DNA from: an uncultured Chloroflexota bacterium
GTDB lineage: Bacteria; Chloroflexota; UBA6077; CF-72
NCBI GenBank assembly: GCA_964435115.1
Contig: CAYSYM010000005.1
Coordinates: 7,134-71,133, forward strand
Reading direction: 5' to 3'
Length of the DNA: 64,000 nucleotides
Part shown: piece by piece, positions 1 to 64,000 of the stretch
Numbering within the stretch: the first letter of the stretch is position 1
Layout of the letters: the number at the start of each line of letters is the position of its first letter
Notes under the pieces: generated by a model
What the model saw: only the letters and a program-made list of their open reading frames with translations
Told to the model about the DNA's origin: nothing
Database searches by the model: none
Program-made: the position numbers and the translations under genes

Positions 1-779
1 TCCTCGGCCTCGGCGCCTCCGGCCCGCAGGTCGTCGAAGGCTGGCACGGCGTCACCTTCGACCGACCGCTCCAGCGCACCCGGGAGATCATTCAGATCTG
101 CCGGCGCGCCTGGCGGCGCGAGGTGCTCGCCTACCGAGGAGACTGCTTCACCCTGCCGCTGCCACGCGAGCGGGGCACCGGGCTGGGCAAGCCCCTGAAG
201 CTCCTGGCCCACCCCGTGCGGGACCGCATCCCCATCTACGTGGCCGCGCTCGGCGCGAAGAATGTGGAGCTCGCGGCCGAGCTCGCAGATGGGTGGCTGC
301 CGCTCTTCTACGTCCCCGAGAAGGCGCAGCACGTCTGGGGCAACGCGCTCGCGCGCGGCGCGGCGAAGCGAGCGGCCGAACTGGCGCCGCTGGAGGTGGT
401 AGCCGGCGGGATGGTGGCCATCGGCGAGGGGCTGGAGCTCCTGCGCGAGCTGGGCCGCCCCCAGCTTGCCCTGTACGTCGGCGGCATGGGGGCGAGAGGG
501 CAGAACTTCTACAACGCGCTGGTGCGCCGCTACGGCTGGGAGCAGGAGGCCCAGCACATCCAGGAGCTGTACCTGGACGGTAGGAAGCGCGAGGCGGCGG
601 CCGCCGTGCCGGCGCAGCTGCTGGAAGCCACCTGCCTGGTCGGCCCCCCGGCGTACGTGAGGGAGCGGGTCCATGCCTACCGGGCCTCAGGCGTGACCGT
701 GCTCAACGTCTCGCTGGTGGGCCCCGATCCCGAGCGCACCGTCGCGCAGCTCAGGGAGTGGCTCGACGAGCCTCTGTGA
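1..779 (+). CDS. LLM-class (luciferase-like) F420-dependent oxidoreductase, C-terminal part; gene starts left of the window
   Basis: Frame 3 reads LGLGASGPQVVEGWHGVTFDRPLQRTREIIQICRRAW... and continues into the listed ORF 123..779. This is the typical C-terminal region of luciferase-like monooxygenases. Stop codon at 779. Confidence 0.7.
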   Translation, partial: LGLGASGPQVVEGWHGVTFDRPLQRTREIIQICRRAWRREVLAYRGDCFTLPLPRERGTGLGKPLKLLAHPVRDRIPIYVAALGAKNVELAAELADGWLPLFYVPEKAQHVWGNALARGAAKRAAELAPLEVVAGGMVAIGEGLELLRELGRPQLALYVGGMGARGQNFYNALVRRYGWEQEAQHIQELYLDGRKREAAAAVPAQLLEATCLVGPPAYVRERVHAYRASGVTVLNVSLVGPDPERTVAQLREWLDEPL

Positions 780-823
780 GCGGGACGGCCGGCCAAGCCT
801 CTGCCGAGGGGCGTGCCGAGCGC

Positions 824-1981
824 TCAGAGCAGCGTGGCCACGTAGCTGTTCCAGGCGTAGCCGGTCCGCCAGGGGAACGGCACGTGGCCGAAGTCGGCCG
901 CCTCAGGGTTGGTGGCGATGTACTCGTGGAGGGTGTTGGCGACGCGGGTCTCGGCCGCGATGCGGGCGCGGAAGAGCGCCTCCGCCTCGGCCACGCCGTG
1001 CTGACCCGCGGTGTGCAGGGCAATGGCGTCGTACAGGAGCCAGCTCCCGCCGTTGTGGTAGAAGCCGGGCCAGTTGTCCGGCGCGGGGGAGAACCACTCG
1101 GCGGGCATATAGGAGCCGTCGAGCTGCGTGGCCACGGGAAAGCCGAGGAACGCGCCGTCGGCGAAGTACACCTTTCGGAACGCCCGCACGGTCCCGGCCA
1201 CGATCTCGTCGGTCAGGAGCGGCCGATCGAACAGGCGCAGGCTGAGGTGCTCGCCGACGAGGCAGCTCACGTCGAGCAGCGTCGTCCCGGCCGAGAGCGT
1301 CATGGTGCCGAGGTCGCGTCGGTACAACCAGGCATAGGCTGCTTCGGCCCGCTCGAGGAGGCCGGGCGGGAGCGGCCAGCCCAGCTCCGCCAGGGCGCGC
1401 AGCGCCACGGCCGTGACGCCCTGGGAGTAGGCGACGGTATCGCGGCGGGCGAGCTGGAGCGTGTCGAGCCACCAGGTGTAGTTGCCCGGCCCGGCCCGGA
1501 CCCGCCCGGACGGAGCCGTCTTGGCGAGGAGGTACGTGGCGGCCCGCTCCAGGGGTGCGCGGTCGAGCGGGATGCCGGCGCGCTTCAGATCCAGGCTCAG
1601 GAGGACGAAGAGCGCTGTCGCCTCGTCGTCGGCTGCGGCCTGGGCCTCGTCCAGGCTGGTCAGCGCTGTCGGCACCTGCCCGGTGCGGGGGTCCTGCCGG
1701 CGGGCAAAGCGCTGCCACGTCCCGAGCTGCAGCCCCCGGTCGGCCAGGATGGGCAGCGTCCAGTAGGCGTCGCGCATCCAGGTGCCGCTGTAGGCGCGGG
1801 ATGGGACGGGCCGGCCGTCGACAACGTTCGCCCGCGCGATCTGCAGGGAGAGGGAGCGGAAGCCGTCGAACGCCACGTCGGCTTCCACGGCCGCCCGGGC
1901 GGCCCGCGCCAGCGGGGGGGCGAGCGACCAGAGGGTGCTCGCGCCGGCCAGCGCGAGCAGGCGGCGTCGGGATAGGAGCAC
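824..1981 (-). CDS. Tat-secreted (alpha/alpha)6 six-hairpin glycosidase-like protein (GDE_C/GH63/GH100-type fold)
   Basis: ORF 824..2134. An in-frame GTG at 1981 gives MLLSRRRLLALAGASTLWSLAPPLARA, a twin-arginine signal. A downstream YHNGGSWLLYDAIAL motif is typical of six-hairpin glycoside hydrolases. The start at 1981 instead of 2134 removes the overlap with the + ORF at 2089. Confidence 0.5.
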   Translation of the reverse strand: MLLSRRRLLALAGASTLWSLAPPLARAARAAVEADVAFDGFRSLSLQIARANVVDGRPVPSRAYSGTWMRDAYWTLPILADRGLQLGTWQRFARRQDPRTGQVPTALTSLDEAQAAADDEATALFVLLSLDLKRAGIPLDRAPLERAATYLLAKTAPSGRVRAGPGNYTWWLDTLQLARRDTVAYSQGVTAVALRALAELGWPLPPGLLERAEAAYAWLYRRDLGTMTLSAGTTLLDVSCLVGEHLSLRLFDRPLLTDEIVAGTVRAFRKVYFADGAFLGFPVATQLDGSYMPAEWFSPAPDNWPGFYHNGGSWLLYDAIALHTAGQHGVAEAEALFRARIAAETRVANTLHEYIATNPEAADFGHVPFPWRTGYAWNSYVATLL

Positions 1982-2088
1982 GCGGCGGATTCTAGTGGCC
2001 CCGGTCGGCGCGCCAAACTCCCCCGCCGCCGGCGTCGCCGCGACCACCCCGGCGGTCCGATCGGCGGCCCAGGCCCTACCCTCTGGGC

Positions 2089-2523
2089 ATGCCGAAGCCC
2101 CGCTACCACGCGGCCGTCTCCCTGGGACTCGCAACGGTCGTGGTCGCCCGCACCGGGCGCTGGCGCGACGCCGTGCCGGTTCTGGTGGCCGGCGTCCTGG
2201 TCGACGTGGACCACCTGGTGGACCTGGTGGTGCACCGCCTGCGCGCGCAGGGACCGCCCGGGCACGTCATCCTCCCGCTGCACGCCTGGGAGTGGGTCTT
2301 CGCCCTGCTTGCCAGGCGGACGCGCACGACGGACGGCCTGGCCGGCGGACTGGCGGTGCACCTGGCGCTGGACCAGGCGAACCGGGCCGTGCGCCACCCG
2401 TGCTTCTACTGGCTGGCGGTCCGGGCGGTCCACCGGTTCCGCGCCCGGGAGCCGCTCCTCCACCGCGACCGGTTCGAGCGTGGGGCACGCTGGATGTGGC
2501 GTGGCCCGCACGAGTGGGTCTGA
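2089..2523 (+). CDS. hypothetical protein (possibly a DUF457-like membrane-bound metal-dependent hydrolase)
   Basis: 144-aa ORF with a hydrophobic N-terminus and a VDVDHLVDL motif. No strong family signature. It may be a GC-frame artefact. Confidence 0.3.
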   Translation: MPKPRYHAAVSLGLATVVVARTGRWRDAVPVLVAGVLVDVDHLVDLVVHRLRAQGPPGHVILPLHAWEWVFALLARRTRTTDGLAGGLAVHLALDQANRAVRHPCFYWLAVRAVHRFRAREPLLHRDRFERGARWMWRGPHEWV

Positions 2524-2612
2524 GCAGAATGCGCTGTGGCGCGCCGAACTCCGCCCGTCGGCCGCCGCTACGCCAATTCGAGCCCTGTCTGAGTCGGCCG
2601 GGTGGGCTGCCC

Positions 2613-4076
2613 TCAGGGCGCAGCGCTCCTGCTGCGGCCGGGGAAGAGCGGTTTCAGCGCGGGGTAGGCCGCGCGGTACAGGCGGAACAGCTCGTCGTAG
2701 ACGGTGCGGTTCGCGGGATCGGGTGCCAGGGTTTCGGCAACCTCGACCATGGCCTCGCCAGCGCTGACGAGGTCCGGGTAGAAGCCGGCGCCGATCGCCG
2801 CGTAGATGGCGTCGCCCATGAGCGCGACCTCGGTCAGGCGCGGGATGGAGACGGCGGACCCGGTCACGTCGGCCTTGACCTGGTTCCAGAAGCGACTCTG
2901 GGCCTGGCGGCCGCAGATGCGCAGCTCGTCGATCCTCCCGCCGGCGGCGGTGATCGTCTCCGCCAGCAAGCGCAGCGAGTAGCCGCTACTCTCGACGACC
3001 GCGCGCGCCAGGTGCGTTGGCCCGTGGTTGAACGTGAGTCCCAGGAACGCGGCGCGGGCGTGCGGGTCCCAGAGCGGGGCGCGCTCGCCGGCCAGGAAGG
3101 GGAGGAAGAGGACCCGCCCGCTGCCTGGTGGCGCCTGCTCGGCCAGGGTGAGCGCGAGCGCCGGGTCGCCCTGCGCGGCGATGGCGGCCCACCAGTCGAC
3201 CGCCCGTCCACCGGCGGCGAAGGCGCCGCCGACGATGCTGGTGCGAGGGGTGAGCCCAGGCCAGCAGTCCAGGCCCGGCCCCGCCAGCGGCCCCTCCCAG
3301 CAGAGCGCCAGGCCGCCCGCCGCCCCGCCCGGATCGGTCGCGCGGCCGACCACGCTCCCCGCGGCCCCGACGATGCTGCCGATGCCGTCGTTCACCCCGC
3401 CCACGATGGGAATGCCCGGCGGCAGCCCGGCCTCCTCGGCCCAGGCGCCGCACGTCTCGGCGTAGCGCGCGCCGGCGTCGACGTGGGGCGGGATGAGCGG
3501 CGAGTCGAGCAGGTCGGCCGCCTCCAGCCAGGTAGACGGCCAGACGCGGTCCCCGGCGAAGGTGGAGGCCGCGGCGGCGCGGGCCCCGCCCAGCCGGAAG
3601 CCGACGAAGTCCCACGCCTGCAGCGCCCAGCGGGTCCGGGCCAGGCTGTCCGGTTCGTGCTCGGCCACCCAGGCCAGCCGAGGCGCCAGCGAGTAGGACA
3701 CGCGGTTGGTCCCGCCACGAGCGGCCAGGCGGGCGCTCTGCCGTTCCGAGCGGGTGTCCATCCACGAGATGGCCCGGCGGGTGGGGCAGCCGGCCTCGTC
3801 GACCAGCACGAGGGTGGGTCCATTGCCCCCGACGCAGAGCGAGCGGAGGTCGCGCGCGCCGTGCTCCTGGAGCACGCTCCGCACCACGTCGCGCACCGCG
3901 GCCCACCACAGCTCCGGGTCCTGCTCGGCACGCCCGTCCTGCAGTGACCGCTCGATCGGGTAGCTCCGGCGTGCCAGACGCACGAGTCGGCCATCGCAGG
4001 CGAACAGGCCCGCCTTGACCGAGAGCGTCCCCAGGTCGATGCCCAGCAGCTCGCCCGTTACACGCGCTGGCCGCAT
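2613..4076 (-). CDS. FGGY-family carbohydrate kinase (xylulokinase/glycerol-kinase-like)
   Basis: The N-terminal LGIDLGTLSVKAGLF actin-fold ATPase motif and the length (487 aa) fit FGGY kinases. Confidence 0.8.
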   Translation of the reverse strand: MRPARVTGELLGIDLGTLSVKAGLFACDGRLVRLARRSYPIERSLQDGRAEQDPELWWAAVRDVVRSVLQEHGARDLRSLCVGGNGPTLVLVDEAGCPTRRAISWMDTRSERQSARLAARGGTNRVSYSLAPRLAWVAEHEPDSLARTRWALQAWDFVGFRLGGARAAAASTFAGDRVWPSTWLEAADLLDSPLIPPHVDAGARYAETCGAWAEEAGLPPGIPIVGGVNDGIGSIVGAAGSVVGRATDPGGAAGGLALCWEGPLAGPGLDCWPGLTPRTSIVGGAFAAGGRAVDWWAAIAAQGDPALALTLAEQAPPGSGRVLFLPFLAGERAPLWDPHARAAFLGLTFNHGPTHLARAVVESSGYSLRLLAETITAAGGRIDELRICGRQAQSRFWNQVKADVTGSAVSIPRLTEVALMGDAIYAAIGAGFYPDLVSAGEAMVEVAETLAPDPANRTVYDELFRLYRAAYPALKPLFPGRSRSAAP

Positions 4077-4324
4077 GGGAGTGCGTGTCCAGAACTATCC
4101 GCAAAGCAGGCGGTGATGTCGAGCGCGCCGTCCTCGGCCACCGTACGGGCGTCCACCGGGCCCGTGAAGAGGGCGCGCTTGGCCTGGTTCTCGATCGTGC
4201 CGGCCTGGGCCTGCTCGGCGCTCGAGACCTGGCAGTACACGGCCGCGCGGTGCGGCTTGCCCGTGCGGTCCAAGGATCCGGCCACGGCGTGGAGGACGCC
4301 TCGGGCATCGGTTGTACTCACCAT
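4058..4324 (-). CDS. small ORF resembling the N-terminal catalytic motif of a serine recombinase; probable truncated remnant
   Basis: AAVYCQVSSAEQAQAGTIENQ matches the serine-recombinase Y-x-R-V-S-x-x-Q ... E-x-Q catalytic N-terminus. It ends after 88 aa and overlaps the FGGY kinase start. A good RBS (GGAGAGGA) lies 9 nt before the ATG at 4324. It sits directly downstream of vapC. Confidence 0.3.
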   Translation of the reverse strand: MVSTTDARGVLHAVAGSLDRTGKPHRAAVYCQVSSAEQAQAGTIENQAKRALFTGPVDARTVAEDGALDITACFADSSGHALPCGQRV

Positions 4325-4346
4325 GGCGGGTTTCCTCTCCCCGTCC

Positions 4347-4775
4347 TCACGTCCCGTAGTCGGCGAGCCAGCGGACGAAGGGTAGCCGGCCGCCGAGGGC
4401 GCGCAGCAGCCGCTGGTCGGCCGTCCAGAACGTCGCCCCGAGCAGCTCGGCCAGGGCGACGTAGTGCGCGTCGTAGACCGCGGGCAGGTTGTGCTCGTCC
4501 GCCAGCACCAGCGCGCGGTCGTAGAGCGTCTCCGGCGCCTGGAGGCTGATTGGCACCGCGAGGAACTGCGCCAGCAGGCCGCGGGCTTCGTCGAGCTGCA
4601 CCTGCCCCTGGTGCAGCCGCTGGCGGATGACGTTGGCGACCTCGCTGGGCAGCAGCGGCGGCGCGACGAGCGGCTCCTGCTGCGCGAGCGCGTCGCGCAG
4701 CAGCGCCCGCGCCTCTCCTGAATACTCCTCCACGAAGGACCACTTCGCGGCGACCGACGAGTCGGGGCAGATCAT
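4347..4775 (-). CDS. vapC: type II toxin, PIN domain (VapC family)
   Basis: A D-S-S-V..KW..EE N-terminal PIN motif in a 142-aa protein. The 4-nt overlap with the upstream antitoxin gene is classic toxin-antitoxin module organisation. Confidence 0.75.
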   Translation of the reverse strand: MICPDSSVAAKWSFVEEYSGEARALLRDALAQQEPLVAPPLLPSEVANVIRQRLHQGQVQLDEARGLLAQFLAVPISLQAPETLYDRALVLADEHNLPAVYDAHYVALAELLGATFWTADQRLLRALGGRLPFVRWLADYGT

Positions 4776-5185
4776 TCCTCGACGGCCCGCATCAGGTCGC
4801 GGGTGCGCTCATCGCGGGACTGGTTGAGCAGCTCCCACGACTCGGGGGTGAGCTTGCCGTGCCTGGCGGCGATCGCGGCGCTGAGACGCTCGAGCTCGGC
4901 CAGGGCCTCGAGGCCCCGCCGCTGCTGCTCCTTCGTCAGCCGGGGAATCACGCGGTTAGTCTGGGCCATGCGTCCTCCGTGCGCCGCCCGCGCCGGGCGC
5001 GGGGCGATGAGCCGAGCTAGGTCGGATGGCTGCACGCCGATCCGCTTCTCGCCGAGGCGGTAGGCCGGCAGGCGCCCGCGGTCGATCCAGCGCCGAATGG
5101 TCGACGGATGGAGCGAGAGCTGCTCGGCGACTTGTCCCACCGAGAGATAGGCTTCCGAGACAGGCTGGCGTGCTTGCTTGCTCAT
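4772..5185 (-). CDS. antitoxin with an excisionase/MerR-type HTH DNA-binding domain (partner of VapC)
   Basis: Contains LSVGQVAEQLSLHPSTIRRWIDRGRLPAYRLGEKRIGVQPSDLARLI, a helix-turn-helix. The ATG (MSKQARQ...) at 5185 is preferred over the ORF-track start at 5248. The stop overlaps the vapC start. Confidence 0.6.
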   Translation of the reverse strand: MSKQARQPVSEAYLSVGQVAEQLSLHPSTIRRWIDRGRLPAYRLGEKRIGVQPSDLARLIAPRPARAAHGGRMAQTNRVIPRLTKEQQRRGLEALAELERLSAAIAARHGKLTPESWELLNQSRDERTRDLMRAVEE

Positions 5186-5190
5186 ATCTG

Positions 5191-5205
5191 AGCATATGCT
5201 AGCAT
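5191..5205. promoter_or_regulatory. alternating half-site palindrome AGCAT-ATGCT-AGCAT, putative TA-module operator
   Basis: Two overlapping perfect 10-bp palindromes (AGCATATGCT and ATGCTAGCAT) lie 6 bp upstream of the antitoxin start codon. The stretch is AT-rich in a 70% GC genome. Confidence 0.35.
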
Positions 5206-5435
5206 ACCTGCCGTCCGACGCCGCGGTCCGTCGGCTCGTCGCGGCCACGCTGGCCGGGTTGCACCCTCCGCGCTGAGCGGGTGAGAGGCCCGCCTACGCC
5301 CCGCGGGCAGCAGGGTGGTCGCGACGCCGGCCGGCCGACAGGCTCCGCGACGGCGGGAGGCCGCGGCCGATTGGCTGCCCGGTCCCGCTGCACCGCCGGG
5401 CGCCTGTCTGGAGGGGGAGCGGTGCGCCTACGCTC

Positions 5436-5488
5436 CTCTAACGCGCCTCTGGCATCACTCTAATGGCTCGTCAACGGGCCTCTAACGG
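5436..5488 (+). promoter_or_regulatory. three direct repeats CTCTAAYGG phased at exactly 22 bp upstream of hsp20
   Basis: The copies are CTCTAACG at 5436, CTCTAATGG at 5458 and CTCTAACGG at 5480. They lie 80-130 bp upstream of the hsp20 start. Confidence 0.35.
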
Positions 5489-5568
5489 CGCGCGCCGATG
5501 ATGTAAGTAACGGCGGGAGCGCCCAACCGCTCCCCCGCAACCCAACGCAGGAAGGAAGGGTGAGAGCG

Positions 5569-6039
5569 ATGGCTATCGACCTGTGGAAGACCCGTCCCTA
5601 CGCCGCGATGTCCACGTTGAGCCAGGCGGTGGACCGCTTGTTCGACCAGGCGTTCGCCCCGTTCTACGCCAGTATGGCCCGGGAGGACGGAGGCGCCGGA
5701 GTGCAGTCGTTGCCGGTCAACGTTTGGGAGACGAACGAGGCCTACCACGCAGCCCTGATGGCCCCTGGCCTGGATGAGCAGAGCATCAACATCACCGTCC
5801 ACGACGACACGCTGTCCATCGAGGGCGAGCTGCAGTTCCAGGTGCCCGAGGGCGCGAGGACCGTCTGGCAGGAGTTTGGCCCGGCCCGGTTCCGGCGCTC
5901 ACTGCGCCTGGGGTCAGCCGTAGACGCGGCGCGGGTTGAGGCGCTGTACAAGAACGGGCTGCTCCTGGTGACCATGCCGAAGGCCGAGCACGCGAAGCCG
6001 CGGCAGATCCCGGTCAAGGTGGGCACCGCCGGCACCTAG
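5569..6039 (+). CDS. Hsp20/alpha-crystallin family small heat-shock protein
   Basis: Alpha-crystallin-domain sequence (…VNVWETNEAYHAALMAPGLDEQSINITVHDDTLSIEGE…). The ATG at 5569 has AGGAAGGAAGGG 8 nt upstream. The ORF-track GTG at 5560 abuts that RBS. Confidence 0.85.
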   Translation: MAIDLWKTRPYAAMSTLSQAVDRLFDQAFAPFYASMAREDGGAGVQSLPVNVWETNEAYHAALMAPGLDEQSINITVHDDTLSIEGELQFQVPEGARTVWQEFGPARFRRSLRLGSAVDAARVEALYKNGLLLVTMPKAEHAKPRQIPVKVGTAGT

Positions 6040-6272
6040 GTTGAGCTTAAGCCCGTGGGCGGCGGCAGTCAGGCCGCCGCCCCGGTGTGGCCCGCGTGCG
6101 TGGCCGCCAGGAACGCGAGGCGCGCCGCGCTTCGGGACAGCGGGTGGCTGGGGCCGCCCGTGCGGGCGGCCCCAGCCCTGTGTGGAGCCTGGCTCGTGGG
6201 CCACGAGCGGCGGACCCGGCGTGCGCGGGACACGCGGGTCGGAGCGGGGTACGCTCCTGGCCGACCCTGCCT

Positions 6273-6854
6273 ATGCTTCGTGGACGTTCGCGCCCGCCGC
6301 GCCTGGACCTGCTCGCCGTTGGGGACCCGGCCGCGCGGGTTGTCGTGGGGCTGGGCAATGCCGAGCGCCGTTACGCCCACACGCGCCACAACGTGGGGGC
6401 GCGGAGCGTCGCCCGGGCCATGCAGCGGCTGGGGCTCCGCCCCGGCCGGGGCGCCAGCCCGCTCCCGGGCACGCGAGCCGGCTTCGTCCTGCCAGCGGGG
6501 TTCATGAACGAGAGCGGGGCAGCGGTGCGCCGTGCCGTCGAACGCTGGCGCCCGACGAGCCAGGGGCTGCTGGTTGTGCACGACGAGCTGGAGTTGCCGG
6601 TGGGCGCGCTGCGGGAGAAGGAGGGAGGCGGCCACGGGGGGCACAACGGGCTGCGCGACATCATCGCCGCGCTGGGGACGGGCGAGTTCAGGCGCCTCCG
6701 CATCGGCATCGGGCGCCCGCCGGGCCGCATGGACCCGGCTGACTTCGTGCTGGCGCCATTCCGGCCCGACGAGCGCGCCGCCATCGAGGCGGCCATCGAG
6801 GACGCGAGCGAGCGGGTTCTCGCCTTCGTGGAGGGCGGGCCGACGCCGCCGTGA
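6273..6854 (+). CDS. pth: peptidyl-tRNA hydrolase
   Basis: VVVGLGNAERRYAHTRHNVGARSV matches the Pth signature GLGNPG..Y..TRHN.G. The length from ATG 6273 is about 194 aa, and the N-terminal extension is uncertain. The longer ORF from 6087 is an upstream GC-frame extension. Confidence 0.8.
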   Translation: MLRGRSRPPRLDLLAVGDPAARVVVGLGNAERRYAHTRHNVGARSVARAMQRLGLRPGRGASPLPGTRAGFVLPAGFMNESGAAVRRAVERWRPTSQGLLVVHDELELPVGALREKEGGGHGGHNGLRDIIAALGTGEFRRLRIGIGRPPGRMDPADFVLAPFRPDERAAIEAAIEDASERVLAFVEGGPTPP

Positions 6855-6862
6855 GGGCAGGA

Positions 6863-7492
6863 TCAGCCCAGCAGGCTGGCGAGAGCGATGAGACCGAACC
6901 CGGCGATCGCGCCGCCCGAGACACGGTTGACGAGCCGGAGCGCCGCCGGCCGCAGGCGTGAGCGAAGGTGGCTGGTGAGCGTGCTCAACCCGAGCCACCA
7001 CAGGCTGGAGCCGACGAAGAGCCCGACGACGAGCCAGGTCGTGGCCAGACGAGCGCTCCCTGCCGGGACGACGCCGAGGCCGACGAAGATGGCGCCGAAG
7101 GCGAAGATCGTCAGTAGATTCGCCAGTGTGAGCAGCAGTGTCGATCCGTAGGCCGCAGCCAGACCGGCCACCTTCACCCGTGCCGCCTCGAGCGGCGGGA
7201 CCGTGAGGAACGCGCGCGCGCCGAGCTAGCACAGGAAAAGCCCACCGGCGAGCCGCAGCCACCGCGACTGGCTCACCAGGATGTCCGAGGCGAACGACAG
7301 CCCGAACGCGGCGACGGACCCGTAGGCGGCGTCGGCGGTCGCCGCGCCGAGCCCCGAGACGAAGCCGGCCAGGCGTCCCTCGGCCAGCGTGCGCCGGATA
7401 CACAGCAGGCCGATGGGGCCGACGGGCGCCGCGATGGAGAACCCGAGTTGGACGCCCTGGAGGAACAGGCCGGCGTCCACGGGGCGCGCCAC
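6863..7492 (-). pseudogene. LysE/RhtB-family amino-acid exporter interrupted by an in-frame TAG (amber) codon
   Basis: ORFs 7226..7492 and 6863..7177 are in the same frame, separated only by a TAG at 7228..7226. Read-through gives a 209-aa protein with LysE hallmarks (SIAAPVGPIGLLCIRRTL..G). The TAG sits where homologs have Tyr or Trp (…GGLFLC*LGRARF…). Confidence 0.65.
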
Positions 7493-7695
7493 CGAGCCCG
7501 CTCACCCGCCGACGAGCAGGGTGAGGAGGAAGATCCCGGCGAGCAGGGCCGTCAGCAGGGCGAGCCAGCCGATGACGAAGGCCGCCATGGAGGCGGCGCC
7601 GGGCCGCGTGCCAGGGCCGGCCAGCCGGCGGTGTGCCCAGAACCCGGCAGCGGCGGTGAACGCGGAGGCGAGGAAGAGCGCCGCGAACGTCGCGC

Positions 7696-8517
7696 TCAGA
7701 CGTGGTGCCCCGTCCGGAGGCGATCCCGCGCGCCGGCGTCCGCGCGCGCCGTCTCGGGGACACGGGAGTTAGCCGTGAGGGCGTGGGGGCCTTCGGGGCC
7801 GTCGAGCTGGTCCCCATGCTCCGCGGCGCGAGCGGCCTGCCGGCGGGCGCGGCGGCGGGCCGGGCGGTGGCGGTGGACGTAGTGGGCGAGGGCGAGCGTC
7901 GCCAGCATCACCAGCAGCCCGACCGCGGTGGTCAGCCCCTCCGGCACGACCTCGGTGCGCTTGATGACGTTGTCGCCCAGGAACATCTCGGCGCCGGTCC
8001 AGGCGATGACGCCGGCGCCCACGTAGGCCAGCCACCAGAGGCGGTTGATGAGCGCCGCGAAGAGGCTCCCGCCAATGAGGAGGATGGCCATGCTGAGGAT
8101 GAGGCCGAACAGGAGGAGGCCGACGTCGCCGCGCGAGGCGCCCGCCACGCCGAGGATGTTGTCCAGGCTCATGATGAAGTCGGCCAGGAGGATGGTGAAG
8201 ATGGCGGCGCGCATGGTGGCGGCCACCCTGACGCCCTCGGCGCTCTCCTCCTCTGCCTTGAGGAGCTTGAAGGCGATCCACAGGAGGAGGAGGCCGCCGA
8301 CCGCCTTGAGGGCGGGGAGGGTGAGGAGGAGGGCGGCGACGGCGGTGAGGGAGATGCGCAGGGCGATGGCGGCGCCGCCGCCGAAGAGGATGGCGAGCCG
8401 GCGCTGCCGGGGGGGCAGGCGGTGGGCGGCCATGCCGATGACCACGGCGTTGTCGCCGCTGAGCACCAGGTCGATGACGACGATGCTCAGGATCGCGGAC
8501 AGGCGTTCGAGCTCCAT
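7696..8517 (-). CDS. TerC-family integral membrane protein, copy 1
   Basis: MELERLSAILSIVVIDLVLSGDNAVVIGMAA... with a TerC DN-A-V motif pair (SGDNAVVIG / SLDNILGVAG). ATG at 8517 with a GGGGGAG RBS. The upstream in-frame extension to 9492 is an artefact. The first 236 aa are identical to copy 2. Confidence 0.75.
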   Translation of the reverse strand: MELERLSAILSIVVIDLVLSGDNAVVIGMAAHRLPPRQRRLAILFGGGAAIALRISLTAVAALLLTLPALKAVGGLLLLWIAFKLLKAEEESAEGVRVAATMRAAIFTILLADFIMSLDNILGVAGASRGDVGLLLFGLILSMAILLIGGSLFAALINRLWWLAYVGAGVIAWTGAEMFLGDNVIKRTEVVPEGLTTAVGLLVMLATLALAHYVHRHRPARRRARRQAARAAEHGDQLDGPEGPHALTANSRVPETARADAGARDRLRTGHHV

Positions 8518-8526
8518 GCGGGCGGG
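7818..8526. repeat. 709-bp direct repeat, copy 1 (identical to 12974..13682)
   Basis: Identity was confirmed at several interior 60-nt stretches (7861-7920, 8101-8160, 8401-8460) and across both junctions. The sequences diverge immediately outside both ends. Confidence 0.9.
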
Positions 8527-9323
8527 CTCCCCCTTCTCAGAAGCTGGCGGGTCCTCGGCGGTGTGGCTCCTCAGAACGAACCGTCCGAGCGGAGTGCAGC
8601 ACCGCCGCCCGCTCGCGAGCAAACGGGTGGGCGCCGGCCGGCGCTGCCCGCACGGGCGCGAGCGCGCCGACCGCCCACCCCGGCGGTTGGCCAAGAGGCG
8701 ACCGGCTCCATTGTGCCGGAAGGTCGACCCTTGGTGCTCGCTTCGGATCTGCCCGCGACTGGTGGCGCGCCGGGCGACTCGCGCTCTCGGCCCAACGGCG
8801 TGAGCGGGGGAGCGCGTCCGTGGTGCAGGGCTCGGCCCGCCAGGGTCGACCGCTACACGACTCCTCGGCTGTGCCCCACGCCTCGCTCGAACGCGGGGCC
8901 TACCGGAGCGGCGGCGCCGGACTACCCGCGGAGGGCGTCCGCCCAGGCCCGGGCCAGGCGCTGCGCTTCGCGCGGCGAGGCCAGGCGCGCCTCGGCGCCC
9001 ACCCGGACAGCGGTGGTGAAGAGCGCGCCGAGCTCGGCCAACTGCGCCAGTGGGCGCCGGCCGGGGGTGGGTGCGGCCGCCCGACGCGCGGGGCCGCGGA
9101 GGCCAGCGTGGGAAGCGGCGGGAGCAGCTGCAAGTGTGGTCACAGTGGGGGTGTTCCTTATGCGGAGAGATCGGCTGCCTCTGGATTGAGCGTAGCGCCG
9201 GCGCGGCTCGGGCGCAGCGCGCGCGAGGCGGGCCGGCTGGGAGTCCTTTCGTCCCGGCCGGCGGGCGTACGGGAGGCCCGCACGCGCCCGTGCGAAACGG
9301 CAGGCCGGGCGGGCGGGCAGGAC

Positions 9324-9352
9324 TTGACAACGGGGTGGGGGCGCGCGTAAAC
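9324..9352 (+). promoter_or_regulatory. sigma70-like promoter candidate (TTGACA-17-GTAAAC) about 300 bp upstream of tctC
   Basis: A perfect TTGACA hexamer at 9324, which is rare at 70% GC. The -10 element is weak. Confidence 0.2.
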
Positions 9353-9652
9353 AGGGGTCTGCTGGCCGGACCGCTTCGCTCACCGCCGTGCAGGGACCCC
9401 GCAGGCGCCAGCTCGCCCGTCGCCTGTAGCGGCGCGAGGCGCTCCGCGGAGTCCGTCCTATGGCACCCGCGAGGGCCCGGCAAGGCACTCACGAACAGGG
9501 GAGGATGAATCGGTTACCGAACGCCACGTCCCGAGGTCCGAGGTAGTCAGCCGATTCGCGTGGTCGGCGACGAGTAGCTCTGAGAGCCTCGATGGTTCGC
9601 CCGCCAACGCCGCCGGACTGTTGAGTGTATCCAGATTGAGGGGGAACCCCGA

Positions 9653-10834
9653 ATGACGTTTGCGAAGCTGGGTGCGCGTCTTGCCGCCGGGAGCGCGGCG
9701 CTCGCCCTTCTCGCTGCCGCCTGCGCCCCGGCAGCCCAACCATCGCCCACGGCCACGACCGCGCCGGCGAAGCCCGCCGCGCCGACGGCGGCCCCGGCGG
9801 CGTCGCCGAAGCCGGCGGCCGCCGCGAGCCCGGCGGCGTCGCCCAAGCCGGCGGCGGCAGCGAGCCCGAGCCCGGCCGCGGCGGCCAAGCCCGGGGCCGG
9901 TGAACTGGGCCAGGTGCCGCGGGCGCCGTCGGCCGCCAACATCCGGGGCGAGCCGCCCGCGCAGCCGATGGAGTTCGTCATCAGCACGAGCCCCGGCGGT
10001 GGCTCCGACATCTACGCCCGCTTCATGATCGGGATCATCCAGAAGTACAACCTCTCACCCCAGCCGGTGCTCCCGATCAACAAGGACGGCGGCGCGGGCG
10101 CCGTGGCCATGCAGTACCTGGACGGCAAGAAGGGCCAGCCCGGGGAGTTCATGATCACGCTCAATAGCTACCTCACCACCCCCATGCTGCAGAAGCTGCC
10201 CTTCAAGTCAGACAGCTTCACCGGCGTCGCCCTGATGGGGCTGGATTCGTTCTTCCTGTGGGTGCCGGCCGACAGCCCGTTCAAGACGTTCAACGACTTC
10301 CTGACGGCCGCCCGCAACGAGTCGCTCACCGTCGGCGGGACCGGCTCGAAGCAGGAGGACGAGATCCTCTTCAAGTCGATCGAGATGCGGGCGCAGACGA
10401 AGCCGTTCAAGTACGTGCCGTTCAGCGGCGGTGGCGCCGTCGCGACGGCCCTGGCAGGAGGCCAGGTGCAGGCGACGGTCAACAATCCGAGCGAGGCTCT
10501 GCCCTTCTACCCGGACAAGGCCCGACCGCTGGCCGCCTTCCTCGACGAGCGCTCGCCCGCCTTTAAGGACCTGCCGACTGCCAAGGAGCTCGGGCTGAAC
10601 CTCACCTACTTCAACATGCGCGGCATCGTCGCCGCGCCCGGGATCTCCGCCGGCCACCGCGAGTGGCTGACCGGTCTCATGCGTGAGGTCTACGTCAGCC
10701 CGGACTGGCAGGAGTTCCTCCAGAAGAACGCGCTCGACGCGCAGTTCCTGAGCGGCGCCGACTTCGAGAAGTTCCTGGTCGACTTCGAGAAGCTCAACCG
10801 CGACGTGATGACGGAGGCCGGGTGGCTGCAGTGA
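9653..10834 (+). CDS. tctC: tripartite tricarboxylate transporter substrate-binding protein (TctC/Bug family), lipoprotein
   Basis: Lipoprotein signal (LALLAAAC), a Pro/Ala-rich linker, then the TctC-family core (…EFVISTSPGGGSDIYARF…GGGAVATALAGGQV…). RBS GAGGGGGAA. Confidence 0.8.
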   Translation: MTFAKLGARLAAGSAALALLAAACAPAAQPSPTATTAPAKPAAPTAAPAASPKPAAAASPAASPKPAAAASPSPAAAAKPGAGELGQVPRAPSAANIRGEPPAQPMEFVISTSPGGGSDIYARFMIGIIQKYNLSPQPVLPINKDGGAGAVAMQYLDGKKGQPGEFMITLNSYLTTPMLQKLPFKSDSFTGVALMGLDSFFLWVPADSPFKTFNDFLTAARNESLTVGGTGSKQEDEILFKSIEMRAQTKPFKYVPFSGGGAVATALAGGQVQATVNNPSEALPFYPDKARPLAAFLDERSPAFKDLPTAKELGLNLTYFNMRGIVAAPGISAGHREWLTGLMREVYVSPDWQEFLQKNALDAQFLSGADFEKFLVDFEKLNRDVMTEAGWLQ

Positions 10835-11340
10835 CCGATCCCAGCCCGGACCCGGTGGTCGTCGGTGGGACGCGGCGCGGCTGGGAGATCGGCGCCGCCG
10901 CTGCCCTCCTGGCCCTCGCCCTCGTCGTCATCATGGAAAGCCTCCGGATCGGGGCCGGCTACACCTTCGCCGGCCCCGCCACCGGGTTCTTCCCGTTCGT
11001 GGTCGCTGTGCCGCTGGTGGTGACCGCGGGCACCGCCCTCTGGCAGGCCCTGCATCTCCGCAGCCAGAAGCCGATCTTCGACTCCGCGGACGACGTCGTC
11101 GAGTTCGTGAAGGTCGGCGTGCCACTCGCGGTGGCGGTCATCTCGATCGCCTGGCTCGGCTTCTACCTGGCCACGGCGGCCTACATCGGGTTCTTCACCG
11201 CCTGGTACGGGCGCTACCGCTGGTGGGCGGTGCTGCTGGCCGCGCTCCTCTCGCCGGTCGCCTTCTACGTCGTCTTCGAGCGGATGTTCTCGATCTCGCT
11301 GCCGAAGAGCCTCTTCTACAGCCCTGCCATCCCCTTCTGA
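10822..11340 (+). CDS. tctB: tripartite tricarboxylate transporter small membrane subunit TctB
   Basis: About 170-aa 4-TM protein between tctC and tctA. Its GTG start overlaps the tctC end by 13 nt. Confidence 0.65.
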   Translation: MAAVTDPSPDPVVVGGTRRGWEIGAAAALLALALVVIMESLRIGAGYTFAGPATGFFPFVVAVPLVVTAGTALWQALHLRSQKPIFDSADDVVEFVKVGVPLAVAVISIAWLGFYLATAAYIGFFTAWYGRYRWWAVLLAALLSPVAFYVVFERMFSISLPKSLFYSPAIPF

Positions 11341-11359
11341 CTGAGACGGAGCGCTAGCC

Positions 11360-12886
11360 GTGGACGCACTCGGCGGTCTGGCCCTGGGCTTCAACCAGGT
11401 CCTGCAGCCTTTCAACCTGTTGATGATTTTCGTGGGGGTGGCGCTGGGCCTCGTCATCGGCGTGCTGCCCGGCCTGGGCGGGACCAGCGGCGTGGCGATC
11501 CTGCTGCCCGTCACGGTACTGATCGCCCCGAACGCGGCGATCATGCTCCTGGCCGGGATCTACTGGGGCGCCCTGTTTGGCGGGGTCGTCACGTCCATCC
11601 TCTTCAACATCCCCGGCGAGCCGTGGTCGGTGGCCGTGATGTTCGACGGCCACCCGCTGGCGAAGATGGGCAAGGCCGGCCTCGCCCTGACGGCGGCCTT
11701 CCTGGCCTCCTTCCTCTCGTCGATGGTGGCGAACGTCCTGTTCACTTTCTTCGCCATCCCGCTGGCGGAGTTCGCGCTCAAGTTTGGCCCGCCCGAGCTC
11801 TTCGCCGTGCTCCTCCTCTCGTTCGCGACGTTCGTCGGGCTGGGCGGTGGCTCCCCGATCAAGACCATCAGCATGGTGAGCCTGGGCTTCCTGCTCGCCG
11901 CGGTCGGCCTGGACATCGTCACCGGCCAGCCGCGCCTGACGTTCGGCGTCATCGACCTGCAGCGCGGGATCGACTTCGTCCCGGTGGCGATCGGCCTCTT
12001 CGGCATCGGCGAGCTCCTGGGCGCGGGCAGCGAGGCGAAGCAGAAGCACGAGTCGGTGGCGTACCGGATGGGGCTGGCCGACCTGAAAGAGGCGCTCCTG
12101 GTGCACTGGCGGCACGCCCGGCTGCTGATCGTCAACACGCTCGTCGGCTTCTGGGTAGGCGTCATGCCCGGGACCGGGGCCACGCCGGCCTCGTTCATCG
12201 GCTACGGCATCGCCCAGCGCTACTCGAAGCACTCGGACCGCTTCGGCAAGGGCGAGATCACCGGGGTGGTCGCCCCGCAGGTGGCGGCCAATGCCGCCGG
12301 CATCGGCTCCATCCTGCCGATGATCACCCTCGGCGTGCCCGGCTCGCCGACGGCGGCCGTCATCCTGGCCGGTCTCTTCATCTGGGGTCTGAACCCGGGC
12401 CCCACGCTCTTCATCCAGAAGCCGGACTTCGTGTGGGGCTTGATCGCCAGCCTCTACGTCGCCCACTCGCTGGCCTTCCTGCTCACCATGTTCGCCGTCC
12501 CGCTCCTGGCGGCGATCATGCGCGCGCCGTTCGCCCTCCTGACGCCGCTCATCGTCCTGATCAGCGTCGTCGGCGCCTACGTGATCAACAACTCGATGCT
12601 CGACGTCGTGATCATGCTGGTTTCGGGCGTGGTCGGCTTCTTCCTGGTGCGGCTCAAGTACCCCCTGGCGCCCCTGGTGGTCGCCCTGGTGCTGGGCGGG
12701 CCGACCGAGAACGCGATGCGGCAGACGCTGATCATGAGCGATGGCTCGCCGCTCATCCTCTTCGAGCGGCCGATCGCCGCCGGCCTGACCCTGCTCGCCC
12801 TGGCGCTCTTCCTGCTGCCGGCCCTCGGACCGCTGTTGCGGCGGGTGCGGGGCCGGACCGCCCGCGTCGAGCCGGCCATCACCTGA
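11360..12886 (+). CDS. tctA: tripartite tricarboxylate transporter permease TctA
   Basis: 508-aa polytopic membrane protein with a TctA-family N-terminus (…LMIFVGVALGLVIGVLPGLGGTSGVAILLP…). Confidence 0.85.
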   Translation: MDALGGLALGFNQVLQPFNLLMIFVGVALGLVIGVLPGLGGTSGVAILLPVTVLIAPNAAIMLLAGIYWGALFGGVVTSILFNIPGEPWSVAVMFDGHPLAKMGKAGLALTAAFLASFLSSMVANVLFTFFAIPLAEFALKFGPPELFAVLLLSFATFVGLGGGSPIKTISMVSLGFLLAAVGLDIVTGQPRLTFGVIDLQRGIDFVPVAIGLFGIGELLGAGSEAKQKHESVAYRMGLADLKEALLVHWRHARLLIVNTLVGFWVGVMPGTGATPASFIGYGIAQRYSKHSDRFGKGEITGVVAPQVAANAAGIGSILPMITLGVPGSPTAAVILAGLFIWGLNPGPTLFIQKPDFVWGLIASLYVAHSLAFLLTMFAVPLLAAIMRAPFALLTPLIVLISVVGAYVINNSMLDVVIMLVSGVVGFFLVRLKYPLAPLVVALVLGGPTENAMRQTLIMSDGSPLILFERPIAAGLTLLALALFLLPALGPLLRRVRGRTARVEPAIT

Positions 12887-13673
12887 GAGCGCGCCAGCGC
12901 TGCGGGTTTCCTCTCTCCGCTGGCTCGGGCGTCTGGGGCAGACGAGCCTCGGCGGTACTCTCACGCCCGGTTCGCTCCGCGGCGCGAGCGGCCTGCCGGC
13001 GGGCGCGGCGGCGGGCCGGGCGGTGGCGGTGGACGTAGTGGGCGAGGGCGAGCGTCGCCAGCATCACCAGCAGCCCGACCGCGGTGGTCAGCCCCTCCGG
13101 CACGACCTCGGTGCGCTTGATGACGTTGTCGCCCAGGAACATCTCGGCGCCGGTCCAGGCGATGACGCCGGCGCCCACGTAGGCCAGCCACCAGAGGCGG
13201 TTGATGAGCGCCGCGAAGAGGCTCCCGCCAATGAGGAGGATGGCCATGCTGAGGATGAGGCCGAACAGGAGGAGGCCGACGTCGCCGCGCGAGGCGCCCG
13301 CCACGCCGAGGATGTTGTCCAGGCTCATGATGAAGTCGGCCAGGAGGATGGTGAAGATGGCGGCGCGCATGGTGGCGGCCACCCTGACGCCCTCGGCGCT
13401 CTCCTCCTCTGCCTTGAGGAGCTTGAAGGCGATCCACAGGAGGAGGAGGCCGCCGACCGCCTTGAGGGCGGGGAGGGTGAGGAGGAGGGCGGCGACGGCG
13501 GTGAGGGAGATGCGCAGGGCGATGGCGGCGCCGCCGCCGAAGAGGATGGCGAGCCGGCGCTGCCGGGGGGGCAGGCGGTGGGCGGCCATGCCGATGACCA
13601 CGGCGTTGTCGCCGCTGAGCACCAGGTCGATGACGACGATGCTCAGGATCGCGGACAGGCGTTCGAGCTCCAT
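12879..13673 (-). CDS. TerC-family integral membrane protein, copy 2
   Basis: Same N-terminal 236 aa as copy 1. The C-terminal tail differs (…AAERTGRESTAEARLPQTPEPAERGNPQRWRALR). ATG at 13673. Confidence 0.75.
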   Translation of the reverse strand: MELERLSAILSIVVIDLVLSGDNAVVIGMAAHRLPPRQRRLAILFGGGAAIALRISLTAVAALLLTLPALKAVGGLLLLWIAFKLLKAEEESAEGVRVAATMRAAIFTILLADFIMSLDNILGVAGASRGDVGLLLFGLILSMAILLIGGSLFAALINRLWWLAYVGAGVIAWTGAEMFLGDNVIKRTEVVPEGLTTAVGLLVMLATLALAHYVHRHRPARRRARRQAARAAERTGRESTAEARLPQTPEPAERGNPQRWRALR

Positions 13674-13682
13674 GCGGGCGGG
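12974..13682. repeat. 709-bp direct repeat, copy 2 (identical to 7818..8526)
   Basis: See copy 1. The offset between copies is 5156 bp. Confidence 0.9.
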
Positions 13683-13806
13683 GTGTCCTCAGGCGGGGCC
13701 GCGTTCAGGTGGGACCGGCGCTCCCCATTGGGCCCTGACGAGACCCTGCAACGCGAACCCCTGCGGAGCGGTGCTCACTCCAGGTGCCTGGAAGGCCTGG
13801 GCGCCG

Positions 13807-14373
13807 TTACAGGTGCGCCCGACTGCGTCCATCACGCCTGGTGCCATGCTTGCCGGGCCGCGCTCTGGACGGCGGGCACCCCGCGCTGGGGCCACGGAGG
13901 AGGCGAGCAAGACGCACCTCCAGATAGGCAAACCCGGCCCCGAAGGCCGAGCCGATGAAGGCCTGATAGGCGAGGAAGCTCACGAGGGAGACTGGATCGG
14001 CCAGGTATCGCGCGGCGATTCCGACGATGGCGAAGTACCACAGGATGGCGAACGGGTAGGCAATGACCCAATACAGGACCACCTTGGCGGCCAGACTGCC
14101 GCGCAATTGGCTCGGCCGCTCAGACCGCCAGAGAGCGGGGAACCGGCGCCGCAGGAGGTCGAGGAGCAGCCCGCCCGTGCCGAACGGGAGTGCCGACCCG
14201 AAGAAGCGCGCCGGGTCAATCGCGCTCTGTGAGCTCAGCGCGCCGGCGCTGAGGAGGGCGCCGAGGGCCACGCCGCAGCAAACCCCCGTCAGGGTGCCTG
14301 AGTAGCGCAGCACCTGCCCGCGAAGATCGGCGCGCGTGCCTCCGACCGGGGCCTTCCTAACGGCTATCAGCAT
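13807..14373 (-). CDS. hypothetical membrane protein
   Basis: 188-aa ORF with three or four hydrophobic segments. No recognisable family. It lies upstream of TerC copy 2 on the same strand. Confidence 0.35.
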   Translation of the reverse strand: MLIAVRKAPVGGTRADLRGQVLRYSGTLTGVCCGVALGALLSAGALSSQSAIDPARFFGSALPFGTGGLLLDLLRRRFPALWRSERPSQLRGSLAAKVVLYWVIAYPFAILWYFAIVGIAARYLADPVSLVSFLAYQAFIGSAFGAGFAYLEVRLARLLRGPSAGCPPSRARPGKHGTRRDGRSRAHL

Positions 14374-14601
14374 CCGCGCGGCGGGTGCCTCCAGGAAGGG
14401 TCAGCCTTCAGCGATCGCCAGAGACGGGCCAGGATTCGGGGGATCCTGGCCCGCCAGGTGTGGGTTGCCTCGGGGTAACGGTGGAGAGCATCGGACCACC
14501 TACCCTCGTGTCGTTGCGTAGGCTGGGAGCCGACGTCAGGCACGGAGTGACGCAGATGCGGCCCAGGTGTTACGCGCACAGGAAGGGCCGGTGCGAAGCG
14601 C

Positions 14602-16128
14602 TCAGACGTCGGGCACGGCGCCCAGCACGAACACCGAGTAGAACAGGCCCCCCAGGTAGAAGACCGCTCCCGCCGCGAGGACCACGTTGGTCAGGAGGTT
14701 GGGGCGGATCTTCTTGGGCAGGACGAAGTTATTGACCGCTAGTAACAGGAGGGAGTACGAGCCCATCACCAGCGACGACAGGAACGCCAGCATGTCGAGG
14801 AGGAAGCCCGGGCCCGCGGCGGATCCCAGTAGCACCATGATGATGCCGACGACGACGACGAAGTAGAGGAATGCGTAGTACCACTTGCTCATGTGCCAGC
14901 GGCGTGCTCCGGGTGCGAAGTACCAGGTCATGTCTGCCTGGCCACGCGCGAACGCATCGAAGATCCCGAAGCTCATCTTGAAGCCCACGACGCCGATGAA
15001 CAGGTAAAACAGGGCACTGGCCGCCGCGCCGCCCGCCCTACCGAACGCGCCCGCCATAGCCGCCAGCGCAGCTGTCTGGCTGCCCTCGCCGATCGCCGCC
15101 CTCGCTGACGGGTCGATGTTCGCGGCCGCCATCGCCAGCACCGTGTAGATGATCGTCGTGAGCATGGTGATGCCCCAGAAGAGCACCAGGGCATCGAATA
15201 GGTTCCACTGCCGCCACCGCCGCCACGTCGCCATCTCCAGCGGGTTGTCTGTGTCGAACGTGTGGCCGCGGTCGGGCATCGATTCTTCTTCGCCCGTGAG
15301 CCAGCTCGTGATGCGACCGGCGTACTTCCCCATCCCCGCGCCCTTGTCGCGCAGGTAGAGCGTGTACCACATCTGCTGCATCCCGGACGGGCCGGCGAAC
15401 GCGATGGAGGCGACGATGAGCGGGAACCAGCGCTCACTCAGGAGCGTGCCGGGGTTCGTGGCCCAGGTGGACATGCCGACGAGTCCGGTGAAGGTGTCTA
15501 CCAGGTCGCGGAAGCTCCCGACGAAGGCGGCGATGCCCGCAGCGCCGATTACCATGATGCTGATCAGCACTCCGAGTACCGTCTCCACCACGGAGTAGAC
15601 CACCGGGGCGAAGGTGAGCACCACGCCGATCAGCACAATGCCGCCGATGGCGAGCGCTTGCCACGGGATGCCAGTGAAGGCGGACCATGACTGCGCCCCC
15701 AGGGAGATGTGGCCGGGCCAGATGTAGACCAGCATGGCGACGACCCAGAAGTACCACATGATCGCGGGGTGGATCCGCGCCGCGCCGAAGAAGATGCTCT
15801 CCCCGGTGGCGAGCGCGTAACGGCCCATCTCCAGCATCACGAAGAGCTGGATGGTGACACCGATGAGGAACAGGATCCGCACGTTTGGGCCGAAGACCAG
15901 CACCAGGCGCGGCCACATGTAGCTCTCGCCCAGCCCGACGCCCAGGGCGGTCAATACCAGCCCGGGGCCAAGGATATGGACAGGGTTCCAGGCTTCAGGG
16001 AGCGAGCGGATCGGTAAGGACGCGCCCCTCCCCAGAGGAATGGCGCGCTCCTCGGCTGAAGGCGCGCCTCCCACCTCCCGTGGCGCACCCACCGGAATCG
16101 CTGGTCCGCTCAGCGTTGCATCAGACAT
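14602..16128 (-). CDS. NRAMP-related (MntH-like) polytopic metal-ion transporter
   Basis: About 11-12 TM segments. LGPGLVLTALGVGLGESY...MLEMGRYALATGESIF parallels the NRAMP TM1-TM3 architecture but lacks a DPGN motif. The start at ATG 16128 (MSDATL) has a GGAAGGGGAGGGGA RBS. The ORF-track start at 16212 is an upstream extension. Confidence 0.65.
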   Translation of the reverse strand: MSDATLSGPAIPVGAPREVGGAPSAEERAIPLGRGASLPIRSLPEAWNPVHILGPGLVLTALGVGLGESYMWPRLVLVFGPNVRILFLIGVTIQLFVMLEMGRYALATGESIFFGAARIHPAIMWYFWVVAMLVYIWPGHISLGAQSWSAFTGIPWQALAIGGIVLIGVVLTFAPVVYSVVETVLGVLISIMVIGAAGIAAFVGSFRDLVDTFTGLVGMSTWATNPGTLLSERWFPLIVASIAFAGPSGMQQMWYTLYLRDKGAGMGKYAGRITSWLTGEEESMPDRGHTFDTDNPLEMATWRRWRQWNLFDALVLFWGITMLTTIIYTVLAMAAANIDPSARAAIGEGSQTAALAAMAGAFGRAGGAAASALFYLFIGVVGFKMSFGIFDAFARGQADMTWYFAPGARRWHMSKWYYAFLYFVVVVGIIMVLLGSAAGPGFLLDMLAFLSSLVMGSYSLLLLAVNNFVLPKKIRPNLLTNVVLAAGAVFYLGGLFYSVFVLGAVPDV

Positions 16129-16392
16129 ACGTCGACTCCCCTCCCCTTCCACCTGCTCAGGGTTCCCGCCTAATGGCTCGTGATGGACGAGGCTGGAGAT
16201 GCGCCCCCGCACGGCACAGCCCCAGCCTCGTCCAAGGCAGCGCCGGGGTCGGGGGAGCTAGAGGCATGGGCCCCGGTGCCGTCGAGACCGCCCCGGTCTC
16301 ACGAGGCCGGTCGATCCGCATTGTCACCTGATGTCCAGATGGGCAGGTGAAAGCGGCCTTAAGGACACCTGAAGGGGGCCTGAACGCCGCAC

Positions 16393-16974
16393 TCACGGGC
16401 TCCGGCCGGCGAGCTCCGCCAGGAGATGCTCGATGCGCGCCAGCCGGCGGTCGATGGCGGTGGCGCTGGCTTCCACCGGTGTGGGCCGTCGGCCGAGGAC
16501 GGTAATGGTGCCGCCCGTCTCCAGGATGACCTCCTCGCACTCCTCGATGGACGCCACCCCCTGGCGGTGGACGGCCGCGCGCAGCTCGTCTTCGGTGATC
16601 AGCTCCCGCTCGAGGTTCCGGCGCAGGATGCGTCCATCCCGCACCAGGACGATCGGCTCGCCCTCGATCCGCCGGTCCACTGCGGGATGGCGGTACAGGA
16701 ACCGGACGACGGCGAGGTTGGCGAGCACGAGCGTCGTGCCCCCGACGATGCCGCCGAGGAGCGAGTTGTCGTTGCCGATGATGGCGTTCTGGACGGTGTT
16801 GGAGAGGGTGAACAGCACCACGAAGTCGAAGGCGTTCATCTGAGCCAGCTCACGGCGGCCGCCCACGCGGAGGATACCCACGAGGAACACGTAGATCACG
16901 AGCGGACGGATGATCTTCTCGACGAGGCTCACGCCAGGCACCAGCAAGTCGGTTAGCAGGTCTGTGGAGTTCAT
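16393..16974 (-). CDS. DUF421 (YetF-like) domain membrane protein
   Basis: N-terminal TM helices followed by …RGIQVDGEPIVLVRDGRILRRNLERELITEDEL…VASIEEC…VILETGGTITV, as in the YetF/YdfR family. Confidence 0.7.
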   Translation of the reverse strand: MNSTDLLTDLLVPGVSLVEKIIRPLVIYVFLVGILRVGGRRELAQMNAFDFVVLFTLSNTVQNAIIGNDNSLLGGIVGGTTLVLANLAVVRFLYRHPAVDRRIEGEPIVLVRDGRILRRNLERELITEDELRAAVHRQGVASIEECEEVILETGGTITVLGRRPTPVEASATAIDRRLARIEHLLAELAGRSP

Positions 16975-17102
16975 GCTGCCAGGATGCCGCCTTCTCGCCC
17001 GGAACGGAACACACCGCCGGGGGAAGCGCGGGCGTCAGCGGGAGGTGCTCGAGCTCGGGCGAGCGTGCAGCGCGCTACGATGAGGTCGACTGGAGCCGGT
17101 CC

Positions 17103-17843
17103 ATGTCCGCCGCGACCATCCTGGCATCCGCCCGCATCGTGGTCATCGAGGATGACCCCCTGCAAGCTGAGGCGCTCGCGTTCATCCTGCGGCAGGAGGG
17201 GTACGCGGTCGAGGTTGCCGGGAGCGGCGCCGAGGGTCTCGTGCTCGCGCGGGGAGCCCGCCCACCAGATCTGGTCCTCCTCGACGTGGCGCTGCCTGAC
17301 CTGGGCGGGATCGAGCTCGCGCGGCGCCTGCGCGCCGGCTCGAGCGTGCCCATCATCATGCTCACCGCGCGCCGCCAGGAGAGCGACAAGATCACCGGGC
17401 TGGACGCCGGCGCCGACGACTACGTGACCAAGCCATTCAGCCCGGGCGAGCTGCTGGCGAGGATTCGCGCCCAGCTTCGCCGTGGCCCACGCCCCCAAGG
17501 AGGCGGCCGCGACGACGAAGGGGTGTTCCAGGTGGGAGCACTACGGATCGACGTGGGAGCGCGGCGCATCTCGCGCGGCGGACGCGCGATCGAGCTCTCA
17601 GCACGCGAGTTCGACATCGTACGGCTCCTCGCGGAAGCCGCCGGCCGCGTCGTCCCACGTGCCGTCGTCTTCACCAGCGTGTGGGGGACCAACTTCTTCG
17701 GCGACGAGCGGGCGCTCGACGTCTACGTCCGCATGATCCGCAAGAAGATTGAGCCCCACCCAGCCCACCCGACGTACCTGCACACGGTCCGCGGTGTCGG
17801 CTATCGGTTGGCTGAAGAGCCAGCCAACGCCGGCGTCGCCTGA
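17103..17843 (+). CDS. OmpR/PhoB-family response regulator
   Basis: Receiver domain (IVVIEDD…DLVLLDVALPDLGG…) plus a winged-helix C-terminus (…TVRGVGYRL). Confidence 0.85.
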   Translation: MSAATILASARIVVIEDDPLQAEALAFILRQEGYAVEVAGSGAEGLVLARGARPPDLVLLDVALPDLGGIELARRLRAGSSVPIIMLTARRQESDKITGLDAGADDYVTKPFSPGELLARIRAQLRRGPRPQGGGRDDEGVFQVGALRIDVGARRISRGGRAIELSAREFDIVRLLAEAAGRVVPRAVVFTSVWGTNFFGDERALDVYVRMIRKKIEPHPAHPTYLHTVRGVGYRLAEEPANAGVA

Positions 17844-17845
17844 GC

Positions 17846-19306
17846 ATGCCACGACCCCAGGTGCCGAACCCATTCCGTACCTTCCAGGGCCGGCTGGCGA
17901 CGACGTACGCCGGGCTGGCGCTCCTGGCCGTCGTGGTGTCCGCCGTCTACACCACCAGCAGCCTGCGCGGTGTGGTGTTGGAACGCATCGGGGTGGACCT
18001 GGAGGACGAGGCCCGCATCATTGCGGATAGCGTGGCCGAGCCGCTGGCACGCGGAGACTCGGCCGGGGTGGCGGCCTCCATCGCGCGCGCCGACGCGCTC
18101 ACGCGTGCCCGCATCGTCGTCGTCAATCGCGACGGCGTGCGCGTCGCGGCCACGGACCCCGCGCCCAACGAGCTGCAGGTTGGCGAGGTGAGCCTTCAGG
18201 AGGCGCTGAACGGCAAGAGCTTCGTCCTGGCCGGCGTGGCGCGTGGCGGCAGCCACGAGGTGGTGCAGGTGACCCAACCGATCTTCGGTGGAGACGGGAG
18301 GGTGGTGGGGGCCCTGCGAGCCTCCTACAACCTGGAAGACGTCGAGGACACCGTGGCTCGGCTGAACGCCGCCACGATCGTGGGCGCGCTGGGTGCGGCC
18401 ATTCTGGCGGCGGGGCTCGGAGTGATGCTCGCCACCACCGTCGCGCGCCCGGTCCGCCGCGTCGCGCAGTCCGCGCGCGACCTCGCCGCCGGCCGCCTCG
18501 CTACCCGCTTCCCGGAGCCGGCCGCCGGGACCGACGAGATCCGCGCGCTGATTGGCGCTTTCACTACGCTTGCCGACCAGCTCACGCTGCTCGAGCAGGC
18601 CCGTCGCGAGTTCGCCTCGGACGTCTCGCACGAGCTGCACGCGCTCGCCTCGGCCATGCAGACCGGGGCCGAGGCGCTCCAGCGTGGCGCGGCTGAGGCC
18701 GACCCGGCGCTCAGCGAACGCCTCGTGGCCGGCCTCGTCGGCCACACCCGCCGGCTCACGCGCCTGGCCGACGACCTGCTGGAGCTAGCGCGCTGGGAGG
18801 GCGGCCGATTGCGCCTAGACCGAGTCGACTTCGACGTCGCAGACCTGGTCGAGGGGGTGCGCGACGAGTGGACGGCGGAAGCCGAGCGCCGCGGCTTAGT
18901 GCTGGAGACTCGTCTCCCTGGCACGTCGATGCCGTTGCACGGCGACCCGATCCGACTCGCGCAGGCGCTGGGGAACCTGGTCGAGAACGCCATCAAGTAT
19001 GCGGGCACGGGCGGCCGCGTCCGCCTGGAAAGTGCCTGGAACGCGCGGCGCCGTACCTACGAGCTCGCGGTGGCCGATTCCGGCCCGGGCATCCCGGCGG
19101 ACGTTCTGCCGCGGGTGTTCGACCGGTACTACCGGGTCGAGGGACGGGTGGGTGGCGGGCCCGGCGGGATGGGGCTGGGGCTCGCCATCGCCCGCGCCAT
19201 CGCGGTCGCGCACGGAGGGGAGCTGACGGCCGAGAGCCCGCCCGGGGGAGGCGCACGTTTCACCCTGCGCCTCCCCCGGGCCGCCGCCCGCTCCCCCACC
19301 TCCTGA
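17846..19306 (+). CDS. sensor histidine kinase (HAMP-HisKA-HATPase)
   Basis: An N-terminal TM segment and a second hydrophobic segment, then the H-box SHELHALASA and HATPase motifs (…GLGLAIARAI…). It starts 3 nt after the response regulator's stop. Confidence 0.85.
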   Translation: MPRPQVPNPFRTFQGRLATTYAGLALLAVVVSAVYTTSSLRGVVLERIGVDLEDEARIIADSVAEPLARGDSAGVAASIARADALTRARIVVVNRDGVRVAATDPAPNELQVGEVSLQEALNGKSFVLAGVARGGSHEVVQVTQPIFGGDGRVVGALRASYNLEDVEDTVARLNAATIVGALGAAILAAGLGVMLATTVARPVRRVAQSARDLAAGRLATRFPEPAAGTDEIRALIGAFTTLADQLTLLEQARREFASDVSHELHALASAMQTGAEALQRGAAEADPALSERLVAGLVGHTRRLTRLADDLLELARWEGGRLRLDRVDFDVADLVEGVRDEWTAEAERRGLVLETRLPGTSMPLHGDPIRLAQALGNLVENAIKYAGTGGRVRLESAWNARRRTYELAVADSGPGIPADVLPRVFDRYYRVEGRVGGGPGGMGLGLAIARAIAVAHGGELTAESPPGGGARFTLRLPRAAARSPTS

Positions 19307-19342
19307 CCTGCTGCCGGCACCGGCCCGCGCGCCCCCGGCGGC

Positions 19343-20563
19343 TCAGCCTTCGAGGAGCAGCGCTTCTGGGTCTTCGATCAGCTCCTTGACGCGCACCAGG
19401 AACAGCACCGCCTCGCGCCCGTCGACGAGGCGGTGGTCGTAGGTGAGGGCCAGGTACATCATCGGCCGGATCACCACCTCGCCGCCGCGGGCCACCGGCC
19501 GCTCCTGGACGCGATGCATGCCCAGGATGCCCACCTGGGGTGGGCTGAGGATGGGCGTTGACAGGAGCGAGCCAAAGACCCCGCCGTTGGTGAGCGTGAA
19601 GGTGCCGCCGCGCAGGTCCTCCAGCGTCAGCGTGTTCGAGCGCGCCTTCTCCGCGAGCGTCGCGATCTCCTGCTCGATCTGGGCGAACGTCTTCCGATCC
19701 GCGTCGCGCACCACGGGTACCACCAGCCCGCCCTCGGCGCTGACGGCGATGCCGATGTCGTAGTAGTGCTTCAGCACGATCTCGTCGCCCTGGATCTCGG
19801 CGTTCAGGAACGGGAAGGCCTTAAGGGCGCCCACGGCCGCCCGGGTGAAGAACGCCATGAACCCGAGGCTGACACCGTGGCGGGCCTGGAACGCCTCCCG
19901 CCGCCGGGTGCGCACTGCGAGCACGGCGCTCATGTCCACCTCGTTGAAGGTGGTCAGCATGGCGGCCGTCCGCTGCGCTTCGAGCAGGCGCTGGGCGATC
20001 GTCTGGCGCCGCCGCGTCAGGCGCACCCGTGCTTCGCCGCGCGGGTCGGCGGGCCGGGCCGGCGCCGGCGTGGGGGGCCGCGGGGCCGCCGACTCCACCG
20101 CGGCGGGGGTGAGCGGGGCCTGCTGCTCGAGGTGTCGCTGGACATCCGCGCGCGTCACGCGCCCGGCGGTCCCGGTGCCGCCCACGCGGGCCAGGTCGAT
20201 CCCGTGCTCTTCGGCCAGGCGCCGCGCCACCGGCGAGGCGTGCGGCCGGTCCTGCCCGTCCGGCCGGAGCGCCGGCGCGCTCTCGTCCACCGCGGCCCGG
20301 CCCGTGGCGGCCGGGAGTGGACCGGCGACCTCCCCGAGCGTCGCCAGCAGCTCGCCGGGGTGGACCGTGGTGCCCTCCGGGCGCTCGATCCGCTCCAGCG
20401 TGCCGGCGCGCTCGGCCGCGACGTCCACGTTCACCTTCTCGGTCTCGAGCTGCACCAGCGCCTCGCCCGCCTCCACCCGCTCGCCAACCCGCTTCAGCCA
20501 CGACCCGACCGTCGCCTCGACCACGGACTCGCCCAGCGCGGGCACCCGCACCTCAACCGGCAT
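19343..20563 (-). CDS. sucB: dihydrolipoamide succinyltransferase (2-oxoglutarate dehydrogenase E2)
   Basis: Lipoyl domain (…[10 protein letters not shown]…), a Pro/Ala linker, and a catalytic domain ending …[11 protein letters not shown]. It lies directly downstream of sucA. Confidence 0.8.
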
Positions 20564-20598
20564 GGCTTCTCACTCCCTCTTGCGCCCACCCACCTGCG

Positions 20599-23424
20599 TC
20601 AGCCCCCGGCCGGCTCGGCAGCCGGCTGGGACGCGAGCGGCGCCTCCACGATCCGCCGCTGCGTGGCGGCGTGGGCTTCCGGCCAGCCCTCGGCCGGGCT
20701 GGCGCTTGGCGGCCGGCCCACGTACTGCAGGGTCCGCCCGGGCCCGAGGAGCTCGCGCAGGAGCGGCTCGACGTAGGTCCAGGCGCCCATGTTGCGTGGC
20801 TCTTCCTGCAGCCAGAGCACCTCGGGCGCCCCGGCGTACGCGTCGAGCACGGCGCGCACCTCGGCCGCGGGGAACGGGTAGAGCTGCTCGACTCGTACCA
20901 GCGCCAGCGACGCGGCGGGAGGGCGCGCGCGCTGACCCGCCACGTCGGCCCAGATCTTCCCGCTACACAGCACGAGGCGCCGCACCCGGGCTGGCTGCGC
21001 GGCTGCCCGCGCGTCGTCCAGCACTGGGTGGAACCTCCCGCCGGCCAACTCCGGCGCCCGGGCGGCCGCCAGAGGGTGGCGCAGCAGACTCTTGGGGGTA
21101 AAGACGACGAGTGGACGCGGCTCAGCGCGCAGTGAGGCGGCCTGGCGGCGCAGCAGGTGGTAGTACTGGGCGGCCGTCGAGCAGTTGGCTACGCGGATGT
21201 TGTCCTCCGCGGCGAGCTGGAGGAAGCGCTCCAGACGCCCGCCGGAGTGGTCCGGGCCCTGGCCCTCCCATGCGTGCGGGAGCAAGAGGACGAGACCAGA
21301 GCGGAGGCCCCACTTGGCCTCGCCGGACACGATGAATTCGTCGACGACCACCTGCGCGCCGTTGATGAAGTCGCCGTACTGCGCCTCCCAGAGCACGAGG
21401 GTGCCGGGGTGGTGGACGCTGTAGCCGTACTCGAAGCCCAGGGCCGCGTTCTCCGAGAGGGGGCTGTTCCACGCCTCGAATGGCGCGTGCTCGCCCGGCA
21501 GCTCGCGCAAGGGCGTGAACGCCGCGCCGGTGCGGGCGGCGAAGAACGTGAGGTGGCGCTGGCTGAACGTCCCGCGGACTGTGTCCTGGCCGGCCACGCG
21601 GATGGGGATACCCTGGCCGAGGATGGTGGCGAACGCCAGCGCTTCCGCGTGGCCCCAGTCAATCGGGGCATCCGGGTCCTCGAAGGCGGCCCGGCGGCGC
21701 TGGATGGGCCGCGCCAGCTTCGGGTTGAGCGCGAAGCCCTCGGGCAGGCGAGTCAGCGCCTGGTTCAGCTCGCGTAGCGCCTCGAGCGAGACCGGCTCGA
21801 GCGCGGTGGAGGCGGCCGGCTTCCCATCCGCTCGCTCGTCGGCACCCGGCGCGGGCCGCCGCGCGGCCAGCGCCTGCTCGGCGCGCACGGCTCCGGGCCC
21901 CGGCCGCTCGTCCGCCCGGGCCCGGGCGAGCACCGACTCGCGGATGCGCTGGAACTCGTCCAGGCCCGCCTGCAGCAGGGCGTCTGGCTCGCCAGCGCCC
22001 ACCACGCCGCGCCGCACCAGCTCCGCGGCGAACTGCTCGCGGACCGTCGGCAGCTCGCGGATGGTGGCGTACATGCGGGGCTGGGTGAACGACGGGTCGT
22101 CCCCCTCATTGTGCCCCCAGCGGCGGTAGCCGATGAGGTCGATCAGGAAGTCCTTCTTGAAGCGGGTCCGGTACGCGACCGCCAGCCGGGTGGCCGCCAG
22201 GCAGGCAACCGGGTCGTTGGCGTTCACGTGGACGATGGGGATCTCGAAGCCCTTGGCCAGGTCGCTCGCGTACAGGGTGGAGCGACCGTGGGTGGGCTCC
22301 GTCGTGAAGCCAAGCTGGTTGTTCGTGATCACGTGCAGGGTGCCGCCCGTGCTGTAGCCCGCCAGGCGCGACAGGTTGAGCGTCTCGGCCACCACCCCCT
22401 GCCCGGGGAAGGCAGCGTCGCCGTGGATCAGCACGGCCAGCGCGGTCCCGTGGTCGTTGGCCGCCCGGGCCATCCCCTCGACGACCGGGTCCACGGCCTC
22501 CAGGTGGCTGGGGTTGGGCACCAGGATGACTGCCACTACCCCGGCGTGGTCGGCCGGGTAGGCCCGCCGCCCGCCGGCGTGGTACTTCACGTCGCCCGCC
22601 CAGCCCTCACCGGCGCTGCCGGACGGAGCGGCGGGCGCGACCGGCGCCCAGCCCTCGAACTCGGCCACGATCCGCTCGTACGGCTTGCCGAGCACGTGGG
22701 CCAGCACGTTCAGGCGGCCGCGGTGCGCCATGCCGAGCGCAATCAGGCGAATGCCCTCCCCGCCGGCGCGGTCGATCAGCTCGTCGAGCATCGGGATCAG
22801 CATGCCCAGACCCTCGATGGAGAACCGCGTCTGCCCGGGGTAGGCACGCTGGAGGAAGCGCTCGAACGCCGACAGCTCGGTCAGTCGATCAAGCAACGTC
22901 CGCTCGTCGACCGGGTCGGCCGGCGGGCGGAAGCGCTCTTCCTCGACCGCCGCGAACAGCCAGGCGCGCTCCTCGGGTACCTGCACGTGGCTGAACTCGT
23001 AGCCGGTCGTGGCGCAGTAGATCCCCCACAGCCGCTGGATCGCCTCCGCGGCACTGCGTGCCGCCCGCGCCGTGGGCCCACCCACCACGCTGGCCGGTAC
23101 GAGCGCCAGGTCGTCCTCGCGGACCCCGTGGCTCGTCAGGTCTAGCTGGGGGTCGCCGGGAGGCGGCGACCCGAGGGGGTCGAGGTGGGCGCCGCGGTGC
23201 CCGTAGAGCCGAATGGCCTGGGCCACGTCCGCGGCCGCGGCCGCCACGGAGACGTCCAGGCCGGCGGTGACCTCCGGTGGCGCGCCAGGCGCCGGGCCGG
23301 CACTGAGCGAAGCGAGCGCGGCCCGGGTCGCTGCGTCCAGCGCCTGCGGGTCGCGCCGCGCCCGCTCCCGCAGCTCCTCGACGTACCCGGCGTTCGGCCC
23401 GTAGAACTGCTCCAGATCGTCCAT
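20599..23424 (-). CDS. sucA: 2-oxoglutarate dehydrogenase E1 component
   Basis: The canonical N-terminus MDDLEQFYGPNAGYVEEL…, a TPP-binding region, and 941 aa. Confidence 0.9.
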   Translation of the reverse strand: MDDLEQFYGPNAGYVEELRERARRDPQALDAATRAALASLSAGPAPGAPPEVTAGLDVSVAAAAADVAQAIRLYGHRGAHLDPLGSPPPGDPQLDLTSHGVREDDLALVPASVVGGPTARAARSAAEAIQRLWGIYCATTGYEFSHVQVPEERAWLFAAVEEERFRPPADPVDERTLLDRLTELSAFERFLQRAYPGQTRFSIEGLGMLIPMLDELIDRAGGEGIRLIALGMAHRGRLNVLAHVLGKPYERIVAEFEGWAPVAPAAPSGSAGEGWAGDVKYHAGGRRAYPADHAGVVAVILVPNPSHLEAVDPVVEGMARAANDHGTALAVLIHGDAAFPGQGVVAETLNLSRLAGYSTGGTLHVITNNQLGFTTEPTHGRSTLYASDLAKGFEIPIVHVNANDPVACLAATRLAVAYRTRFKKDFLIDLIGYRRWGHNEGDDPSFTQPRMYATIRELPTVREQFAAELVRRGVVGAGEPDALLQAGLDEFQRIRESVLARARADERPGPGAVRAEQALAARRPAPGADERADGKPAASTALEPVSLEALRELNQALTRLPEGFALNPKLARPIQRRRAAFEDPDAPIDWGHAEALAFATILGQGIPIRVAGQDTVRGTFSQRHLTFFAARTGAAFTPLRELPGEHAPFEAWNSPLSENAALGFEYGYSVHHPGTLVLWEAQYGDFINGAQVVVDEFIVSGEAKWGLRSGLVLLLPHAWEGQGPDHSGGRLERFLQLAAEDNIRVANCSTAAQYYHLLRRQAASLRAEPRPLVVFTPKSLLRHPLAAARAPELAGGRFHPVLDDARAAAQPARVRRLVLCSGKIWADVAGQRARPPAASLALVRVEQLYPFPAAEVRAVLDAYAGAPEVLWLQEEPRNMGAWTYVEPLLRELLGPGRTLQYVGRPPSASPAEGWPEAHAATQRRIVEAPLASQPAAEPAGG

Positions 23425-23592
23425 CCTGCTCGGGCGCCCTCACCTACTAACTGTACGCCCGGAGCGCGGGCGGCGTGCGCGTCGGCACCGCCACGCCGGC
23501 CACCACGCCGTGGCACACTTCGCTCACATGCCTGGCGGCAGAACCATAGGGCACGCCGTGCGCCGCTGCGCCCGTCTCCGGGGGCGCGTGGG

Positions 23593-25479
23593 ATGAGGCC
23601 AACGCGCTGGCGCCTCGACATGGGCGCCACCCTCACCCCTGAGGGTGTTCACTTCCGCGTGTGGGCGCCGGCGGCGCGGCGCGTAGAGGTCGAGCTGCAG
23701 GCGACCCCGGTGCGCTCCGTGCCGATGCAGCGCGCGGACGATGGCACCTGGGCCACCGTCGTCGCCGAGGCCAGCGCCGGCACGCGCTACCGGTACCGCC
23801 TGGACGGCGGCGGGTCTTTCCCCGACCCCTACTCGCGCAGCCAGCCCGAGGGGGTCCACGGCCCATCGGAGGTCGTCGACTCGGAGGCGTACGCGTGGCA
23901 CGACGCGGCCTGGCGGGGCGTCCCGGCCAACAAGGGGCTCGTCATCTACCAGTGCCACGTCGGGACGGCCACGCCGGAGGGCACCTTCGACGCCCTGGCG
24001 GGCCAGCTCGACCGGCTGGTGCAGCTTGGAGTGAACGCGGTGCAACTCCTGCCGGTGGCCGAGTTCCCCGGCCGGCGCAACTGGGGGTACGACGGCGTGG
24101 ACCTGTTCGCGCCCACCCGCGCCTACGGTGGGGTGGCCGGGCTGAAGCGCCTCGTCGACGCCGCGCACCGGCGCGGGCTGGGCGTCATCCTGGACGTCGT
24201 CTACAACCACTTCGGGCCGGATGGGAACTACCTGCGCCACTTCTCGCCGGCCTACTTCACCCACCGCTACCACACGCCGTGGGGTGACGCGGTCAACTAC
24301 GATGGCGAGCACAGCCCGTGGGTGCGGAAGCTGGCTGTCGACAACGCCCGCTACTGGGTCCACGAGTACCACGTCGACGGCCTGCGGCTGGATGCCACGC
24401 ACGCCATCCACGACCGCTCTGAGCGCCACGTGCTGCAGGAGCTGGTGGAGGCCGTCCGCCAGTCGCTCCCCGCGGGCCGGCAAGTGGTGCTGATCGCGGA
24501 GACGGACGAGAACGACGCGCGCTACCTGCTTCCCGCCAGCCAGGGTGGCTACGGCTTCGACGTCGTCTACGCGGACGACTTCCACCACTCCCTGCGGCGC
24601 TACCTGGCCGGCGACGACGAGGGGTACTACCGGGACTACCAGGGCACGCTGGCCGAGGTGGCGCGCATCGTCGAGCAGGGGTGGCTGTACGAAGGCCAGG
24701 CTTCCACTGTCACCGGGCGGCCGCGCGGAACCCCGGTGCGTGATCGACCTGCCTGGCAGCTCCAGTTCATGCTCCAGAACCACGACCAGGTGGGCAACCG
24801 GCCGTTCGGCGACCGGCTGACGCAGAGCCTGGATCCGGCGACCTACCGCGCCGCCTCGGCGCTCCTCCTGCTCCTGCCGTACACGCCGCTGCTGTTCATG
24901 GGCCAGGAGTTCGCCGCCGCGACCCCGTTCCAGTTCTTCACCGACCACGAGCCTGACCTTGGCCGGCGAGTCACCGCCGGGCGACGGGCGGAGTTCACCG
25001 GGTGGCAGGCGTTTCGCGACCCCGCCCGAGCCGCGGCGATCCCGGACCCGCAGGCCGAAGCCACCTTCCTGCGGGCGAAGCTCGACCTGAGCGAGCGCGC
25101 CCGCCCGCCAGGCGCGCAGGTCGAGGCGCTCTACCGGGCGCTGCTGCACCTACGGCGCAGCGACCCGGTGCTCAGGCGGCAGGATCGCCAGCAGATGCGC
25201 GCCCGGGCGGTGGCCCAGGACCTCCTGCTGGTACACCAGTGGAACGGGCCAGCGCACCGCGTGCTGCTGGCGAACTTCGGCGCCACCGCCGCGGTCGAGC
25301 TGGCAGCCTTTACCCCGCCCGCGGCCCTCGCTCGTCGCGGGCAGAGAGCGCCGCGGGTCCTCCTTAGCACGGCCGAGGCACGGTTCGGTGGATCGGGCGC
25401 GCCCGTGCCCGTGGATGGGGAGGCCATCGCCGTGCCGGAGCGCACCGGCGTCCTGCTGGCCTGGGACGCGCGTGCCTGA
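23593..25479 (+). CDS. treZ: malto-oligosyltrehalose trehalohydrolase (GH13)
   Basis: FRVWAP N-domain and GH13 catalytic motifs (GVILDVVYNHFG…GLRLDATHAI). It is followed by treY. Start is ATG 23593, with an alternative at 23620. The ORF-track start at 23185 is an upstream extension. Confidence 0.8.
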   Translation: MRPTRWRLDMGATLTPEGVHFRVWAPAARRVEVELQATPVRSVPMQRADDGTWATVVAEASAGTRYRYRLDGGGSFPDPYSRSQPEGVHGPSEVVDSEAYAWHDAAWRGVPANKGLVIYQCHVGTATPEGTFDALAGQLDRLVQLGVNAVQLLPVAEFPGRRNWGYDGVDLFAPTRAYGGVAGLKRLVDAAHRRGLGVILDVVYNHFGPDGNYLRHFSPAYFTHRYHTPWGDAVNYDGEHSPWVRKLAVDNARYWVHEYHVDGLRLDATHAIHDRSERHVLQELVEAVRQSLPAGRQVVLIAETDENDARYLLPASQGGYGFDVVYADDFHHSLRRYLAGDDEGYYRDYQGTLAEVARIVEQGWLYEGQASTVTGRPRGTPVRDRPAWQLQFMLQNHDQVGNRPFGDRLTQSLDPATYRAASALLLLLPYTPLLFMGQEFAAATPFQFFTDHEPDLGRRVTAGRRAEFTGWQAFRDPARAAAIPDPQAEATFLRAKLDLSERARPPGAQVEALYRALLHLRRSDPVLRRQDRQQMRARAVAQDLLLVHQWNGPAHRVLLANFGATAAVELAAFTPPAALARRGQRAPRVLLSTAEARFGGSGAPVPVDGEAIAVPERTGVLLAWDARA

Positions 25480-28400
25480 GCGGGCCGGACGCGCCGCGCG
25501 GCCCGCCAGCCCCCCGGCCGACCGGGCGCGCTCGCTCCAGGCGCAGCGCGCGGCGGTCCAGCGGCTGCCGCTCCCGCCGGCTCCATCGGCCACCTACCGG
25601 GTGCAGTTCCACGCGGGGTTCGGGTTCGACGCGGCGCGCCGCCTGGTGGGCTACCTCCACGACCTGGGCGTGAGCCACCTGTACGCGTCGCCCTACCTGC
25701 GAGCACGCTCAGGCAGCACGCACGGCTACGACGTGGCCGACCCGAACGCGCTGAACCCGGAGCTGGGGACGGGCGAGGAGTACGCGCAGCTCGTCGCCGA
25801 GCTGCGGGCGCACGGGATGGGCCAGCTCGTCGACGTCGTGCCAAACCACATGGGGATCGGCGATCCCGGCAACGTGCGCTGGCTGGACGTGCTCGAGAAC
25901 GGCCCGAGCTCGGTCTACGCGCCGTTCTTCGACATCAACTGGAGCCCGCTCAAGGCGGAGCCGCGGGACCACAACCGGCTGATCCTGCCCACCCTCGGCG
26001 ACCAGTACGGCAACGTCCTGGAGGCCGGCGAGCTGGCCCTGGGCTACGCAGATGGGGCCTTCTTCATCCGCTACTACGACCGCCGCTTCCCGGTGGCGCC
26101 CGATACCTACCCGCTCATCCTGGCCGAGTGCCTGGACACGCTGCAGGACGAGCTGGGGCGCAGGCACGAGCAGGTCCAGGAGCTGGCGAGCATCCTGACC
26201 GCGATCCGCCACCTGCCGCCGCGCGGCGGGCGCGACCCGGCCGCGCTGGAGGAGCGCAATCGCGAGAAGGAGATCGTCAAGCGCCGCCTCAGGCTGCTCT
26301 ACGCGGAGTCGCCACCCCTCCGCGCGGCGCTCCAGCGTGCGCTCCAGGCGCTCAACGGGACGCCGGGCGATCGCGCCAGCTTCGACCGCCTCGACGCCCT
26401 GCTCGAGCAGCAGTCGTACCGGCTGGCGTTCTGGCGCGTCGCGGCCGAGGAGATCAACTACCGGCGCTTCTTCGACATCAGCGAGCTGGCAGCGGTGCGC
26501 ATGGAGGACCCGGCCGTCTTCCACGAGACCCACCGCCTCCTGCTGCGCCTGGTCAGGGAAGGGACGGTCTCGGGGCTGCGCATCGACCATCCGGACGGGC
26601 TGCGCGACCCGGCCCGCTACCTGTGGCAGCTCCAGCGGAGCTGCCTGGCGCACTTCTACGCGGGGCGACTCGACGCAGCCGGACCGGCGAGTGCGACCGG
26701 CGCCGGCGGGCCCGCGACGCCCGCGCCGACGCTGGAGGAGGAGCTCGGGGCGCTCGTCGACCGCGAGCTGCGCCGCCGCCGCCGGTCGCCCCGGGAGCAG
26801 GCGTTCTACGTCGTGGTCGAGAAGATCCTGGGCGGCGAGGAGGAGCTGCCGGCCGCGTGGCCCGTGCACGGCACGACCGGCTACGACTTCCTGAACGCGG
26901 CCGGCGGCCTGTTCGTCAACCGTGAGAACGGGCGAGCGTTTCACGCCCTGTACACCCGGTTCATCCGCCAGGATCTCCGCTACCGCGACCTGGCCAACTC
27001 GGCCAAGAAGATGGCGATGCTCATCTCGCTCGCCAGCGAGGTGAACGAGCTGGGCTATGAGCTGAAGCGCATCGCCAGCGTCGACCGGCGCCGCCGCGAC
27101 TTCACCCTCAACCTGCTGAGCTTCGCCATCCGCGAGGTAATCGCGGCCCTGCCCGTGTACCGAACCTACATCGACCCTGAGACTGGCGCGGCCAGCCAGA
27201 CGGACCGAGTGTACGTGGAGAGCGCCGTGGCCGAGGCGAAGCGGCGCAACCCCCGGACGGACCCGTCGATCTTCGACTTCATTCGCGGCACCCTGCTGGG
27301 GCCGGCGAATCCCGCGCCGGTGCCCCGGGCCTCGGACGCGGAGGGCACGGCTGGCGGCGCGCCCCCCGAGTCCGAGGCGCTGCGCCTGCAGTTCATCGCC
27401 CCGTTCCAGCAGACGACCGGGCCCGTCATGGCCAAGGGGGTCGAAGACACGGCGTTCTACGTCTACAACCGACTCCTTGCGCTGAACGAGGTCGGCGGCG
27501 AGCCAGACCGGTTCGGCACCTCGATCACCGCCTTCCACCGCCAGAACCAGCGCCGGGCGCGCGCCTGGCCGACGGCCCTGCTCGCCACGTCGACGCATGA
27601 CACCAAGCGCAGCGAAGACGTCCGGGCCCGCATCGCTGTCCTGTCGGAGCTCCCCCGCGAGTGGCGCGCCGCGCTGACGCGCTGGAGCCGGCTTAACGGG
27701 CGGAAGAAGCACAGCGTGGACGGTCGGCAGGCGCCGGACCGTAACGAGGAGTACCTGCTCTACCAGACCCTGCTCGGCGCCTGGCCGCTCGAGCCCCTGG
27801 ACGCCGGGCAGTACGCGACGTTCCGCGACCGCATCGCGGCGGCGATGCTGAAGTCCGTCAAGGAGGCGAAGGTCAACACGAGCTGGATCAACCCCAACGC
27901 GGCCTACGAGGCGGCGGTCCAGCAGTTCGTGCACGCCATCCTGGATACCGGCGCGCCCAACCCGTTCCTGGAGGACTTCCACGCCCTCCGCGAGCGGGTC
28001 GCCTTCTTCGGCCTGTTCAACGCACTCTCCCAGACGCTCCTGAAGCTCACCTCACCCGGCGTGCCGGACATCTACCAGGGCAACGAGGTGTGGGACTTCA
28101 GCCTGGTCGACCCGGACAACCGCCGGCCGGTCGACTACGCCCGCCGCATGGACCTGCTGCGGTCCCTCCGGCGGGCGAGCACCGGGGGCGTGGCCCTCCG
28201 TCCGTTCGCCCGTGGGCTGTTGGAGACGCTGGCGGACGGGCGCATCAAGCTGTGGCTGACGCACCGGGCGCTGCGCCTGCGACAGGACTGCCCGGAGCTG
28301 TTCGGACGTGGGAGCTACGTGCCCCTGCGCGCCGCGGGACCGAAGAAGCGCCACGTCTGCGCATTCGCGCGGGTGTGGGAAGGGCAGCGGGTGATCGTGG

Positions 28401-28636
28401 TGGCCCCGGTCCTCCTGGCCGGGCTGACGCGAGCCACGCCGGTGCCGCCGATGGGTCGGGAGGTGTGGGGCGAGACCAGCCTGCACCTGCCGGGGGCGGC
28501 CGGCGAGACCTTCCGCGATATCTTCACCGGGGCGACGATCCAGGCGCACGCGAGCGACGGGAGGCTAGGCCTGGCCGACCTGCTGGCGGATTTCCCCGTG
28601 GCCGCGCTGGTAGCAACGCCCGAGGCACGTCGCTGA
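25472..28636 (+). CDS. treY: malto-oligosyltrehalose synthase
   Basis: ATYRVQFHAGFGFD…LGVSHLYASPY…GSTHGYDVADP is the TreY signature. The in-frame GTG at 25472 sits 5 nt before the treZ TGA (GTGCCTGA), suggesting translational coupling. The exact start is uncertain. Confidence 0.8.
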   Translation: MPERAGRAARPASPPADRARSLQAQRAAVQRLPLPPAPSATYRVQFHAGFGFDAARRLVGYLHDLGVSHLYASPYLRARSGSTHGYDVADPNALNPELGTGEEYAQLVAELRAHGMGQLVDVVPNHMGIGDPGNVRWLDVLENGPSSVYAPFFDINWSPLKAEPRDHNRLILPTLGDQYGNVLEAGELALGYADGAFFIRYYDRRFPVAPDTYPLILAECLDTLQDELGRRHEQVQELASILTAIRHLPPRGGRDPAALEERNREKEIVKRRLRLLYAESPPLRAALQRALQALNGTPGDRASFDRLDALLEQQSYRLAFWRVAAEEINYRRFFDISELAAVRMEDPAVFHETHRLLLRLVREGTVSGLRIDHPDGLRDPARYLWQLQRSCLAHFYAGRLDAAGPASATGAGGPATPAPTLEEELGALVDRELRRRRRSPREQAFYVVVEKILGGEEELPAAWPVHGTTGYDFLNAAGGLFVNRENGRAFHALYTRFIRQDLRYRDLANSAKKMAMLISLASEVNELGYELKRIASVDRRRRDFTLNLLSFAIREVIAALPVYRTYIDPETGAASQTDRVYVESAVAEAKRRNPRTDPSIFDFIRGTLLGPANPAPVPRASDAEGTAGGAPPESEALRLQFIAPFQQTTGPVMAKGVEDTAFYVYNRLLALNEVGGEPDRFGTSITAFHRQNQRRARAWPTALLATSTHDTKRSEDVRARIAVLSELPREWRAALTRWSRLNGRKKHSVDGRQAPDRNEEYLLYQTLLGAWPLEPLDAGQYATFRDRIAAAMLKSVKEAKVNTSWINPNAAYEAAVQQFVHAILDTGAPNPFLEDFHALRERVAFFGLFNALSQTLLKLTSPGVPDIYQGNEVWDFSLVDPDNRRPVDYARRMDLLRSLRRASTGGVALRPFARGLLETLADGRIKLWLTHRALRLRQDCPELFGRGSYVPLRAAGPKKRHVCAFARVWEGQRVIVVAPVLLAGLTRATPVPPMGREVWGETSLHLPGAAGETFRDIFTGATIQAHASDGRLGLADLLADFPVAALVATPEARR

Positions 28637-28685
28637 CGCAATCGCCGGTTGCCCCATGGGCTGTGGTCTTAGGATTGAGCTAGCG

Positions 28686-28907
28686 ATGCCGTTGGGTGAG
28701 CTCGGACGGACGCTGCTGGTCATTGGCCTGGTGCTCGCCGGACTGGGGGGCCTGCTGCTGCTGGCCGGCAGCGTCCCCTGGCTGGGCCGGCTGCCGGGCG
28801 ATATCAGTCTGGAGCGGGGGAACGTCCGCTTCTACGCACCGATTGCCACGAGCCTCCTGCTCAGCCTGATCCTCACCGTCCTGCTGAACGTCCTGGCACG
28901 CCGGTAG
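28686..28907 (+). CDS. DUF2905-family small membrane protein
   Basis: …LGRLPGDISLERGNVRFYAPIATSLLLSLILTVLLN matches the DUF2905 consensus. ATG at 28686. Confidence 0.6.
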   Translation: MPLGELGRTLLVIGLVLAGLGGLLLLAGSVPWLGRLPGDISLERGNVRFYAPIATSLLLSLILTVLLNVLARR

Positions 28908-28968
28908 CCAGCGCGAGGGCGCGCGTCACCGCCGCGCCGTGACCCACGGCCCCCCAGGCGCGGCGCGC

Positions 28969-31131
28969 TCAGCGACTCGCCGCCGCGGCGCGGGGCCCGC
29001 TAACGGCGGCGGCCGGCGCGTAGACCCGCTCGACGTACTCCGTGACCATGCGATGGGCGCTGAAGCGCGGTGCCAGGCGGCAGATCGACTCCCGCACGTG
29101 CGCCAGCCAGGCGAGCGGGCGGCCCTCGGCGTCGCGCTCGAAGAAGAGCCGCGCGACCTCCTGCTCCAGGAGGTCGGCGAGCTGCTGGGCCTCCGCGGCG
29201 TCGCGCGCTTCGCCCCCGAGGTGCTCCGGGATGCCGGCGCCGAGCGCCCATCCGAGGCCGGGCTGGTAGGTCTCCGCCCACCAGCCGTCGAGGGAGCTGA
29301 GGTGGAGCGCGCCGTTCAGGACAGCCTTCATCCCGCTCGTCCCGCTCGCCTCCAGCGGACGGCGCGGCGTATTCAGCCACACGTCGCTGCCCTGGACCAT
29401 GAGCCGGGCCAGCTCCAGCTCGTAATTCTCCAGGAACACGAGCCGGCCACGGAACCGCGCGTCGCGGGAGGCGTGTACGATCCGCTGCAGGAGCTGCTTG
29501 CCCGGGTCGTCGCGTGGATGGGCCTTGCCGGCGAACACGAGAACGACCGGGCGGGCAGGGTCGCCGCCGAGCAGCCTGGCCAGGCGTTCCGGGTTCGTGA
29601 GCAGCAGGCCGGCGCGCTTGTACGTGGCGAACCGGCGGGCGAAGCCCAGCACCAGCGCCTGCTCCGCCGCCACTCCGGGCGCGAGGCCCGCGCCGCCCTC
29701 AGCGCGCGCGAGGGCGGAGACGCGCGCCAGCAGGCGGGCCCGCTGGGCTGTGCGCGCCTGCCACAGGTCGGCGGGGGCGCACTGCGCCAGCGCCTGCCAG
29801 CGCGCCGGGTCGTGCGGCGCCTCGCGCCAGGATCGGCCCAGGACGCGCTCGAAGAGCGCGCTCATCTCCGGCCCGGCCCAGGTGGCGGTGTGCACCCCGT
29901 TGGTGATCGCGTCCATCGCCTGGGCCGGCGGCGCGTTCCGCACGCCGGTGCCCACGTCGCCCCACATCTCGCGGCTGACGTTGCCGTGGAGCTGGCTCAC
30001 GCCATTGCGGCGGGCGGCGCTGCGCAAGGCCAGCACGGTCATGCTGAACGGCTCGGTGATGTTCTGTGGCTCCCGCCGGCCCAGCGCCATGAGCTGCTCC
30101 CGCGTGAGGCCCAGCGTCTCCCGGTAGTCCGCGAGGTACGCCTCGACGAGGTCGGCGGGGAACACGTCGTGGCCGGCGGCGACAGGGGTGTGGGTGGTGA
30201 AGGCGAGCCGCGACGCCACCGCGGCGGCGGCTTCGGCAAAGGTCGTCGCCGACCCTTCCGCCAGTCGCTGGCGGGCCAGCTCGAGGGCGATGAAGGCCGA
30301 GTGGCCTTCGTTCAAGTGGTAGACGGCGGGCGTGACGTCCGGCCCGAGCGCGCGGAGCAGGCGCGCGCCGCCGATCCCCAGGACGAGCTCCTGGCGGATG
30401 CGGGTGTCGTGGTCCCCGCCGTAGAGGTGGCCGGTGATCCAGCGGTCGTCCTCGCGGTTCTGGGGCAGGTCCGTGTCCAGGAGGTAGAGCGGCACGCGGC
30501 CGACCTGGGCGCGCCACGCGCGGGCCCGCACGGAGCGGCCGGGGAAGGGGACTGCCACCGCGAGCGGCTGGCCATCCGCGCTCAGGACGGCGCTCAGCGG
30601 GACCGACGCGGGCTCGAGGCGGTCGTACCCTTCCCGCTGGTAGCCGCCGGCGTCGATCGTCTGGCGGAAGTAGCCGTAGCGGTAGAGCAGGCCAACCCCG
30701 ACGAGCGGCACGCCCAGGTCGCTGGCCGCCTTCAGGTGGTCGCCGGCCAGGACTCCCAGCCCGCCGGCGTAGACGGGGAGGCACTCGGCCACGGCGAACT
30801 CGGCCGAGAGGTAGGCGACCCGCGGGGCGCCCGCCAGGCGCGGCGGCCGCGTGAGCTCCTCGGCCAGGTCGTCGCGCGCCGCCAGGATCGCCGCGGCGTG
30901 TCGCGCGACGACGCCCGGGTCGGCGGCGCGCAGGACAGCCAGGGGGTTGGACGTCGCGTCCCACGTCGGCGGGTGCAGGGCGCGGAACAGCGCACGCGTG
31001 GGCCAGTGCCACGCCCAGCGGAAGTTGTGGGCGAGCTCTACGAGAGCCGCGGTGAGGTCGGACTGGCCAGGGCGTCGCCGCACGGCTCCGTTTGGCGACC
31101 TCCTTCCAGCCCCTTCGGCAGTGTTCGACAT
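28969..31131 (-). CDS. glgP: alpha-glucan (glycogen/maltodextrin) phosphorylase, GT35
   Basis: EASGTSGMKAVLNGA, the PLP-lysine motif, in a roughly 720-aa short-form phosphorylase. Confidence 0.85.
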   Translation of the reverse strand: MSNTAEGAGRRSPNGAVRRRPGQSDLTAALVELAHNFRWAWHWPTRALFRALHPPTWDATSNPLAVLRAADPGVVARHAAAILAARDDLAEELTRPPRLAGAPRVAYLSAEFAVAECLPVYAGGLGVLAGDHLKAASDLGVPLVGVGLLYRYGYFRQTIDAGGYQREGYDRLEPASVPLSAVLSADGQPLAVAVPFPGRSVRARAWRAQVGRVPLYLLDTDLPQNREDDRWITGHLYGGDHDTRIRQELVLGIGGARLLRALGPDVTPAVYHLNEGHSAFIALELARQRLAEGSATTFAEAAAAVASRLAFTTHTPVAAGHDVFPADLVEAYLADYRETLGLTREQLMALGRREPQNITEPFSMTVLALRSAARRNGVSQLHGNVSREMWGDVGTGVRNAPPAQAMDAITNGVHTATWAGPEMSALFERVLGRSWREAPHDPARWQALAQCAPADLWQARTAQRARLLARVSALARAEGGAGLAPGVAAEQALVLGFARRFATYKRAGLLLTNPERLARLLGGDPARPVVLVFAGKAHPRDDPGKQLLQRIVHASRDARFRGRLVFLENYELELARLMVQGSDVWLNTPRRPLEASGTSGMKAVLNGALHLSSLDGWWAETYQPGLGWALGAGIPEHLGGEARDAAEAQQLADLLEQEVARLFFERDAEGRPLAWLAHVRESICRLAPRFSAHRMVTEYVERVYAPAAAVSGPRAAAASR

Positions 31132-31258
31132 CCCGTCAGGTCCCCTTCACACGACCGGCGGCAGCGCAGTCTACCCAATCATCTGCAAGCTGCACACCAG
31201 CCGGGCCGCGGCGGCGCGCCACGTGCCGGCACGCGCTGGTGCGCGGCGCAGCGGCCCG

Positions 31259-31747
31259 CTAGCGCTCCACGGCGAGCGGCTCGGCGGACGCCCCGGCCTT
31301 CTCCTCGCGCGCGGCGGCGCGCTTGCGCTCGATCTCCCGCTGCCGCTCCACGAGGATCTCGAGGGTCATGCCGTCGAGGATGCGCCGCATCGTCGCCGTG
31401 GCCAGGTGCCAGGCGTCGCGGATCGGGCAGGTGAGAGGATCGGCGTCCGCGCTCTCGGCGTCGTGGAGCCCCTCCTCGGGCGGCACGAACGGGCCTTCCA
31501 GGGCCGCGACGATGTCGGCCAGGCTGACCGCGCCGGGTGGACGGGTGAGCGTGTAGCCCCCGCCGGGCCCGCGGTAGCTGCGGATCAAGGCCGCGCGCCG
31601 CAGCGCCAGCAGGAGCTGCTCAAGGTAGGGCTCCGGAATCGCCTGGCGCTGGGCGATCTCGGTCGCGTGGACGGGGCGCTCCCCGTACCAGCGCGCGATC
31701 TCAACCATGGCGTGGGCGGCGTAGTCGGCCCGCTGTGAGAGACGCAT
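31259..31747 (-). CDS. Rrf2-family transcriptional regulator (a single Cys, so probably not Fe-S)
   Basis: MRLSQRADYAAHAMVEIA… is a typical Rrf2 N-terminus. The ATG at 31747 is preferred over the ORF-track 31783. Confidence 0.75.
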   Translation of the reverse strand: MRLSQRADYAAHAMVEIARWYGERPVHATEIAQRQAIPEPYLEQLLLALRRAALIRSYRGPGGGYTLTRPPGAVSLADIVAALEGPFVPPEEGLHDAESADADPLTCPIRDAWHLATATMRRILDGMTLEILVERQREIERKRAAAREEKAGASAEPLAVER

Positions 31748-31861
31748 CGCGCGCTCATTGTAGGCGCCCTCCAGGCGGCGCACGCGGAGTTCCGCCCCTC
31801 CACGCGGCCGCCGGCGGCCCCGCCGGGCGCTACGCGCCTCCCCCTGGCGGGCTGATAGCTC

Positions 31862-32923
31862 TCACGCCTGGACTCGCTGCCGCGCCGCTCGCCGCAGGCG
31901 GTCCGCCAGGGCCCGGCCGAGGCCGCGGCGCGGATCGGCCAGGTCGCGCGCGAACAGGACGTCCAGGCCGGCCTGGTCGAGCGCGCGCAGCGCGTGGAAC
32001 AGGTGGGCGGCCGACTCACGCGGATTTGCGAAGCTGCCCACGGGCTCCGCCACGACCGACCCGGGCAGGAGGTCGCGGTCCTCGTCGAGGAGCAGGATGC
32101 CCACCCGCCGGCCGGCGGCGAGCGCAGCGGCCACGCCCGCGCGCAGGCCTTCACGCGCGGCCGGCGGCTCGCCGCTGATCAGCACGAGCGGCGTGCGGGG
32201 CGCGTAGTGCACCTCGAACAGCCCCGGCGCGAGCTGAGCGTCCGCCACGGCGGATGCAGGCAGAGCTGCAAGGGGGACGCCGAGCACGGCCTCCACCGCC
32301 TCCGCCGGCACGCCGCCCGGCCGGAGGAGCCGCGGCGGGGCAGCCGAGAGGTCGACGATCGTCGACTCCACTCCGATCGCCGTCGGCCCGCCGTCGAGCA
32401 CGAGGTCGATCCGCCCCCGCAGATCCTGCATGACGTGCTCCGCCCGGGTGGGGCTGGGACGGGCGAACAGGTTGGCGCTGGGTGCCGCGAGCGGGACGCC
32501 GGCGGCGACGATCAGCGCGCGCGCGACCGGGTGGGACGGGACCCGTACCCCCACCGTGTCCAGCCCCGCGGTGACGTTCGGCGGCACCTCGGCCCGCTTG
32601 GGGAGGACCAGTGTCAAGGGCCCGGGCCAGAACGTGGCGGCGAGAGCGCGGGCAGCGTCCGGGACGACTCGGGCGACGCGCTCGAGCTCGGCCGCCTGGG
32701 CGAGGTGCACGATCAGCGGGTCCGCGGCGGGCCGTCCCTTGGCGCGGAAGATGGCCGCGACGGCCGCGGCGTCGAAGGCGTTGGCGCCCAGCCCGTACAC
32801 CGTCTCCGTGGGAAAGGCGACCAGTCCGCCGGCGCGCAGGACCGCGGCCGCGGCGGCGATGCCGGCCCCGTTCGCCGGCAGCAGGCGCGTCTGGAGCGCG
32901 CGGGGCGAGCGGCGGCGGGCCAT
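31862..32923 (-). CDS. L-threonylcarbamoyladenylate synthase (Sua5/TsaC with a C-terminal Sua5 domain)
   Basis: GGLVAFPTETVYGLGANAF…PLIVH…PSANLF are YrdC/Sua5 motifs. At 353 aa it carries the Sua5 C-terminal domain. The start is uncertain, since no SD lies upstream of 32923. Confidence 0.8.
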   Translation of the reverse strand: MARRRSPRALQTRLLPANGAGIAAAAAVLRAGGLVAFPTETVYGLGANAFDAAAVAAIFRAKGRPAADPLIVHLAQAAELERVARVVPDAARALAATFWPGPLTLVLPKRAEVPPNVTAGLDTVGVRVPSHPVARALIVAAGVPLAAPSANLFARPSPTRAEHVMQDLRGRIDLVLDGGPTAIGVESTIVDLSAAPPRLLRPGGVPAEAVEAVLGVPLAALPASAVADAQLAPGLFEVHYAPRTPLVLISGEPPAAREGLRAGVAAALAAGRRVGILLLDEDRDLLPGSVVAEPVGSFANPRESAAHLFHALRALDQAGLDVLFARDLADPRRGLGRALADRLRRAARQRVQA

Positions 32924-33102
32924 GCGGCTGGGTGGTCGGTGGTGGGGGCCGGTGTCGGGTGTTGGGGGATTGGGGAGGAGGATAGCTGGCGGCCGCGGCC
33001 CGGCGTCACAGCTCAGCCGAGGCGCCCAATCCGACCCGTTTCGGGAAGCCCGGGCGGTCGCCAGGCGGACGGTGGCTGCCTAGAATCTCCGGCTCATTCC
33101 CC

Positions 33103-34617
33103 ATGCACGGCCCGCCCGCGACGCTCGACAGTCCGGCCAGCGCCCCGCCCGACGCCGCTGACGCGCGCCAGCTCTGGCAGGCCGCCCTCGCCCGACTCCA
33201 GGGGCAGACCAGCCAGGCGCACTTCCAGACCTACCTGCGCGACACGGTCGGCGTCCACTACGACCCCGGCGCGAGCGTCCTGCGGGTCGCCGCCGGCAAC
33301 CCCTTCCACGTCCCGTGGCTGGAGGGCCGCTTCAGCTCCGCCGTGCACACCGCCATTGCCGACGTGCTGGGCGCGCCGGTCCGGGTGGAGTTCGTCGCCC
33401 AGGCGCGGTCGCCGAACGGGTCGGAACGGCGGCGAGCGCCGCTGCGGCCCCTGGACGTCCTGCTGGACGCGCCGCCGGCTTCCCCAGCGGCCGCCGCCGG
33501 CCCAGCGCCGCGGGCGGACCCCGGAAGGTCGGCCGGACAGGCCGACCGTCCCGAGACGGCCCGGTCCGGCGCGCCCCGGCTCCTGGGCTCGCCGCTCAAC
33601 CCGCGCTACACCTTCGCCACCTTCGTCGTCGGCAAGGCCAACCAGCTCGCGCACGCCGCCTCGCTGGCGGTGGTGGACGAACCCGGCCGGGCCTACAACC
33701 CGCTCTTCCTGTACGGCGGCGTCGGGCTGGGCAAGACCCACCTGCTTCACGCCATCGGGCAGGCGGTCGTGGCGCGTGCCCTGAGCGTCGTCTACGTCTC
33801 CTCGGAGACCTTCACCAACGAGCTGATCGAGGCCATCCGCCAGCACCGCACGGACGATTTCCGGGCCAAGTACCGCCGCGCCACGGTCCTCCTGATCGAC
33901 GACGTCCAGTTCATCGCCGGCAAGGAGCGCACGGAGGAGGAGTTCTTCCACACGTTCAACGCACTCCACGAGGCCGGCGGCCAGATCGTCCTGTCCAGCG
34001 ATCGGCCGCCGCGCGCGATGACGATCCTGGAGGACCGGCTCCGCTCCCGCTTCGAGTGGGGCCTGATCGCCGACGTCCAGCCGCCCGACTACGAGACGCG
34101 GATCGCCATCTTGCGCTCCAAGCTCGTGGGCCCGGCCGCGAGCGCCGTCCCGCCAGAGGTGATCGACTTCATCGCCCAGAAGGTGCAGAGCAACATCCGC
34201 GAGCTGGAGGGGAGCCTGAACCGGCTGCTCGCCCACGCCCGCCACCTCGGCCAGCCGGTGACGGTGGAGCTGGCGGCGGCGGCGCTGCGCGAGCTCGTCG
34301 CACCCGGGCCGGCGTCGGGGAGCGCGACGCCGGAGGCGGTGCTGCAGGCGGTGGCGCGCTACTTCGGCGTGCGCGTGGACGACCTGAAGGGGAAGGCCCG
34401 CCACAAGGAGATCGTCGTGCCGCGCCAGGTGGCCATGTACCTCCTGCGGGCGGATGGACGCCTCTCGACCCCGGACATCGGCCGCCTGCTCAACCGGGAC
34501 CACACGACAGTCCTCCATGGCGCCAGCCTGGTGGCCGCCGACATCGCCCGGGACGGCCCCAGCCGCAGCACCGTGCGCGGCGTGCGCGAGGTGCTGGCCG
34601 CCGCCCACGCGGCCTGA
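33103..34617 (+). CDS. dnaA: chromosomal replication initiator protein DnaA
   Basis: AAA+ Walker A (GGVGLGKTHLLHAIG), DnaA boxes III/IV, and a C-terminal DNA-binding domain (…RDHTTVLHG…). Confidence 0.9.
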   Translation: MHGPPATLDSPASAPPDAADARQLWQAALARLQGQTSQAHFQTYLRDTVGVHYDPGASVLRVAAGNPFHVPWLEGRFSSAVHTAIADVLGAPVRVEFVAQARSPNGSERRRAPLRPLDVLLDAPPASPAAAAGPAPRADPGRSAGQADRPETARSGAPRLLGSPLNPRYTFATFVVGKANQLAHAASLAVVDEPGRAYNPLFLYGGVGLGKTHLLHAIGQAVVARALSVVYVSSETFTNELIEAIRQHRTDDFRAKYRRATVLLIDDVQFIAGKERTEEEFFHTFNALHEAGGQIVLSSDRPPRAMTILEDRLRSRFEWGLIADVQPPDYETRIAILRSKLVGPAASAVPPEVIDFIAQKVQSNIRELEGSLNRLLAHARHLGQPVTVELAAAALRELVAPGPASGSATPEAVLQAVARYFGVRVDDLKGKARHKEIVVPRQVAMYLLRADGRLSTPDIGRLLNRDHTTVLHGASLVAADIARDGPSRSTVRGVREVLAAAHAA

Positions 34618-34638
34618 GCCCGCGCGCCGGGCGCCGGC

Positions 34639-35391
34639 TCAGGCGAGATACCGCTCGAAGGTCAGCCACCGCAGCCCCACCCACACGGCGCCACCGCCCA
34701 CCGCCAGCAGCAGCGCCACGACGCCCGCCAGCCGCAGGCTGCCGGGGAGGCCGAACATGAGGCCCATGAGCACGACGATCAGCGGGCCGATGAGGGCGCC
34801 GGTCAGGTGGTTGGCGGTGCGGAAGTCGCGCGAGAGGAGGGCCAGCAGCAGCGCCACGCCGACCGAGCAGGCGACGGCGGCGAGGAGCACGAGCAGCAGG
34901 ACGCCCACGTAGGCGAGGCTCACGAGCCCGAGGGAGAGGAGCACCGCGGCGTCGACCACGAACAGCGGGAGGACGACGGCCAGCGCCACCAGGAGGGTGG
35001 TGAGCAGCTTGGCGACGATGATGTCGGCCACGCCCACGGGCAGCGCCATGAGCAGCTCGAGCGTCCGCTTCTCGCGCTCCGCGACCACCGTGTAGGTGGC
35101 GGACACGGAGGGGACGACGAGCCCGCCGAGCGTGATGAACAGGGGCAGCATGGCGCGTACGTAGAGCTCGACCGGGTCGCCGAGCTCGGCCAGGCCGGCC
35201 GGCAGCGGGAAGCGCGTGGGGAACGTGCCCGCCGTGGGGTCCGCCCGCAGGGCGAAGAGCTGGCTGAGGGGGACGACGAGCAGCAGCAGGATCGGCAGCA
35301 GGGTGGCCGAGAGCACCGCGCCCCGGCTGCGCACCACCTGCCGCAGCTCCTTGGCCAGCAGCCTCCGCACGGCCGGGGAGAGGAGGGTCAC
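34639..35391 (-). CDS. ABC-2 family transporter permease
   Basis: 6-TM ABC-2 permease. Its GTG start (VTLLSPAV…) overlaps the TGA of the upstream ATPase as GTGA. Confidence 0.7.
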   Translation of the reverse strand: MTLLSPAVRRLLAKELRQVVRSRGAVLSATLLPILLLLVVPLSQLFALRADPTAGTFPTRFPLPAGLAELGDPVELYVRAMLPLFITLGGLVVPSVSATYTVVAEREKRTLELLMALPVGVADIIVAKLLTTLLVALAVVLPLFVVDAAVLLSLGLVSLAYVGVLLLVLLAAVACSVGVALLLALLSRDFRTANHLTGALIGPLIVVLMGLMFGLPGSLRLAGVVALLLAVGGGAVWVGLRWLTFERYLA

Positions 35392-36380
35392 GCGTCGCTC
35401 CGTACGAGGTCCACGAACAGGCGCTCGAGCGTCGGCTGGAGGAGCTGGCACTCGTAGATGTCGAGGCCGTCGGCCAGCAGGCCGCGCAGCAGGCCCGGCA
35501 TCTCGGCCGCGGCGTCCCGGACCGGGATGCGCACGCCACCCGCGTTCGCCTCGTCCAGGGCCGGGTCGAGTCCGCGGGTGCGCAGGGCGGTCGCGAGGGC
35601 CGCGTCCCCCTGCCGCGCCGCCAGGCGCGCCTGGGGGAGCCCGCGCTGGCGGAGGGACGCCAGCGGCTCGTGGAGCAGCACCCGACCGCCGCGCAGGATG
35701 ATCACCTCGTCGCACAGCGCCTCAGCCTCGGCGAGGTTGTGCGTGCACAGCAGCGTCGTCCGGTTGGCCATGGCCTCGCGCAGGAAGGCGCGGACGTCGT
35801 GCGCCGCGACCGGGTCGAGGCCCACTGTGGGCTCGTCGAGGAGGAGCAGCGTCGGCTCGCCCAGCAGCGCGGCTGCCAGGACGACCCGGCGCTGGAAGCC
35901 GCCCGAGAGCTGGGCGAGCATCTTGTCGCGGTGCGGGCCGAGCTCAAAGAGTTCGACCACCCGGTCGAGACTGCCGCGCCCGTAGAGGCTGCGGGCGAGC
36001 GCCAGGTACTCCGCGGTCGTCACGTCGGTGTACATGCCCGGTCCCTGGGGCACGATGCCCGTCCGCTGGCGGGCGGCGGCGTAGCCGGGTCCGCCGACGC
36101 GGACGCCGAGCAGGCGCACCTCACCACTACTGGGCTGGATGGCGCCCTGGAGCAGCCGGATGGCGGTACTCTTGCCGGCGCCGTTCGGCCCCAGCAGGCA
36201 CGCCCGCGCGCCCGGCCGGATGGACCAGGTGACGGCCTCGAGCGCGAGGGCGCCCTGGCGGTAGCGTTTGCTCACCTTCGAGAACGCCAGCGCGCACCCC
36301 GCCGCCGCTGCCGGGCCGTCTGGCGAGCGCACTCCCCCAGTATACGTGGGGCAACCGTGAGCGGCGGGCTGCGGGCTCAC
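35388..36380 (-). CDS. ABC transporter ATP-binding protein
   Basis: Walker A (GPNGAGKST), signature (LSGGFQRR) and Walker B (LLLDEP). Its GTG start overlaps the upstream permease TGA as GTGA. The N-terminal extension is uncertain. Confidence 0.8.
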   Translation of the reverse strand: MSPQPAAHGCPTYTGGVRSPDGPAAAAGCALAFSKVSKRYRQGALALEAVTWSIRPGARACLLGPNGAGKSTAIRLLQGAIQPSSGEVRLLGVRVGGPGYAAARQRTGIVPQGPGMYTDVTTAEYLALARSLYGRGSLDRVVELFELGPHRDKMLAQLSGGFQRRVVLAAALLGEPTLLLLDEPTVGLDPVAAHDVRAFLREAMANRTTLLCTHNLAEAEALCDEVIILRGGRVLLHEPLASLRQRGLPQARLAARQGDAALATALRTRGLDPALDEANAGGVRIPVRDAAAEMPGLLRGLLADGLDIYECQLLQPTLERLFVDLVRSDA

Positions 36381-37227
36381 AGGTCGCGGCGGGCGAAGGC
36401 GTACGTCGCCGCCAGCAGGAGCGCCACGGGGTACAGCAGCGCCCAGACGAGGAAGGCGGCCGTCGGGGGCTGCGAGGAGGCGAAGGGCAGGATGCCGCTC
36501 GCGCTGCCACTCGCCGCCAGGAGGGCCGGGGTCTGCAGGTAGTAGGACGCCCCCCGCCAGAGCGCGTCGCTCGGGACGAGCAGGCTGACGACGATGCCCA
36601 GGTTCTGCATGGCCTGGTTGGCCAGCACGCTACCCACGAGCTCGACGACCCCGCCCAGCCAGGCGAGGCCGAACAGGGTGAACACCACGATGCCGTTGGC
36701 GAGCGTGGAGAGCAGCGTGCTGCCCAGCACACTGAGCGTGAGCAGGAGGAGCGCGCTGAGCGCCATCAGCAGGAGGGCGGGCACGGGATTCGGCAGCTCG
36801 AGCCCCGCGATCAGCCGGCTGACGAGCAGCAGGAGCGACCCCATCGCCGCGACGTAGACGACCAGGAGCGTCGCGTACCCCAGCCAGCGGCCAAGGAGGA
36901 AGTGGCTGCGGCGGATGGGGCGCGCCAGGACGGCGTGCAGCGTGCCCGCGTCGACCTCACCCGAGATGGCGCCCACGGCGAGGAAGAGCGCGAGGACGCT
37001 CGCCAGGAAGTTGACGGCGTACATGCCCAGGAGCGCCAGCAGCGACATGGCGACCGGGACGACGAGCCGGGTGCGCGCATTCGCGGCCGTCTCCAGCGCC
37101 TTTCCATAGGCGAACCAGAAGCCGAGGGCGAACAGCGCCACGAACAGCAGGCTGAGCACGATCCCGGCCAGGACGAGCCGGCGCGAGATCGCCTCGTGGA
37201 TGGTGAAGCGGGCGACCTCCAGCACCT

Positions 37228-37231
<4 letters not shown>
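36377..37231 (-). CDS. ABC-2 family transporter permease
   Basis: Polytopic ABC-2 permease. Its GTG start (VKVLEVARFT…) overlaps the upstream ATPase TGA as GTGA. Confidence 0.7.
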
Positions 37232-38167
<936 letters not shown>

Positions 38168-38190
<23 letters not shown>

Positions 38191-39034
38191 GCGTGAGGTC
38201 GATCGACAGCCCTGGCCCGGCGCCCACGCCGTAGACCCGGTCGCCTTGCTGCCACAGCACGCCGCTGAACAGGCCCGACCGCTCCTTCAGCAGGATGCCC
38301 TGCGTCCCGGCGACCCGCGTCGGCTGCGAGCTGAGCTGGTCGGTCGGGACTGGGATGGGCAGCGTGGTCCGCCAGTCCGGAATCGCGCGAAGCTGCTGGA
38401 CCGTCTCGGGCGGGAGGCCCGGCAGGTCCAGCAGGAAGGCACGTATCTCATCCAACGACACCTTGCCGTCCACGCCCGCCGCCGGCGCGCCGGCCTGGCC
38501 GACGACGAGGCCCGGGCCGGTGTCGGTGGCGGGGTACTGCAGCAGGACGGCGGCTGGCATGGAAACGACCAGCGTCGCGCCATCGAAGCTGTCTGGCAGG
38601 CTGACGTCGGGTCGACCGATCGACTGGTAGTAGGCGCGTGCCTTCGCCTTGTCGAACGTGAAGCGGAGCTCGCTGGCTGGCGTGACCGTGATCTGAGGGG
38701 TGGCCGCGATCGTGGCCGGGAGCGTCGCCGGGTCCGGCTGCTTGACCGTGAAGCCGACCAGACGCGACGCCTCTTGCACGGTCTTGACGGCCTGGGCCTG
38801 CGTCCGGCCCGGATCGCCGCCCTGGAGCGTGCCGAGGCGGCTTAGCTCCCCCAGGGCGGACTGAGCCTGGGGTCCGACGGTGACGACCGTGAGCTGCTGG
38901 CTGCGGAATTGGGCCAGGAACGCTGCCGCGGCGGCCTGGCCCTGGGGCGTCCCCACCACGAGGGTGAGGAGGAGGGCGGTGGCGAGCCCGCCGAAGGCGA
39001 TCCGCCAACGGTAGAAGGTGAGTGCGAGGGTCAC
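38168..39034 (-). CDS. membrane-anchored extracytoplasmic protein of unknown function (possibly DUF4367/LolA-like); first gene of the ABC operon
   Basis: A single N-terminal TM segment followed by a soluble domain of about 250 aa. No catalytic motifs recognised. Confidence 0.45.
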
Positions 39035-39149
39035 TGGACAGTCCTCCCGAGAATCTGCTGCCTTCCATTCTGCAGCCGGCGCCCGGATCCGCCAATGCAG
39101 CGCTGGGATACCGCCGTTCCAGCGCCGGGCGGGGCACCGCGTCGGGCCC

Positions 39150-39180
39150 TTCGAGCCGGCGCGGCCCGCGGCCTATACTC
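39150..39180 (+). promoter_or_regulatory. promoter candidate TTCGAG-19-TATACT upstream of moaD
   Basis: A TATACT -10-like hexamer, unusual in this GC-rich background, about 55 bp upstream of the moaD start. Confidence 0.25.
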
Positions 39181-39232
39181 CGCAGCAGTGCCCGACTCCG
39201 TTGCTGTAGCCCTGGGAAGTGGTGGCCCGCAC

Positions 39233-39469
39233 GTGCGGGTGCGCCTGTTCGCCGCCTACCGTGAGGCCGTGGGATCGGCCCACCTGGACGTCCCGCTCGC
39301 GCCGGGCACCTGCGTTGCCGACCTCCTCCAGACGCTGCGCGAGCACCACCCGAAGCTCATCGCGACGCGGGGGCTCGTCGCCGTGAACCGCGAGTACGTC
39401 GGGCCCGAGTTCGCGCTGCGGGACGGGGATGAAGTGGCGCTGATTCCTCCGGTCAGCGGCGGGGCGTAG
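39233..39469 (+). CDS. moaD: molybdopterin synthase sulfur-carrier subunit (MoaD/ThiS fold)
   Basis: VRVRLFAAYREAVG…EVALIPPVSGGA, with the GTG start at 39233. It lies immediately upstream of moaE. The terminal GG is followed by an extra Ala. Confidence 0.6.
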   Translation: MRVRLFAAYREAVGSAHLDVPLAPGTCVADLLQTLREHHPKLIATRGLVAVNREYVGPEFALRDGDEVALIPPVSGGA

Positions 39470-39471
39470 CA

Positions 39472-39927
39472 GTGTTCCAGGTGGTCCCCGGGCCGATCGA
39501 CGGGCTGGCTCTGGAGGACGCGGTGCGCACCGACGCCGATGGGGCCGTCGTCGTCTTCCGCGGCGTCGCCCGCCGGTACTCGCGTGGGCGGGAGGTGGTG
39601 CACCTGGAGTACGAGGCGTACCCGGAGATGGCCGAGAAGGTGATGGCCGAGATTGGCGACGAGATCGCCGGGAAGTGGCCGGCCAGCAAGGTCGCCATCG
39701 TCCACCGCACCGGCGTGCTCGCGATCGGCGAAGCCTCCGTCGTCGTCGCCGTCTCGGCCCCGCACCGGGACGCGGCCTTCGCCGCCTGCCGGTACGCGAT
39801 CGACCGGCTGAAGCAGGTCGTGCCCATCTGGAAGCGGGAGGTGTGGAGCGACGGGTCGGAGTGGATCGGCTGGGAGCACCAGCCCGCGCCGGCTCCCGCC
39901 GAGTCGGCGCCGCCGCCCGCTCGCTGA
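39472..39927 (+). CDS. moaE: molybdopterin synthase catalytic subunit
   Basis: About 150 aa with …VVHLEYEAYPEMAEK…IVHRTGVLAIGEASVVVAVSAPHR, as in MoaE. Confidence 0.8.
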   Translation: MFQVVPGPIDGLALEDAVRTDADGAVVVFRGVARRYSRGREVVHLEYEAYPEMAEKVMAEIGDEIAGKWPASKVAIVHRTGVLAIGEASVVVAVSAPHRDAAFAACRYAIDRLKQVVPIWKREVWSDGSEWIGWEHQPAPAPAESAPPPAR

Positions 39928-40137
39928 ACGCTGCCTGGGCCCAGTCGGACGGCACCCCTCGCCCCGTCCGGCCAGCGCTGCCTGGAGGCGCCGCCGGCCG
40001 CGCTAGCACACTGCAGGGCGCGAGGGCTGGAATCATGCGTCAAGCTCTGGCGGTGGGATGTCGTCAATCCCGTGGAGTCCCCCGGCGGCGCGGGCGAAGC
40101 GAGGAGCCGGCCGCGTGGGGGCTTCTAGAATGGGGCG

Positions 40138-40590
40138 GTGCGCCAGGAGTCAACGCGGCCGCCGCTCGTCTTCCAGGTGACCATCGCGGCCCCGCCAGAA
40201 GCGGTCTTCGACACCTTCTTCGCCACGCCCCAGCGCTGGCTCTGCCGGAGCGGTGGCCTCGAGCCACGGATTGACGGGCGCGTGCGGCTGTGCTGGCCAG
40301 ATGGGTGCGTGGCCGGGCGACTGGTGCAGCACGAGCCCCCACGCACGGCCCGCTTCACCTGGCGGTGGGAAGGTGACGCGCTGCCGGAGACCATCGTCGT
40401 GGTCGGCCTGGGAGCCACCGCGCGCGGGGGCCGGGCGGCGACGCGGCTCGAGCTGGAGCACTACGGCTTCGGGGTGGGCGCGGATTGGGACCTGGTGTAC
40501 CTGGGCGCGGCGCGTGCCTGGGCGGGCTACCTGAAGAACCTGCGGGCGGTGCTCGAGACGGGGGTGGACCTGCGCGAGGACGACGAGTAG
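40138..40590 (+). CDS. SRPBCC-superfamily protein (polyketide cyclase / AHSA1-like)
   Basis: 150-aa fold-level resemblance. Low confidence on function. Confidence 0.55.
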   Translation: MRQESTRPPLVFQVTIAAPPEAVFDTFFATPQRWLCRSGGLEPRIDGRVRLCWPDGCVAGRLVQHEPPRTARFTWRWEGDALPETIVVVGLGATARGGRAATRLELEHYGFGVGADWDLVYLGAARAWAGYLKNLRAVLETGVDLREDDE

Positions 40591-40628
40591 GCGGCGGGGA
40601 CGACGGACCCGCCTGCTAGGATGGAGCC

Positions 40629-42092
40629 GTGCCCAGCGTCGCCGCACGCCTGCGCGCTCCGCGGGTCCTCAGAGTCGATCGGGCGCCATCCGTCACCACG
40701 TCGGCGACGCGCGTCTTGCTCATCGCGTCGCTGGGGTACCTGCTGGCGAGCTGGGCCATGAACCCGGTCTCGGCCATCCTGCCGACCATCTCGTCCGAGC
40801 TGGCCATCGACCCGGCGCGCACCGGGTGGGTGATGAACGCGTACTTCCTGCTCCTCGTGGGCTGGGTGCTCGTCGCCGGGCGGCTGGGCGACGCCTTCGG
40901 CCATGGCGCCGTCTTCCGCCTCGGCTGCCTCGTCTTCGCCGCGGGGTCGGTGCTGGGCGCGCTACCGGGCGGGTTCGTCGGGCTCCTCGTCGGCCGCGCG
41001 GTGCAGGGTACGGGCTCGGCCATGCTCTTCGGCACCACACTCGCCATCGTCGCCGCCGCCTTCCAGGGCCGTCGGCTCGCCTGGGCGATTGGCATCCTCA
41101 CCATGTCGTCTGGGGTGAGCGCGATCGTCGGGGTATGGGTCAGCACGGCCCTCGCGCAGCGCGTGGGCTGGCAGTGGGCGTTCGCGGTGCCGGCCGTGGT
41201 CGGCCTCCTGGTGGCCGCGTCCAGCCACGGGTTACCCTCGGTGCGGCGGACCCGTGCCAGGGACCTGGACTGGCTCGGCGCTGGGCTGCTCTTCGGGGCG
41301 CTGACCCTCCTGCTGCTCGGGCTGAACCACCTCCACGCGGGCGCGCAGACGTTCGAAGCCGGCGTGGGCTACCACCTGTCGACGCAGGGGGCGAGCCTGG
41401 TGTTCCTGGCGGGCTTCTTCTGGCGCGAGCTGCGGACGTCCACCCCGCTCATTCCACTGCGAGTGTTCGGCGACCTCCGTCTGACGACCGGCGTGCTGGC
41501 GAATGGGATCGCCCATTCCAGCATGCTGGCGACCGGCTTGCTGCTCCCCTTCCTTCTGGAGCGGGGCCGCGGCTACACGCCGAACGAGACGGCCGGGTTG
41601 CTGGTCATCATGCAGGCCAGCCTCATGGCTGGCTCGTACGGCGGAGGGTGGCTCTTCTCGCGCCGCGGCACGCCGGCCATCGGCGTTGTCTCCATCAGCG
41701 CGCTCGCAGGGGGGCTCCTGCTGCTCGGGAAGGTCGGGGCGGACCTGCCGCTGGAGGCGCTGCTCGGTGTCGTCGCCGTGCTTGGCGCCGGCCTGGGCAG
41801 CTTCACGGCCGTCAACAACACTGCGGTCATGCGGAGTGTCGCCGCCGACCAGCGCGGCTTCGCCTCCGGGCTGGTGGAAACGACCCGCCAGCTCGGCCAC
41901 TCCGTGGGGGTCAGCCTCTCCAGTGGCCTGCTCGCCGCGAGCATCGCCGCGGCGGCCGTCCCGGCCGCGGGCTACCGCACGGGCTTCTCGGACGCCGCGC
42001 TCCTGATGGGTCTGGTCTCGGCCTCCGGTGTGCTCGCCGTGCTCTACCCGACGCTTCGCGCCCGGCTGCAGCCCGGCCGCGCCGTCGGGTGA
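40629..42092 (+). CDS. MFS transporter (14-TM DHA2-like drug:H+ antiporter family)
   Basis: 487 aa with multiple TM segments and the MFS motif (…GRLGDAFGHGAVFRLG…). Confidence 0.8.
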   Translation: MPSVAARLRAPRVLRVDRAPSVTTSATRVLLIASLGYLLASWAMNPVSAILPTISSELAIDPARTGWVMNAYFLLLVGWVLVAGRLGDAFGHGAVFRLGCLVFAAGSVLGALPGGFVGLLVGRAVQGTGSAMLFGTTLAIVAAAFQGRRLAWAIGILTMSSGVSAIVGVWVSTALAQRVGWQWAFAVPAVVGLLVAASSHGLPSVRRTRARDLDWLGAGLLFGALTLLLLGLNHLHAGAQTFEAGVGYHLSTQGASLVFLAGFFWRELRTSTPLIPLRVFGDLRLTTGVLANGIAHSSMLATGLLLPFLLERGRGYTPNETAGLLVIMQASLMAGSYGGGWLFSRRGTPAIGVVSISALAGGLLLLGKVGADLPLEALLGVVAVLGAGLGSFTAVNNTAVMRSVAADQRGFASGLVETTRQLGHSVGVSLSSGLLAASIAAAAVPAAGYRTGFSDAALLMGLVSASGVLAVLYPTLRARLQPGRAVG

Positions 42093-42231
42093 CGCCCTGG
42101 AGCGCGCCATCGGGTCGGGCCAGGCCGCGCCGCACGGGTGGGGCCGGGGGCTGCAGCCGGGCGCGCCGGCGGAGGCTCAGCCGGGTGCGGCGCCGGTGCG
42201 GCCCGCCAGCGCCCACACGCCTCGCGCCGTG

Positions 42232-42681
42232 TCAGGCCGAAGGCGAGCCGGCAGGGCCCCGGAGTTGGTTGCCGCCGGAGCCGCCGTCGTGCCGCCGGGC
42301 GGCCGCCTGCTCGACCTGTGCCAGCAGGTCGGCCAGGTCGAAGGGCTTCTGGATGACCCCGTCCGCTCGGCGGGCTTCACTCCCCATCATCAGCATCGCA
42401 TAGGCGCTCACCACGATGACCGGGATGTCGCACGTCGGCTTGCTGCTCTTCAGCTCGTGGAGGACGTCGAGGCCGGACTTCTGCGGCATGGCCAGGTCGA
42501 GCAGGATGACGTCCGGGTCGTGCTCGGCTGCCTGGGCGAGACCTGTGGGGCCATCCGAGGCCTGCAGGACCGCGTAGCCTTCGCTGGCCAGGAGGTCCGC
42601 CATCAGCGAGCGAATCCACGGGTCGTCCTCCACCACCAGGACACTCTTCTGGCCCCTGTCCGCGGCGCTCATGCTGCTCAC
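42232..42681 (-). CDS. stand-alone CheY-like response-regulator receiver protein
   Basis: VLVVEDD…DVILLDLAMP…IPVIVVSA… is a receiver domain with no output domain. The start is GTG 42681 or ATG 42672. Confidence 0.75.
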   Translation of the reverse strand: MSSMSAADRGQKSVLVVEDDPWIRSLMADLLASEGYAVLQASDGPTGLAQAAEHDPDVILLDLAMPQKSGLDVLHELKSSKPTCDIPVIVVSAYAMLMMGSEARRADGVIQKPFDLADLLAQVEQAAARRHDGGSGGNQLRGPAGSPSA

Positions 42682-43109
42682 CTCTCCTCAGTCTAGGGCC
42701 ACCTGCGTGCCGGGTCTCCCACCCGCCACGCTGCCGCTGCGCGCACCACGCGCCCGGCCCCCGGTGGAGCGGGTAGCCAGTGGACTTGCACACGGCGTGC
42801 CAGGAACGCGCCGCCGGTGGGGAGCGAGGCGGGGCCGACGCGGCCGGGCTGGTGAGACGGACTTGAGACCGGCGCGCCGCTTGCGGCGTGGGCGGGCGCG
42901 CGCTATAACGAAAACGAATCACCGAGGGCGACGCGCACCCCGTGGTTTCGCCCGGAAGGGGGGTGCTAGCGAGAGCGATGCATTTCGGTTTCCGGAGGCT
43001 GCACACACTTCACTGCCGACGGCAGGTAGACGCGTAGCGCCCCAGCAGTGCCGAGGAGGCTGGGGCAGCCCAGCGATGGGCATGATAGCGGGGAAACCCA
43101 TCCTGTGGA

Positions 43110-43131
43110 GGCCGCTGGATCTCCAGCGGCC
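43110..43131. promoter_or_regulatory. perfect 22-bp palindrome GGCCGCTGGA-TC-TCCAGCGGCC in a 0.9-kb intergenic gap
   Basis: 10-bp perfect inverted arms with a 2-bp centre. It could be a protein operator or an RNA hairpin. Confidence 0.3.
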
Positions 43132-43607
43132 TCGTTCATGGCCGCGACCTGGGGAGGGACGAACCAGCGAGCGGCGGCCCCGTCCTCGAACTCCCCCGAA
43201 AGGCTCGGCATGCGAGGGATCTCTCAGCTCCGACGTGGTCGCCGCCTTCAAGCCCGGGCCAAGCGGCAGCGCTTGCGCCGCTCGCAGCCTCGCTTCGCGG
43301 GCGGACAGCTCCGCTCCGCCTTCAAGGCCGCGCCCCGGAAGCCGCGCCCCAGGCAGCCCTACCTGGCCAGCGCCGCCAACCTGGGCAAGCTGGTCTAGCA
43401 GCCCCGGCGGGGCGTGCGCCTCGCTCGGCCTTGCGTGGCGCGGGAGGACGCCCCGTCGGATCGCACACGCGTGCGGCAGGCGTCCAGGCCGGCGGGGAGA
43501 GAGCCCGCGAGCCGCGCCCCCGGTCTCACGGGTGTGACCTCGGGTCTTCTTGCGGCCGACGTGGCTGGCCGCGGGCTGCAGGGCGCCGGGGCCCGGGGAG
43601 CGGGGCG

Positions 43608-44510
43608 CTACGGCGCCGGCCGCAACCGGAGGCTCGCCATGCAGAAAGCCACGCCTATCTCGGCCGCGGGCGCCGCACCCGTGGAGCGGACCACCACGGC
43701 CCGCAGGGTCCGGGCCGTGGGGCTGCCGGGTGGCGTGAACGTGACGTCGAGGTCCGCCCCAACCGGCAGCGCGATCCCCCGCAGGCGTGCCCCGCCATCG
43801 CTGAGGTCGACGACGCGTGCCGCTAGGACCCCGCCCCGGTGGCGGCTGCGGATCGTCGCCGGCAGGTTGACCTTGTAGCGCCGCGACCGGCGGATGGCGC
43901 GCGAGCCGAGCGCCACGAGGTAGACCCGTCCCTGGCCGTACGCGGCCAGGCGCCCCGCCCGCGACGTGCGCTCGCCCGCCAGCGTCAGCCTCAGGAGCGC
44001 GCCCGCCGGCGGCGCCCGGCCGCCCGGACGGTCGCCTTCCAACAGCAGGATGTTGGAAGTCGTGTAGAGCAGCCGCGCCGTCGTCGTCTCACCGCGCTCC
44101 CACTGCACGGCCACCTCCTCGGCCAGCGGCGGAACGACGGGCGTCTCGGGCGGGGGAGCGGCGGCCGGCGGGGGTGGCGAGGCCGCGGGCCGCCGGGGTG
44201 GCGCGGCCACCGGACGGGGGGCAGCAGGGAGGCGTCGGTACCGCCGCCCTTCGTAGGCCGCGGCCCAGGCTCGAATGTCCGCTTCGGTCAGCGACCACGA
44301 TGCCTGCCGCAAGCGGGGCAGCAGCAGCTGCTGCCTGAACTCGTGGGAGCGCGCCAGATCCTCGTCGGCGTAGGGGCGCCCGAAGACGTCGGAGAGGATG
44401 GACTGCGCCAGGTCCTTCCCCGCGCCTCGCACCAGGTGGCGCCGCCCGTGCACCCGGACGAAGACCCGACTCCCCCCGTCACGCGTCGCTTCCCCAATGT
44501 AGGTTCGCAT
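43608..44510 (-). CDS. PilZ-domain protein (c-di-GMP receptor) with an uncharacterised N-terminal domain and a Pro-rich linker
   Basis: The C-terminal RRSRRYKVNLPA…VVDLSDGGARLRG carries the PilZ RxxxR and D-x-S-x-x-G motifs. Confidence 0.7.
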   Translation of the reverse strand: MRTYIGEATRDGGSRVFVRVHGRRHLVRGAGKDLAQSILSDVFGRPYADEDLARSHEFRQQLLLPRLRQASWSLTEADIRAWAAAYEGRRYRRLPAAPRPVAAPPRRPAASPPPPAAAPPPETPVVPPLAEEVAVQWERGETTTARLLYTTSNILLLEGDRPGGRAPPAGALLRLTLAGERTSRAGRLAAYGQGRVYLVALGSRAIRRSRRYKVNLPATIRSRHRGGVLAARVVDLSDGGARLRGIALPVGADLDVTFTPPGSPTARTLRAVVVRSTGAAPAAEIGVAFCMASLRLRPAP

Positions 44511-44613
44511 GGGCCGCCCGTTCCCTGTATCGGCCGGAGTGCTGGCGGTCTTGAGCCCAGCCCGCGCGGGCAGCTGCGCCCAGCCCCGCTCGGCCGCGCC
44601 GACCGAGCGGGGG

Positions 44614-47046
44614 TTAGCGCTGGGAGCCCGCTGCGGGCTGGACGCGGGCGGCCCGGCCGCCGGTGGCGCTCAGGAGGCGCCAGATCTTCTCGGCGGTGAG
44701 CGGCAGGCCGAGCGCGTCCACGTCGTCCTCGCTCAGCGCGTCGGCCACGGCGTTGACCAGCGCGGGTGGCAGGCCCACGGCCCCGCTCTCACCCACTCCC
44801 TTGGCCCCCAGCGGGTTGAGCGGGGAGGGGGTCTCCGTCTCGCCCAGGCGCAGCGGCGGGACGTCCAGCGCGTGCGGCACGCTGTAGTCGCCCAGCGAGC
44901 CGGTGAGCAGCGTCCCGTCCGCCTCGTAGACCACCTGCTCCTGGAAGACCTGCCCGAGCCCCTGGGCGAGGCCGCCCTGGACCTGGCCCTGGGCCAGCAG
45001 CGGGTTGACCAGCACGCCGCCGTCGTCCACTGCCACGAGGGTTTCGACCGCCACGCGTCCCGAATCGCGATCCACACTGACTGCAGCCACGTGCGTCCCG
45101 TGCGAGTACGCCTCCTGGCGATCGACGTCGAACCGCTCGGTGGCCTCGAGCCCGGGTGCCACGCCGGGCGGCAGATTGCCCGGCCGGTGGGCCGCGGCGG
45201 CCACCTCGGCGAACGACACGCCGCGCGTCGCGACGCCGGCCGGGCGGAACACCCCGCCCCCGTACGCGACGTCGGCCGGCTCGACCTCCAGGAGGTGGGC
45301 GGCGACCAGGCGCATCTTGGCCAGCACCGCGTCGGCCGCGAGCGCCAGCGCGCTCCCGCCGAGGGCGACGCTGCGGCTCCCGAAGGTTCCGACGCCCGGC
45401 GGTGCCACGCCGGTGTCGCCATGCACGATCGACACGGTCTCGATCGGCACCTCGAGCCGGTCGGCCAGGACTTGGGCGAAGGTGGTGGCGTGGCCCTGCC
45501 CGTGGGCCGACGACCCGCTGGCGCCGACCACCCTGCCATCGGGCTGCACCCGCACCCGGCCGCTCTCCCAGCCGGCGCCCCCGCTCGGCTCGACGAAGGT
45601 CGAGATCCCCAGGCCGTACAGCTCGCCTCGCTCGCGCGCCCGCGCTCGGCGCGCCACGAGGGCAGGGTAGTCGGCCAGCTCCAGCGCCCTGGCCAGGGTC
45701 TGCTCGTAGTTGCCCGAGTCGTAGATCAGACCGGTCGGCGTCTGCCACGGGAACGCGTGCGGCTGGACGAAGTTGCGCCGCCGGATCTCGACGCGGTCGA
45801 TGCCCAGCTCCTGGGCGGCCCGGTCCATGGTCCGCTCGATGAGGAACGCGGCTTCCGGGCGGCCGGCGCCGCGGTAGGGGCCCGTTGGCACCGTGTTGGT
45901 GAAGGCAGCCACGATCTCGCTGCGCGCCACCGGGACCCGGTAGGCGCCGCAGATGAGCCGCGCCGTCCGGGTGGGTGGGAGCGTGGTGTTGAGCTGCAGG
46001 TAGGCGCCCAGGTTGGCGTGGATCCGCACGCGGAGAGCGAGCAGGTCGCCCGCCGCGGTGAACCCGGCGTCCACCAAGTCCACCTGGTCGCGCGCCTGCA
46101 TGGTCGTCACGAACTCCTCGCTGCGCGTCGCGGTCCAGCGAACGGGCCGACCGTGCTTGAGCGACAGGTAGGCCGCCAGGACCTCCTCGCGGTAGAGGGT
46201 GCCCTTCGATCCGAACGCCCCGCCTACGTCGGGGGCGACGACGCGCACACGCTCGGGCGCCAGGCCGAACAGGGCCGCCAGCTCGTCACGCACGAAGAAC
46301 GGGCGCTGCGTGCTCAGCCAGACGTCCAGCGTGCCCGTCGTCGGGTCGTAGCTCGCCAGTACGGCCCGTGGCTCGATCGCTACCGGCGCGATGCGCGCCT
46401 GGCGCAGGCGCAGGTGCACCACGTGGTGGGCCCGACGCAGGGCTGCCTCCACCTCCTCGGGCGGGTGCCCGTAGGCGCGCGTGTAGGCCACGTTCGTCCC
46501 AAGCTGCGCGTGGACGAGCGGCGCGCCGTCCTGGACCGCCCGCTCGGCGTCGGCCACACCCGGCAGGGGCTCGTACTCCACGGCGATCAGCTCGAGCGCG
46601 TCGCGCGCCTGCCCGCGCTCCTCGGCCAGCACCGCGGCCACCTCGTCGCCGACGTACCGCACCTCGCCCACTGCCAGCGGCGGGTGGTCCGGCTTGAGGA
46701 CGTCGGGCACCACCTGGTTGAGGGTGAGCCGTGTCAGGTGGCGGGTGTCCTCGCCGCGCAGGGCGTCCACGACGCCGGGCGCGGCACGCGCCGCCGCGAG
46801 GTCGATGGACGTGAGGCAGGCGTGCGGGTAGGGACTGCGCAGGATGGCGAGCGCCAGCGTGCCGGGCAGACGAACATCGTCCACGAACGAGCCGGCGCCC
46901 GTGAGCAGGCTGCGGTCCTCGACCCGACGGCGCGGCCGACCGACCCAGCCGGCCGGCGAATGAACAGGTGCGTGGGTGGTCACACCGTCGAGCGCTGTGC
47001 GCCTCCTCTCGCTCCGTGGCTCGGCCCCCGGGTGCCCTCCTGCCAC
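44614..47046 (-). CDS. molybdopterin-binding large subunit of the xanthine dehydrogenase/CoxL family (form II, AYRGAGR-type)
   Basis: …RRVEDRSLLTGAGSFVDD…LRSPYPHA… N-terminus, and PYRGAGRPEA in the active-site loop, which is the form-II CoxL signature rather than the form-I AYRCSFR. 810 aa. The start could be a downstream GTG. Confidence 0.85.
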   Translation of the reverse strand: MAGGHPGAEPRSERRRTALDGVTTHAPVHSPAGWVGRPRRRVEDRSLLTGAGSFVDDVRLPGTLALAILRSPYPHACLTSIDLAAARAAPGVVDALRGEDTRHLTRLTLNQVVPDVLKPDHPPLAVGEVRYVGDEVAAVLAEERGQARDALELIAVEYEPLPGVADAERAVQDGAPLVHAQLGTNVAYTRAYGHPPEEVEAALRRAHHVVHLRLRQARIAPVAIEPRAVLASYDPTTGTLDVWLSTQRPFFVRDELAALFGLAPERVRVVAPDVGGAFGSKGTLYREEVLAAYLSLKHGRPVRWTATRSEEFVTTMQARDQVDLVDAGFTAAGDLLALRVRIHANLGAYLQLNTTLPPTRTARLICGAYRVPVARSEIVAAFTNTVPTGPYRGAGRPEAAFLIERTMDRAAQELGIDRVEIRRRNFVQPHAFPWQTPTGLIYDSGNYEQTLARALELADYPALVARRARARERGELYGLGISTFVEPSGGAGWESGRVRVQPDGRVVGASGSSAHGQGHATTFAQVLADRLEVPIETVSIVHGDTGVAPPGVGTFGSRSVALGGSALALAADAVLAKMRLVAAHLLEVEPADVAYGGGVFRPAGVATRGVSFAEVAAAAHRPGNLPPGVAPGLEATERFDVDRQEAYSHGTHVAAVSVDRDSGRVAVETLVAVDDGGVLVNPLLAQGQVQGGLAQGLGQVFQEQVVYEADGTLLTGSLGDYSVPHALDVPPLRLGETETPSPLNPLGAKGVGESGAVGLPPALVNAVADALSEDDVDALGLPLTAEKIWRLLSATGGRAARVQPAAGSQR

Positions 47047-47366
47047 CGGTCCACCCGCGCGCTCAGACTTGCGAGCCGGCGACCGTCTCAGGCGCCGTGG
47101 GCCGCCAGCGCAGCCGGGCCGCCTCGGCCTTGTCGAGCCGCCAGTCGGCCAGCCGCACGATGGCCGGCGTTGTGGTCCTCATGGCCATCGTGCTGCTGCT
47201 ATTCAAGGTCTGGGTGGCGAGGATGGTGCGGTAGCCGATGCCCGCGGTGGACATTACCATCTCGCCCACCTCGGCGGCCACCAGCCGCGTGCAGGTCGGG
47301 CCCGGATTGACAGGCCCACCAGGGGTGGGTTGGAATCGGGGCCACCCTACGGCCAAGGACCTCGCC

Positions 47367-48380
47367 ATGCCCGCTTCACGGCCCCCTATGACCATCGACG
47401 TCCACGCGCACGTCGTCGCGCCAGCGCTGGTTCAGGCACTGCGCCGCGACGGCGCCCGCTACGGCGTGGAGCTGGTTGGCGGCCAGCCACCGGTGGCCCT
47501 GCTCGCCGGCGGCTCGCGGACCCGGCCCATCCAGCCGGAGCTGAGCGCCGTCCAGACGCGCCTGGCGGCCATGGATCGGCAGGGCGTGGACGTCCAGGTG
47601 CTCTCCTCGTGGATCGACTTCTCCGGCTATCGAATGCCCGTCGCCGAGGGAGCGGCCTTCAGCCGCCTCCAGAACGAGACGATCGCCGAGCTGGTCCGGG
47701 AGGCGCCAGACCGGTACGTCGGCTCCGCCACGGTCCCGCTCCAGGAGCCGGCGACGGCCGTCCAGGTGCTGACCGACGCGGCGGAGCGACACGGCTTCCG
47801 GGCGGTGCAGATCTGCACCCAGGTAGGGGACCGCTGCCTGGACGAGCCAGCGTTCGAGCCCTTCTGGCAGGCGGCCGAGTCGCTCGGCGTCCTCGTGCTC
47901 GTCCACCCGTACGACGACTCACCGCCGCCGGCGCTCAAGCCGTACTTCCTGTGGAACATCGTCGGGAACCCCATGCTGACCACGGTGGCGTTGGTGCGGC
48001 TGATCTACGGCGGCGTGCTCCAGCGCCACCCCCGGCTGAAGGTGAGCTTCGCCCACGGCGGCGGGATGCTGCCGTACCAGATCGGGCGGGTGCGGCGTGG
48101 CTTCCTGCAGCGGCCCGAGACGCAGGCTGGCGGCCTGACCCTGGACCCGCTGGAGGTGCTGCGCCGCTGCTACTTCGACACCGTCCTGAACGACCCCCGG
48201 ACCATCGCTCACCTCGCCAGCCTCGTGGGAGCCGACCGGCTGCTGCTGGGCGGTGACCACCCGTTCGAGATGGGCGACCCGGACCCGGTCACCACGGTCA
48301 CACAGGCCCTCCCGGCGGCCGACCAGGCCGGCGTCCTGGGCGCCAATGCGGCCCAGGCGCTCGGCCTCGCCGGCCCGTGA
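47367..48380 (+). CDS. amidohydrolase-2 family protein (ACMSD/2-pyrone-4,6-dicarboxylate hydrolase-like)
   Basis: MTIDVHAHVV… metal-binding start. ATG 47367 with an AAGGAC RBS. The ORF-track start at 47238 is an upstream extension. Confidence 0.8.
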   Translation: MPASRPPMTIDVHAHVVAPALVQALRRDGARYGVELVGGQPPVALLAGGSRTRPIQPELSAVQTRLAAMDRQGVDVQVLSSWIDFSGYRMPVAEGAAFSRLQNETIAELVREAPDRYVGSATVPLQEPATAVQVLTDAAERHGFRAVQICTQVGDRCLDEPAFEPFWQAAESLGVLVLVHPYDDSPPPALKPYFLWNIVGNPMLTTVALVRLIYGGVLQRHPRLKVSFAHGGGMLPYQIGRVRRGFLQRPETQAGGLTLDPLEVLRRCYFDTVLNDPRTIAHLASLVGADRLLLGGDHPFEMGDPDPVTTVTQALPAADQAGVLGANAAQALGLAGP

Positions 48381-48432
48381 CGCTGCGGCCGGCGGCTCCG
48401 TCCGGCGCGGCGCACCGGGGGCCCCTGGGTCC

Positions 48433-49476
48433 CTACGCCAGGACCGGCTGCCCCACCGGCACGGTCCGGCCGGTTGCCGCGGCCTCGAGAGCGGCGAGCA
48501 CGACGGCCAGCGCCGAGATGGCCTCCGGTCCGCTCACCTCCGGGTCGCGGCCGGCCCGCGCCGCCGCCGCCCAGTCCTCCAGCTCGGCGCGGTACATGTC
48601 CACCGGCTCGAACGCCAGGGGCGTGCGCTCGGAGGAGTCCCGCGCCTGAAAGAAGAGCCGGCTGTGGGCGTCCAGGTCGGCTGAGCTCCAGTAGGCGAAG
48701 TCGGCGTCGTAGTAGACCGTGCCGCGCGAGCCGTAGACGTTGATGCTGTACACGCCGGCCGTGGACCAGCTCGTCCCGATGTACGCGGCCGGCCCGCGCT
48801 CGAACCCACACAGCAGCAGCGCCAGGTCGTCCACTTCCGCGCGGGTGTACAGCCTTCGCACCTGAGCCGAGACGCGCTCGATCGGGCCGAACAGCGACTG
48901 CAGGGTGTCGACGTGGTGGACGGCGAGCTGGATGAGCGGGCCGCCCGGACTCTTGTCGCGGAACCACCGCCAGCGGTCCGGCGTCAGCTCCAACCCGCGA
49001 TCGTTCGAGAAGTTGGCCTCGACCAGCGAGACGTCGCCGATGGTCCCGTCCGCCAGCATCCGCCGGATCGCGCGGATCGGGCCGAGCTGCCGCGCACTGT
49101 GGCCGACAGCGAGGCGGACCCCGTTGGAGCGGCACGCTTCGACGATCCGCAGCGCGTCCTCCATGGCGTTGGCGATCGGCTTCTCCACGTACACGTGCTT
49201 GCCGGCCTCGGCCGCGGCGACGATCACCTCGGCGTGGGCGTCGTTGGGGGTGGTCACCATGATCCCTTCGACCTCCTCGTCACCGAGCAGCGCCTCGAGG
49301 CTCGCCTCTGGCCGGCACGCGTAGCGCCGGGCAAAGGCTGCGCGCCGCTCCGAGTCCCGGCTGAAGCATGAGACGAGCGCCAGTTCCGGAGAGCGGTGCG
49401 CTCCATCGGCGATCACCTGCGCCCACCTCCCCAGGCCGACAGACGCGACGCGGAAGGGCGGCTCAAGCCGCTCCAT
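48433..49476 (-). CDS. Gfo/Idh/MocA-family NAD(P)-dependent oxidoreductase
   Basis: FRVASVGLGRWAQ… Rossmann N-terminus. ATG 49476 with a GAGGAGG RBS. The ORF-track start at 49671 is an upstream extension. Confidence 0.8.
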   Translation of the reverse strand: MERLEPPFRVASVGLGRWAQVIADGAHRSPELALVSCFSRDSERRAAFARRYACRPEASLEALLGDEEVEGIMVTTPNDAHAEVIVAAAEAGKHVYVEKPIANAMEDALRIVEACRSNGVRLAVGHSARQLGPIRAIRRMLADGTIGDVSLVEANFSNDRGLELTPDRWRWFRDKSPGGPLIQLAVHHVDTLQSLFGPIERVSAQVRRLYTRAEVDDLALLLCGFERGPAAYIGTSWSTAGVYSINVYGSRGTVYYDADFAYWSSADLDAHSRLFFQARDSSERTPLAFEPVDMYRAELEDWAAAARAGRDPEVSGPEAISALAVVLAALEAAATGRTVPVGQPVLA

Positions 49477-49876
49477 ACAGGACCTCCTCTGGGATGTCGA
49501 TCTCCGGGTGCTCCACCATCGACGCTGGCATGTCGGCGGTCGGAAAGAAGCAGGCGAGGCGCAGGGGCGTGTCGCCGCGGGTGAGCAGCAGGTGGGGCGT
49601 GGCTGGCGGGACCAGCACCGCGTCGCCAGGCCGCACCTCGGCCGTCTCGCCGTCGATCCAGGCCAGCCCATGGCCGCTCAGGACGTAGATGCACTCCTCC
49701 ACGTCACGGTGTTCGTGGGGCGACCGCCGCGCTGGCGGGCCGAGGCGCGGGATCTCGACGATCCGCAGGGTCACACGTTCGGCAGCGCCCACGGCGCCCG
49801 AGAACAGCTCCACCATCTGCCGACCTGGCAGCGCCTGGACGGGCGCGTCGGCCACGTTGCGGACGCGGATCGCCAC
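49463..49876 (-). CDS. cupin-domain protein
   Basis: …HEHRDVEECIYVLSGHGLAWIDGETAEVRPGDAVLVPPATPH is a cupin two-motif fold. The GTG start is adjacent to the creatininase stop. Confidence 0.7.
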   Translation of the reverse strand: MAIRVRNVADAPVQALPGRQMVELFSGAVGAAERVTLRIVEIPRLGPPARRSPHEHRDVEECIYVLSGHGLAWIDGETAEVRPGDAVLVPPATPHLLLTRGDTPLRLACFFPTADMPASMVEHPEIDIPEEVLYGAA

Positions 49877-50641
49877 CTACGGCTCCTGGCCGTGCACGCG
49901 CGTGGCCGCCCGGTCTGTGGCCGTGAAGCACTCGCGCACGTAGGCCGCCGCGCGCTCGGCCGTCTGCTCCACCATCGCCGTCGCCCGCTCGGCGGTGGCC
50001 CCGCGCAGCGTGCCGTACCAGCCAGTGGGCGTAATCTCGCGGATGTCCAGGACGATCGGGTACGCGGCGCGACGGCGGCGCAGGGCGTCGAGCTCGGCGG
50101 CCGGCGCCGGCGGGCCCGAGTTGTCCGCGCGCTCGAGGTGGACCAGCTCGGGCCGGTCGGCCAGCACCGCCAGGGCCTCGATCTCCCCGCCGTGCGTCAG
50201 CCCGACCTCCTGGCCGCACAGGTCGTGCGCGACCCACATCGCCTGGACGACGACGAAGCGGACGCGCGGCGCGTGGCGGCCCTGCACGGCCGCGGCGGCC
50301 TGGTTGATCGCTGCCGCGTTCCCCTCGTGCCAGTTCACCAGCACGAACCGTCGCGCCCCGTGCTGGACCAGGCTCTCACACACGTCCTCTACGACCGCCA
50401 CCAGCGTCGAGGGCCGGAGTGAGAGCGTGCCGGCGAATGGCAGGTGGATGGGCGTGACGCCCAGCGGGCCGACGGGCGCCACCAGGGCATCGAGGTGCTC
50501 GGCCAGGCGCCGGGCAACCGACTCGGCTGCGTAGCTGTCCGTGCCGCAGGGCAGGTGCGGGCCGTGCTGCTCCACGCTGCCCAGCGGCAGCACCACCGTG
50601 CCCGAGCGCTGCAACAGGCGCGCGGCGTCCGGCTGCGTCAA
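49877..50641 (-). CDS. creatininase-family amidohydrolase (paralog 1)
   Basis: …LPLGSVEQHGPHLPCGTD…VLVNWHEGN… is the creatininase/MftE-family signature. Confidence 0.8.
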   Translation of the reverse strand: MTQPDAARLLQRSGTVVLPLGSVEQHGPHLPCGTDSYAAESVARRLAEHLDALVAPVGPLGVTPIHLPFAGTLSLRPSTLVAVVEDVCESLVQHGARRFVLVNWHEGNAAAINQAAAAVQGRHAPRVRFVVVQAMWVAHDLCGQEVGLTHGGEIEALAVLADRPELVHLERADNSGPPAPAAELDALRRRRAAYPIVLDIREITPTGWYGTLRGATAERATAMVEQTAERAAAYVRECFTATDRAATRVHGQEP

Positions 50642-50681
50642 CTCCTGCAGGACGCGGGTCGCCAGCGTCGGTTCCTCCAGC

Positions 50682-51419
50682 CTACGGAGTGGCGCCTCTG
50701 GCGCCGGCCGGGCGCCGCAGCACCCGCAGGCGCCGCAGACCGGTCCCGCTGCGAGTGGATTGCTCGAGCTGCTCGGCCAGCGCCGCCCGCACGCGACCCA
50801 CGTGGGCGCGTGCGGCCGCCTCGGCTGCCTCAGGATCGCGGGCGCGGAGCGCGGCGAGGATCACCTCGTGCTCCTGGAGCGCCAGGCGGGCGCGCTCCTG
50901 GTGCAGGAACGTGCCCGGCAGCAGGAGCTGGGCGGACATGCGGCCGACCGGCATGGCCCGCTCGAGCGCCGGGCTATGGGCGGCGCGCAGGATGCGTACG
51001 TGGAACTCGGTGTTGTCGAGCAGCCAGCCGCCCGGGTTCCAGCGCTCGACGTGCTCCCAGCCGCGTCGGCAGACTGCCTGGATCCTGGCCAGCTCGCCCG
51101 GGGCCAGGCGCATGGCCGCCAGGCGTGCCGCCAGCCCGTCCAGCACCTCGCGCACGTCGTAGTCGTCCAGCAGCGCCTCCGCGGAGAGCTCGGTGACGGC
51201 CCAGCCGCGTCCGCCGAGCGCCGTCACCAGCCCTTGCTGCTCGAGCCAACGCAGGGCCTCGCGCAGTGGCGTGCGGCTGATGCCCAGCTCCTCAGCCAGC
51301 CGCTCCTGGACCAGACGTGTACCCGGGCGCAAGCGGCCGCTGACGATGGCCTCGCGGAGGACGTCGGCCGCCTCGTCGACGAGCGGCCCGGCCGGGTCGG
51401 CGGGACGGGCTGGATGCAT
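50682..51419 (-). CDS. GntR-family transcriptional regulator (FadR/FCD C-terminal domain)
   Basis: HTH …GTRLVQERLAEELGISRTPLREALRWLEQQGLV… plus an FCD domain. ATG at 51419 (MHPARP…). The ORF-track start at 51611 is an upstream extension. Confidence 0.8.
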   Translation of the reverse strand: MHPARPADPAGPLVDEAADVLREAIVSGRLRPGTRLVQERLAEELGISRTPLREALRWLEQQGLVTALGGRGWAVTELSAEALLDDYDVREVLDGLAARLAAMRLAPGELARIQAVCRRGWEHVERWNPGGWLLDNTEFHVRILRAAHSPALERAMPVGRMSAQLLLPGTFLHQERARLALQEHEVILAALRARDPEAAEAAARAHVGRVRAALAEQLEQSTRSGTGLRRLRVLRRPAGARGATP

Positions 51420-51486
51420 GTTTGGATCCAGAGTACTCGCGCGGTGGGCGGGGCGCAAGCAGCCGGCCGCGTGCCCGGGTGGCGGA

Positions 51487-53226
51487 TCAATAGCCGGCGG
51501 TGCCCGCCGGGATGGCCGCCGGATCCCGCGTGGCCAGCGCCGCGCGCTGGCCGAACATCGGGGATTGCCAGGCGTCGACCTGCACGTCCAGCAGCGCCGG
51601 TCCTGGCCCACCCAGCGCTTCCGCCAGTGCCTCGGCCAGGTCCGCCGGGTCCTCCACGCGCCGCGCCCGGAGACCGTAGCCCCGGGCGACCGCGGCGAAG
51701 TCCACGTCCTGGAAATCCTCCCCTTCGTACCCGCGTTGGAAGGTGATCCGCCGGTACCAGCGGATGTAGCCGAGCGAGCTGTTGTTCAGGACGATCGTGA
51801 CGATCTTCAGGCCGTGCTGAACCACGCTCGCCAGCTCGCCGATGGCGTACGACAGGCCGCCATCGCCCGCCAGGTTGACCACCGTCGCCTGGGGCCGTGC
51901 CACGGCGGCGCCGATGGCGGCCGGCAGCCCGAAGCCGAGCCCGGCCGAGCCGCGCGGGGTGACGACCTGGCGGCCAGCCGCGGGCTGCTCGTAGTACAGC
52001 CCGCCCCAGCCGCTGGCGTAGCTCGCGTCGCACACCAGCACGTCCTGCCGCCCCAGCAACCGCTCGAGCTCCGCGACCACCCGCTGGGGTAGGATCGGCC
52101 GGGCGCTGGACGAGCGCTCGCGCTCGCGCGCCTCTCGCCAGGCGGCCGTCAGTTGGTCCAGGCGCGCGGACCAGGCGGCGTGGGATGGCTCACCTGGCAC
52201 GGGATCCCCGAGCGCCTTGAGGATCGCCTCGAGCGCCAGCGCCGCGTCGCCCAGGACCGGCACCGTCTGTGGGAAGACCTTGCCCAGCTCCACGGGATCC
52301 ACGTCCACGTGGACCACCTGCTGATTGGCACGCGGTAGCGTCCACCCCAGGGTGGGGTTCTGGCCGGACTTGGTGCCCACCAGCAGCACGACGTCAGCCT
52401 CGGCGAAGGCTGTCGCGGCAGCGGGCGTGCCGATGCGCCCCACCACGCCGACGCTCAGCGGGTGCCCCTCGGCGATGGCGCCCTTACCCGACAGGCTGGT
52501 GGCGACCGCGGCGCCCACCCGTTCGGCCAGGCGACGCACCTGCTCGCCGGCCCCCGAGATCAGCACGCCACCTCCGGCGAGGAGGAACGGGCGCGCGGCT
52601 CCACGCAGCACGGCGGCTGCGCTGGCAATCGCCTCCGGCGCAGGCGCCTGGCGGAGCGCTGGGTACTGGCCGAACTCGGCCCGGGCGGCGACCGGCCCGG
52701 CCTCCCAGGCCTGGTCGAACACGTCGTGCGGGATGAACAGCGCGACCGGGCCGGGGCGGCCGGTGCTAGCCTCGCGGAAGGCGCTGCGCACAAGGTCCGG
52801 CAGGGCCTGCTGGCTGGGCACCTCCGCCTGCCACTTTGTGACGGGCCGCAGCAGCGCGCACTGCTCCAGGCCCTGCTGGGCAGCGCCGCGGTAGCGCAGA
52901 CCTCTGGCGCTGACCGCGCTCGGCAGATCACTCACCACCGCCAGGACTGGGATCGACGCGTTGTACGCCTCACTCAGGCCCGGCGGCAGCAGCGCGGCAC
53001 CGGGGCCAACCGTGGCGTCGCACACGCCGACCCGGCCGGTGAGGCGGGCGTACGCGTCGGCGGCCCAGGCGCCACTCCGCTCGTCGCGCAGCAGCACGTG
53101 CCGCAGGCGCGACGCGCGGTCCAGGAGCGCGTCGTACAGCGCCGCCGTCTGTCCGCCGGGCACGCCGAAGATGTGCTGGACGCCGTGCGCCAGCAGCAGC
53201 TCGGCAAGGAGCGCGCCAGTGTGCAT
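51487..53226 (-). CDS. thiamine-pyrophosphate-dependent enzyme (acetolactate synthase large-subunit / sulfoacetaldehyde acetyltransferase family)
   Basis: Three-domain TPP enzyme with the GDG…NN TPP-binding motif (…NLAGDGGLSYAIGELASVVQHGLKIVTIVLNNSSLGYI…). Confidence 0.85.
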   Translation of the reverse strand: MHTGALLAELLLAHGVQHIFGVPGGQTAALYDALLDRASRLRHVLLRDERSGAWAADAYARLTGRVGVCDATVGPGAALLPPGLSEAYNASIPVLAVVSDLPSAVSARGLRYRGAAQQGLEQCALLRPVTKWQAEVPSQQALPDLVRSAFREASTGRPGPVALFIPHDVFDQAWEAGPVAARAEFGQYPALRQAPAPEAIASAAAVLRGAARPFLLAGGGVLISGAGEQVRRLAERVGAAVATSLSGKGAIAEGHPLSVGVVGRIGTPAAATAFAEADVVLLVGTKSGQNPTLGWTLPRANQQVVHVDVDPVELGKVFPQTVPVLGDAALALEAILKALGDPVPGEPSHAAWSARLDQLTAAWREARERERSSSARPILPQRVVAELERLLGRQDVLVCDASYASGWGGLYYEQPAAGRQVVTPRGSAGLGFGLPAAIGAAVARPQATVVNLAGDGGLSYAIGELASVVQHGLKIVTIVLNNSSLGYIRWYRRITFQRGYEGEDFQDVDFAAVARGYGLRARRVEDPADLAEALAEALGGPGPALLDVQVDAWQSPMFGQRAALATRDPAAIPAGTAGY

Positions 53227-53388
53227 TCAGCCGTCCCTCTGGCTCGGGTCCCTCACCTCACCCGAGCCGCATCCCCCCGCGGCGCGGCAACATGCGTTGA
53301 CATCCCCGGAGCACGGCACCTATCGTACTCGCAGTCCGCCCAGAGCGGTGCGCCTGCACCCGGGCCGGTCTTTGGGGGGCCGCACAAC

Positions 53389-54228
53389 ATGCCCGATCCC
53401 TCGCGCCCGCGCTCCTACAGCCTGGCCGAGCTGTCCCAGCCAGAGGCTGAGCGCCTCTTCCGGGAGACGCGCCTGGCCATCCTGCCTGTCGGCAGCGTCG
53501 AGCAGCACGGGCCGCACCTGCCACTGGGCACGGATGCTTTCGCTGCGCTGGCGGTGGCGCAGCGCGTCGCCAGCCGCCTGAACGCGCCGATCCTGCCCGG
53601 GCCGATGGTGGGCATCGCGCCGTACCACCTGCCCTGGATCGGGACGCTGACGCTCCGGCCCGCCACGCTGGTCAACGTGCTGGTGGACCTGTGTGCCTCG
53701 CTGGCCGCCGCGGGGGTCGAGCGTGTGCTGGTGATCAACTGGCACGAGGGCAACACGCCGACGGTGCGCCAGGCCAGCCAGGAGATCCAGGCGCAGTACG
53801 GCCTGCGGGTGGTGGTGGCCGAGGCGCACATCATCACGAACCAGCTGTTCCCGGACGAGATGGAGTTCACCCACTGCGGCTCGATGGAGACGGCGGCCGT
53901 GCTGGCGTACGATCCGGCGCTGGTGAACCAGGCGCGCGCTCAGGAAGGCGCAACCGAATTGGAGCGCGGCCTCCGCGGGCACGCCCTGTTCCGCCGCCGC
54001 GACGTGTTCCCGATCATGCGCGACTTTCGCGAGGTCGCCCCCACCGGGTGGTACGGCCACCCGGAGCAGGCGACCCTTGGGCGCGCCCGCGAGATTTTCG
54101 ACCGGGTGGCAGACTACGTTGTCACGCAACTGGCCGAGGTGTCCGAGGAGCTGCGGGCGCTGCAGCCAGACGCCGGCACCGGCCGCGTGTCGCCAGCGAC
54201 CGCGACGGGCGCCGGCGTGGGAGGGTAG
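53389..54228 (+). CDS. creatininase-family amidohydrolase (paralog 2)
   Basis: …LPVGSVEQHGPHLPLGTD…VLVINWHEGN… ATG at 53389. The ORF-track start at 52462 is an upstream extension. Confidence 0.8.
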   Translation: MPDPSRPRSYSLAELSQPEAERLFRETRLAILPVGSVEQHGPHLPLGTDAFAALAVAQRVASRLNAPILPGPMVGIAPYHLPWIGTLTLRPATLVNVLVDLCASLAAAGVERVLVINWHEGNTPTVRQASQEIQAQYGLRVVVAEAHIITNQLFPDEMEFTHCGSMETAAVLAYDPALVNQARAQEGATELERGLRGHALFRRRDVFPIMRDFREVAPTGWYGHPEQATLGRAREIFDRVADYVVTQLAEVSEELRALQPDAGTGRVSPATATGAGVGG

Positions 54229-54306
54229 GTCGCGGTGCTCGGCGTGGAGTCGGCATCGGGCGTCACGGTGGCCGGGCAGCGGAGCGCACCGGGCATCCCG
54301 GCCACG

Positions 54307-55353
54307 ATGCGCGCGGCCGTGCTGCACGCCCCGGAGGACCTGCGGGTCGAGGAGGTTCCGGTGCCGCTGCCCGGGCCTGGCGAGGTGCTGTGCCGGGTGC
54401 GTGCGTGTGGGCTGTGCGGAACCGATCAGAAGATCATCGAGGGGCGCTACCCCGGCGTCTGGCCGCCTGCCTTCCCCTTCATCATTGGCCACGAGTGGGG
54501 CGGCGAAGTCGTGGCGCTCGGCTCTGGGGTCGAGACCTTGAAAGTGGGCGACCGAGTGGCCGCCGAGAACCACGCCGGCTGCGGCCAGTGCCGGATGTGT
54601 CGCACGGGGATGTACAACCTGTGCGAGCGAGCCGGGCGGCGCGACCCGAGCTACAAGCTGTTCGGCCACACCGCGCCCGGGGCGCTGGCGGAGTACGCGG
54701 TGCGCCCGTCCCTGCTGCTCACCCCCCTGCCGGAGATGGTGAGCGACTTGGAAGGCGCGCTGGTGAACCCGGCGGCCCTGGCGCTGCACGGCCTGCGGCG
54801 GACTGGCTTCCACCCGGGCTGCAGCGTGGCCGTCTTCGGGCCAGGGGTGATCGGCCTGCTGACGGTCATGCTGGCGAAGGCCTCCGGCGCCGCGCAGGTC
54901 ATCACCATCGGCCGCGGCGACCGGCTGCGGCTGGCGCAGGAGCTTGGCAGCACTCACGGGGTGGAGTACGACGCGGGCGATCCCGTGCGGGCGGTGAGGG
55001 AGCTGACCGGTGGCCGGGGCGTGGATTACGTCTACGAGTGCTCGGGCAGCCCGGACGCCGTCTCTCAGGCGATCGACGTCGCGCGACGGGGTGGCAAGGT
55101 GGCGCTGCTGGGCCTCACCGGCAATAGGAGCGTCGAGCTGAAGATCGACAAACTGACACTGGACCAGGTCGACGTGCTCGGGGTGCGCAGCAGCCCCAAC
55201 ATGTACCCGGATGTGATCGCGCTGATCGCCTCGGGAGCGGTGCGACCCGAGCGCCTGGCTAGCCACCGCTACCCGCTGGAGCAGGTAGCCGAGGGCGTGG
55301 AGGCGCTCCGATCGCGCTCGTCCAGGGCTGTCCGCGTCATCGTGCAGCCCTGA
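54307..55353 (+). CDS. zinc-dependent medium-chain alcohol/polyol dehydrogenase (sorbitol/threonine-DH-like)
   Basis: …CGLCGTDQKIIEG…GHEWGGEVVALG…CGQCRMCRTG… are structural and catalytic Zn motifs. ATG 54307 (MRAAVLH…). Confidence 0.85.
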   Translation: MRAAVLHAPEDLRVEEVPVPLPGPGEVLCRVRACGLCGTDQKIIEGRYPGVWPPAFPFIIGHEWGGEVVALGSGVETLKVGDRVAAENHAGCGQCRMCRTGMYNLCERAGRRDPSYKLFGHTAPGALAEYAVRPSLLLTPLPEMVSDLEGALVNPAALALHGLRRTGFHPGCSVAVFGPGVIGLLTVMLAKASGAAQVITIGRGDRLRLAQELGSTHGVEYDAGDPVRAVRELTGGRGVDYVYECSGSPDAVSQAIDVARRGGKVALLGLTGNRSVELKIDKLTLDQVDVLGVRSSPNMYPDVIALIASGAVRPERLASHRYPLEQVAEGVEALRSRSSRAVRVIVQP

Positions 55354-56410
55354 GTCGCTGCGCCTCCACGCGACGCACGAGGATCTCCGTGACCTGCGAG
55401 GTGGACGCGGTCCCGCCCAGGTCCGGCGTGAGCGGCTGGTCGCCATCGAGGTAGTCCGCCACGGCCGCGCGGAGGGCGCCGCCTTCCGCGGCGTACCCGA
55501 GGTGCTCCAGCATGAGCGCGCTCGACAGGACGAGCGCGAGTGGGTTCGCCAGGTTGCGCCCGGCGATGTCCGGCGCCGCGCCATGGCCCGCCTCGAACAA
55601 CGCCGCGTTGGGACCTACATTCGCCCCGGCGATCAGGCCCAGGCTGCCGACCAGTCCGGCCGCCAGGTCCGCGAAGATGTCGCCGTACTGGTTGGAGCAC
55701 AGGACCACGTCGAACCGCTCGGGTGCGCGCACCAGGAGGTAGAACGCCGTGTCGACCAGCACGTCGTCAAGCTGGATGTCCGGGTACTCCGCGGCCACCT
55801 CCCGCGCCGTCTGCAGAAACAGCCCGTCGGTCAGGTTGAGGACCGTGGCCTTGTGCAGCACTGTCACCCGCCGGCGGCCGGTCCGACGGGCGTGCTCAAG
55901 GGCGAAGCGAGCGATGCGCTCGGACGCCGCCCGCGTCACCAGCTTGATGGCCTCCGTGTGGCCGGGCGCAACTTGCTGCTCCAGCCCCGCGTAGACATCC
56001 TCCGTGACCTCGCGCACGATCACCAGGTCCATCCCCGCGTAGGCGCCACTGACCCGGCGATAGCCACGCACCGGCCGTAGCTGCCCGAAGCAGCCCAGCT
56101 CGCGCCGCAGCGCCGCGTTGATGCTGGGGTAGGTGCGCATCCGCCCGTCCGTGCCCCGGAGCGACAGCTCCCCCTGGAGCGTCTCGACCTGCAGGGGACC
56201 CTTGAGGCAGGCCCCCTGGCGTGAGACGGCGGCGACGAACCCGGGCGGCACGGGCTGGCCGAAGCGCTCTACCGCCGCCGTCCCCACGGGCCACTCCACC
56301 CACTGGACCGGCAAGCCCGTCGCCGCCACGACCGCACACGCGGCCTCGCTCACCTCGGGGCCGATTCCGTGGCCCCGGATGAGGCTGAGCTCCAGGCGCG
56401 AGCTACTCAC
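55337..56410 (-). CDS. isocitrate/isopropylmalate/tartrate dehydrogenase-family NAD-dependent oxidative decarboxylase
   Basis: …IRGHGIGPEV… N-terminus and …NQYGDIFADLAAGLVGSLGL… motif of the ICDH/IPMDH family. Confidence 0.8.
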   Translation of the reverse strand: MSSSRLELSLIRGHGIGPEVSEAACAVVAATGLPVQWVEWPVGTAAVERFGQPVPPGFVAAVSRQGACLKGPLQVETLQGELSLRGTDGRMRTYPSINAALRRELGCFGQLRPVRGYRRVSGAYAGMDLVIVREVTEDVYAGLEQQVAPGHTEAIKLVTRAASERIARFALEHARRTGRRRVTVLHKATVLNLTDGLFLQTAREVAAEYPDIQLDDVLVDTAFYLLVRAPERFDVVLCSNQYGDIFADLAAGLVGSLGLIAGANVGPNAALFEAGHGAAPDIAGRNLANPLALVLSSALMLEHLGYAAEGGALRAAVADYLDGDQPLTPDLGGTASTSQVTEILVRRVEAQRLRAAR

Positions 56411-56532
56411 GTGCGCAGCCGGGTGGGGGCCGGCGCACCCCGCCTGGGCAGCGACGCACGGCCTGCCTCGGCGTCGCCACTTCCCACCCCGGCATTCGGC
56501 CCCAGCCCGCCGCTTGCAGGTCGACCATGGCG

Positions 56533-56685
56533 GTAGTACTGTATCCGAACATGCATCCAGCCCATCCCGCTGAGCCGGCCGGGCCGCTCGTCGACGAGGC
56601 GGCCGACGTCCTCCGCGCGGCCATCGTCAGCGGCCGCTCGCGGTCCGGCACACGTCTGGTCCAGGAGCCGCTGGCCGATCCCTGA
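56533..56685 (+). pseudogene. duplicated 5' fragment of the GntR regulator gene (about 145 bp including upstream DNA), with the fragment ORF running ATG 56551 to TGA 56685
   Basis: MHPAHPAEPAGPLVDEAADVLRAAIVSGRSRSGTRLVQEPLADP* is a near copy of the first 40 aa of the GntR at 51419 (MHPARPADPAGPLVDEAADVLREAIVSGRLRPGTRLVQERLAE…). The upstream AGTACT…ATCC…AAC ATGCAT context is shared. Confidence 0.5.
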
Positions 56686-56701
56686 GCGGCTGCCGAAGGG
56701 G

Positions 56702-57670
56702 GTGAGGGTGGCACTTCGCGGGCTCCGGGGGATTGTGGGCACCCCAGTGACGCCTTTCACGGCGGAGAACCGCCTTGACCATGCAGGGGTGGAGCGATTG
56801 GTCACCTTCCTGATCGGGAGCGGCGTCCACGCGCTGGCGCTGCCGATGCACACTGGTGAGTCGCTCAACCTGTCGCTGGAGGAGCGCAAGGAGCTGGCCG
56901 AGGTCGCTCTAGCGGCGACGGCGGGACGGGTGCCGGTGCTCATCCACGTCAGTTGTCCCGGGACAGACCAGGTCATCGAGCTGGCGTGCCACGCCGAGCG
57001 GGCTGGCGCGGCCGGGGTCGTGGTCGTGACGCCCTACCACTGGCAGCCCTCCGAGGAAGAGTTATTCGAGCACTTCCTGCGCGTGGGGTCGGCCATCGAG
57101 GTCGGCCTGGTGGCCTATAACTTCCCGAAGAAGCTGGGCGTCAGCGTGACCCACCGGCTCCTGGCGCGGTTGATTGACCGACTCGACAACTTCATCGGGC
57201 TCAAGGACGCGAGCTACGACACGCAGTACTTCACCGAAGCGTGCCGGCTGGCCTCGGCCCTCCGGCCCGGCTTCGCGGTCTTCTCGGGGATTGAGTTCAT
57301 GCTGCCTGCTATGGCGGTGGGCGGCGCGGGGTCGTTCTCCCCTTGCGGGCTGATCGCCCCAGGGCTCATCCGCGACCTGTACGCGGCGTGCGTCGGCGGC
57401 GACTACGCAACCGCGCGCATGCTGCAGTACCGCTTCTCACGGTTATGGCAGGCGCTGAAGGTGGCGTACCCGAGCAGTATCAAAGCCGGCATGGAGATCA
57501 TGGGACGGCCCGCGGGCCCGCCGCGTGGGCCACTCCTTCCAGTGAGCGAGGCGGCCAGGCGGGAGCTCTGGGACCAGCTCGAAGCGCTGGGCATCCTCGA
57601 AGGAGAGCCGCACGGCTGGATGCTGCCACCAACATCAGGGGAGGTCGTGACTCATGAACCCGTCGCCTAG
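56702..57670 (+). CDS. dihydrodipicolinate-synthase-family (DapA-like) class-I aldolase
   Basis: …GTPVTPF…GSGVHALALPMHTGESLNLSLEERKEL… plus the Schiff-base-lysine region (…GLKDAS…). GTG start. Confidence 0.8.
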   Translation: MRVALRGLRGIVGTPVTPFTAENRLDHAGVERLVTFLIGSGVHALALPMHTGESLNLSLEERKELAEVALAATAGRVPVLIHVSCPGTDQVIELACHAERAGAAGVVVVTPYHWQPSEEELFEHFLRVGSAIEVGLVAYNFPKKLGVSVTHRLLARLIDRLDNFIGLKDASYDTQYFTEACRLASALRPGFAVFSGIEFMLPAMAVGGAGSFSPCGLIAPGLIRDLYAACVGGDYATARMLQYRFSRLWQALKVAYPSSIKAGMEIMGRPAGPPRGPLLPVSEAARRELWDQLEALGILEGEPHGWMLPPTSGEVVTHEPVA

Positions 57671-58823
57671 CCTTGGACGCCGCCGCTTCCTGCTGCTGGC
57701 CGGGATCGGTGCAGCCAGTGGACTGCTGGCGGCGTGCCAGGGGGCCGCTCAAACGCCAGCGCCGACGACGGCCCCGGCGCCGAAGCCGACGTCCGCTCCA
57801 GCGCCGACCGCCCAGCCAACGGCGGCCCAGCCCGCGGCAGCGGCCACCACGACCCCCGCCGTGAGCAAGCCGACGACGCTCGCGCTGCCAAAGCCCGAGC
57901 TGACTTCATGGCCCTACGGTGTCTACTCGCCGGCCTACGTGAACGCCGTGCTGCACACAGTTGCGCTGGAGAACGGCTATCTGACCGACGCTGGCTTCGA
58001 CAAGATCGAGGTCATCGTTGGCGAGCAGTACCTGGCCGGCACGGTTGGCGGCGGGCTGCTGCTGGCCTTCGGCGAGACGGACCCGATCTTTGCCGCGAGC
58101 GCCAAGGGTGAGCCACTCACCTACCTCGGCCCGTACCGCGACAAGGAGGAGCGCAACCTGGGCGTCCGCAAGGGCATCGAGACTCCGGCGGACCTGAAGG
58201 GTGCCAAGCTCAGCGGCGGCGCGGTCAACAGCCGCAACACGTTCAACATGAAGGCGCTGGTCAAGAAGGCTGGCCTGGATCCCGAGAAGGACGTCGAATG
58301 GATCTCACTCACTGGGTCGGACGCCACGCTGCAGGCGATCGTGGCGGGCCAGCTCGATGGGGGCTCGCTCTTCCCACGCCACAAGAAGCCGCTTGAAGAC
58401 GCCGGCGGGAAGTTCCTGCTCAGCGAGCGCTCCGCCGTCCCACAGGATGGGTTCTTCGTCCGGACCGACACCGTCAACAAGTACCCCAACCTGATCGTGA
58501 GCTACCTCGCCGCCATCACCCGGGCGCGGCAGTTCGCCCTCGAAGACCCGGCGACGGTGCTGAAGAACAAGGACGCGGTCCTGGCGATGATGGAGAAGAA
58601 CGGCTTCAAGATCCCCGATAACTACAAGCTGGCGTACGAGGCGGACATGGCCCTGCTAAGCGCGGACGGTGGCTTCACCCCGGAGTCCATGGACCAGCTC
58701 GTCCAGGAGAGCAAAGACCAGGGCAACATCCCGAAGGACCTCGACTGGCGCAAGGTCGTGAACGTCTCGCTGCTCAACAAGGCGCAGGTGGCGGTGGGGC
58801 TCCCGGCCAACCCGAAGCTGTAG
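57654..58823 (+). CDS. ABC transporter substrate-binding lipoprotein (NitT/TauT / NMT1-SsuA-like)
   Basis: RRRFLLLAGIGAASGLLAAC is a Tat/lipobox signal, followed by a Pro/Ala/Thr linker and an NMT1/SsuA-like domain. Confidence 0.75.
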   Translation: MNPSPSLGRRRFLLLAGIGAASGLLAACQGAAQTPAPTTAPAPKPTSAPAPTAQPTAAQPAAAATTTPAVSKPTTLALPKPELTSWPYGVYSPAYVNAVLHTVALENGYLTDAGFDKIEVIVGEQYLAGTVGGGLLLAFGETDPIFAASAKGEPLTYLGPYRDKEERNLGVRKGIETPADLKGAKLSGGAVNSRNTFNMKALVKKAGLDPEKDVEWISLTGSDATLQAIVAGQLDGGSLFPRHKKPLEDAGGKFLLSERSAVPQDGFFVRTDTVNKYPNLIVSYLAAITRARQFALEDPATVLKNKDAVLAMMEKNGFKIPDNYKLAYEADMALLSADGGFTPESMDQLVQESKDQGNIPKDLDWRKVVNVSLLNKAQVAVGLPANPKL

Positions 58824-59035
58824 TCTGCCCGCCGGACAGACCGAGCGGCCGCAAACGACCGAGGGACTGCGGCGGCGGAGGCACGGGTTTCGGGCCTCCG
58901 CTCGCCGTGCACGCAGCAGGGGAGGACAGTGTGCGGGGACAGCCCCGGCCGCGGAGGCCCCCGGCGAGGCAGGCCAGCGGCTCGCCGTACGGGTGAGCGA
59001 AGCGGAATGAGCGGCCTGCGTGAGTACCAGGTGCG

Positions 59036-59899
59036 CTAGACCCGGACCTCCTCGCGCCACGGAGCGATGCGGCGCTCCAATGTGCCCATCACGTACACCG
59101 CTCCGACCGAGAAGGCGACGAGGGCCGCCAGCATTGCGAACATCGTCGCGGGGTCCATCTGCTGCCCAGCGCGTTCAATGACGTAGCCCACGCCCTTGCT
59201 GCTGCCGAAGAACTCGCTCACCAGGAGCCCGATCAGTGCGCGGCCGATGCCCTGGCGAATGCCCGTCATGATGAACGGTACCGTGAACGGTAGCACGACC
59301 CGGGTGTAGAGCTGGCGCTTCGAGGCGCCAAACACCCGTGCGGCTTTCAAGAGCGACTGGTCCACGGTCTTCACGCCGTCCATGGAGCTGACGAGGATCG
59401 GCATGATCCCGCTCAGAAAGATGATGACGATCTTGGCCTGCTGGCTGAAGCCGAGCCACAAGATGAACAGGGGCACCAGGGCGATGCGGGGGGTGGCATA
59501 CAGGGCCCAGACGTACGGGCCCAGCAGCGTGCTCACCCACCTCGACGCACCCATCAGCAGGCCCAGAGGGATCCCGACCGCGATCGACAACGCGAAGCCA
59601 ACCGCGAAGTTGACCAGGCTGTACTCGACGTTGCTCCAGAGCTGGCCGCTCTGGGCCAGGTCCACAGTGGCCAGCACCATGTCCGTCGGCAGCGGAAGGA
59701 ACAGCCGCGGGACGAAGCCGCTGGCGACCGCGAACTGCCACAAGGCCAGGAACGTCCCCACGTTCACGATCGTGACCAGCGTCGAGCCGAAGCGCCGCCA
59801 GGCCGCCACGGCAAACGGCTGCGGCGGGGCCACTCGTTCGCGCGCGACGCCGGGTAGCTCCCCGGCCGAAACCCCTCCTGCACTCCCGACTGTCGCCAT
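59036..59899 (-). CDS. ABC transporter permease (NitT/TauT family, BPD inner-membrane component)
   Basis: The EAA-like loop (…AARVFGASKRQLYTRVVLPFTVPFIMTGIRQG…) is typical of nitrate/sulfonate/taurine-type permeases. Confidence 0.8.
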   Translation of the reverse strand: MATVGSAGGVSAGELPGVARERVAPPQPFAVAAWRRFGSTLVTIVNVGTFLALWQFAVASGFVPRLFLPLPTDMVLATVDLAQSGQLWSNVEYSLVNFAVGFALSIAVGIPLGLLMGASRWVSTLLGPYVWALYATPRIALVPLFILWLGFSQQAKIVIIFLSGIMPILVSSMDGVKTVDQSLLKAARVFGASKRQLYTRVVLPFTVPFIMTGIRQGIGRALIGLLVSEFFGSSKGVGYVIERAGQQMDPATMFAMLAALVAFSVGAVYVMGTLERRIAPWREEVRV

Positions 59900-59992
59900 C
59901 GGTTCCCGACCGCCCCCTCAGTTGACCTGGCCCATTATCTCGGAGCGCGCCTCGCAGTGCACGCGAAGAGCCCGGCCGCACCCAACCATGAG

Positions 59993-60790
59993 TTAGTCGC
60001 CAGAGGCCGCGTTTGCCTGCACTTCGCGCTGCAGGAGTCCCCAGGCGCGCTCCCGGAGCGGCACAAACTCCGGGTGGGCCTTCACGTCATACTCCCACCG
60101 CGGTCGTGGCAGCGGCACGGGGATGATCTCCCGGATCTGCCCGGGCCGCGCCGAGATCACCACGATCCGGTCGCCGAGCGCAATCGCCTCGTCGATGCTG
60201 TGGGTGATGAAGATGACCGTCTGCCCCGTCTGCGCGATGATGCGCTCGAGCTCACTCTGCATGACCTCGCGGGTCATGGCGTCCACCGCCGCGAACGGCT
60301 CGTCCATGAGCAGGATCTGCGGCTCGGTGACGAGGGCCCGGGCGAGACCCACCCGCTGCCGCATGCCACCGGACAGTTCGTGTGGGTAGCTCTTCTCGAA
60401 GCCTTGCAGCCCCACCAGGTCGATGAAACGCTGCACCTTCTCCCGCGCGCCCGGCTCCTTCATGCGGCCCTGGAGCTCGAGGCCGAAGGCGACGTTCCGC
60501 CACACGGTCAGCCACGGCATGAGCGCGTACTCCTGGAAGACCATGGCGCGCTCCCGGCCGGGGCCGGTGACCGGCCGCTCCGCGACGGAGATGGTGCCGG
60601 CGGCCGGCGGCAGCAGGCCGGCCACGACGTTGATCAAGGTGGTCTTGCCGCAGCCGGACGGACCGAGGATGGTGAGGAACTCACCCCGCTCCACGCTCAG
60701 CGTGACGTCCCTCAGCGCCACCAGGCGCGTCTTCTGGCGCCGCAGGTCGTATTCGATGGTGAGGTTCGTCGCTTCGACGACCGCCGTCAT
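59993..60790 (-). CDS. ABC transporter ATP-binding protein (NitT/TauT family)
   Basis: GPSGCGKTT, LSGGMRQR and LLMDEPFAAVD motifs. ATG at 60790 (MTAVVEATNL…). The ORF-track start at 60883 is an upstream extension. Confidence 0.8.
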   Translation of the reverse strand: MTAVVEATNLTIEYDLRRQKTRLVALRDVTLSVERGEFLTILGPSGCGKTTLINVVAGLLPPAAGTISVAERPVTGPGRERAMVFQEYALMPWLTVWRNVAFGLELQGRMKEPGAREKVQRFIDLVGLQGFEKSYPHELSGGMRQRVGLARALVTEPQILLMDEPFAAVDAMTREVMQSELERIIAQTGQTVIFITHSIDEAIALGDRIVVISARPGQIREIIPVPLPRPRWEYDVKAHPEFVPLRERAWGLLQREVQANAASGD

Positions 60791-60912
60791 GCAGTCCCCC
60801 GAGCAGCCGAGCACGGGGGATGCCCCCCCATACGTCTGAGCTAGAGTAGACGATGGTGCTTCAGGATACAAGGCTGAATACAACCGGCCCGGAGGCTGCC
60901 ACCGCGCTGGCG

Positions 60913-62220
60913 ATGGACAGCGCCGCGGCCACCCGGGAGCGCACGGCGGTGCTGTGGCTGACCAGCGTCTCGCACGCGGTCGATCATTTCCAGCAGCAGT
61001 TCCTCTCGGCGCTGTACCCGGTCATCATGGCCGAGCTGGGCTTCGGCTACGCGCAGCTCGGCATCCTGACGGCCGCCCGGTCGCTACTCGCCAGCGGCAT
61101 GCAGGTCGCCTTTGGCTTCTTCGCCGCGTTCGTCCGCCGCTCCAGGCTGCTCGGCACCGGTACGCTGGTCGCGGCCTTCGGAACGTTCCTGACGGGCCTG
61201 GCAGGCTCGTACGCGGGCCTGCTCGGCGCCCGCGGCGTCTTCTCGCTCGGTTCGAGCGCCCAGCACCCTGTTGGTGCCAGCCTGCTCGCCGGCTACTTCC
61301 CGAGCCGCCCAGGCACGGTGCTGGCGCTCAATTCCAGCGTCGCCAACGTCGGCGCGCTGCTGGCGCCGCTGTCGGTCGGAGCCTTCCTGGCGCTGATGGG
61401 CTGGCGACAGGCGTTCCTCGTTCTGTCGCTGGTGAGCCTGGCCATGGGCGCCGCGTTCTTCCTGTTGCTGCGGGAGCGTCCACGCACCACGGCCAGCGCG
61501 ACCTCGGGGTGCACGCGCCTGGCCGAGGGCGCGTCGAGCTACCTGCGGGTGCTGCGCAACCGGAACATGCTGGTAGTAGCCCTGGCGATGATGGTCGGGG
61601 CGGCCGGTCGCGGCGAGGGCGTCAACGTGACCTTCATCGCCCCACACCTGGTCAACGACCTCGGTCTCACAGTGGGGATGGCGGGCCTGGCGCTCGCGCT
61701 CCAGCAGGCTGGCGGCATCGTGGGGCCGCTGGGGTTTGGCTGGCTATCAGACCGCTCCTCGCGGAAGCGGGTCGTGCAGGCGTCCCTGGCGGTCTCGGCC
61801 ATCGCCACCTGGTGGCTGGTCACGCTTGGAGGCGACCTGGTGATCCTCCTTCCGGGTCTGCTGGTCTACGGCGCGCTTACCTACTCGCGCTTGACCCTCA
61901 CCCAGGCCCTGGTGGCGGACGCGGTCGAGGATACGGATCGCGATGCCGCCTTCAGCCTGTTCTACTTTCTCGCGTTCGTCTCCGGGCCGCTCTGGACGCT
62001 GGTGACCGGGTTCTTGATGGAGGCGGTCGGGTTCGGGGTCGCCTTCTCGGTGCTGGGCTTCTCCTACCTGGTCGGCGTCGGCCTGCTGGGCCTCGTCCGC
62101 GAAGCCCCGCGCCCCGCCCAGGCAGCCTCTTCCTCGGCAGTTGGCAGCTCCTCGGCCAGCGGATCGACCCAATCCTCTTCACCACGCCCAGCGCGGTTGT
62201 CGCCGCCGGGGCCACGATGA
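60913..62220 (+). CDS. MFS transporter
   Basis: 12-TM MFS with a …DRSSRKR… loop motif. ATG 60913 is preferred. The C-terminal Ser-rich tail is of uncertain reality. Confidence 0.7.
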   Translation: MDSAAATRERTAVLWLTSVSHAVDHFQQQFLSALYPVIMAELGFGYAQLGILTAARSLLASGMQVAFGFFAAFVRRSRLLGTGTLVAAFGTFLTGLAGSYAGLLGARGVFSLGSSAQHPVGASLLAGYFPSRPGTVLALNSSVANVGALLAPLSVGAFLALMGWRQAFLVLSLVSLAMGAAFFLLLRERPRTTASATSGCTRLAEGASSYLRVLRNRNMLVVALAMMVGAAGRGEGVNVTFIAPHLVNDLGLTVGMAGLALALQQAGGIVGPLGFGWLSDRSSRKRVVQASLAVSAIATWWLVTLGGDLVILLPGLLVYGALTYSRLTLTQALVADAVEDTDRDAAFSLFYFLAFVSGPLWTLVTGFLMEAVGFGVAFSVLGFSYLVGVGLLGLVREAPRPAQAASSSAVGSSSASGSTQSSSPRPARLSPPGPR

Positions 62221-62398
62221 TCGGCAGCGGCGCGCTGGGGACCCACCTGTGGCCTAACCTGGTGGTGCTCGTCGTCGAGCCCAACCCGATCACCGCCGAT
62301 AGGACGCTCGGGATGTTTTTCGGCCACACCTTCATCGCCACCCTGGATGGCAAGGAGTGCGTCGACGACTTCCCATGCCAGCTCACGGAGGTCCGCGT

Positions 62399-63544
62399 AT
62401 GAGTGCAGCGCCAGCCGACCCGCGGGTGGCGGCCGCGCTCGCCCACTGGGGGCCGCGCTTCATCGCCAACGGGATCGACTACAACGACTTCCTGGCCACG
62501 ACGGCGCGGGTCGCGCGGTGGAGCCAGTGGTGCGCCGAGTGGCAGAAGACGGCGGCGATCCACGAGCAGCTCGCGCGCGACGCCGAGGCCCGGCGCAGCC
62601 CGCGGTCTGCGGCGGACGCGTACGTCCGCGCGGCGCTGTGCCACCATTTCGGCAAGTTCCTCTTCTTCGACGACCTGGCCCAGCTCCAGGCGGCCTCCGC
62701 GGCGACGGTGGCCACCTACCGCAAGGCCGCCCCCCTGCTCGATCCTCCCGCCGAGCCGGTGGCGATCCCCTACGCCGGCACACCCCTGCCCGGCTACCTG
62801 CGGCAACCCCGCGGGAGCCAGCGCCCGCCCGTGGTCGTGCTGCTGGCCGGGTTGGACTCGGTCAAGGAGGAGTTCCACGCCTTCGAGCCGCTGTTCCTCG
62901 CCCGGGGGATGGCCACCCTCAGCTTCGACGGCCCCGGCCAGGGGGAGCGGGAGTTCGACCTCCCCATCGAGCCGGCCTACGAGCGCGTCGTCGCCGCCGT
63001 GGTGGACTGGCTGCTTGGACGACCAGACGTGGACGGCTCGCGGGTGGCCGTCGCCGGCGTGAGCCTGGGCGGGTACTACGCCGGCCGGGCGGCCGCGTTC
63101 GAGCCGCGGCTCGCCGGCGCCGTTGCGATCGGCGGGCCGTACGACTTCGGGGCGACCTTCGACCAGCTCCCGCCCCTGACCAAGCAGGCCTTCCAGGTCC
63201 GCAGCCATGCGCCCGACTTCCCCGCCGCCCGCGAGCGGGCGCGGACGCTGACGCTCCGCGACGCGGCGCCGCGTATCCACATGCCGTTCCTGATCGTCTT
63301 CGGCCGGCAGGACCGCTTGATCCCCTACCAGCAGGCCGAGCAGCTGTTCGCCGAGATCCCCGCCCAGGAGAAGCAGCTCGCGCTGTTCCCCGAGGGCAAC
63401 CACGTCTGCAACAACATGCCCTACGCCTACCGCCCGCTCGTGGCCGACTGGGTGGCCGAGCGGCTGGGCGCCGGGTCACGGCCTACCCGCAGCGGCGGAA
63501 GCCGCGGGGGTAGGCGTGGAGGGCCTCCACCCCGTTCGGCGTGA
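62399..63544 (+). CDS. alpha/beta-hydrolase-fold protein (FrsA/dienelactone-hydrolase-like)
   Basis: GVSLGGY nucleophile-elbow (G-x-S-x-G) and a catalytic-triad arrangement. ATG 62399 with a GGAGG RBS. The 3' end is uncertain because it overlaps the convergent M24 gene. Confidence 0.7.
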   Translation: MSAAPADPRVAAALAHWGPRFIANGIDYNDFLATTARVARWSQWCAEWQKTAAIHEQLARDAEARRSPRSAADAYVRAALCHHFGKFLFFDDLAQLQAASAATVATYRKAAPLLDPPAEPVAIPYAGTPLPGYLRQPRGSQRPPVVVLLAGLDSVKEEFHAFEPLFLARGMATLSFDGPGQGEREFDLPIEPAYERVVAAVVDWLLGRPDVDGSRVAVAGVSLGGYYAGRAAAFEPRLAGAVAIGGPYDFGATFDQLPPLTKQAFQVRSHAPDFPAARERARTLTLRDAAPRIHMPFLIVFGRQDRLIPYQQAEQLFAEIPAQEKQLALFPEGNHVCNNMPYAYRPLVADWVAERLGAGSRPTRSGGSRGGRRGGPPPRSA

Positions 63545-64000
63545 TGCGCACGAGTTCGCCGACCTGAACGCCGGCACGGCGGTCGGGTGTGACCACGTTC
63601 GGCTGGACGACCACCACCATGCCCGCGCGGAAGGTGAACTCGGGCACCGGCCCGTGCTGCGCGCTGCGCGACCGCAGCACGGGCGGTAGGTAGCCCCCGC
63701 CGAAGCCGTGCAGCAGGTCGTCGTAGATGGTGAACCCGGCGTCCTCGATCACCCCGGCCGCCTCGACCACCTCCACCGCCGTCGCCCCGTCGCGCAAGGC
63801 ACCGCACACCCGATCGAACGCCTCTTCGGCGACCGCGTGCAGGCGCTGGTAGAGCGACGGGGGATCGGCAGCGATGGCGAAAGTGCGCAGTACCTGGCCG
63901 GCGTACCCCCACACCTGGGCGCTCACCTCGACGAAGAGCACGTCGCCAATCTCCAGTGGCCGCGGCCGCGGCCGCGGCGCCGGCACGCACACGCCCGGGT
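63483..64000 (-). CDS. M24-family metallopeptidase (prolidase/creatinase-like), C-terminal part; gene start lies right of the window
   Basis: …HGFGGGYLPPVL…FRAGMVVVVQPNVV…GVQVGELVRITPNGVEALHAYPRGF is the typical pita-bread-fold C-terminus. Confidence 0.65.
   Translation of the reverse strand, partial: PGVCVPAPRPRPRPLEIGDVLFVEVSAQVWGYAGQVLRTFAIAADPPSLYQRLHAVAEEAFDRVCGALRDGATAVEVVEAAGVIEDAGFTIYDDLLHGFGGGYLPPVLRSRSAQHGPVPEFTFRAGMVVVVQPNVVTPDRRAGVQVGELVRITPNGVEALHAYPRGFRRCG

Follow-up and report, generated by a model that had tools for sequence, protein, structure and literature searches.

Concerted evolution by gene conversion is exemplified by tufA and tufB in enterobacteria. In Campbell-type single-crossover integration, or insertion-duplication, an insert comes to lie between two identical direct copies of a chromosomal sequence. 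Tandem duplication with a junctional insertion, whether by end joining or by template switching of the MMBIR type, has been documented mostly in the stress-induced amplification of E. coli and in eukaryotes (PMC1428787). Amplicons bounded by direct repeats include the amplifiable units of DNA (AUDs) of Streptomyces and the IS-flanked, RecA-dependent duplications of, for example, Burkholderia thailandensis (PMC9946442; PMC5869714), and recombination between direct repeats is itself established knowledge (compare PMC1428787 and PMC9946442). Our study compares with these systems a locus of an uncultured Chloroflexota bacterium, in which two copies of a TerC segment bracket a transporter operon. 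The features below lie in the window, which is the whole 64-kb stretch of DNA that was analysed.

5560-6039, strand not given: hsp20, which together with pth forms the conserved 3' neighbourhood of TerC
6087-6854, plus strand: pth, peptidyl-tRNA hydrolase (Pfam)
6863-7492, minus strand: LysE/RhtB-type exporter gene (translation, weak TIGR00949 match, strong GC3 periodicity)
7505-7702, minus strand: gene for a small membrane protein, lying directly 3' of TerC copy 1 and conserved next to pth in the closest relative
7696-8517, minus strand: TerC/YjbE gene copy 1, 273 aa (PF03741, TIGR03717)
7818-8526, minus strand: repeat copy 1, from TerC -9 to codon 233, an exact match to 12974-13682
8527-9652, no strand: spacer of 1,126 bp separating TerC copy 1 from tctC; neither a gene nor an RNA was detected
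9653-10834, plus strand: tctC, substrate-binding subunit (PF03401, E = 6e-24)
10822-11340, plus strand: tctB, small membrane subunit (PF07331, E = 9e-16)
11360-12886, plus strand: tctA, large permease subunit (PF01970, E = 9e-136)
12879-13673, minus strand: TerC/YjbE gene copy 2, 264 aa (PF03741, TIGR03717)
12974-13682, minus strand: repeat copy 2, 709 bp, an exact match to 7818-8526
13807-14373, minus strand: mem188, a 188-aa membrane protein immediately upstream of TerC copy 2 (ORF and GC3 signal)
14602-16212, minus strand: Nramp-family divalent-metal transporter (NF037982, E = 8e-103)
16130-16390, minus strand: conserved non-coding leader, the orthologue of which precedes the single TerC of the closest relative

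The sequence-only reading had reported identical 709-bp direct repeats in the two TerC genes, and this was borne out, as the two segments match at 709 of 709 sites with no mismatches and with sharp edges. They are spaced 5,156 bp from start to start, which leaves 4,447 bp between them, and self-BLAST found no other perfect repeat within the window. The content of the repeat, given earlier as 236 codons, is corrected here to a 9-nt 5' leader, 233 TerC codons and 1 nt. Beyond the edges, in-register identity is at the random level for this composition (20-42 % per 50 nt), and gapped local alignments of the flanks (150-400 nt on either side) scored no better than shuffles (z < 0). This, along with the unlike C-terminal tails, agrees with the earlier claim that the 3' tails and all flanking DNA differ. 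Chance is not at issue for 709 identical bases. By inference, the absence of differences places an upper 95 % bound of ~0.4 % on divergence, and it would reflect either a very recent event or gene conversion keeping the copies identical.

Both TerC genes matched PF03741 (E = 3e-40, 138 bits against a cutoff of 27.8) and the YjbE subfamily model TIGR03717 (194 bits against a cutoff of 134.8), and scores above these curated cutoffs assign them to the YjbE subfamily of putative Mn2+ transporters. The 40-codon tail of copy 1 (7699-7817) is coding-like in its GC content by codon position (0.87/0.59/0.90). The corresponding values for the 31-codon tail of copy 2 (12882-12973) are flat (0.73/0.70/0.73), which is consistent with read-through into non-coding DNA, and copy 2 overlaps the tctA stop by 8 nt. 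A Shine-Dalgarno-like GGGGGAG was found at -10 to -16 of copy 1, just beyond the repeat edge. Both copies may be functional, under different upstream DNA, because in each the conserved TerC domain is complete and a Shine-Dalgarno-like motif is retained. The yybP-ykoY Mn2+ riboswitch is typical, yet not obligatory, upstream of many YjbE-type TerC members; none was found in Rfam (gathering cutoff or E ≤ 1) upstream of either TerC copy or of the Nramp gene.

The 4.4 kb between the repeats had been read as a complete tctCBA set with about 1.1 kb that is gene-less, and the Pfam matches and the GC profile agree. The genes tctC, tctB and tctA are contiguous and co-directional, and each scored above its Pfam cutoff, so that they form a complete tripartite tricarboxylate transporter, TctCBA; the N-terminal linker of tctC is Ala/Pro-rich and contains a tandem repeat. 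In the spacer, GC content is flat by codon phase over the longest such stretch in the window. Its 10 ORFs gave no Pfam match, its 188-aa ORF had no homologue among 1.84 billion representatives, Rfam returned no credible match (the best being a chance-level miRNA, E = 0.44), the RNA fold z was -0.8, and no similarity was seen to any related locus compared.

Direct repeats that bracket an accessory transporter operon absent from the nearest relative could suggest a site-specific mobile element, with the tctCBA block as a genomic island or translocatable unit targeting TerC and the repeats as its attachment or terminal sequences. This reading is close to refuted and is given almost no probability, as integrase, transposase, relaxase and replication genes are all absent, the Pfam matches of the insert are to tctCBA only, no tRNA is present, and viral and plasmid collections gave no match. 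Usual att sites are also far shorter than 709 bp. Two specific forms were rejected: an integrase-mediated island or prophage with att repeats, for want of a site-specific recombinase gene, and a composite transposon or IS-bounded unit, as the flanking repeats encode TerC (PF03741, TIGR03717) and no transposase.

Comparison with relatives provided the evidence for how the locus arose. In the closest relative found (L161; TerC 79 % identical at the amino acid level, proteins ~77-80 %), a contig that is collinear with the ~0.8-30 kb part of the window carries a single TerC at this locus and tctCBA is absent. This TerC is surrounded by pth-hsp20-FGGY on the 3' side and by RR-HK-amylases on the 5' side, and in the window these ancestral flanks are divided, with the small TM gene, pth and hsp20 beyond copy 1 and the leader, RR and HK beyond copy 2. 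The comparison of syntenic loci that had been proposed as a check therefore yielded the same flanks without the insert, which points to a lineage-specific insertion or duplication. The small membrane-protein gene matched a 66-aa gene of L161 (63 % identity over 62 aa, E = 4e-16), and the leader matched by blastn (84 % over 82 nt); the leader, orthologous to the pre-TerC region of the relative, sits upstream of the string Nramp-mem188-TerC copy 2, in which the Nramp gene runs in the same direction as TerC. Profile searches found no family match for mem188. TerC-pth(-hsp20) adjacency recurred in 11 further related loci, and two TerC genes around tct were seen in none of ~170 related loci, so the case that would have spoken for ordinary divergence, that of relatives with the same two paralogues at less than 100 % identity, was not encountered.

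A neighbour-joining tree placed the repeat core as sister to the L161 TerC (distance 0.19), with L001 and L081 next at 0.25-0.27 and the tct-linked and pth-linked TerC classes at 0.32-0.36; on this placement, the repeat core is the resident orthologue. The empty site in L161 does not date the event, as its proteins are only ~77-80 % identical and further gene insertions set it apart (Nramp-mem188, LysE versus MFS, and sucAB). The immediate flanks of either TerC copy gave no significant alignment to the L161 TerC flanks, and the assignment of ancestral junctions is for this reason based on the order of the genes, on 6 nt that match in the Shine-Dalgarno region and on the phase composition of 30-40 codons.

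These comparisons also bear on a different history, in which an old TerC pair around tctCBA, arising from an earlier duplication or from an acquired TerC-tctCBA (or Nramp-mem188-TerC-tctCBA) module that landed beside the resident gene, had its differences in the homologous segment erased by repeated RecA-mediated conversion. In three Limnocylindria-like contigs (L004, L083 and L084), TerC and tctA are arranged tail to tail, which resembles copy 2-tctA (the overlap is 4 nt in L004 and 8 nt in the window), and the copy 2-tctA junction could for this reason be old rather than new. Identity also stops, at -9 and codon 233, close to where the gene itself begins and ends (orthologues end at 229-255 aa), and copy 1 has its own Shine-Dalgarno-like motif just outside the repeat. 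The decayed-looking spacer and the in-frame TAG at 7226-7228 of the LysE/RhtB-type gene, a probable pseudogene, suggest that the neighbourhood is not brand new. However, no relative carries a diverged pair, L161 has one TerC here, and the tree, with the core as the resident orthologue, shows no two paralogue lineages. The closest tct relatives are not TerC-linked either, since none of the nearest tctA relatives (95 %, 82 % and 73 % at the amino acid level, the first being L167) adjoins TerC, and homology to the 95 % relative ends ~8-15 nt past the tctA stop. The repeat, moreover, extends past the conserved TerC core both ways, covering the 9-nt leader and a variable, non-conserved Arg/Ala tail, where independent genes would lack the homology for a conversion tract; breakpoints of the copy-paste kind account for this extent better than does conversion, limited by homology, between genes acquired independently. 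An old pair under conversion is, on this evidence, rather unlikely.

The structure is known from a single contig (117,842 bp) of one assembly, and exact 709-bp repeats are difficult for short-read assemblers. The true chromosome might then read L1-TerC-L2, while the 5.2-kb TerC and tctCBA unit would form a circle of its own or a variable tandem array, or would occur in a sub-population only. An arrangement L1-R-M-R-L2 would give the same assembly graph as L1-R-L2 with a circular R-M, and the assembler would have walked a graph loop once; in a second version, polishing would have made two similar copies look identical. Each of these scenarios still requires genuine reads joining TerC to both insert ends, and by this graph logic there must be a molecule in which TerC flanks tctCBA at either end, or else a circular or tandem form equivalent to it. 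The insert holds no replication or recombination gene and has no match in plasmid or viral collections, as noted above, which argues against an artefact. The perfectly sharp repeat edges between unrelated flanks are unlike the homogenization of diverged paralogues by polishing, and each L161 orthologue gives one uninterrupted HSP against the window, with none frameshifted, which indicates good base-level assembly quality. An assembly or population artefact is unlikely, and all its versions taken together are given a low probability.

We consider it somewhat more likely than not that the structure records a real insertion-duplication, specific to this lineage, at the place where this uncultured Chloroflexota bacterium has its resident TerC gene (for a YjbE-type Mn transporter). 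The ancestral order would have been leader ... TerC - small TM gene - pth - hsp20. A 5,156-bp unit, made of TerC from -9 to codon 233, ~4.4 kb with tctCBA and the 1.1-kb spacer, would have been gained once over this ancestor, giving the present order of 5' context - TerC copy 2 - tctA/B/C - spacer - TerC copy 1 - 3' context. The unit could have arrived by a Campbell-type single crossover between the chromosome and circular DNA carrying a TerC segment, or a tandem duplication of the TerC segment could have captured a tct fragment at its junction by end joining or template switching. Both routes would yield exactly the observed topology, which cannot separate them. Of the Campbell-type footprint proposed in the sequence-only reading, the A-B-A anatomy and the split ancestral flanks stand; the integration of a circular molecule does not follow, as capture of an insert during tandem duplication would lead to an identical arrangement. 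Neither a donor nor a circle nor a further insert copy came to light.

Because 709 bp of perfect direct homology would be a substrate for known direct-repeat recombination, the tctCBA unit is predicted to be liable to RecA-dependent deletion, with scarless return to a single TerC, and to tandem amplification. Such reversion or amplification would matter for strain heterogeneity and for coverage anomalies in metagenome-assembled genomes. A bolder and very doubtful extension is that the 5.2-kb unit is a recombinase-free, self-contained 'portable homology' cassette that is integrated at some times and excised as a circle or amplified in tandem at others, solely by way of host RecA working on a segment of a housekeeping gene. 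If true, the copy number of the cassette could be switched reversibly, which would link the uptake of tricarboxylates (metal-citrate) with Mn export, and the recurrent TerC-tctA tail-to-tail pairs in other Chloroflexota would represent the spread of the cassette.

Compared with known systems, the locus resembles Campbell-type integration in that its insert lies between two identical direct copies, of which one has the ancestral 5' context and the other the ancestral 3' context, and pop-out would restore the gene exactly. It differs in having no known circular donor, vector or origin, with an insert of a transporter operon and non-coding DNA only, and the Campbell route would here have to account for the natural formation of a circle bearing a promoter-less, 3'-truncated piece of a resident gene. 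Tandem duplication with junctional insertion would give repeat-insert-repeat in one event, with breakpoints that are arbitrary with respect to homology (-9 and the variable tail), although the documented cases come mostly from E. coli and eukaryotes rather than from Chloroflexota. As in amplifiable units of DNA, direct repeats several hundred bp in length, which are substrates for RecA, enclose a unit of a few kb (4,447 bp); in contrast to AUDs and IS-flanked amplicons, the unit is present once in the assembly, a housekeeping gene takes the place of an IS or dedicated repeat, and the organism is an uncultured Chloroflexota. Perfect identity roughly confined to the coding region between unrelated flanks recalls tufA/tufB, whereas here the second copy is missing from relatives, only 4.4 kb separates the copies, and identity enters a non-conserved leader and tail. 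If real, the locus is a natural example, in an uncultured high-GC Chloroflexota, of an accessory transporter operon lodged in a housekeeping locus without inactivation, since the whole functional part was duplicated, so that the native upstream region remains with one TerC copy and the native 3' end with the other. The outcome would be a pair of identical Mn-transporter genes that differ in the DNA upstream of them. The structure is of a known kind and reveals no new mechanism or element type; it is an ordinary but probably genuine recombination footprint.

An exact direct repeat of 709 bp was delineated at 7818-8526 and 12974-13682, with a start-to-start spacing of 5,156 bp, which bore out the observation, made from the sequence alone, that two TerC genes have identical cores. 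Self-BLAST found no further perfect repeats in the 64-kb window. Immediately beyond the repeat limits the in-register identity falls to 20-42% per 50 nt, and gapped local alignments of the flanks (150-400 nt on each side) scored below the mean of shuffled controls, so that the surrounding DNA is indeed different and has no residual homology. Each repeat begins 9 nt before the ATG (8517 in copy 1, 13673 in copy 2) and stops after the first base of codon 234. Beyond the conserved core of TerC it takes in a 9-nt leader and the variable first codons at one end and a non-conserved Arg/Ala tail at the other. With 0 differences in 709 bp, the divergence of the copies is expected to lie below about 0.4% at 95% confidence. 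The features of the locus are as follows.

Features at and around the repeat pair (window coordinates)
6863-7492, minus strand: LysE/RhtB-type exporter gene, of strong coding periodicity, interrupted in frame by a TAG (7226-7228)
7505-7702, minus strand: small membrane-protein gene, the first left of copy 1, 63% identical in L161, the locus of the closest relative
7696-8517, minus strand: TerC copy 1, 273 aa, with a 40-codon tail past the repeat (PF03741, E = 3e-40)
8527-9652: spacer, 1,126 bp, with flat GC phase
9653-10834, plus strand: tctC, above Pfam cutoff
10822-11340, plus strand: tctB, above Pfam cutoff
11360-12886, plus strand: tctA, above Pfam cutoff
12879-13673, minus strand: TerC copy 2, 264 aa, with a 31-codon tail unrelated to that of copy 1 (PF03741, E = 3e-40)

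NCBIfam, applied to copy 1, assigns the shared core to the YjbE subfamily (TIGR03717, 194 bits; cutoff 134.8); TerC proteins have a role in manganese export and in the metalation of secreted enzymes (PMC10550928). When set against those of 14 close TerC homologues, neither C-terminal tail displayed convincing homology. Tail 1 ends at the start of the small membrane-protein gene and its GC by codon position is coding-like (0.87/0.59/0.90), while tail 2, which overlaps the tctA stop by 8 nt, is flat (0.73/0.70/0.73), as read-through into non-coding DNA would give. The protein records of both TerC products and of TctC all derive from the same 117,842-bp NCBI contig.

Between the repeats, the proposed TctCBA system is complete, with all three subunit genes recognized. 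A foreign composition of tctCBA was rejected, as its GC3 of 0.95-0.98 matches that of its neighbours and its lower total GC is due to membrane-protein composition. A 36-nt tandem repeat at 9786-9868 (2.1 copies, 92% matches) encodes an Ala/Pro-rich N-terminal linker of TctC, and TctC homologues are alignable only from approximately residue 100 onwards. GC by codon phase was chosen as the coding indicator because the G+C content of the window is 71-79%, and by this measure the spacer is the window's longest stretch with flat phase. A Pfam scan of ten spacer ORFs at E ≤ 1 gave no match, a search of 1.84 billion representative proteins found no homologue of the longest protein-like ORF (188 aa), and tblastx and blastn against all fetched loci and the window itself returned GC-rich noise only. 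The sole Rfam match in the spacer was a miRNA family at chance level (E = 0.44), and the description of this segment as gene-poor stands. Rfam gave nothing credible across the whole window at the gathering threshold or, at E ≤ 1, upstream of both TerC copies and the Nramp gene; no tRNA was found, and the 383 nt upstream of copy 1 folded no better than shuffles.

The relatives of this locus are Chloroflexota MAGs. No TerC closer than ~70% amino acid identity was present in species-representative genomes or JGI metagenomes; the protein search gave P0122 as the closest (77% over the full query, 79% over the best alignment of 215 aa and 80% at the nucleotide level), located on an 819-kb contig of GCA_040960095.1 (L161). 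The window is collinear with L161 from ~0.8 to 30 kb, the order in L161 being phosphorylase, two amylases, kinase, regulator, leader, one TerC, MFS gene, small membrane-protein gene, pth, hsp20 and FGGY kinase. Neither tctCBA nor a second TerC occurs there, which answers the syntenic comparison that the sequence-only reading had suggested. The immediate flanks of copy 1 and copy 2 gave no significant alignment to L161. Other differences in content are the Nramp-mem188 pair (mem188 being the 188-aa membrane-protein gene directly upstream of copy 2) and a YetF-domain gene versus a TatA-like one. The window also holds sucA/sucB-like genes (2-oxoglutarate dehydrogenase E1 and E2; 19343-23424, minus strand) between kinase and amylase genes that adjoin in L161 without this pair.

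Two TerC genes at one locus were found in none of the 160 TerC loci surveyed for context, and the case named as refuting, relatives with the same two paralogues at <100% identity, was thus not encountered among them. TerC and pth are arranged tail to tail in 11 of the 160, usually with hsp20 next; three, which are Limnocylindria-like, have TerC in that arrangement with tctA-tctB-tctC: L083, L084 and L004 (5272-9592), where the TerC and tctA stop regions overlap by 4 nt. In L157, TerC is directly downstream of tctA. Adjacency of TerC and a TTT transporter recurs in Chloroflexota, but the window's closest TctA relatives lack it. The relative at 95% (L167; 91% nucleotide identity) loses similarity to the window 8-15 nt past the tctA stop, where a terminator-like hairpin follows; those at 82% and 73% have a Na+/H+ exchanger and a ferredoxin-type gene next, respectively. 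A tctA with 91% nucleotide identity belongs to a population in SRR28401802. For TctC, one relative reached 85%. Two ancient paralogue lineages, pth-linked and tct-linked, were first suspected and then rejected on the evidence of L161 and a neighbour-joining tree. The tree places the window core next to the L161 gene as its sister (distance 0.19), both in a group with L001, L081 and the tct-linked genes; the remaining pth-linked genes make up the sister clade of that group. What was repeated is thus the resident orthologue.

The LysE-type gene, left of which lie pth and then hsp20, is probably a real pseudogene of recent origin: the alignments of L161 orthologues to the window all consist of a single unbroken HSP, which indicates good base quality, so the stop is probably real. 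The other window orthologues are intact, and in L161 the LysE slot is filled by the MFS transporter. Rightward from copy 2 follow mem188, an Nramp metal transporter (NF037982, E = 8e-103), a conserved leader, the YetF-domain gene and an OmpR-type response regulator with its kinase. The Nramp importer gene ahead of copy 2 makes the locus a metal-homeostasis cluster; that uptake of metal-citrate by TctCBA is functionally tied to it is speculation. A conserved non-coding element (16130-16390, minus strand) upstream of Nramp-mem188-TerC copy 2 adjoins the regulator/kinase pair and matches L161 at 9580-9790, upstream of the single TerC there (84% over 82 nt). Within it are direct repeats of box-like form at an 11-nt period (GTTTAGGC / CTTTTAGGC / CTTTAAGGC / CTTTCACC) and a hairpin (GAGGCTGG...CCAGCCTC). 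The element had no match in Rfam and may serve as a promoter bound by a regulator or as a metal-transporter leader not described before. Further right, two inverted repeat pairs were seen, 51292-51467 / 56505-56678 (176 bp, 85% identity) and 50012-50644 / 53428-54057 (about 640 bp, 65% identity), the latter probably inverted paralogous genes.

By gene order, the neighbours conserved on the 3' side (small membrane gene, pth, hsp20) follow copy 1, and the conserved upstream leader, regulator and kinase lie beyond copy 2. The motif AGGACA at -11 to -16 is common to copy 2 and L161 and absent from copy 1. Individually these lines are weak; together they suggest a native gene made up of the core with the upstream region of copy 2 before it and tail 1 after it, in which case both novel junctions would face the insert. 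Given the tct-linked TerC genes of other lineages, the copy 2-tctA junction may be older.

The topology is that of an insertion-duplication. A single event could have produced it, either by single-crossover integration of a circle carrying a TerC segment, or by tandem duplication of the TerC segment with a 4.4-kb tct fragment captured at the junction. The Campbell-type integration first proposed thus agrees with the topology but is not singled out by it. A repeat reaching beyond the conserved core agrees better with copy-paste breakpoints than with conversion between genes acquired independently, as their homology would stop sooner; gene conversion may still be keeping an older duplicate identical. 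Perfect direct repeats this long are good substrates for RecA. For comparison, see PMC1428787, PMC9946442 and PMC5869714. RecA-driven deletion would restore one TerC, preceded by native upstream sequence and ending in its native tail, and yield a 5,156-bp circle; unequal exchange would multiply tctCBA along with one copy of TerC.

Writing L1 and L2 for the outer flanks, R for the repeat and M for the insert, only L1-R-L2 plus a circular or tandem R-M would give the same graph as L1-R-M-R-L2. We consider such an artefact or population mixture improbable, since the contig needs read support at all four junctions; from this requirement and the sole graph alternative, some molecule must have TerC on both sides of the insert. 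Such an artefact is further opposed by an insert with no replication or recombination gene and no match in plasmid or viral collections. A mobile-element reading was rejected on the latter result and for lack of a recombinase.

Among known systems, the insertion-duplication has the structure of Campbell-type insertion-duplications and of amplifiable units bounded by direct repeats. It lacks what defines integrase-borne islands and IS-bounded units, as it has no recombinase and its repeats code for TerC, and what defines conserved paralogue pairs, as relatives carry one TerC copy. A known type of rearrangement gains a new example here, from an unusual organism and with the repeat formed by a housekeeping gene.

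Follow-up and report, generated by a model that had tools for sequence, protein, structure and literature searches.

A partial inverted duplicate of the gntR 5′ region upstream of an aldolase operon as a candidate GntR-repressible promoter

Genes of the locus and the inverted repeat

The window, the whole stretch of 64,000 nt of DNA analysed here, contains a GntR-type regulator gene and, on the opposite strand, an operon encoding a DHDPS-family aldolase and a substrate-binding protein (Table 1). All genes scanned between 47 and 63.5 kb were metabolic, transport or regulatory. The regulator showed an N-terminal winged HTH domain (PF00392, 65.8 bits against a cut-off of 27, residues 15–75) and a C-terminal FCD domain (PF07729, 77.9 bits against a cut-off of 24.3, residues 87–208). 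With both domains present, it is a regulator of the FadR/FCD subfamily of the GntR family; no NCBIfam equivalog scored above its cut-off for this protein. The R-T-x-x-R DNA-contact motif was kept in the recognition helix (SRTPLRE, residues 48–54). The database copy of the protein differs by L21R. The gntR gene is the first of a gntR-creatininase-cupin-GFO operon, and the same creatininase, cupin, and GFO genes come next in the orthologous loci L021, L028, and L029. The aldolase scored 161.4 bits against the NCBIfam dapA model TIGR00674, below the cut-off of 206.15, and its annotation as dihydrodipicolinate synthase proper (DapA) was rejected.

Table 1. Features of the gntR-aldolase region, in window coordinates.
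Feature	Position	Strand	Description and basis
GntR-family regulator gene (gntR)	50682–51419	−	Full-length, wHTH + FCD, 245 aa; Pfam PF00392, PF07729
Resident arm	51292–51431	−	gntR codons 1–42 plus 12 nt upstream, ungapped; homology on to ~51438, possibly 51482
Predicted GntR operator, own promoter	51412–51430	−	cTGGATCCAAacATGCATCCAG; pattern search; alignment with L021, L028, L030 gntR promoters
Resident promoter-like elements	51430–51458	−	TTGCGC (51458–51453), 17 nt, TACTCT (51435–51430); geometry shared with orthologues
Inter-arm segment, 5.1 kb	51432–56538		Pfam; same block, same order in closest relative L001
TPP enzyme	51487–53226	−	Pfam
Creatininase-family paralogue	53389–54228	+	Pfam
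Zn-ADH	54235–55353	+	Pfam
Isocitrate/isopropylmalate-DH family (ICDH-like)	55337–56410	−	Pfam
Copy promoter-like elements	56514–56542	+	TTGCAG (56514–56519), 17 nt, TACTGT (56537–56542); conserved alignment blocks, but distal homology marginal (p ~0.05)
Copy arm	56539–56678	+	Partial inverted duplicate of gntR 5′ end; independent contigs L023, L032–L034
Predicted GntR operator in copy	56540–56558	+	cTGTATCCGAacATGCATCCAG; pattern search
Remnant ORF	56551–56685	+	44 codons (42 gntR-homologous, then D-P) plus TGA; translation
Recipient operon	56695–58823	+	SD GAAGGGGG at 56695–56702; Pfam
DHDPS-family aldolase	56708–57670	+	PF00701, 194.8 bits
NMT1/SsuA-like substrate-binding protein	57654–58823	+	Pfam; 17-nt overlap with aldolase gene
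Third predicted operator	60864–60883	−	TTGTATTCAGccTTGTATCC; pattern search; divergent ABC ATPase/permease-MFS region

A repeat search over 48–60 kb showed that by far the best inverted repeat was a pair of 140-nt arms, 91% complementary and spaced 5107 nt apart. The runner-up (87 nt, 71%) stems from the creatininase paralogues. Aligned without gaps, the copy and the reverse complement of the resident arm were identical at 127 of the 140 positions (91%, 13 mismatches). In a MAFFT alignment AGTA(CT) joined upstream past a 2-bp indel, which gave the range 56533–56676 at approximately 89–90%, and blastn of the arms gave 89.1% over 147. These values bear out the sequence-only reading, which had put the similarity of 56533–56676 to 51292–51438 at about 90% and had taken an identity under 70% in a precise alignment as evidence to the contrary. 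It had counted 40 gntR codons in the copy, where the alignment gives 42. Its claim of homology upstream of the gntR start also held, with a secure length of approximately 19 bp and not 15 bp. Local alignment extended to 51482/56484, spanning the entire 67-bp TPP-gntR spacer, but the distal part (−20 to −63) alone was barely above chance (p ~0.05 versus random window segments). The homology of the copy is secure from 56533, and a weak extension to 56484 is possible, which puts the length of the duplicate at 145–195 bp.

The arms share an identical core of 43 nt (56575–56617 = 51353–51395; chance matches expected, 0.00). An identical run of this length was not significant evidence of gene conversion or selection (P = 0.09, 13 random mismatches). 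The open frame of the copy ends in a TGA (56683–56685), as had been read, and the distance to the aldolase gene is 16 nt to a GTG at 56702 or 22 nt to the likelier GTG at 56708, in place of the 17 bp first given. The start at 56708 matches an identical database protein (P0121, 320 aa).

Independent assemblies, relatives, and origin of the copy

Both junctions of the repeat were reproduced in independent assemblies. Three Logan contigs (SRR5161794/795/805) matched the window at 99.97–100% from 56604 leftwards through the ICDH-like gene; two were identical to it and one had 1 mismatch in 3110 nt. A fourth contig spanned 56588–57969, and the NCBI MAG contig GCA_027310525.1 crossed the resident arm from the TPP gene into gntR. 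The short-read contigs ended within the 43-bp core, which would fit a chimeric join or a collapsed repeat but is also what a true repeat would be expected to produce. Copy-specific variants on either side of the core recurred in contigs from three read sets, and the separate MAG assembly across the resident arm leaves only the connectivity of the window. An assembly artefact is effectively refuted, and its probability is negligible.

A scan of genome contigs for relatives gave 16 loci. In the closest relative, L001, the aldolase was 77% identical and the ICDH-aldolase junction was the same, but the spacer there, 249 bp long and unrelated, has a TTGACC-17-TACCAT of its own; L001 contained neither a gntR fragment nor a GntR. 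An intact second GntR, which the sequence-only reading had proposed to look for in relatives, was not found among the 16 loci, nor was a fragment. The actinobacterial loci carried TPP-creatininase-ADH-aldolase operons without the gntR fragment. Protein searches returned nothing between 100% and 77% identity for the aldolase, or between 100% and 76% for GntR.

The locus is rearranged relative to L001, and the Creat1-cupin-GFO and ATPase genes differ in place and orientation. A single inversion or a duplicative inversion was rejected as the origin of the repeat: the 5.1-kb block points the same way in L001, and the orientation of the ATPase gene disagrees with a one-step inversion. The duplicate is host-gene sequence. 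A mobile element (IS or MITE) with an outward promoter did not fit either, as only two copies of the 43-mer occurred in the 64 kb and the genes scanned around it were metabolic, transport or regulatory.

The arms bracket a discrete block of four genes (TPP-creatininase-ADH-ICDH), and inverted repeats of 140 bp that share an identical 43-bp core might be kept as a substrate for RecA-mediated inversion, a reversible homologous-recombination switch made from the regulator's own 5′ end. Inversion would leave gntR intact. If true, the flip of the 5.1-kb segment would swap the upstream context of gntR and the aldolase operon and leave the two GntR-controlled starts as they are. We consider such a switch extremely improbable. 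Contigs L022, L023, and L032–L034 all join arm-specific SNPs to the flanks seen in the window, with no alternative junction, the 9% divergence of the arms speaks against frequent exchange or conversion, and the block has the same orientation in L001.

Coding part, promoter-like elements, and predicted operators of the copy

The coding part of the copy differs from gntR by 6 replacement and 4 silent changes (dN/dS 0.44, dS 0.16). The replacements E23A, L30S, P32S, and R40P, all four derived in the copy, affect positions at which 7 orthologues show either no variation or conservative substitutions. The N-terminal tail MHPA(R/H)PA(D/E)PAGP is common to the copy and the resident gene and is absent from all orthologues, so the copy derives from the gntR of its own lineage. 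The ORF of the copy is without the recognition helix (SRTPLRE), the wing, and the FCD domain. Its peptide matched the Pfam GntR model at positions 2–31 of 64 only, with 13.4 bits against the cut-off of 27. It is not a complete wHTH and does not qualify as a GntR regulator. By sequence comparison, the copy is an inverted and partial duplicate, specific to this lineage, of the resident gntR 5′ region, and its coding part appears dead and drifting. The earlier suggestion of a remnant of a regulator copy was right as to origin, and the coding part decays as a pseudogene. This origin is compatible with a relocated operator, and the two options are not exclusive.

The frame is open for 44 codons (52 from an ATG at 56527) and ends 22 nt ahead of the aldolase start. 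It was called as a gene by the gene caller behind the Logan contigs, and the copy would also be translated if gntR were leaderless or short-leadered. It is nevertheless very unlikely that the ORF gives rise to a functional micro-protein or to a leader peptide or RNA that regulates the aldolase operon. The peptide lacks a recognition helix, wing, and dimerisation domain, conserved helix residues are replaced, and the values of dN and dS agree with a neutral copy; L001 has no homologue. An Rfam search of 50000–61500 (E ≤ 1) gave no match, and the RNA fold of the putative leader (56545–56730) was no better than that of shuffles (z = +1.2), on which grounds a structured leader or riboswitch was rejected. 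The functional 44-aa peptide considered in the first reading found no support in these results.

Strict sigma-70 (E. coli-type) and terminator scans gave no hit in either copy, and the promoter hexamers in the copies are weak by E. coli standards. Our promoter proposal relies on hexamers of the TANNNT type and on how they compare with those of the orthologues. The 17-nt spacing of the resident elements has the same geometry as TTGCGC-17-TAGGCT in L028 and TTTACG-17-TAGTAT in L021.

The predicted operator consists of two 10-bp TTGKATMCAA-type quasi-palindromic units 12 bp apart, overlapping the gntR ATG; in the resident site the start (51419) lies inside the second unit. The tandem pattern TGTATNCNNNNNTGTATCC with at most 2 mismatches occurred at three sites in the 64 kb (resident, copy, and third, the last with its match at 60864–60882), against 0.03 expected. 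The single unit (TTGKATMCAA, at most 1 mismatch) was not significant alone, and significance applies to the tandem pattern only. The copy site has 1 mismatch and the resident site 2, so the copy is the closer. The third site, part of the same gene cluster, is the best match to the motif. It is flanked by the ABC ATPase (−; ATG 60790) and permease (−) genes and by the MFS gene (+; ATG 60853), and its second unit doubles as a −35 element (TTGTAT-17-TACTCT). The TPP/creatininase-2 divergent region and the sequence ahead of the ICDH-like gene showed no operator.

With at most 1 mismatch, the tandem motif was found in five of the seven orthologous GntR loci (proteins 60–76% identical), always in promoter regions: L017 (2 sites), L021, L028, and L030/L031. 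The loci L024 and L026 had degenerate matches or none. The GntR-less loci L001–L016 (~270 kb) contained no site at this threshold. In the promoter alignment of L021, L028, and L030, the motif directly follows the −35/17/−10 pair, and in L028 and L030 it lies at the start codon, as in the window. The motif thus appears common to the regulator's promoter and the putative target promoters and is conserved in orthologous loci, as would be expected of an autoregulated regulon. We infer that it is the GntR operator and that regulation by GntR is probably repression.

The FCD-type GntR regulator Atu1419 of Agrobacterium fabrum binds a 10-bp palindrome, ATGTATACAT, which overlaps −10 boxes and in which G3 is essential (PMC7797058). 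The regulator in the window shares its wHTH and FCD architecture and the R-T-x-x-R motif, a relationship at the level of the family only. The sites are alike in the 10-bp unit, the TGTAT(A/C)CA core, G at position 3 and C at position 8, in the occurrence of several sites per regulon, degenerate ones included, and in operators that overlap core promoter elements (PMC7797058). G3 and C8 are present in all six operator units of the window. Unlike the Atu1419 site, the units in the window are imperfect palindromes in tandem 12 bp apart, predicted from sequence.

Possible role of the copy and comparison with known systems

The copy occupies two thirds of the 291-bp spacer and ends just upstream of the aldolase SD, which makes it the most plausible promoter of the aldolase/binding-protein operon. 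GntR orthologues in other genomes consistently adjoin an NMT1-type ABC transporter. In the window, the binding-protein gene lies behind the copy and the ATPase and permease genes lie behind the third site, and the binding protein behind the copy is the predicted partner of the transporter that accompanies GntR elsewhere. The main proposal of the sequence-only reading, a regulator operator or promoter relocated before the dapA-like gene, is favoured by the tandem motif in the copy, its recurrence in orthologous loci, the third site, and the partner binding protein. We think it fairly probable that the aldolase operon now has a GntR-repressible promoter/operator provided by what remains of a partial duplication.

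Under this proposal, one or more GntR dimers would sit on the operator overlapping −10/+1 and block transcription when no ligand is present, and with ligand the aldolase and the binding protein of the transporter would be expressed. The resident site would bring about co-expression of gntR-creatininase-cupin-GFO, and the third site that of the ABC ATPase/permease operon and/or the divergent MFS gene.

The main rival is that the copy is rearrangement debris without a regulatory role and that the aldolase operon is transcribed from another, unrecognised start. Such a neutral relic could be what a deletion left of a segmental (inverted) duplication of the gntR operon, or it could be an ectopic repair patch. 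L001 has the same operon without the element, and expression can therefore in principle do without it. The pseudogene-like evolution of the coding part, the clear rearrangement relative to L001, and the weak promoter hexamers would all suit a relic. The neutral change of approximately 7–8% in the coding part of the copy predicts 1–2 changes in 19 nt, and 2 were observed in the operator; over so short a stretch, purifying selection and neutral drift are indistinguishable. However, the copy operator matches better than the resident site, the 17-nt −35/−10 geometry is kept, and the copy stops precisely before the SD of the recipient gene. Outside the copy, the spacer has ~100 bp, most of them next to the ICDH-like gene, so that another promoter would have little space, and the binding protein encoded in the recipient operon is the partner of the GntR-linked transporter. 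We regard a neutral relic as possible but rather unlikely.

Promoter propagation has been described for "putative mobile promoters" (PMP), defined as at least 50 nt at ≥80% identity upstream of two genes with non-homologous coding sequences (Matus-Garcia, Nijveen & van Passel 2012, PMC3488235). PMP pairs averaged 92% identity, and one proposal for their origin is "random duplications mediated by recombination" (PMC3488235). The case in the window would be a member of this known kind, and rewiring by duplication is not unprecedented. In the window, 140 nt at 91% identity lie upstream of the aldolase gene, the DHDPS-family and GntR coding sequences are unrelated, and the pair family is confined to one lineage. 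In the donor, however, approximately 126 of the 140 nt are coding, a configuration excluded by the PMP pipeline, which dropped clusters mixing promoters and CDS (PMC3488235). Most of the shared sequence is the coding 5′ end of the donor because the predicted operator overlaps the start codon. The window case also differs in that no mobile element is involved, and in that the donor is predicted to be a regulator's own autoregulated promoter, with its operator linked to the cognate repressor.

The copy also resembles truncated gene remnants, the pseudogene fragments left by duplication and deletion. It is a 5′ fragment with a sharp homology boundary, it has derived replacements at conserved residues, and its dN and dS are compatible with neutrality. 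Unlike such remnants, it retains an apparently intact cis-regulatory module exactly before a functionally related operon.

If active, the copy would be a clean natural example of one-step growth of a bacterial regulon through partial duplication. An autoregulated promoter-operator module would have been moved, and the binding protein and aldolase would be co-induced with the rest of the catabolic cluster. Where operators overlap the start codon, such duplications would leave 5′ gene fragments, which annotation pipelines and surveys of promoter propagation filter out. As a by-product, the analysis yields the operator consensus TTGKATMCAA, in a pair of units 12 bp apart, and predicts a regulon of three promoters for a GntR clade that is uncharacterised and occurs in uncultured bacteria, probably Chloroflexota.

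The inverted repeat

The G+C content of the window is 72.5%. A sequence-only reading had described an inverted copy of the start of gntR, a GntR/FCD regulator gene, ahead of a DHDPS-family aldolase gene, and had called for a precise alignment. The alignment was run: the two arms returned by the repeat finder were 140 nt long, 91% complementary (13/140 mismatches, ungapped) and 5107 nt apart. The coordinates of that reading were recovered at approximately 89–90% identity when the AGTA(CT) block upstream of the arms was joined after a 2-bp indel (MAFFT). The arms share an identical 43-nt core that does not occur again in the window (chance expectation 0.00). Local alignment extends to 51482/56484 and takes in all 67 bp that separate gntR from the TPP-enzyme gene. 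The homology upstream of about −20 had p ~0.05 against random window segments and is therefore graded as possible, not as shown.

Features of the gntR region (window coordinates)
Feature	Position	Strand	Remark
GFO/IDH/MocA oxidoreductase	48433–49671	−	
Cupin	49463–49876	−	
Creatininase-family (Creat1)	49877–50641	−	
GntR/FCD regulator	50682–51419	−	
Resident arm	51292–51431	−	
TPP enzyme	51487–53226	−	
Second creatininase-family gene	53389–54228	+	
Zn-ADH	54235–55353	+	
Isocitrate/isopropylmalate-DH family (ICDH-like)	55337–56410	−	
Copy arm	56539–56678	+	
gntR fragment	56551–56685	+	
DHDPS-family aldolase	56708–57670	+	score under dapA equivalog cut-off
NMT1/SsuA-like binding protein (SBP)	57654–58823	+	
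ABC permease	59036–59899	−	
ABC ATPase	59993–60790	−	
MFS transporter	60853–62220	+	
Third predicted operator	60864–60883	−	
FrsA-like hydrolase	62303–63544	+	

The repeat is genuinely present in the organism. Three Logan contigs, each from its own run, matched the window at 99.97–100% over a stretch that extends from 56604 to the left and includes the ICDH-like gene; two of them were identical to the window and the third had 1 mismatch in 3110 nt. A fourth contig spans 56588–57969. The resident arm, from the TPP-enzyme gene into gntR, is spanned by the NCBI MAG contig GCA_027310525.1 with one difference (L21R). Every short-read contig ends within the identical core, a pattern typical of a genuine repeat, and an artefact is exceedingly unlikely. 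It is also very unlikely that the 5.1-kb segment between the arms is invertible, as it had a single orientation in all assemblies.

The L21R difference (L022:1043, window 51378; gntR codon 21, CTC to CGC) lies inside the repeat arm and is the only one between the window and the MAG contig over 1807 nt. Codon 21 of the window's copy arm is CTC, as in its resident gene. Past the homology breakpoint (window 56664–56697), the copy reads GAGCCGCTGGCCGA-TCCCT-GAGCGGCTGCCGA. The second 13-mer is similar to the donor's GAGCGGCTGGCTGA at the breakpoint, which may be junction microhomology or a GC-rich coincidence.

Origin and state of the gntR fragment

GntR orthologues (60–76% identity) in the loci L021, L028 and L029 have creatininase, cupin and GFO genes directly downstream, as in the window, indicating that the full-length gene stands in the ancestral operon and that the 56.5-kb piece is secondary. 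The N-terminal tail MHPA(R/H)PA(D/E)PAGP is common to the copy and the resident gene and absent from every orthologue; thus, the copy came from its own lineage's gntR and not from a distant paralogue.

The copy holds 42 gntR-homologous codons, its homology ends abruptly at 56678, and the reading frame closes with D-P-TGA. The coding parts differ by six replacement and four silent changes (dN 0.069, dS 0.156, ratio 0.44), which is what one would expect from neutral drift of the copy (approximately 7–8% change) and a resident gene limited to silent changes. E23A, L30S, P32S and R40P, all derived in the copy, affect positions at which seven orthologues show either no change or conservative substitutions. 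The match of the fragment peptide to the Pfam GntR model was confined to the model's first half and scored under threshold, and the peptide has no SRTPLRE recognition helix. On these grounds, the 44-aa peptide considered in the sequence-only reading is unlikely to be a functional product. An Rfam search of 50000–61500 matched no family, and the fold of the would-be leader RNA showed no unusual structure; a functional micro-protein or leader is, overall, unlikely.

In a collection of 5.8 billion proteins, none except those of the organism itself exceeded 77% (aldolase) or 76% (GntR) identity. The closest relative's locus, L001 from a Chloroflexi MAG, shares with the window the block TPP(−)/creatininase2(+)/ADH(+)/ICDH(−)/aldolase(+)/SBP(+). 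An intact second GntR had been suggested as something to seek in relatives; L001 has no GntR within 21 kb and no fragment. Its 249-bp ICDH–aldolase spacer is unrelated to the window's and has its own TTGACC-17-TACCAT. L001:9992–15804 is one co-oriented string of aldolase, SBP, Ldh_2-family dehydrogenase (Ldh2), Creat1, cupin and GFO genes. The fragment is thus specific to the window's lineage, and rearrangement of the locus followed the split. We infer that this lineage broke an L001-type string, moving gntR-Creat1-cupin-GFO across the TPP block. The present order could not be derived from that of L001 by a single inversion or a duplicative inversion. The fragment may descend from a whole second gntR that was later deleted, or just a piece may ever have been copied.

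The two creatininase-family paralogues are also inverted (repeats I2/I3, 71–77% nucleotide identity over 77–87 nt; approximately 45% amino acid identity). Both paralogues have separate orthologues in L001 and in actinobacterial loci, which makes this duplication an old event with no relation to the fragment. The 3′-ends of the convergent Zn-ADH and ICDH-like genes share 17 nt (55337–55353), and such an overlap is also present in L001 (8672–8682). Products encoded in 48433–56410 resembled NCBIfam families of the Thermotoga-type inositol pathway, all under cut-off: IolG for GFO, IolM for Zn-ADH (233 bits, cut-off 450) and IolN for the creatininase fold.

Predicted operator and regulon

The aligned upstream regions of the gntR orthologues share a −35-like hexamer that is separated by 17 nt from a TANNNT hexamer; 2–3 10-bp units of the TTGKATMCAA type follow directly, at 12-bp spacing. 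The start codon lies inside or beside the last unit in L028, L030 and the window, and no Shine-Dalgarno precedes it in these three; the gntR mRNA may therefore have no leader or a very short one.

Predicted promoters and operators of gntR orthologue loci and of the two window arms
Locus	Promoter	Operator
L021	TTTACG-17-TAGTAT	TGTATGCCAAC TTGTATCCAAT
L028	TTGCGC-17-TAGGCT	TGGATTCGAGT TTGTATCCA-ATG
L030		TTTGGATACAAAC-ATGGATGCAGC
Window, resident	TTGCGC-17-TACTCT	GGATCCAAAC-ATGCATCCAG
Window, copy	TTGCAG-17-TACTGT	ATCCGAAC-ATGCATCCAG

The tandem pattern TGTATNCNNNNNTGTATCC (≤2 mismatches) occurred at three places only in the 64 kb: resident, copy and 60864–60882 (chance 0.03). At ≤1 mismatch, it was found in L017 (two promoter regions), L021, L028 and L030/L031, and nowhere in ~270 kb from loci that lack this GntR. 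The third site is a perfect tandem (TTGTATTCAGccTTGTATCC) located where the ABC ATPase/permease operon and the MFS gene diverge, and its second unit could act as the −35 of TTGTAT-17-TACTCT. As the window's best match to the gntR-promoter motif, it is likely a third regulon member. The characterised FCD-type GntR Atu1419 binds a 10-bp palindrome (ATGTATACAT) over −10 boxes, and an arginine of its R-T-x-x-R helix contacts G3 (PMC7797058). All six units in the window retain G3 and C8, and the window regulator carries SRTPLRE; binding here is predicted.

The end of the copy lies 17 nt ahead of the aldolase Shine-Dalgarno (GAAGGGGG, 56695–56702). Only ~100 bp of the 291-bp ICDH–aldolase spacer, mostly on the ICDH side, is not copy. 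An NMT1-type ABC transporter accompanies this GntR in L017, L021, L029 and L030; in the window, its SBP is encoded behind the copy and the cognate permease and ATPase behind the third predicted operator. The simplest reading, and probably the right one, is that the fragment now supplies the aldolase/SBP operon with a start that GntR can repress; three transcription units would then be co-ordinated through GntR. The relocation of the regulator's operator or promoter before the dapA-like gene, as first proposed from the sequence, is thus favoured, given the tandem predicted operator in the copy and the nearby Shine-Dalgarno. The main rival, inert debris, is possible with a clearly smaller probability: the promoter hexamers are weak, and 19 nt of predicted operator is too short for telling selection from drift.

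As a relocated promoter, the copy resembles cases in a survey of promoter propagation, in which families were most often pairs of highly similar 5′ regions before unrelated genes, ascribed to recombinational duplication (PMC3488235). Unlike in that survey, the window repeat is mostly donor coding sequence, a class that the survey filtered out (PMC3488235), and the donor is the predicted autoregulated promoter of the regulator itself. The value of this case would lie mainly in a well-documented example and in a testable prediction of operator and regulon in a GntR clade that is still uncharacterised.

Only four TGTATCC heptamers occur in the window. One (9626–9632, +), in the context GTGTATCCAG, matches the operator unit at 8/10 positions. 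ATG 9653, the start of a gene for a probable secreted protein or lipoprotein (Shine-Dalgarno GAGGGGG), follows 20 nt downstream. The heptamer may mark a single-unit site or match by chance.
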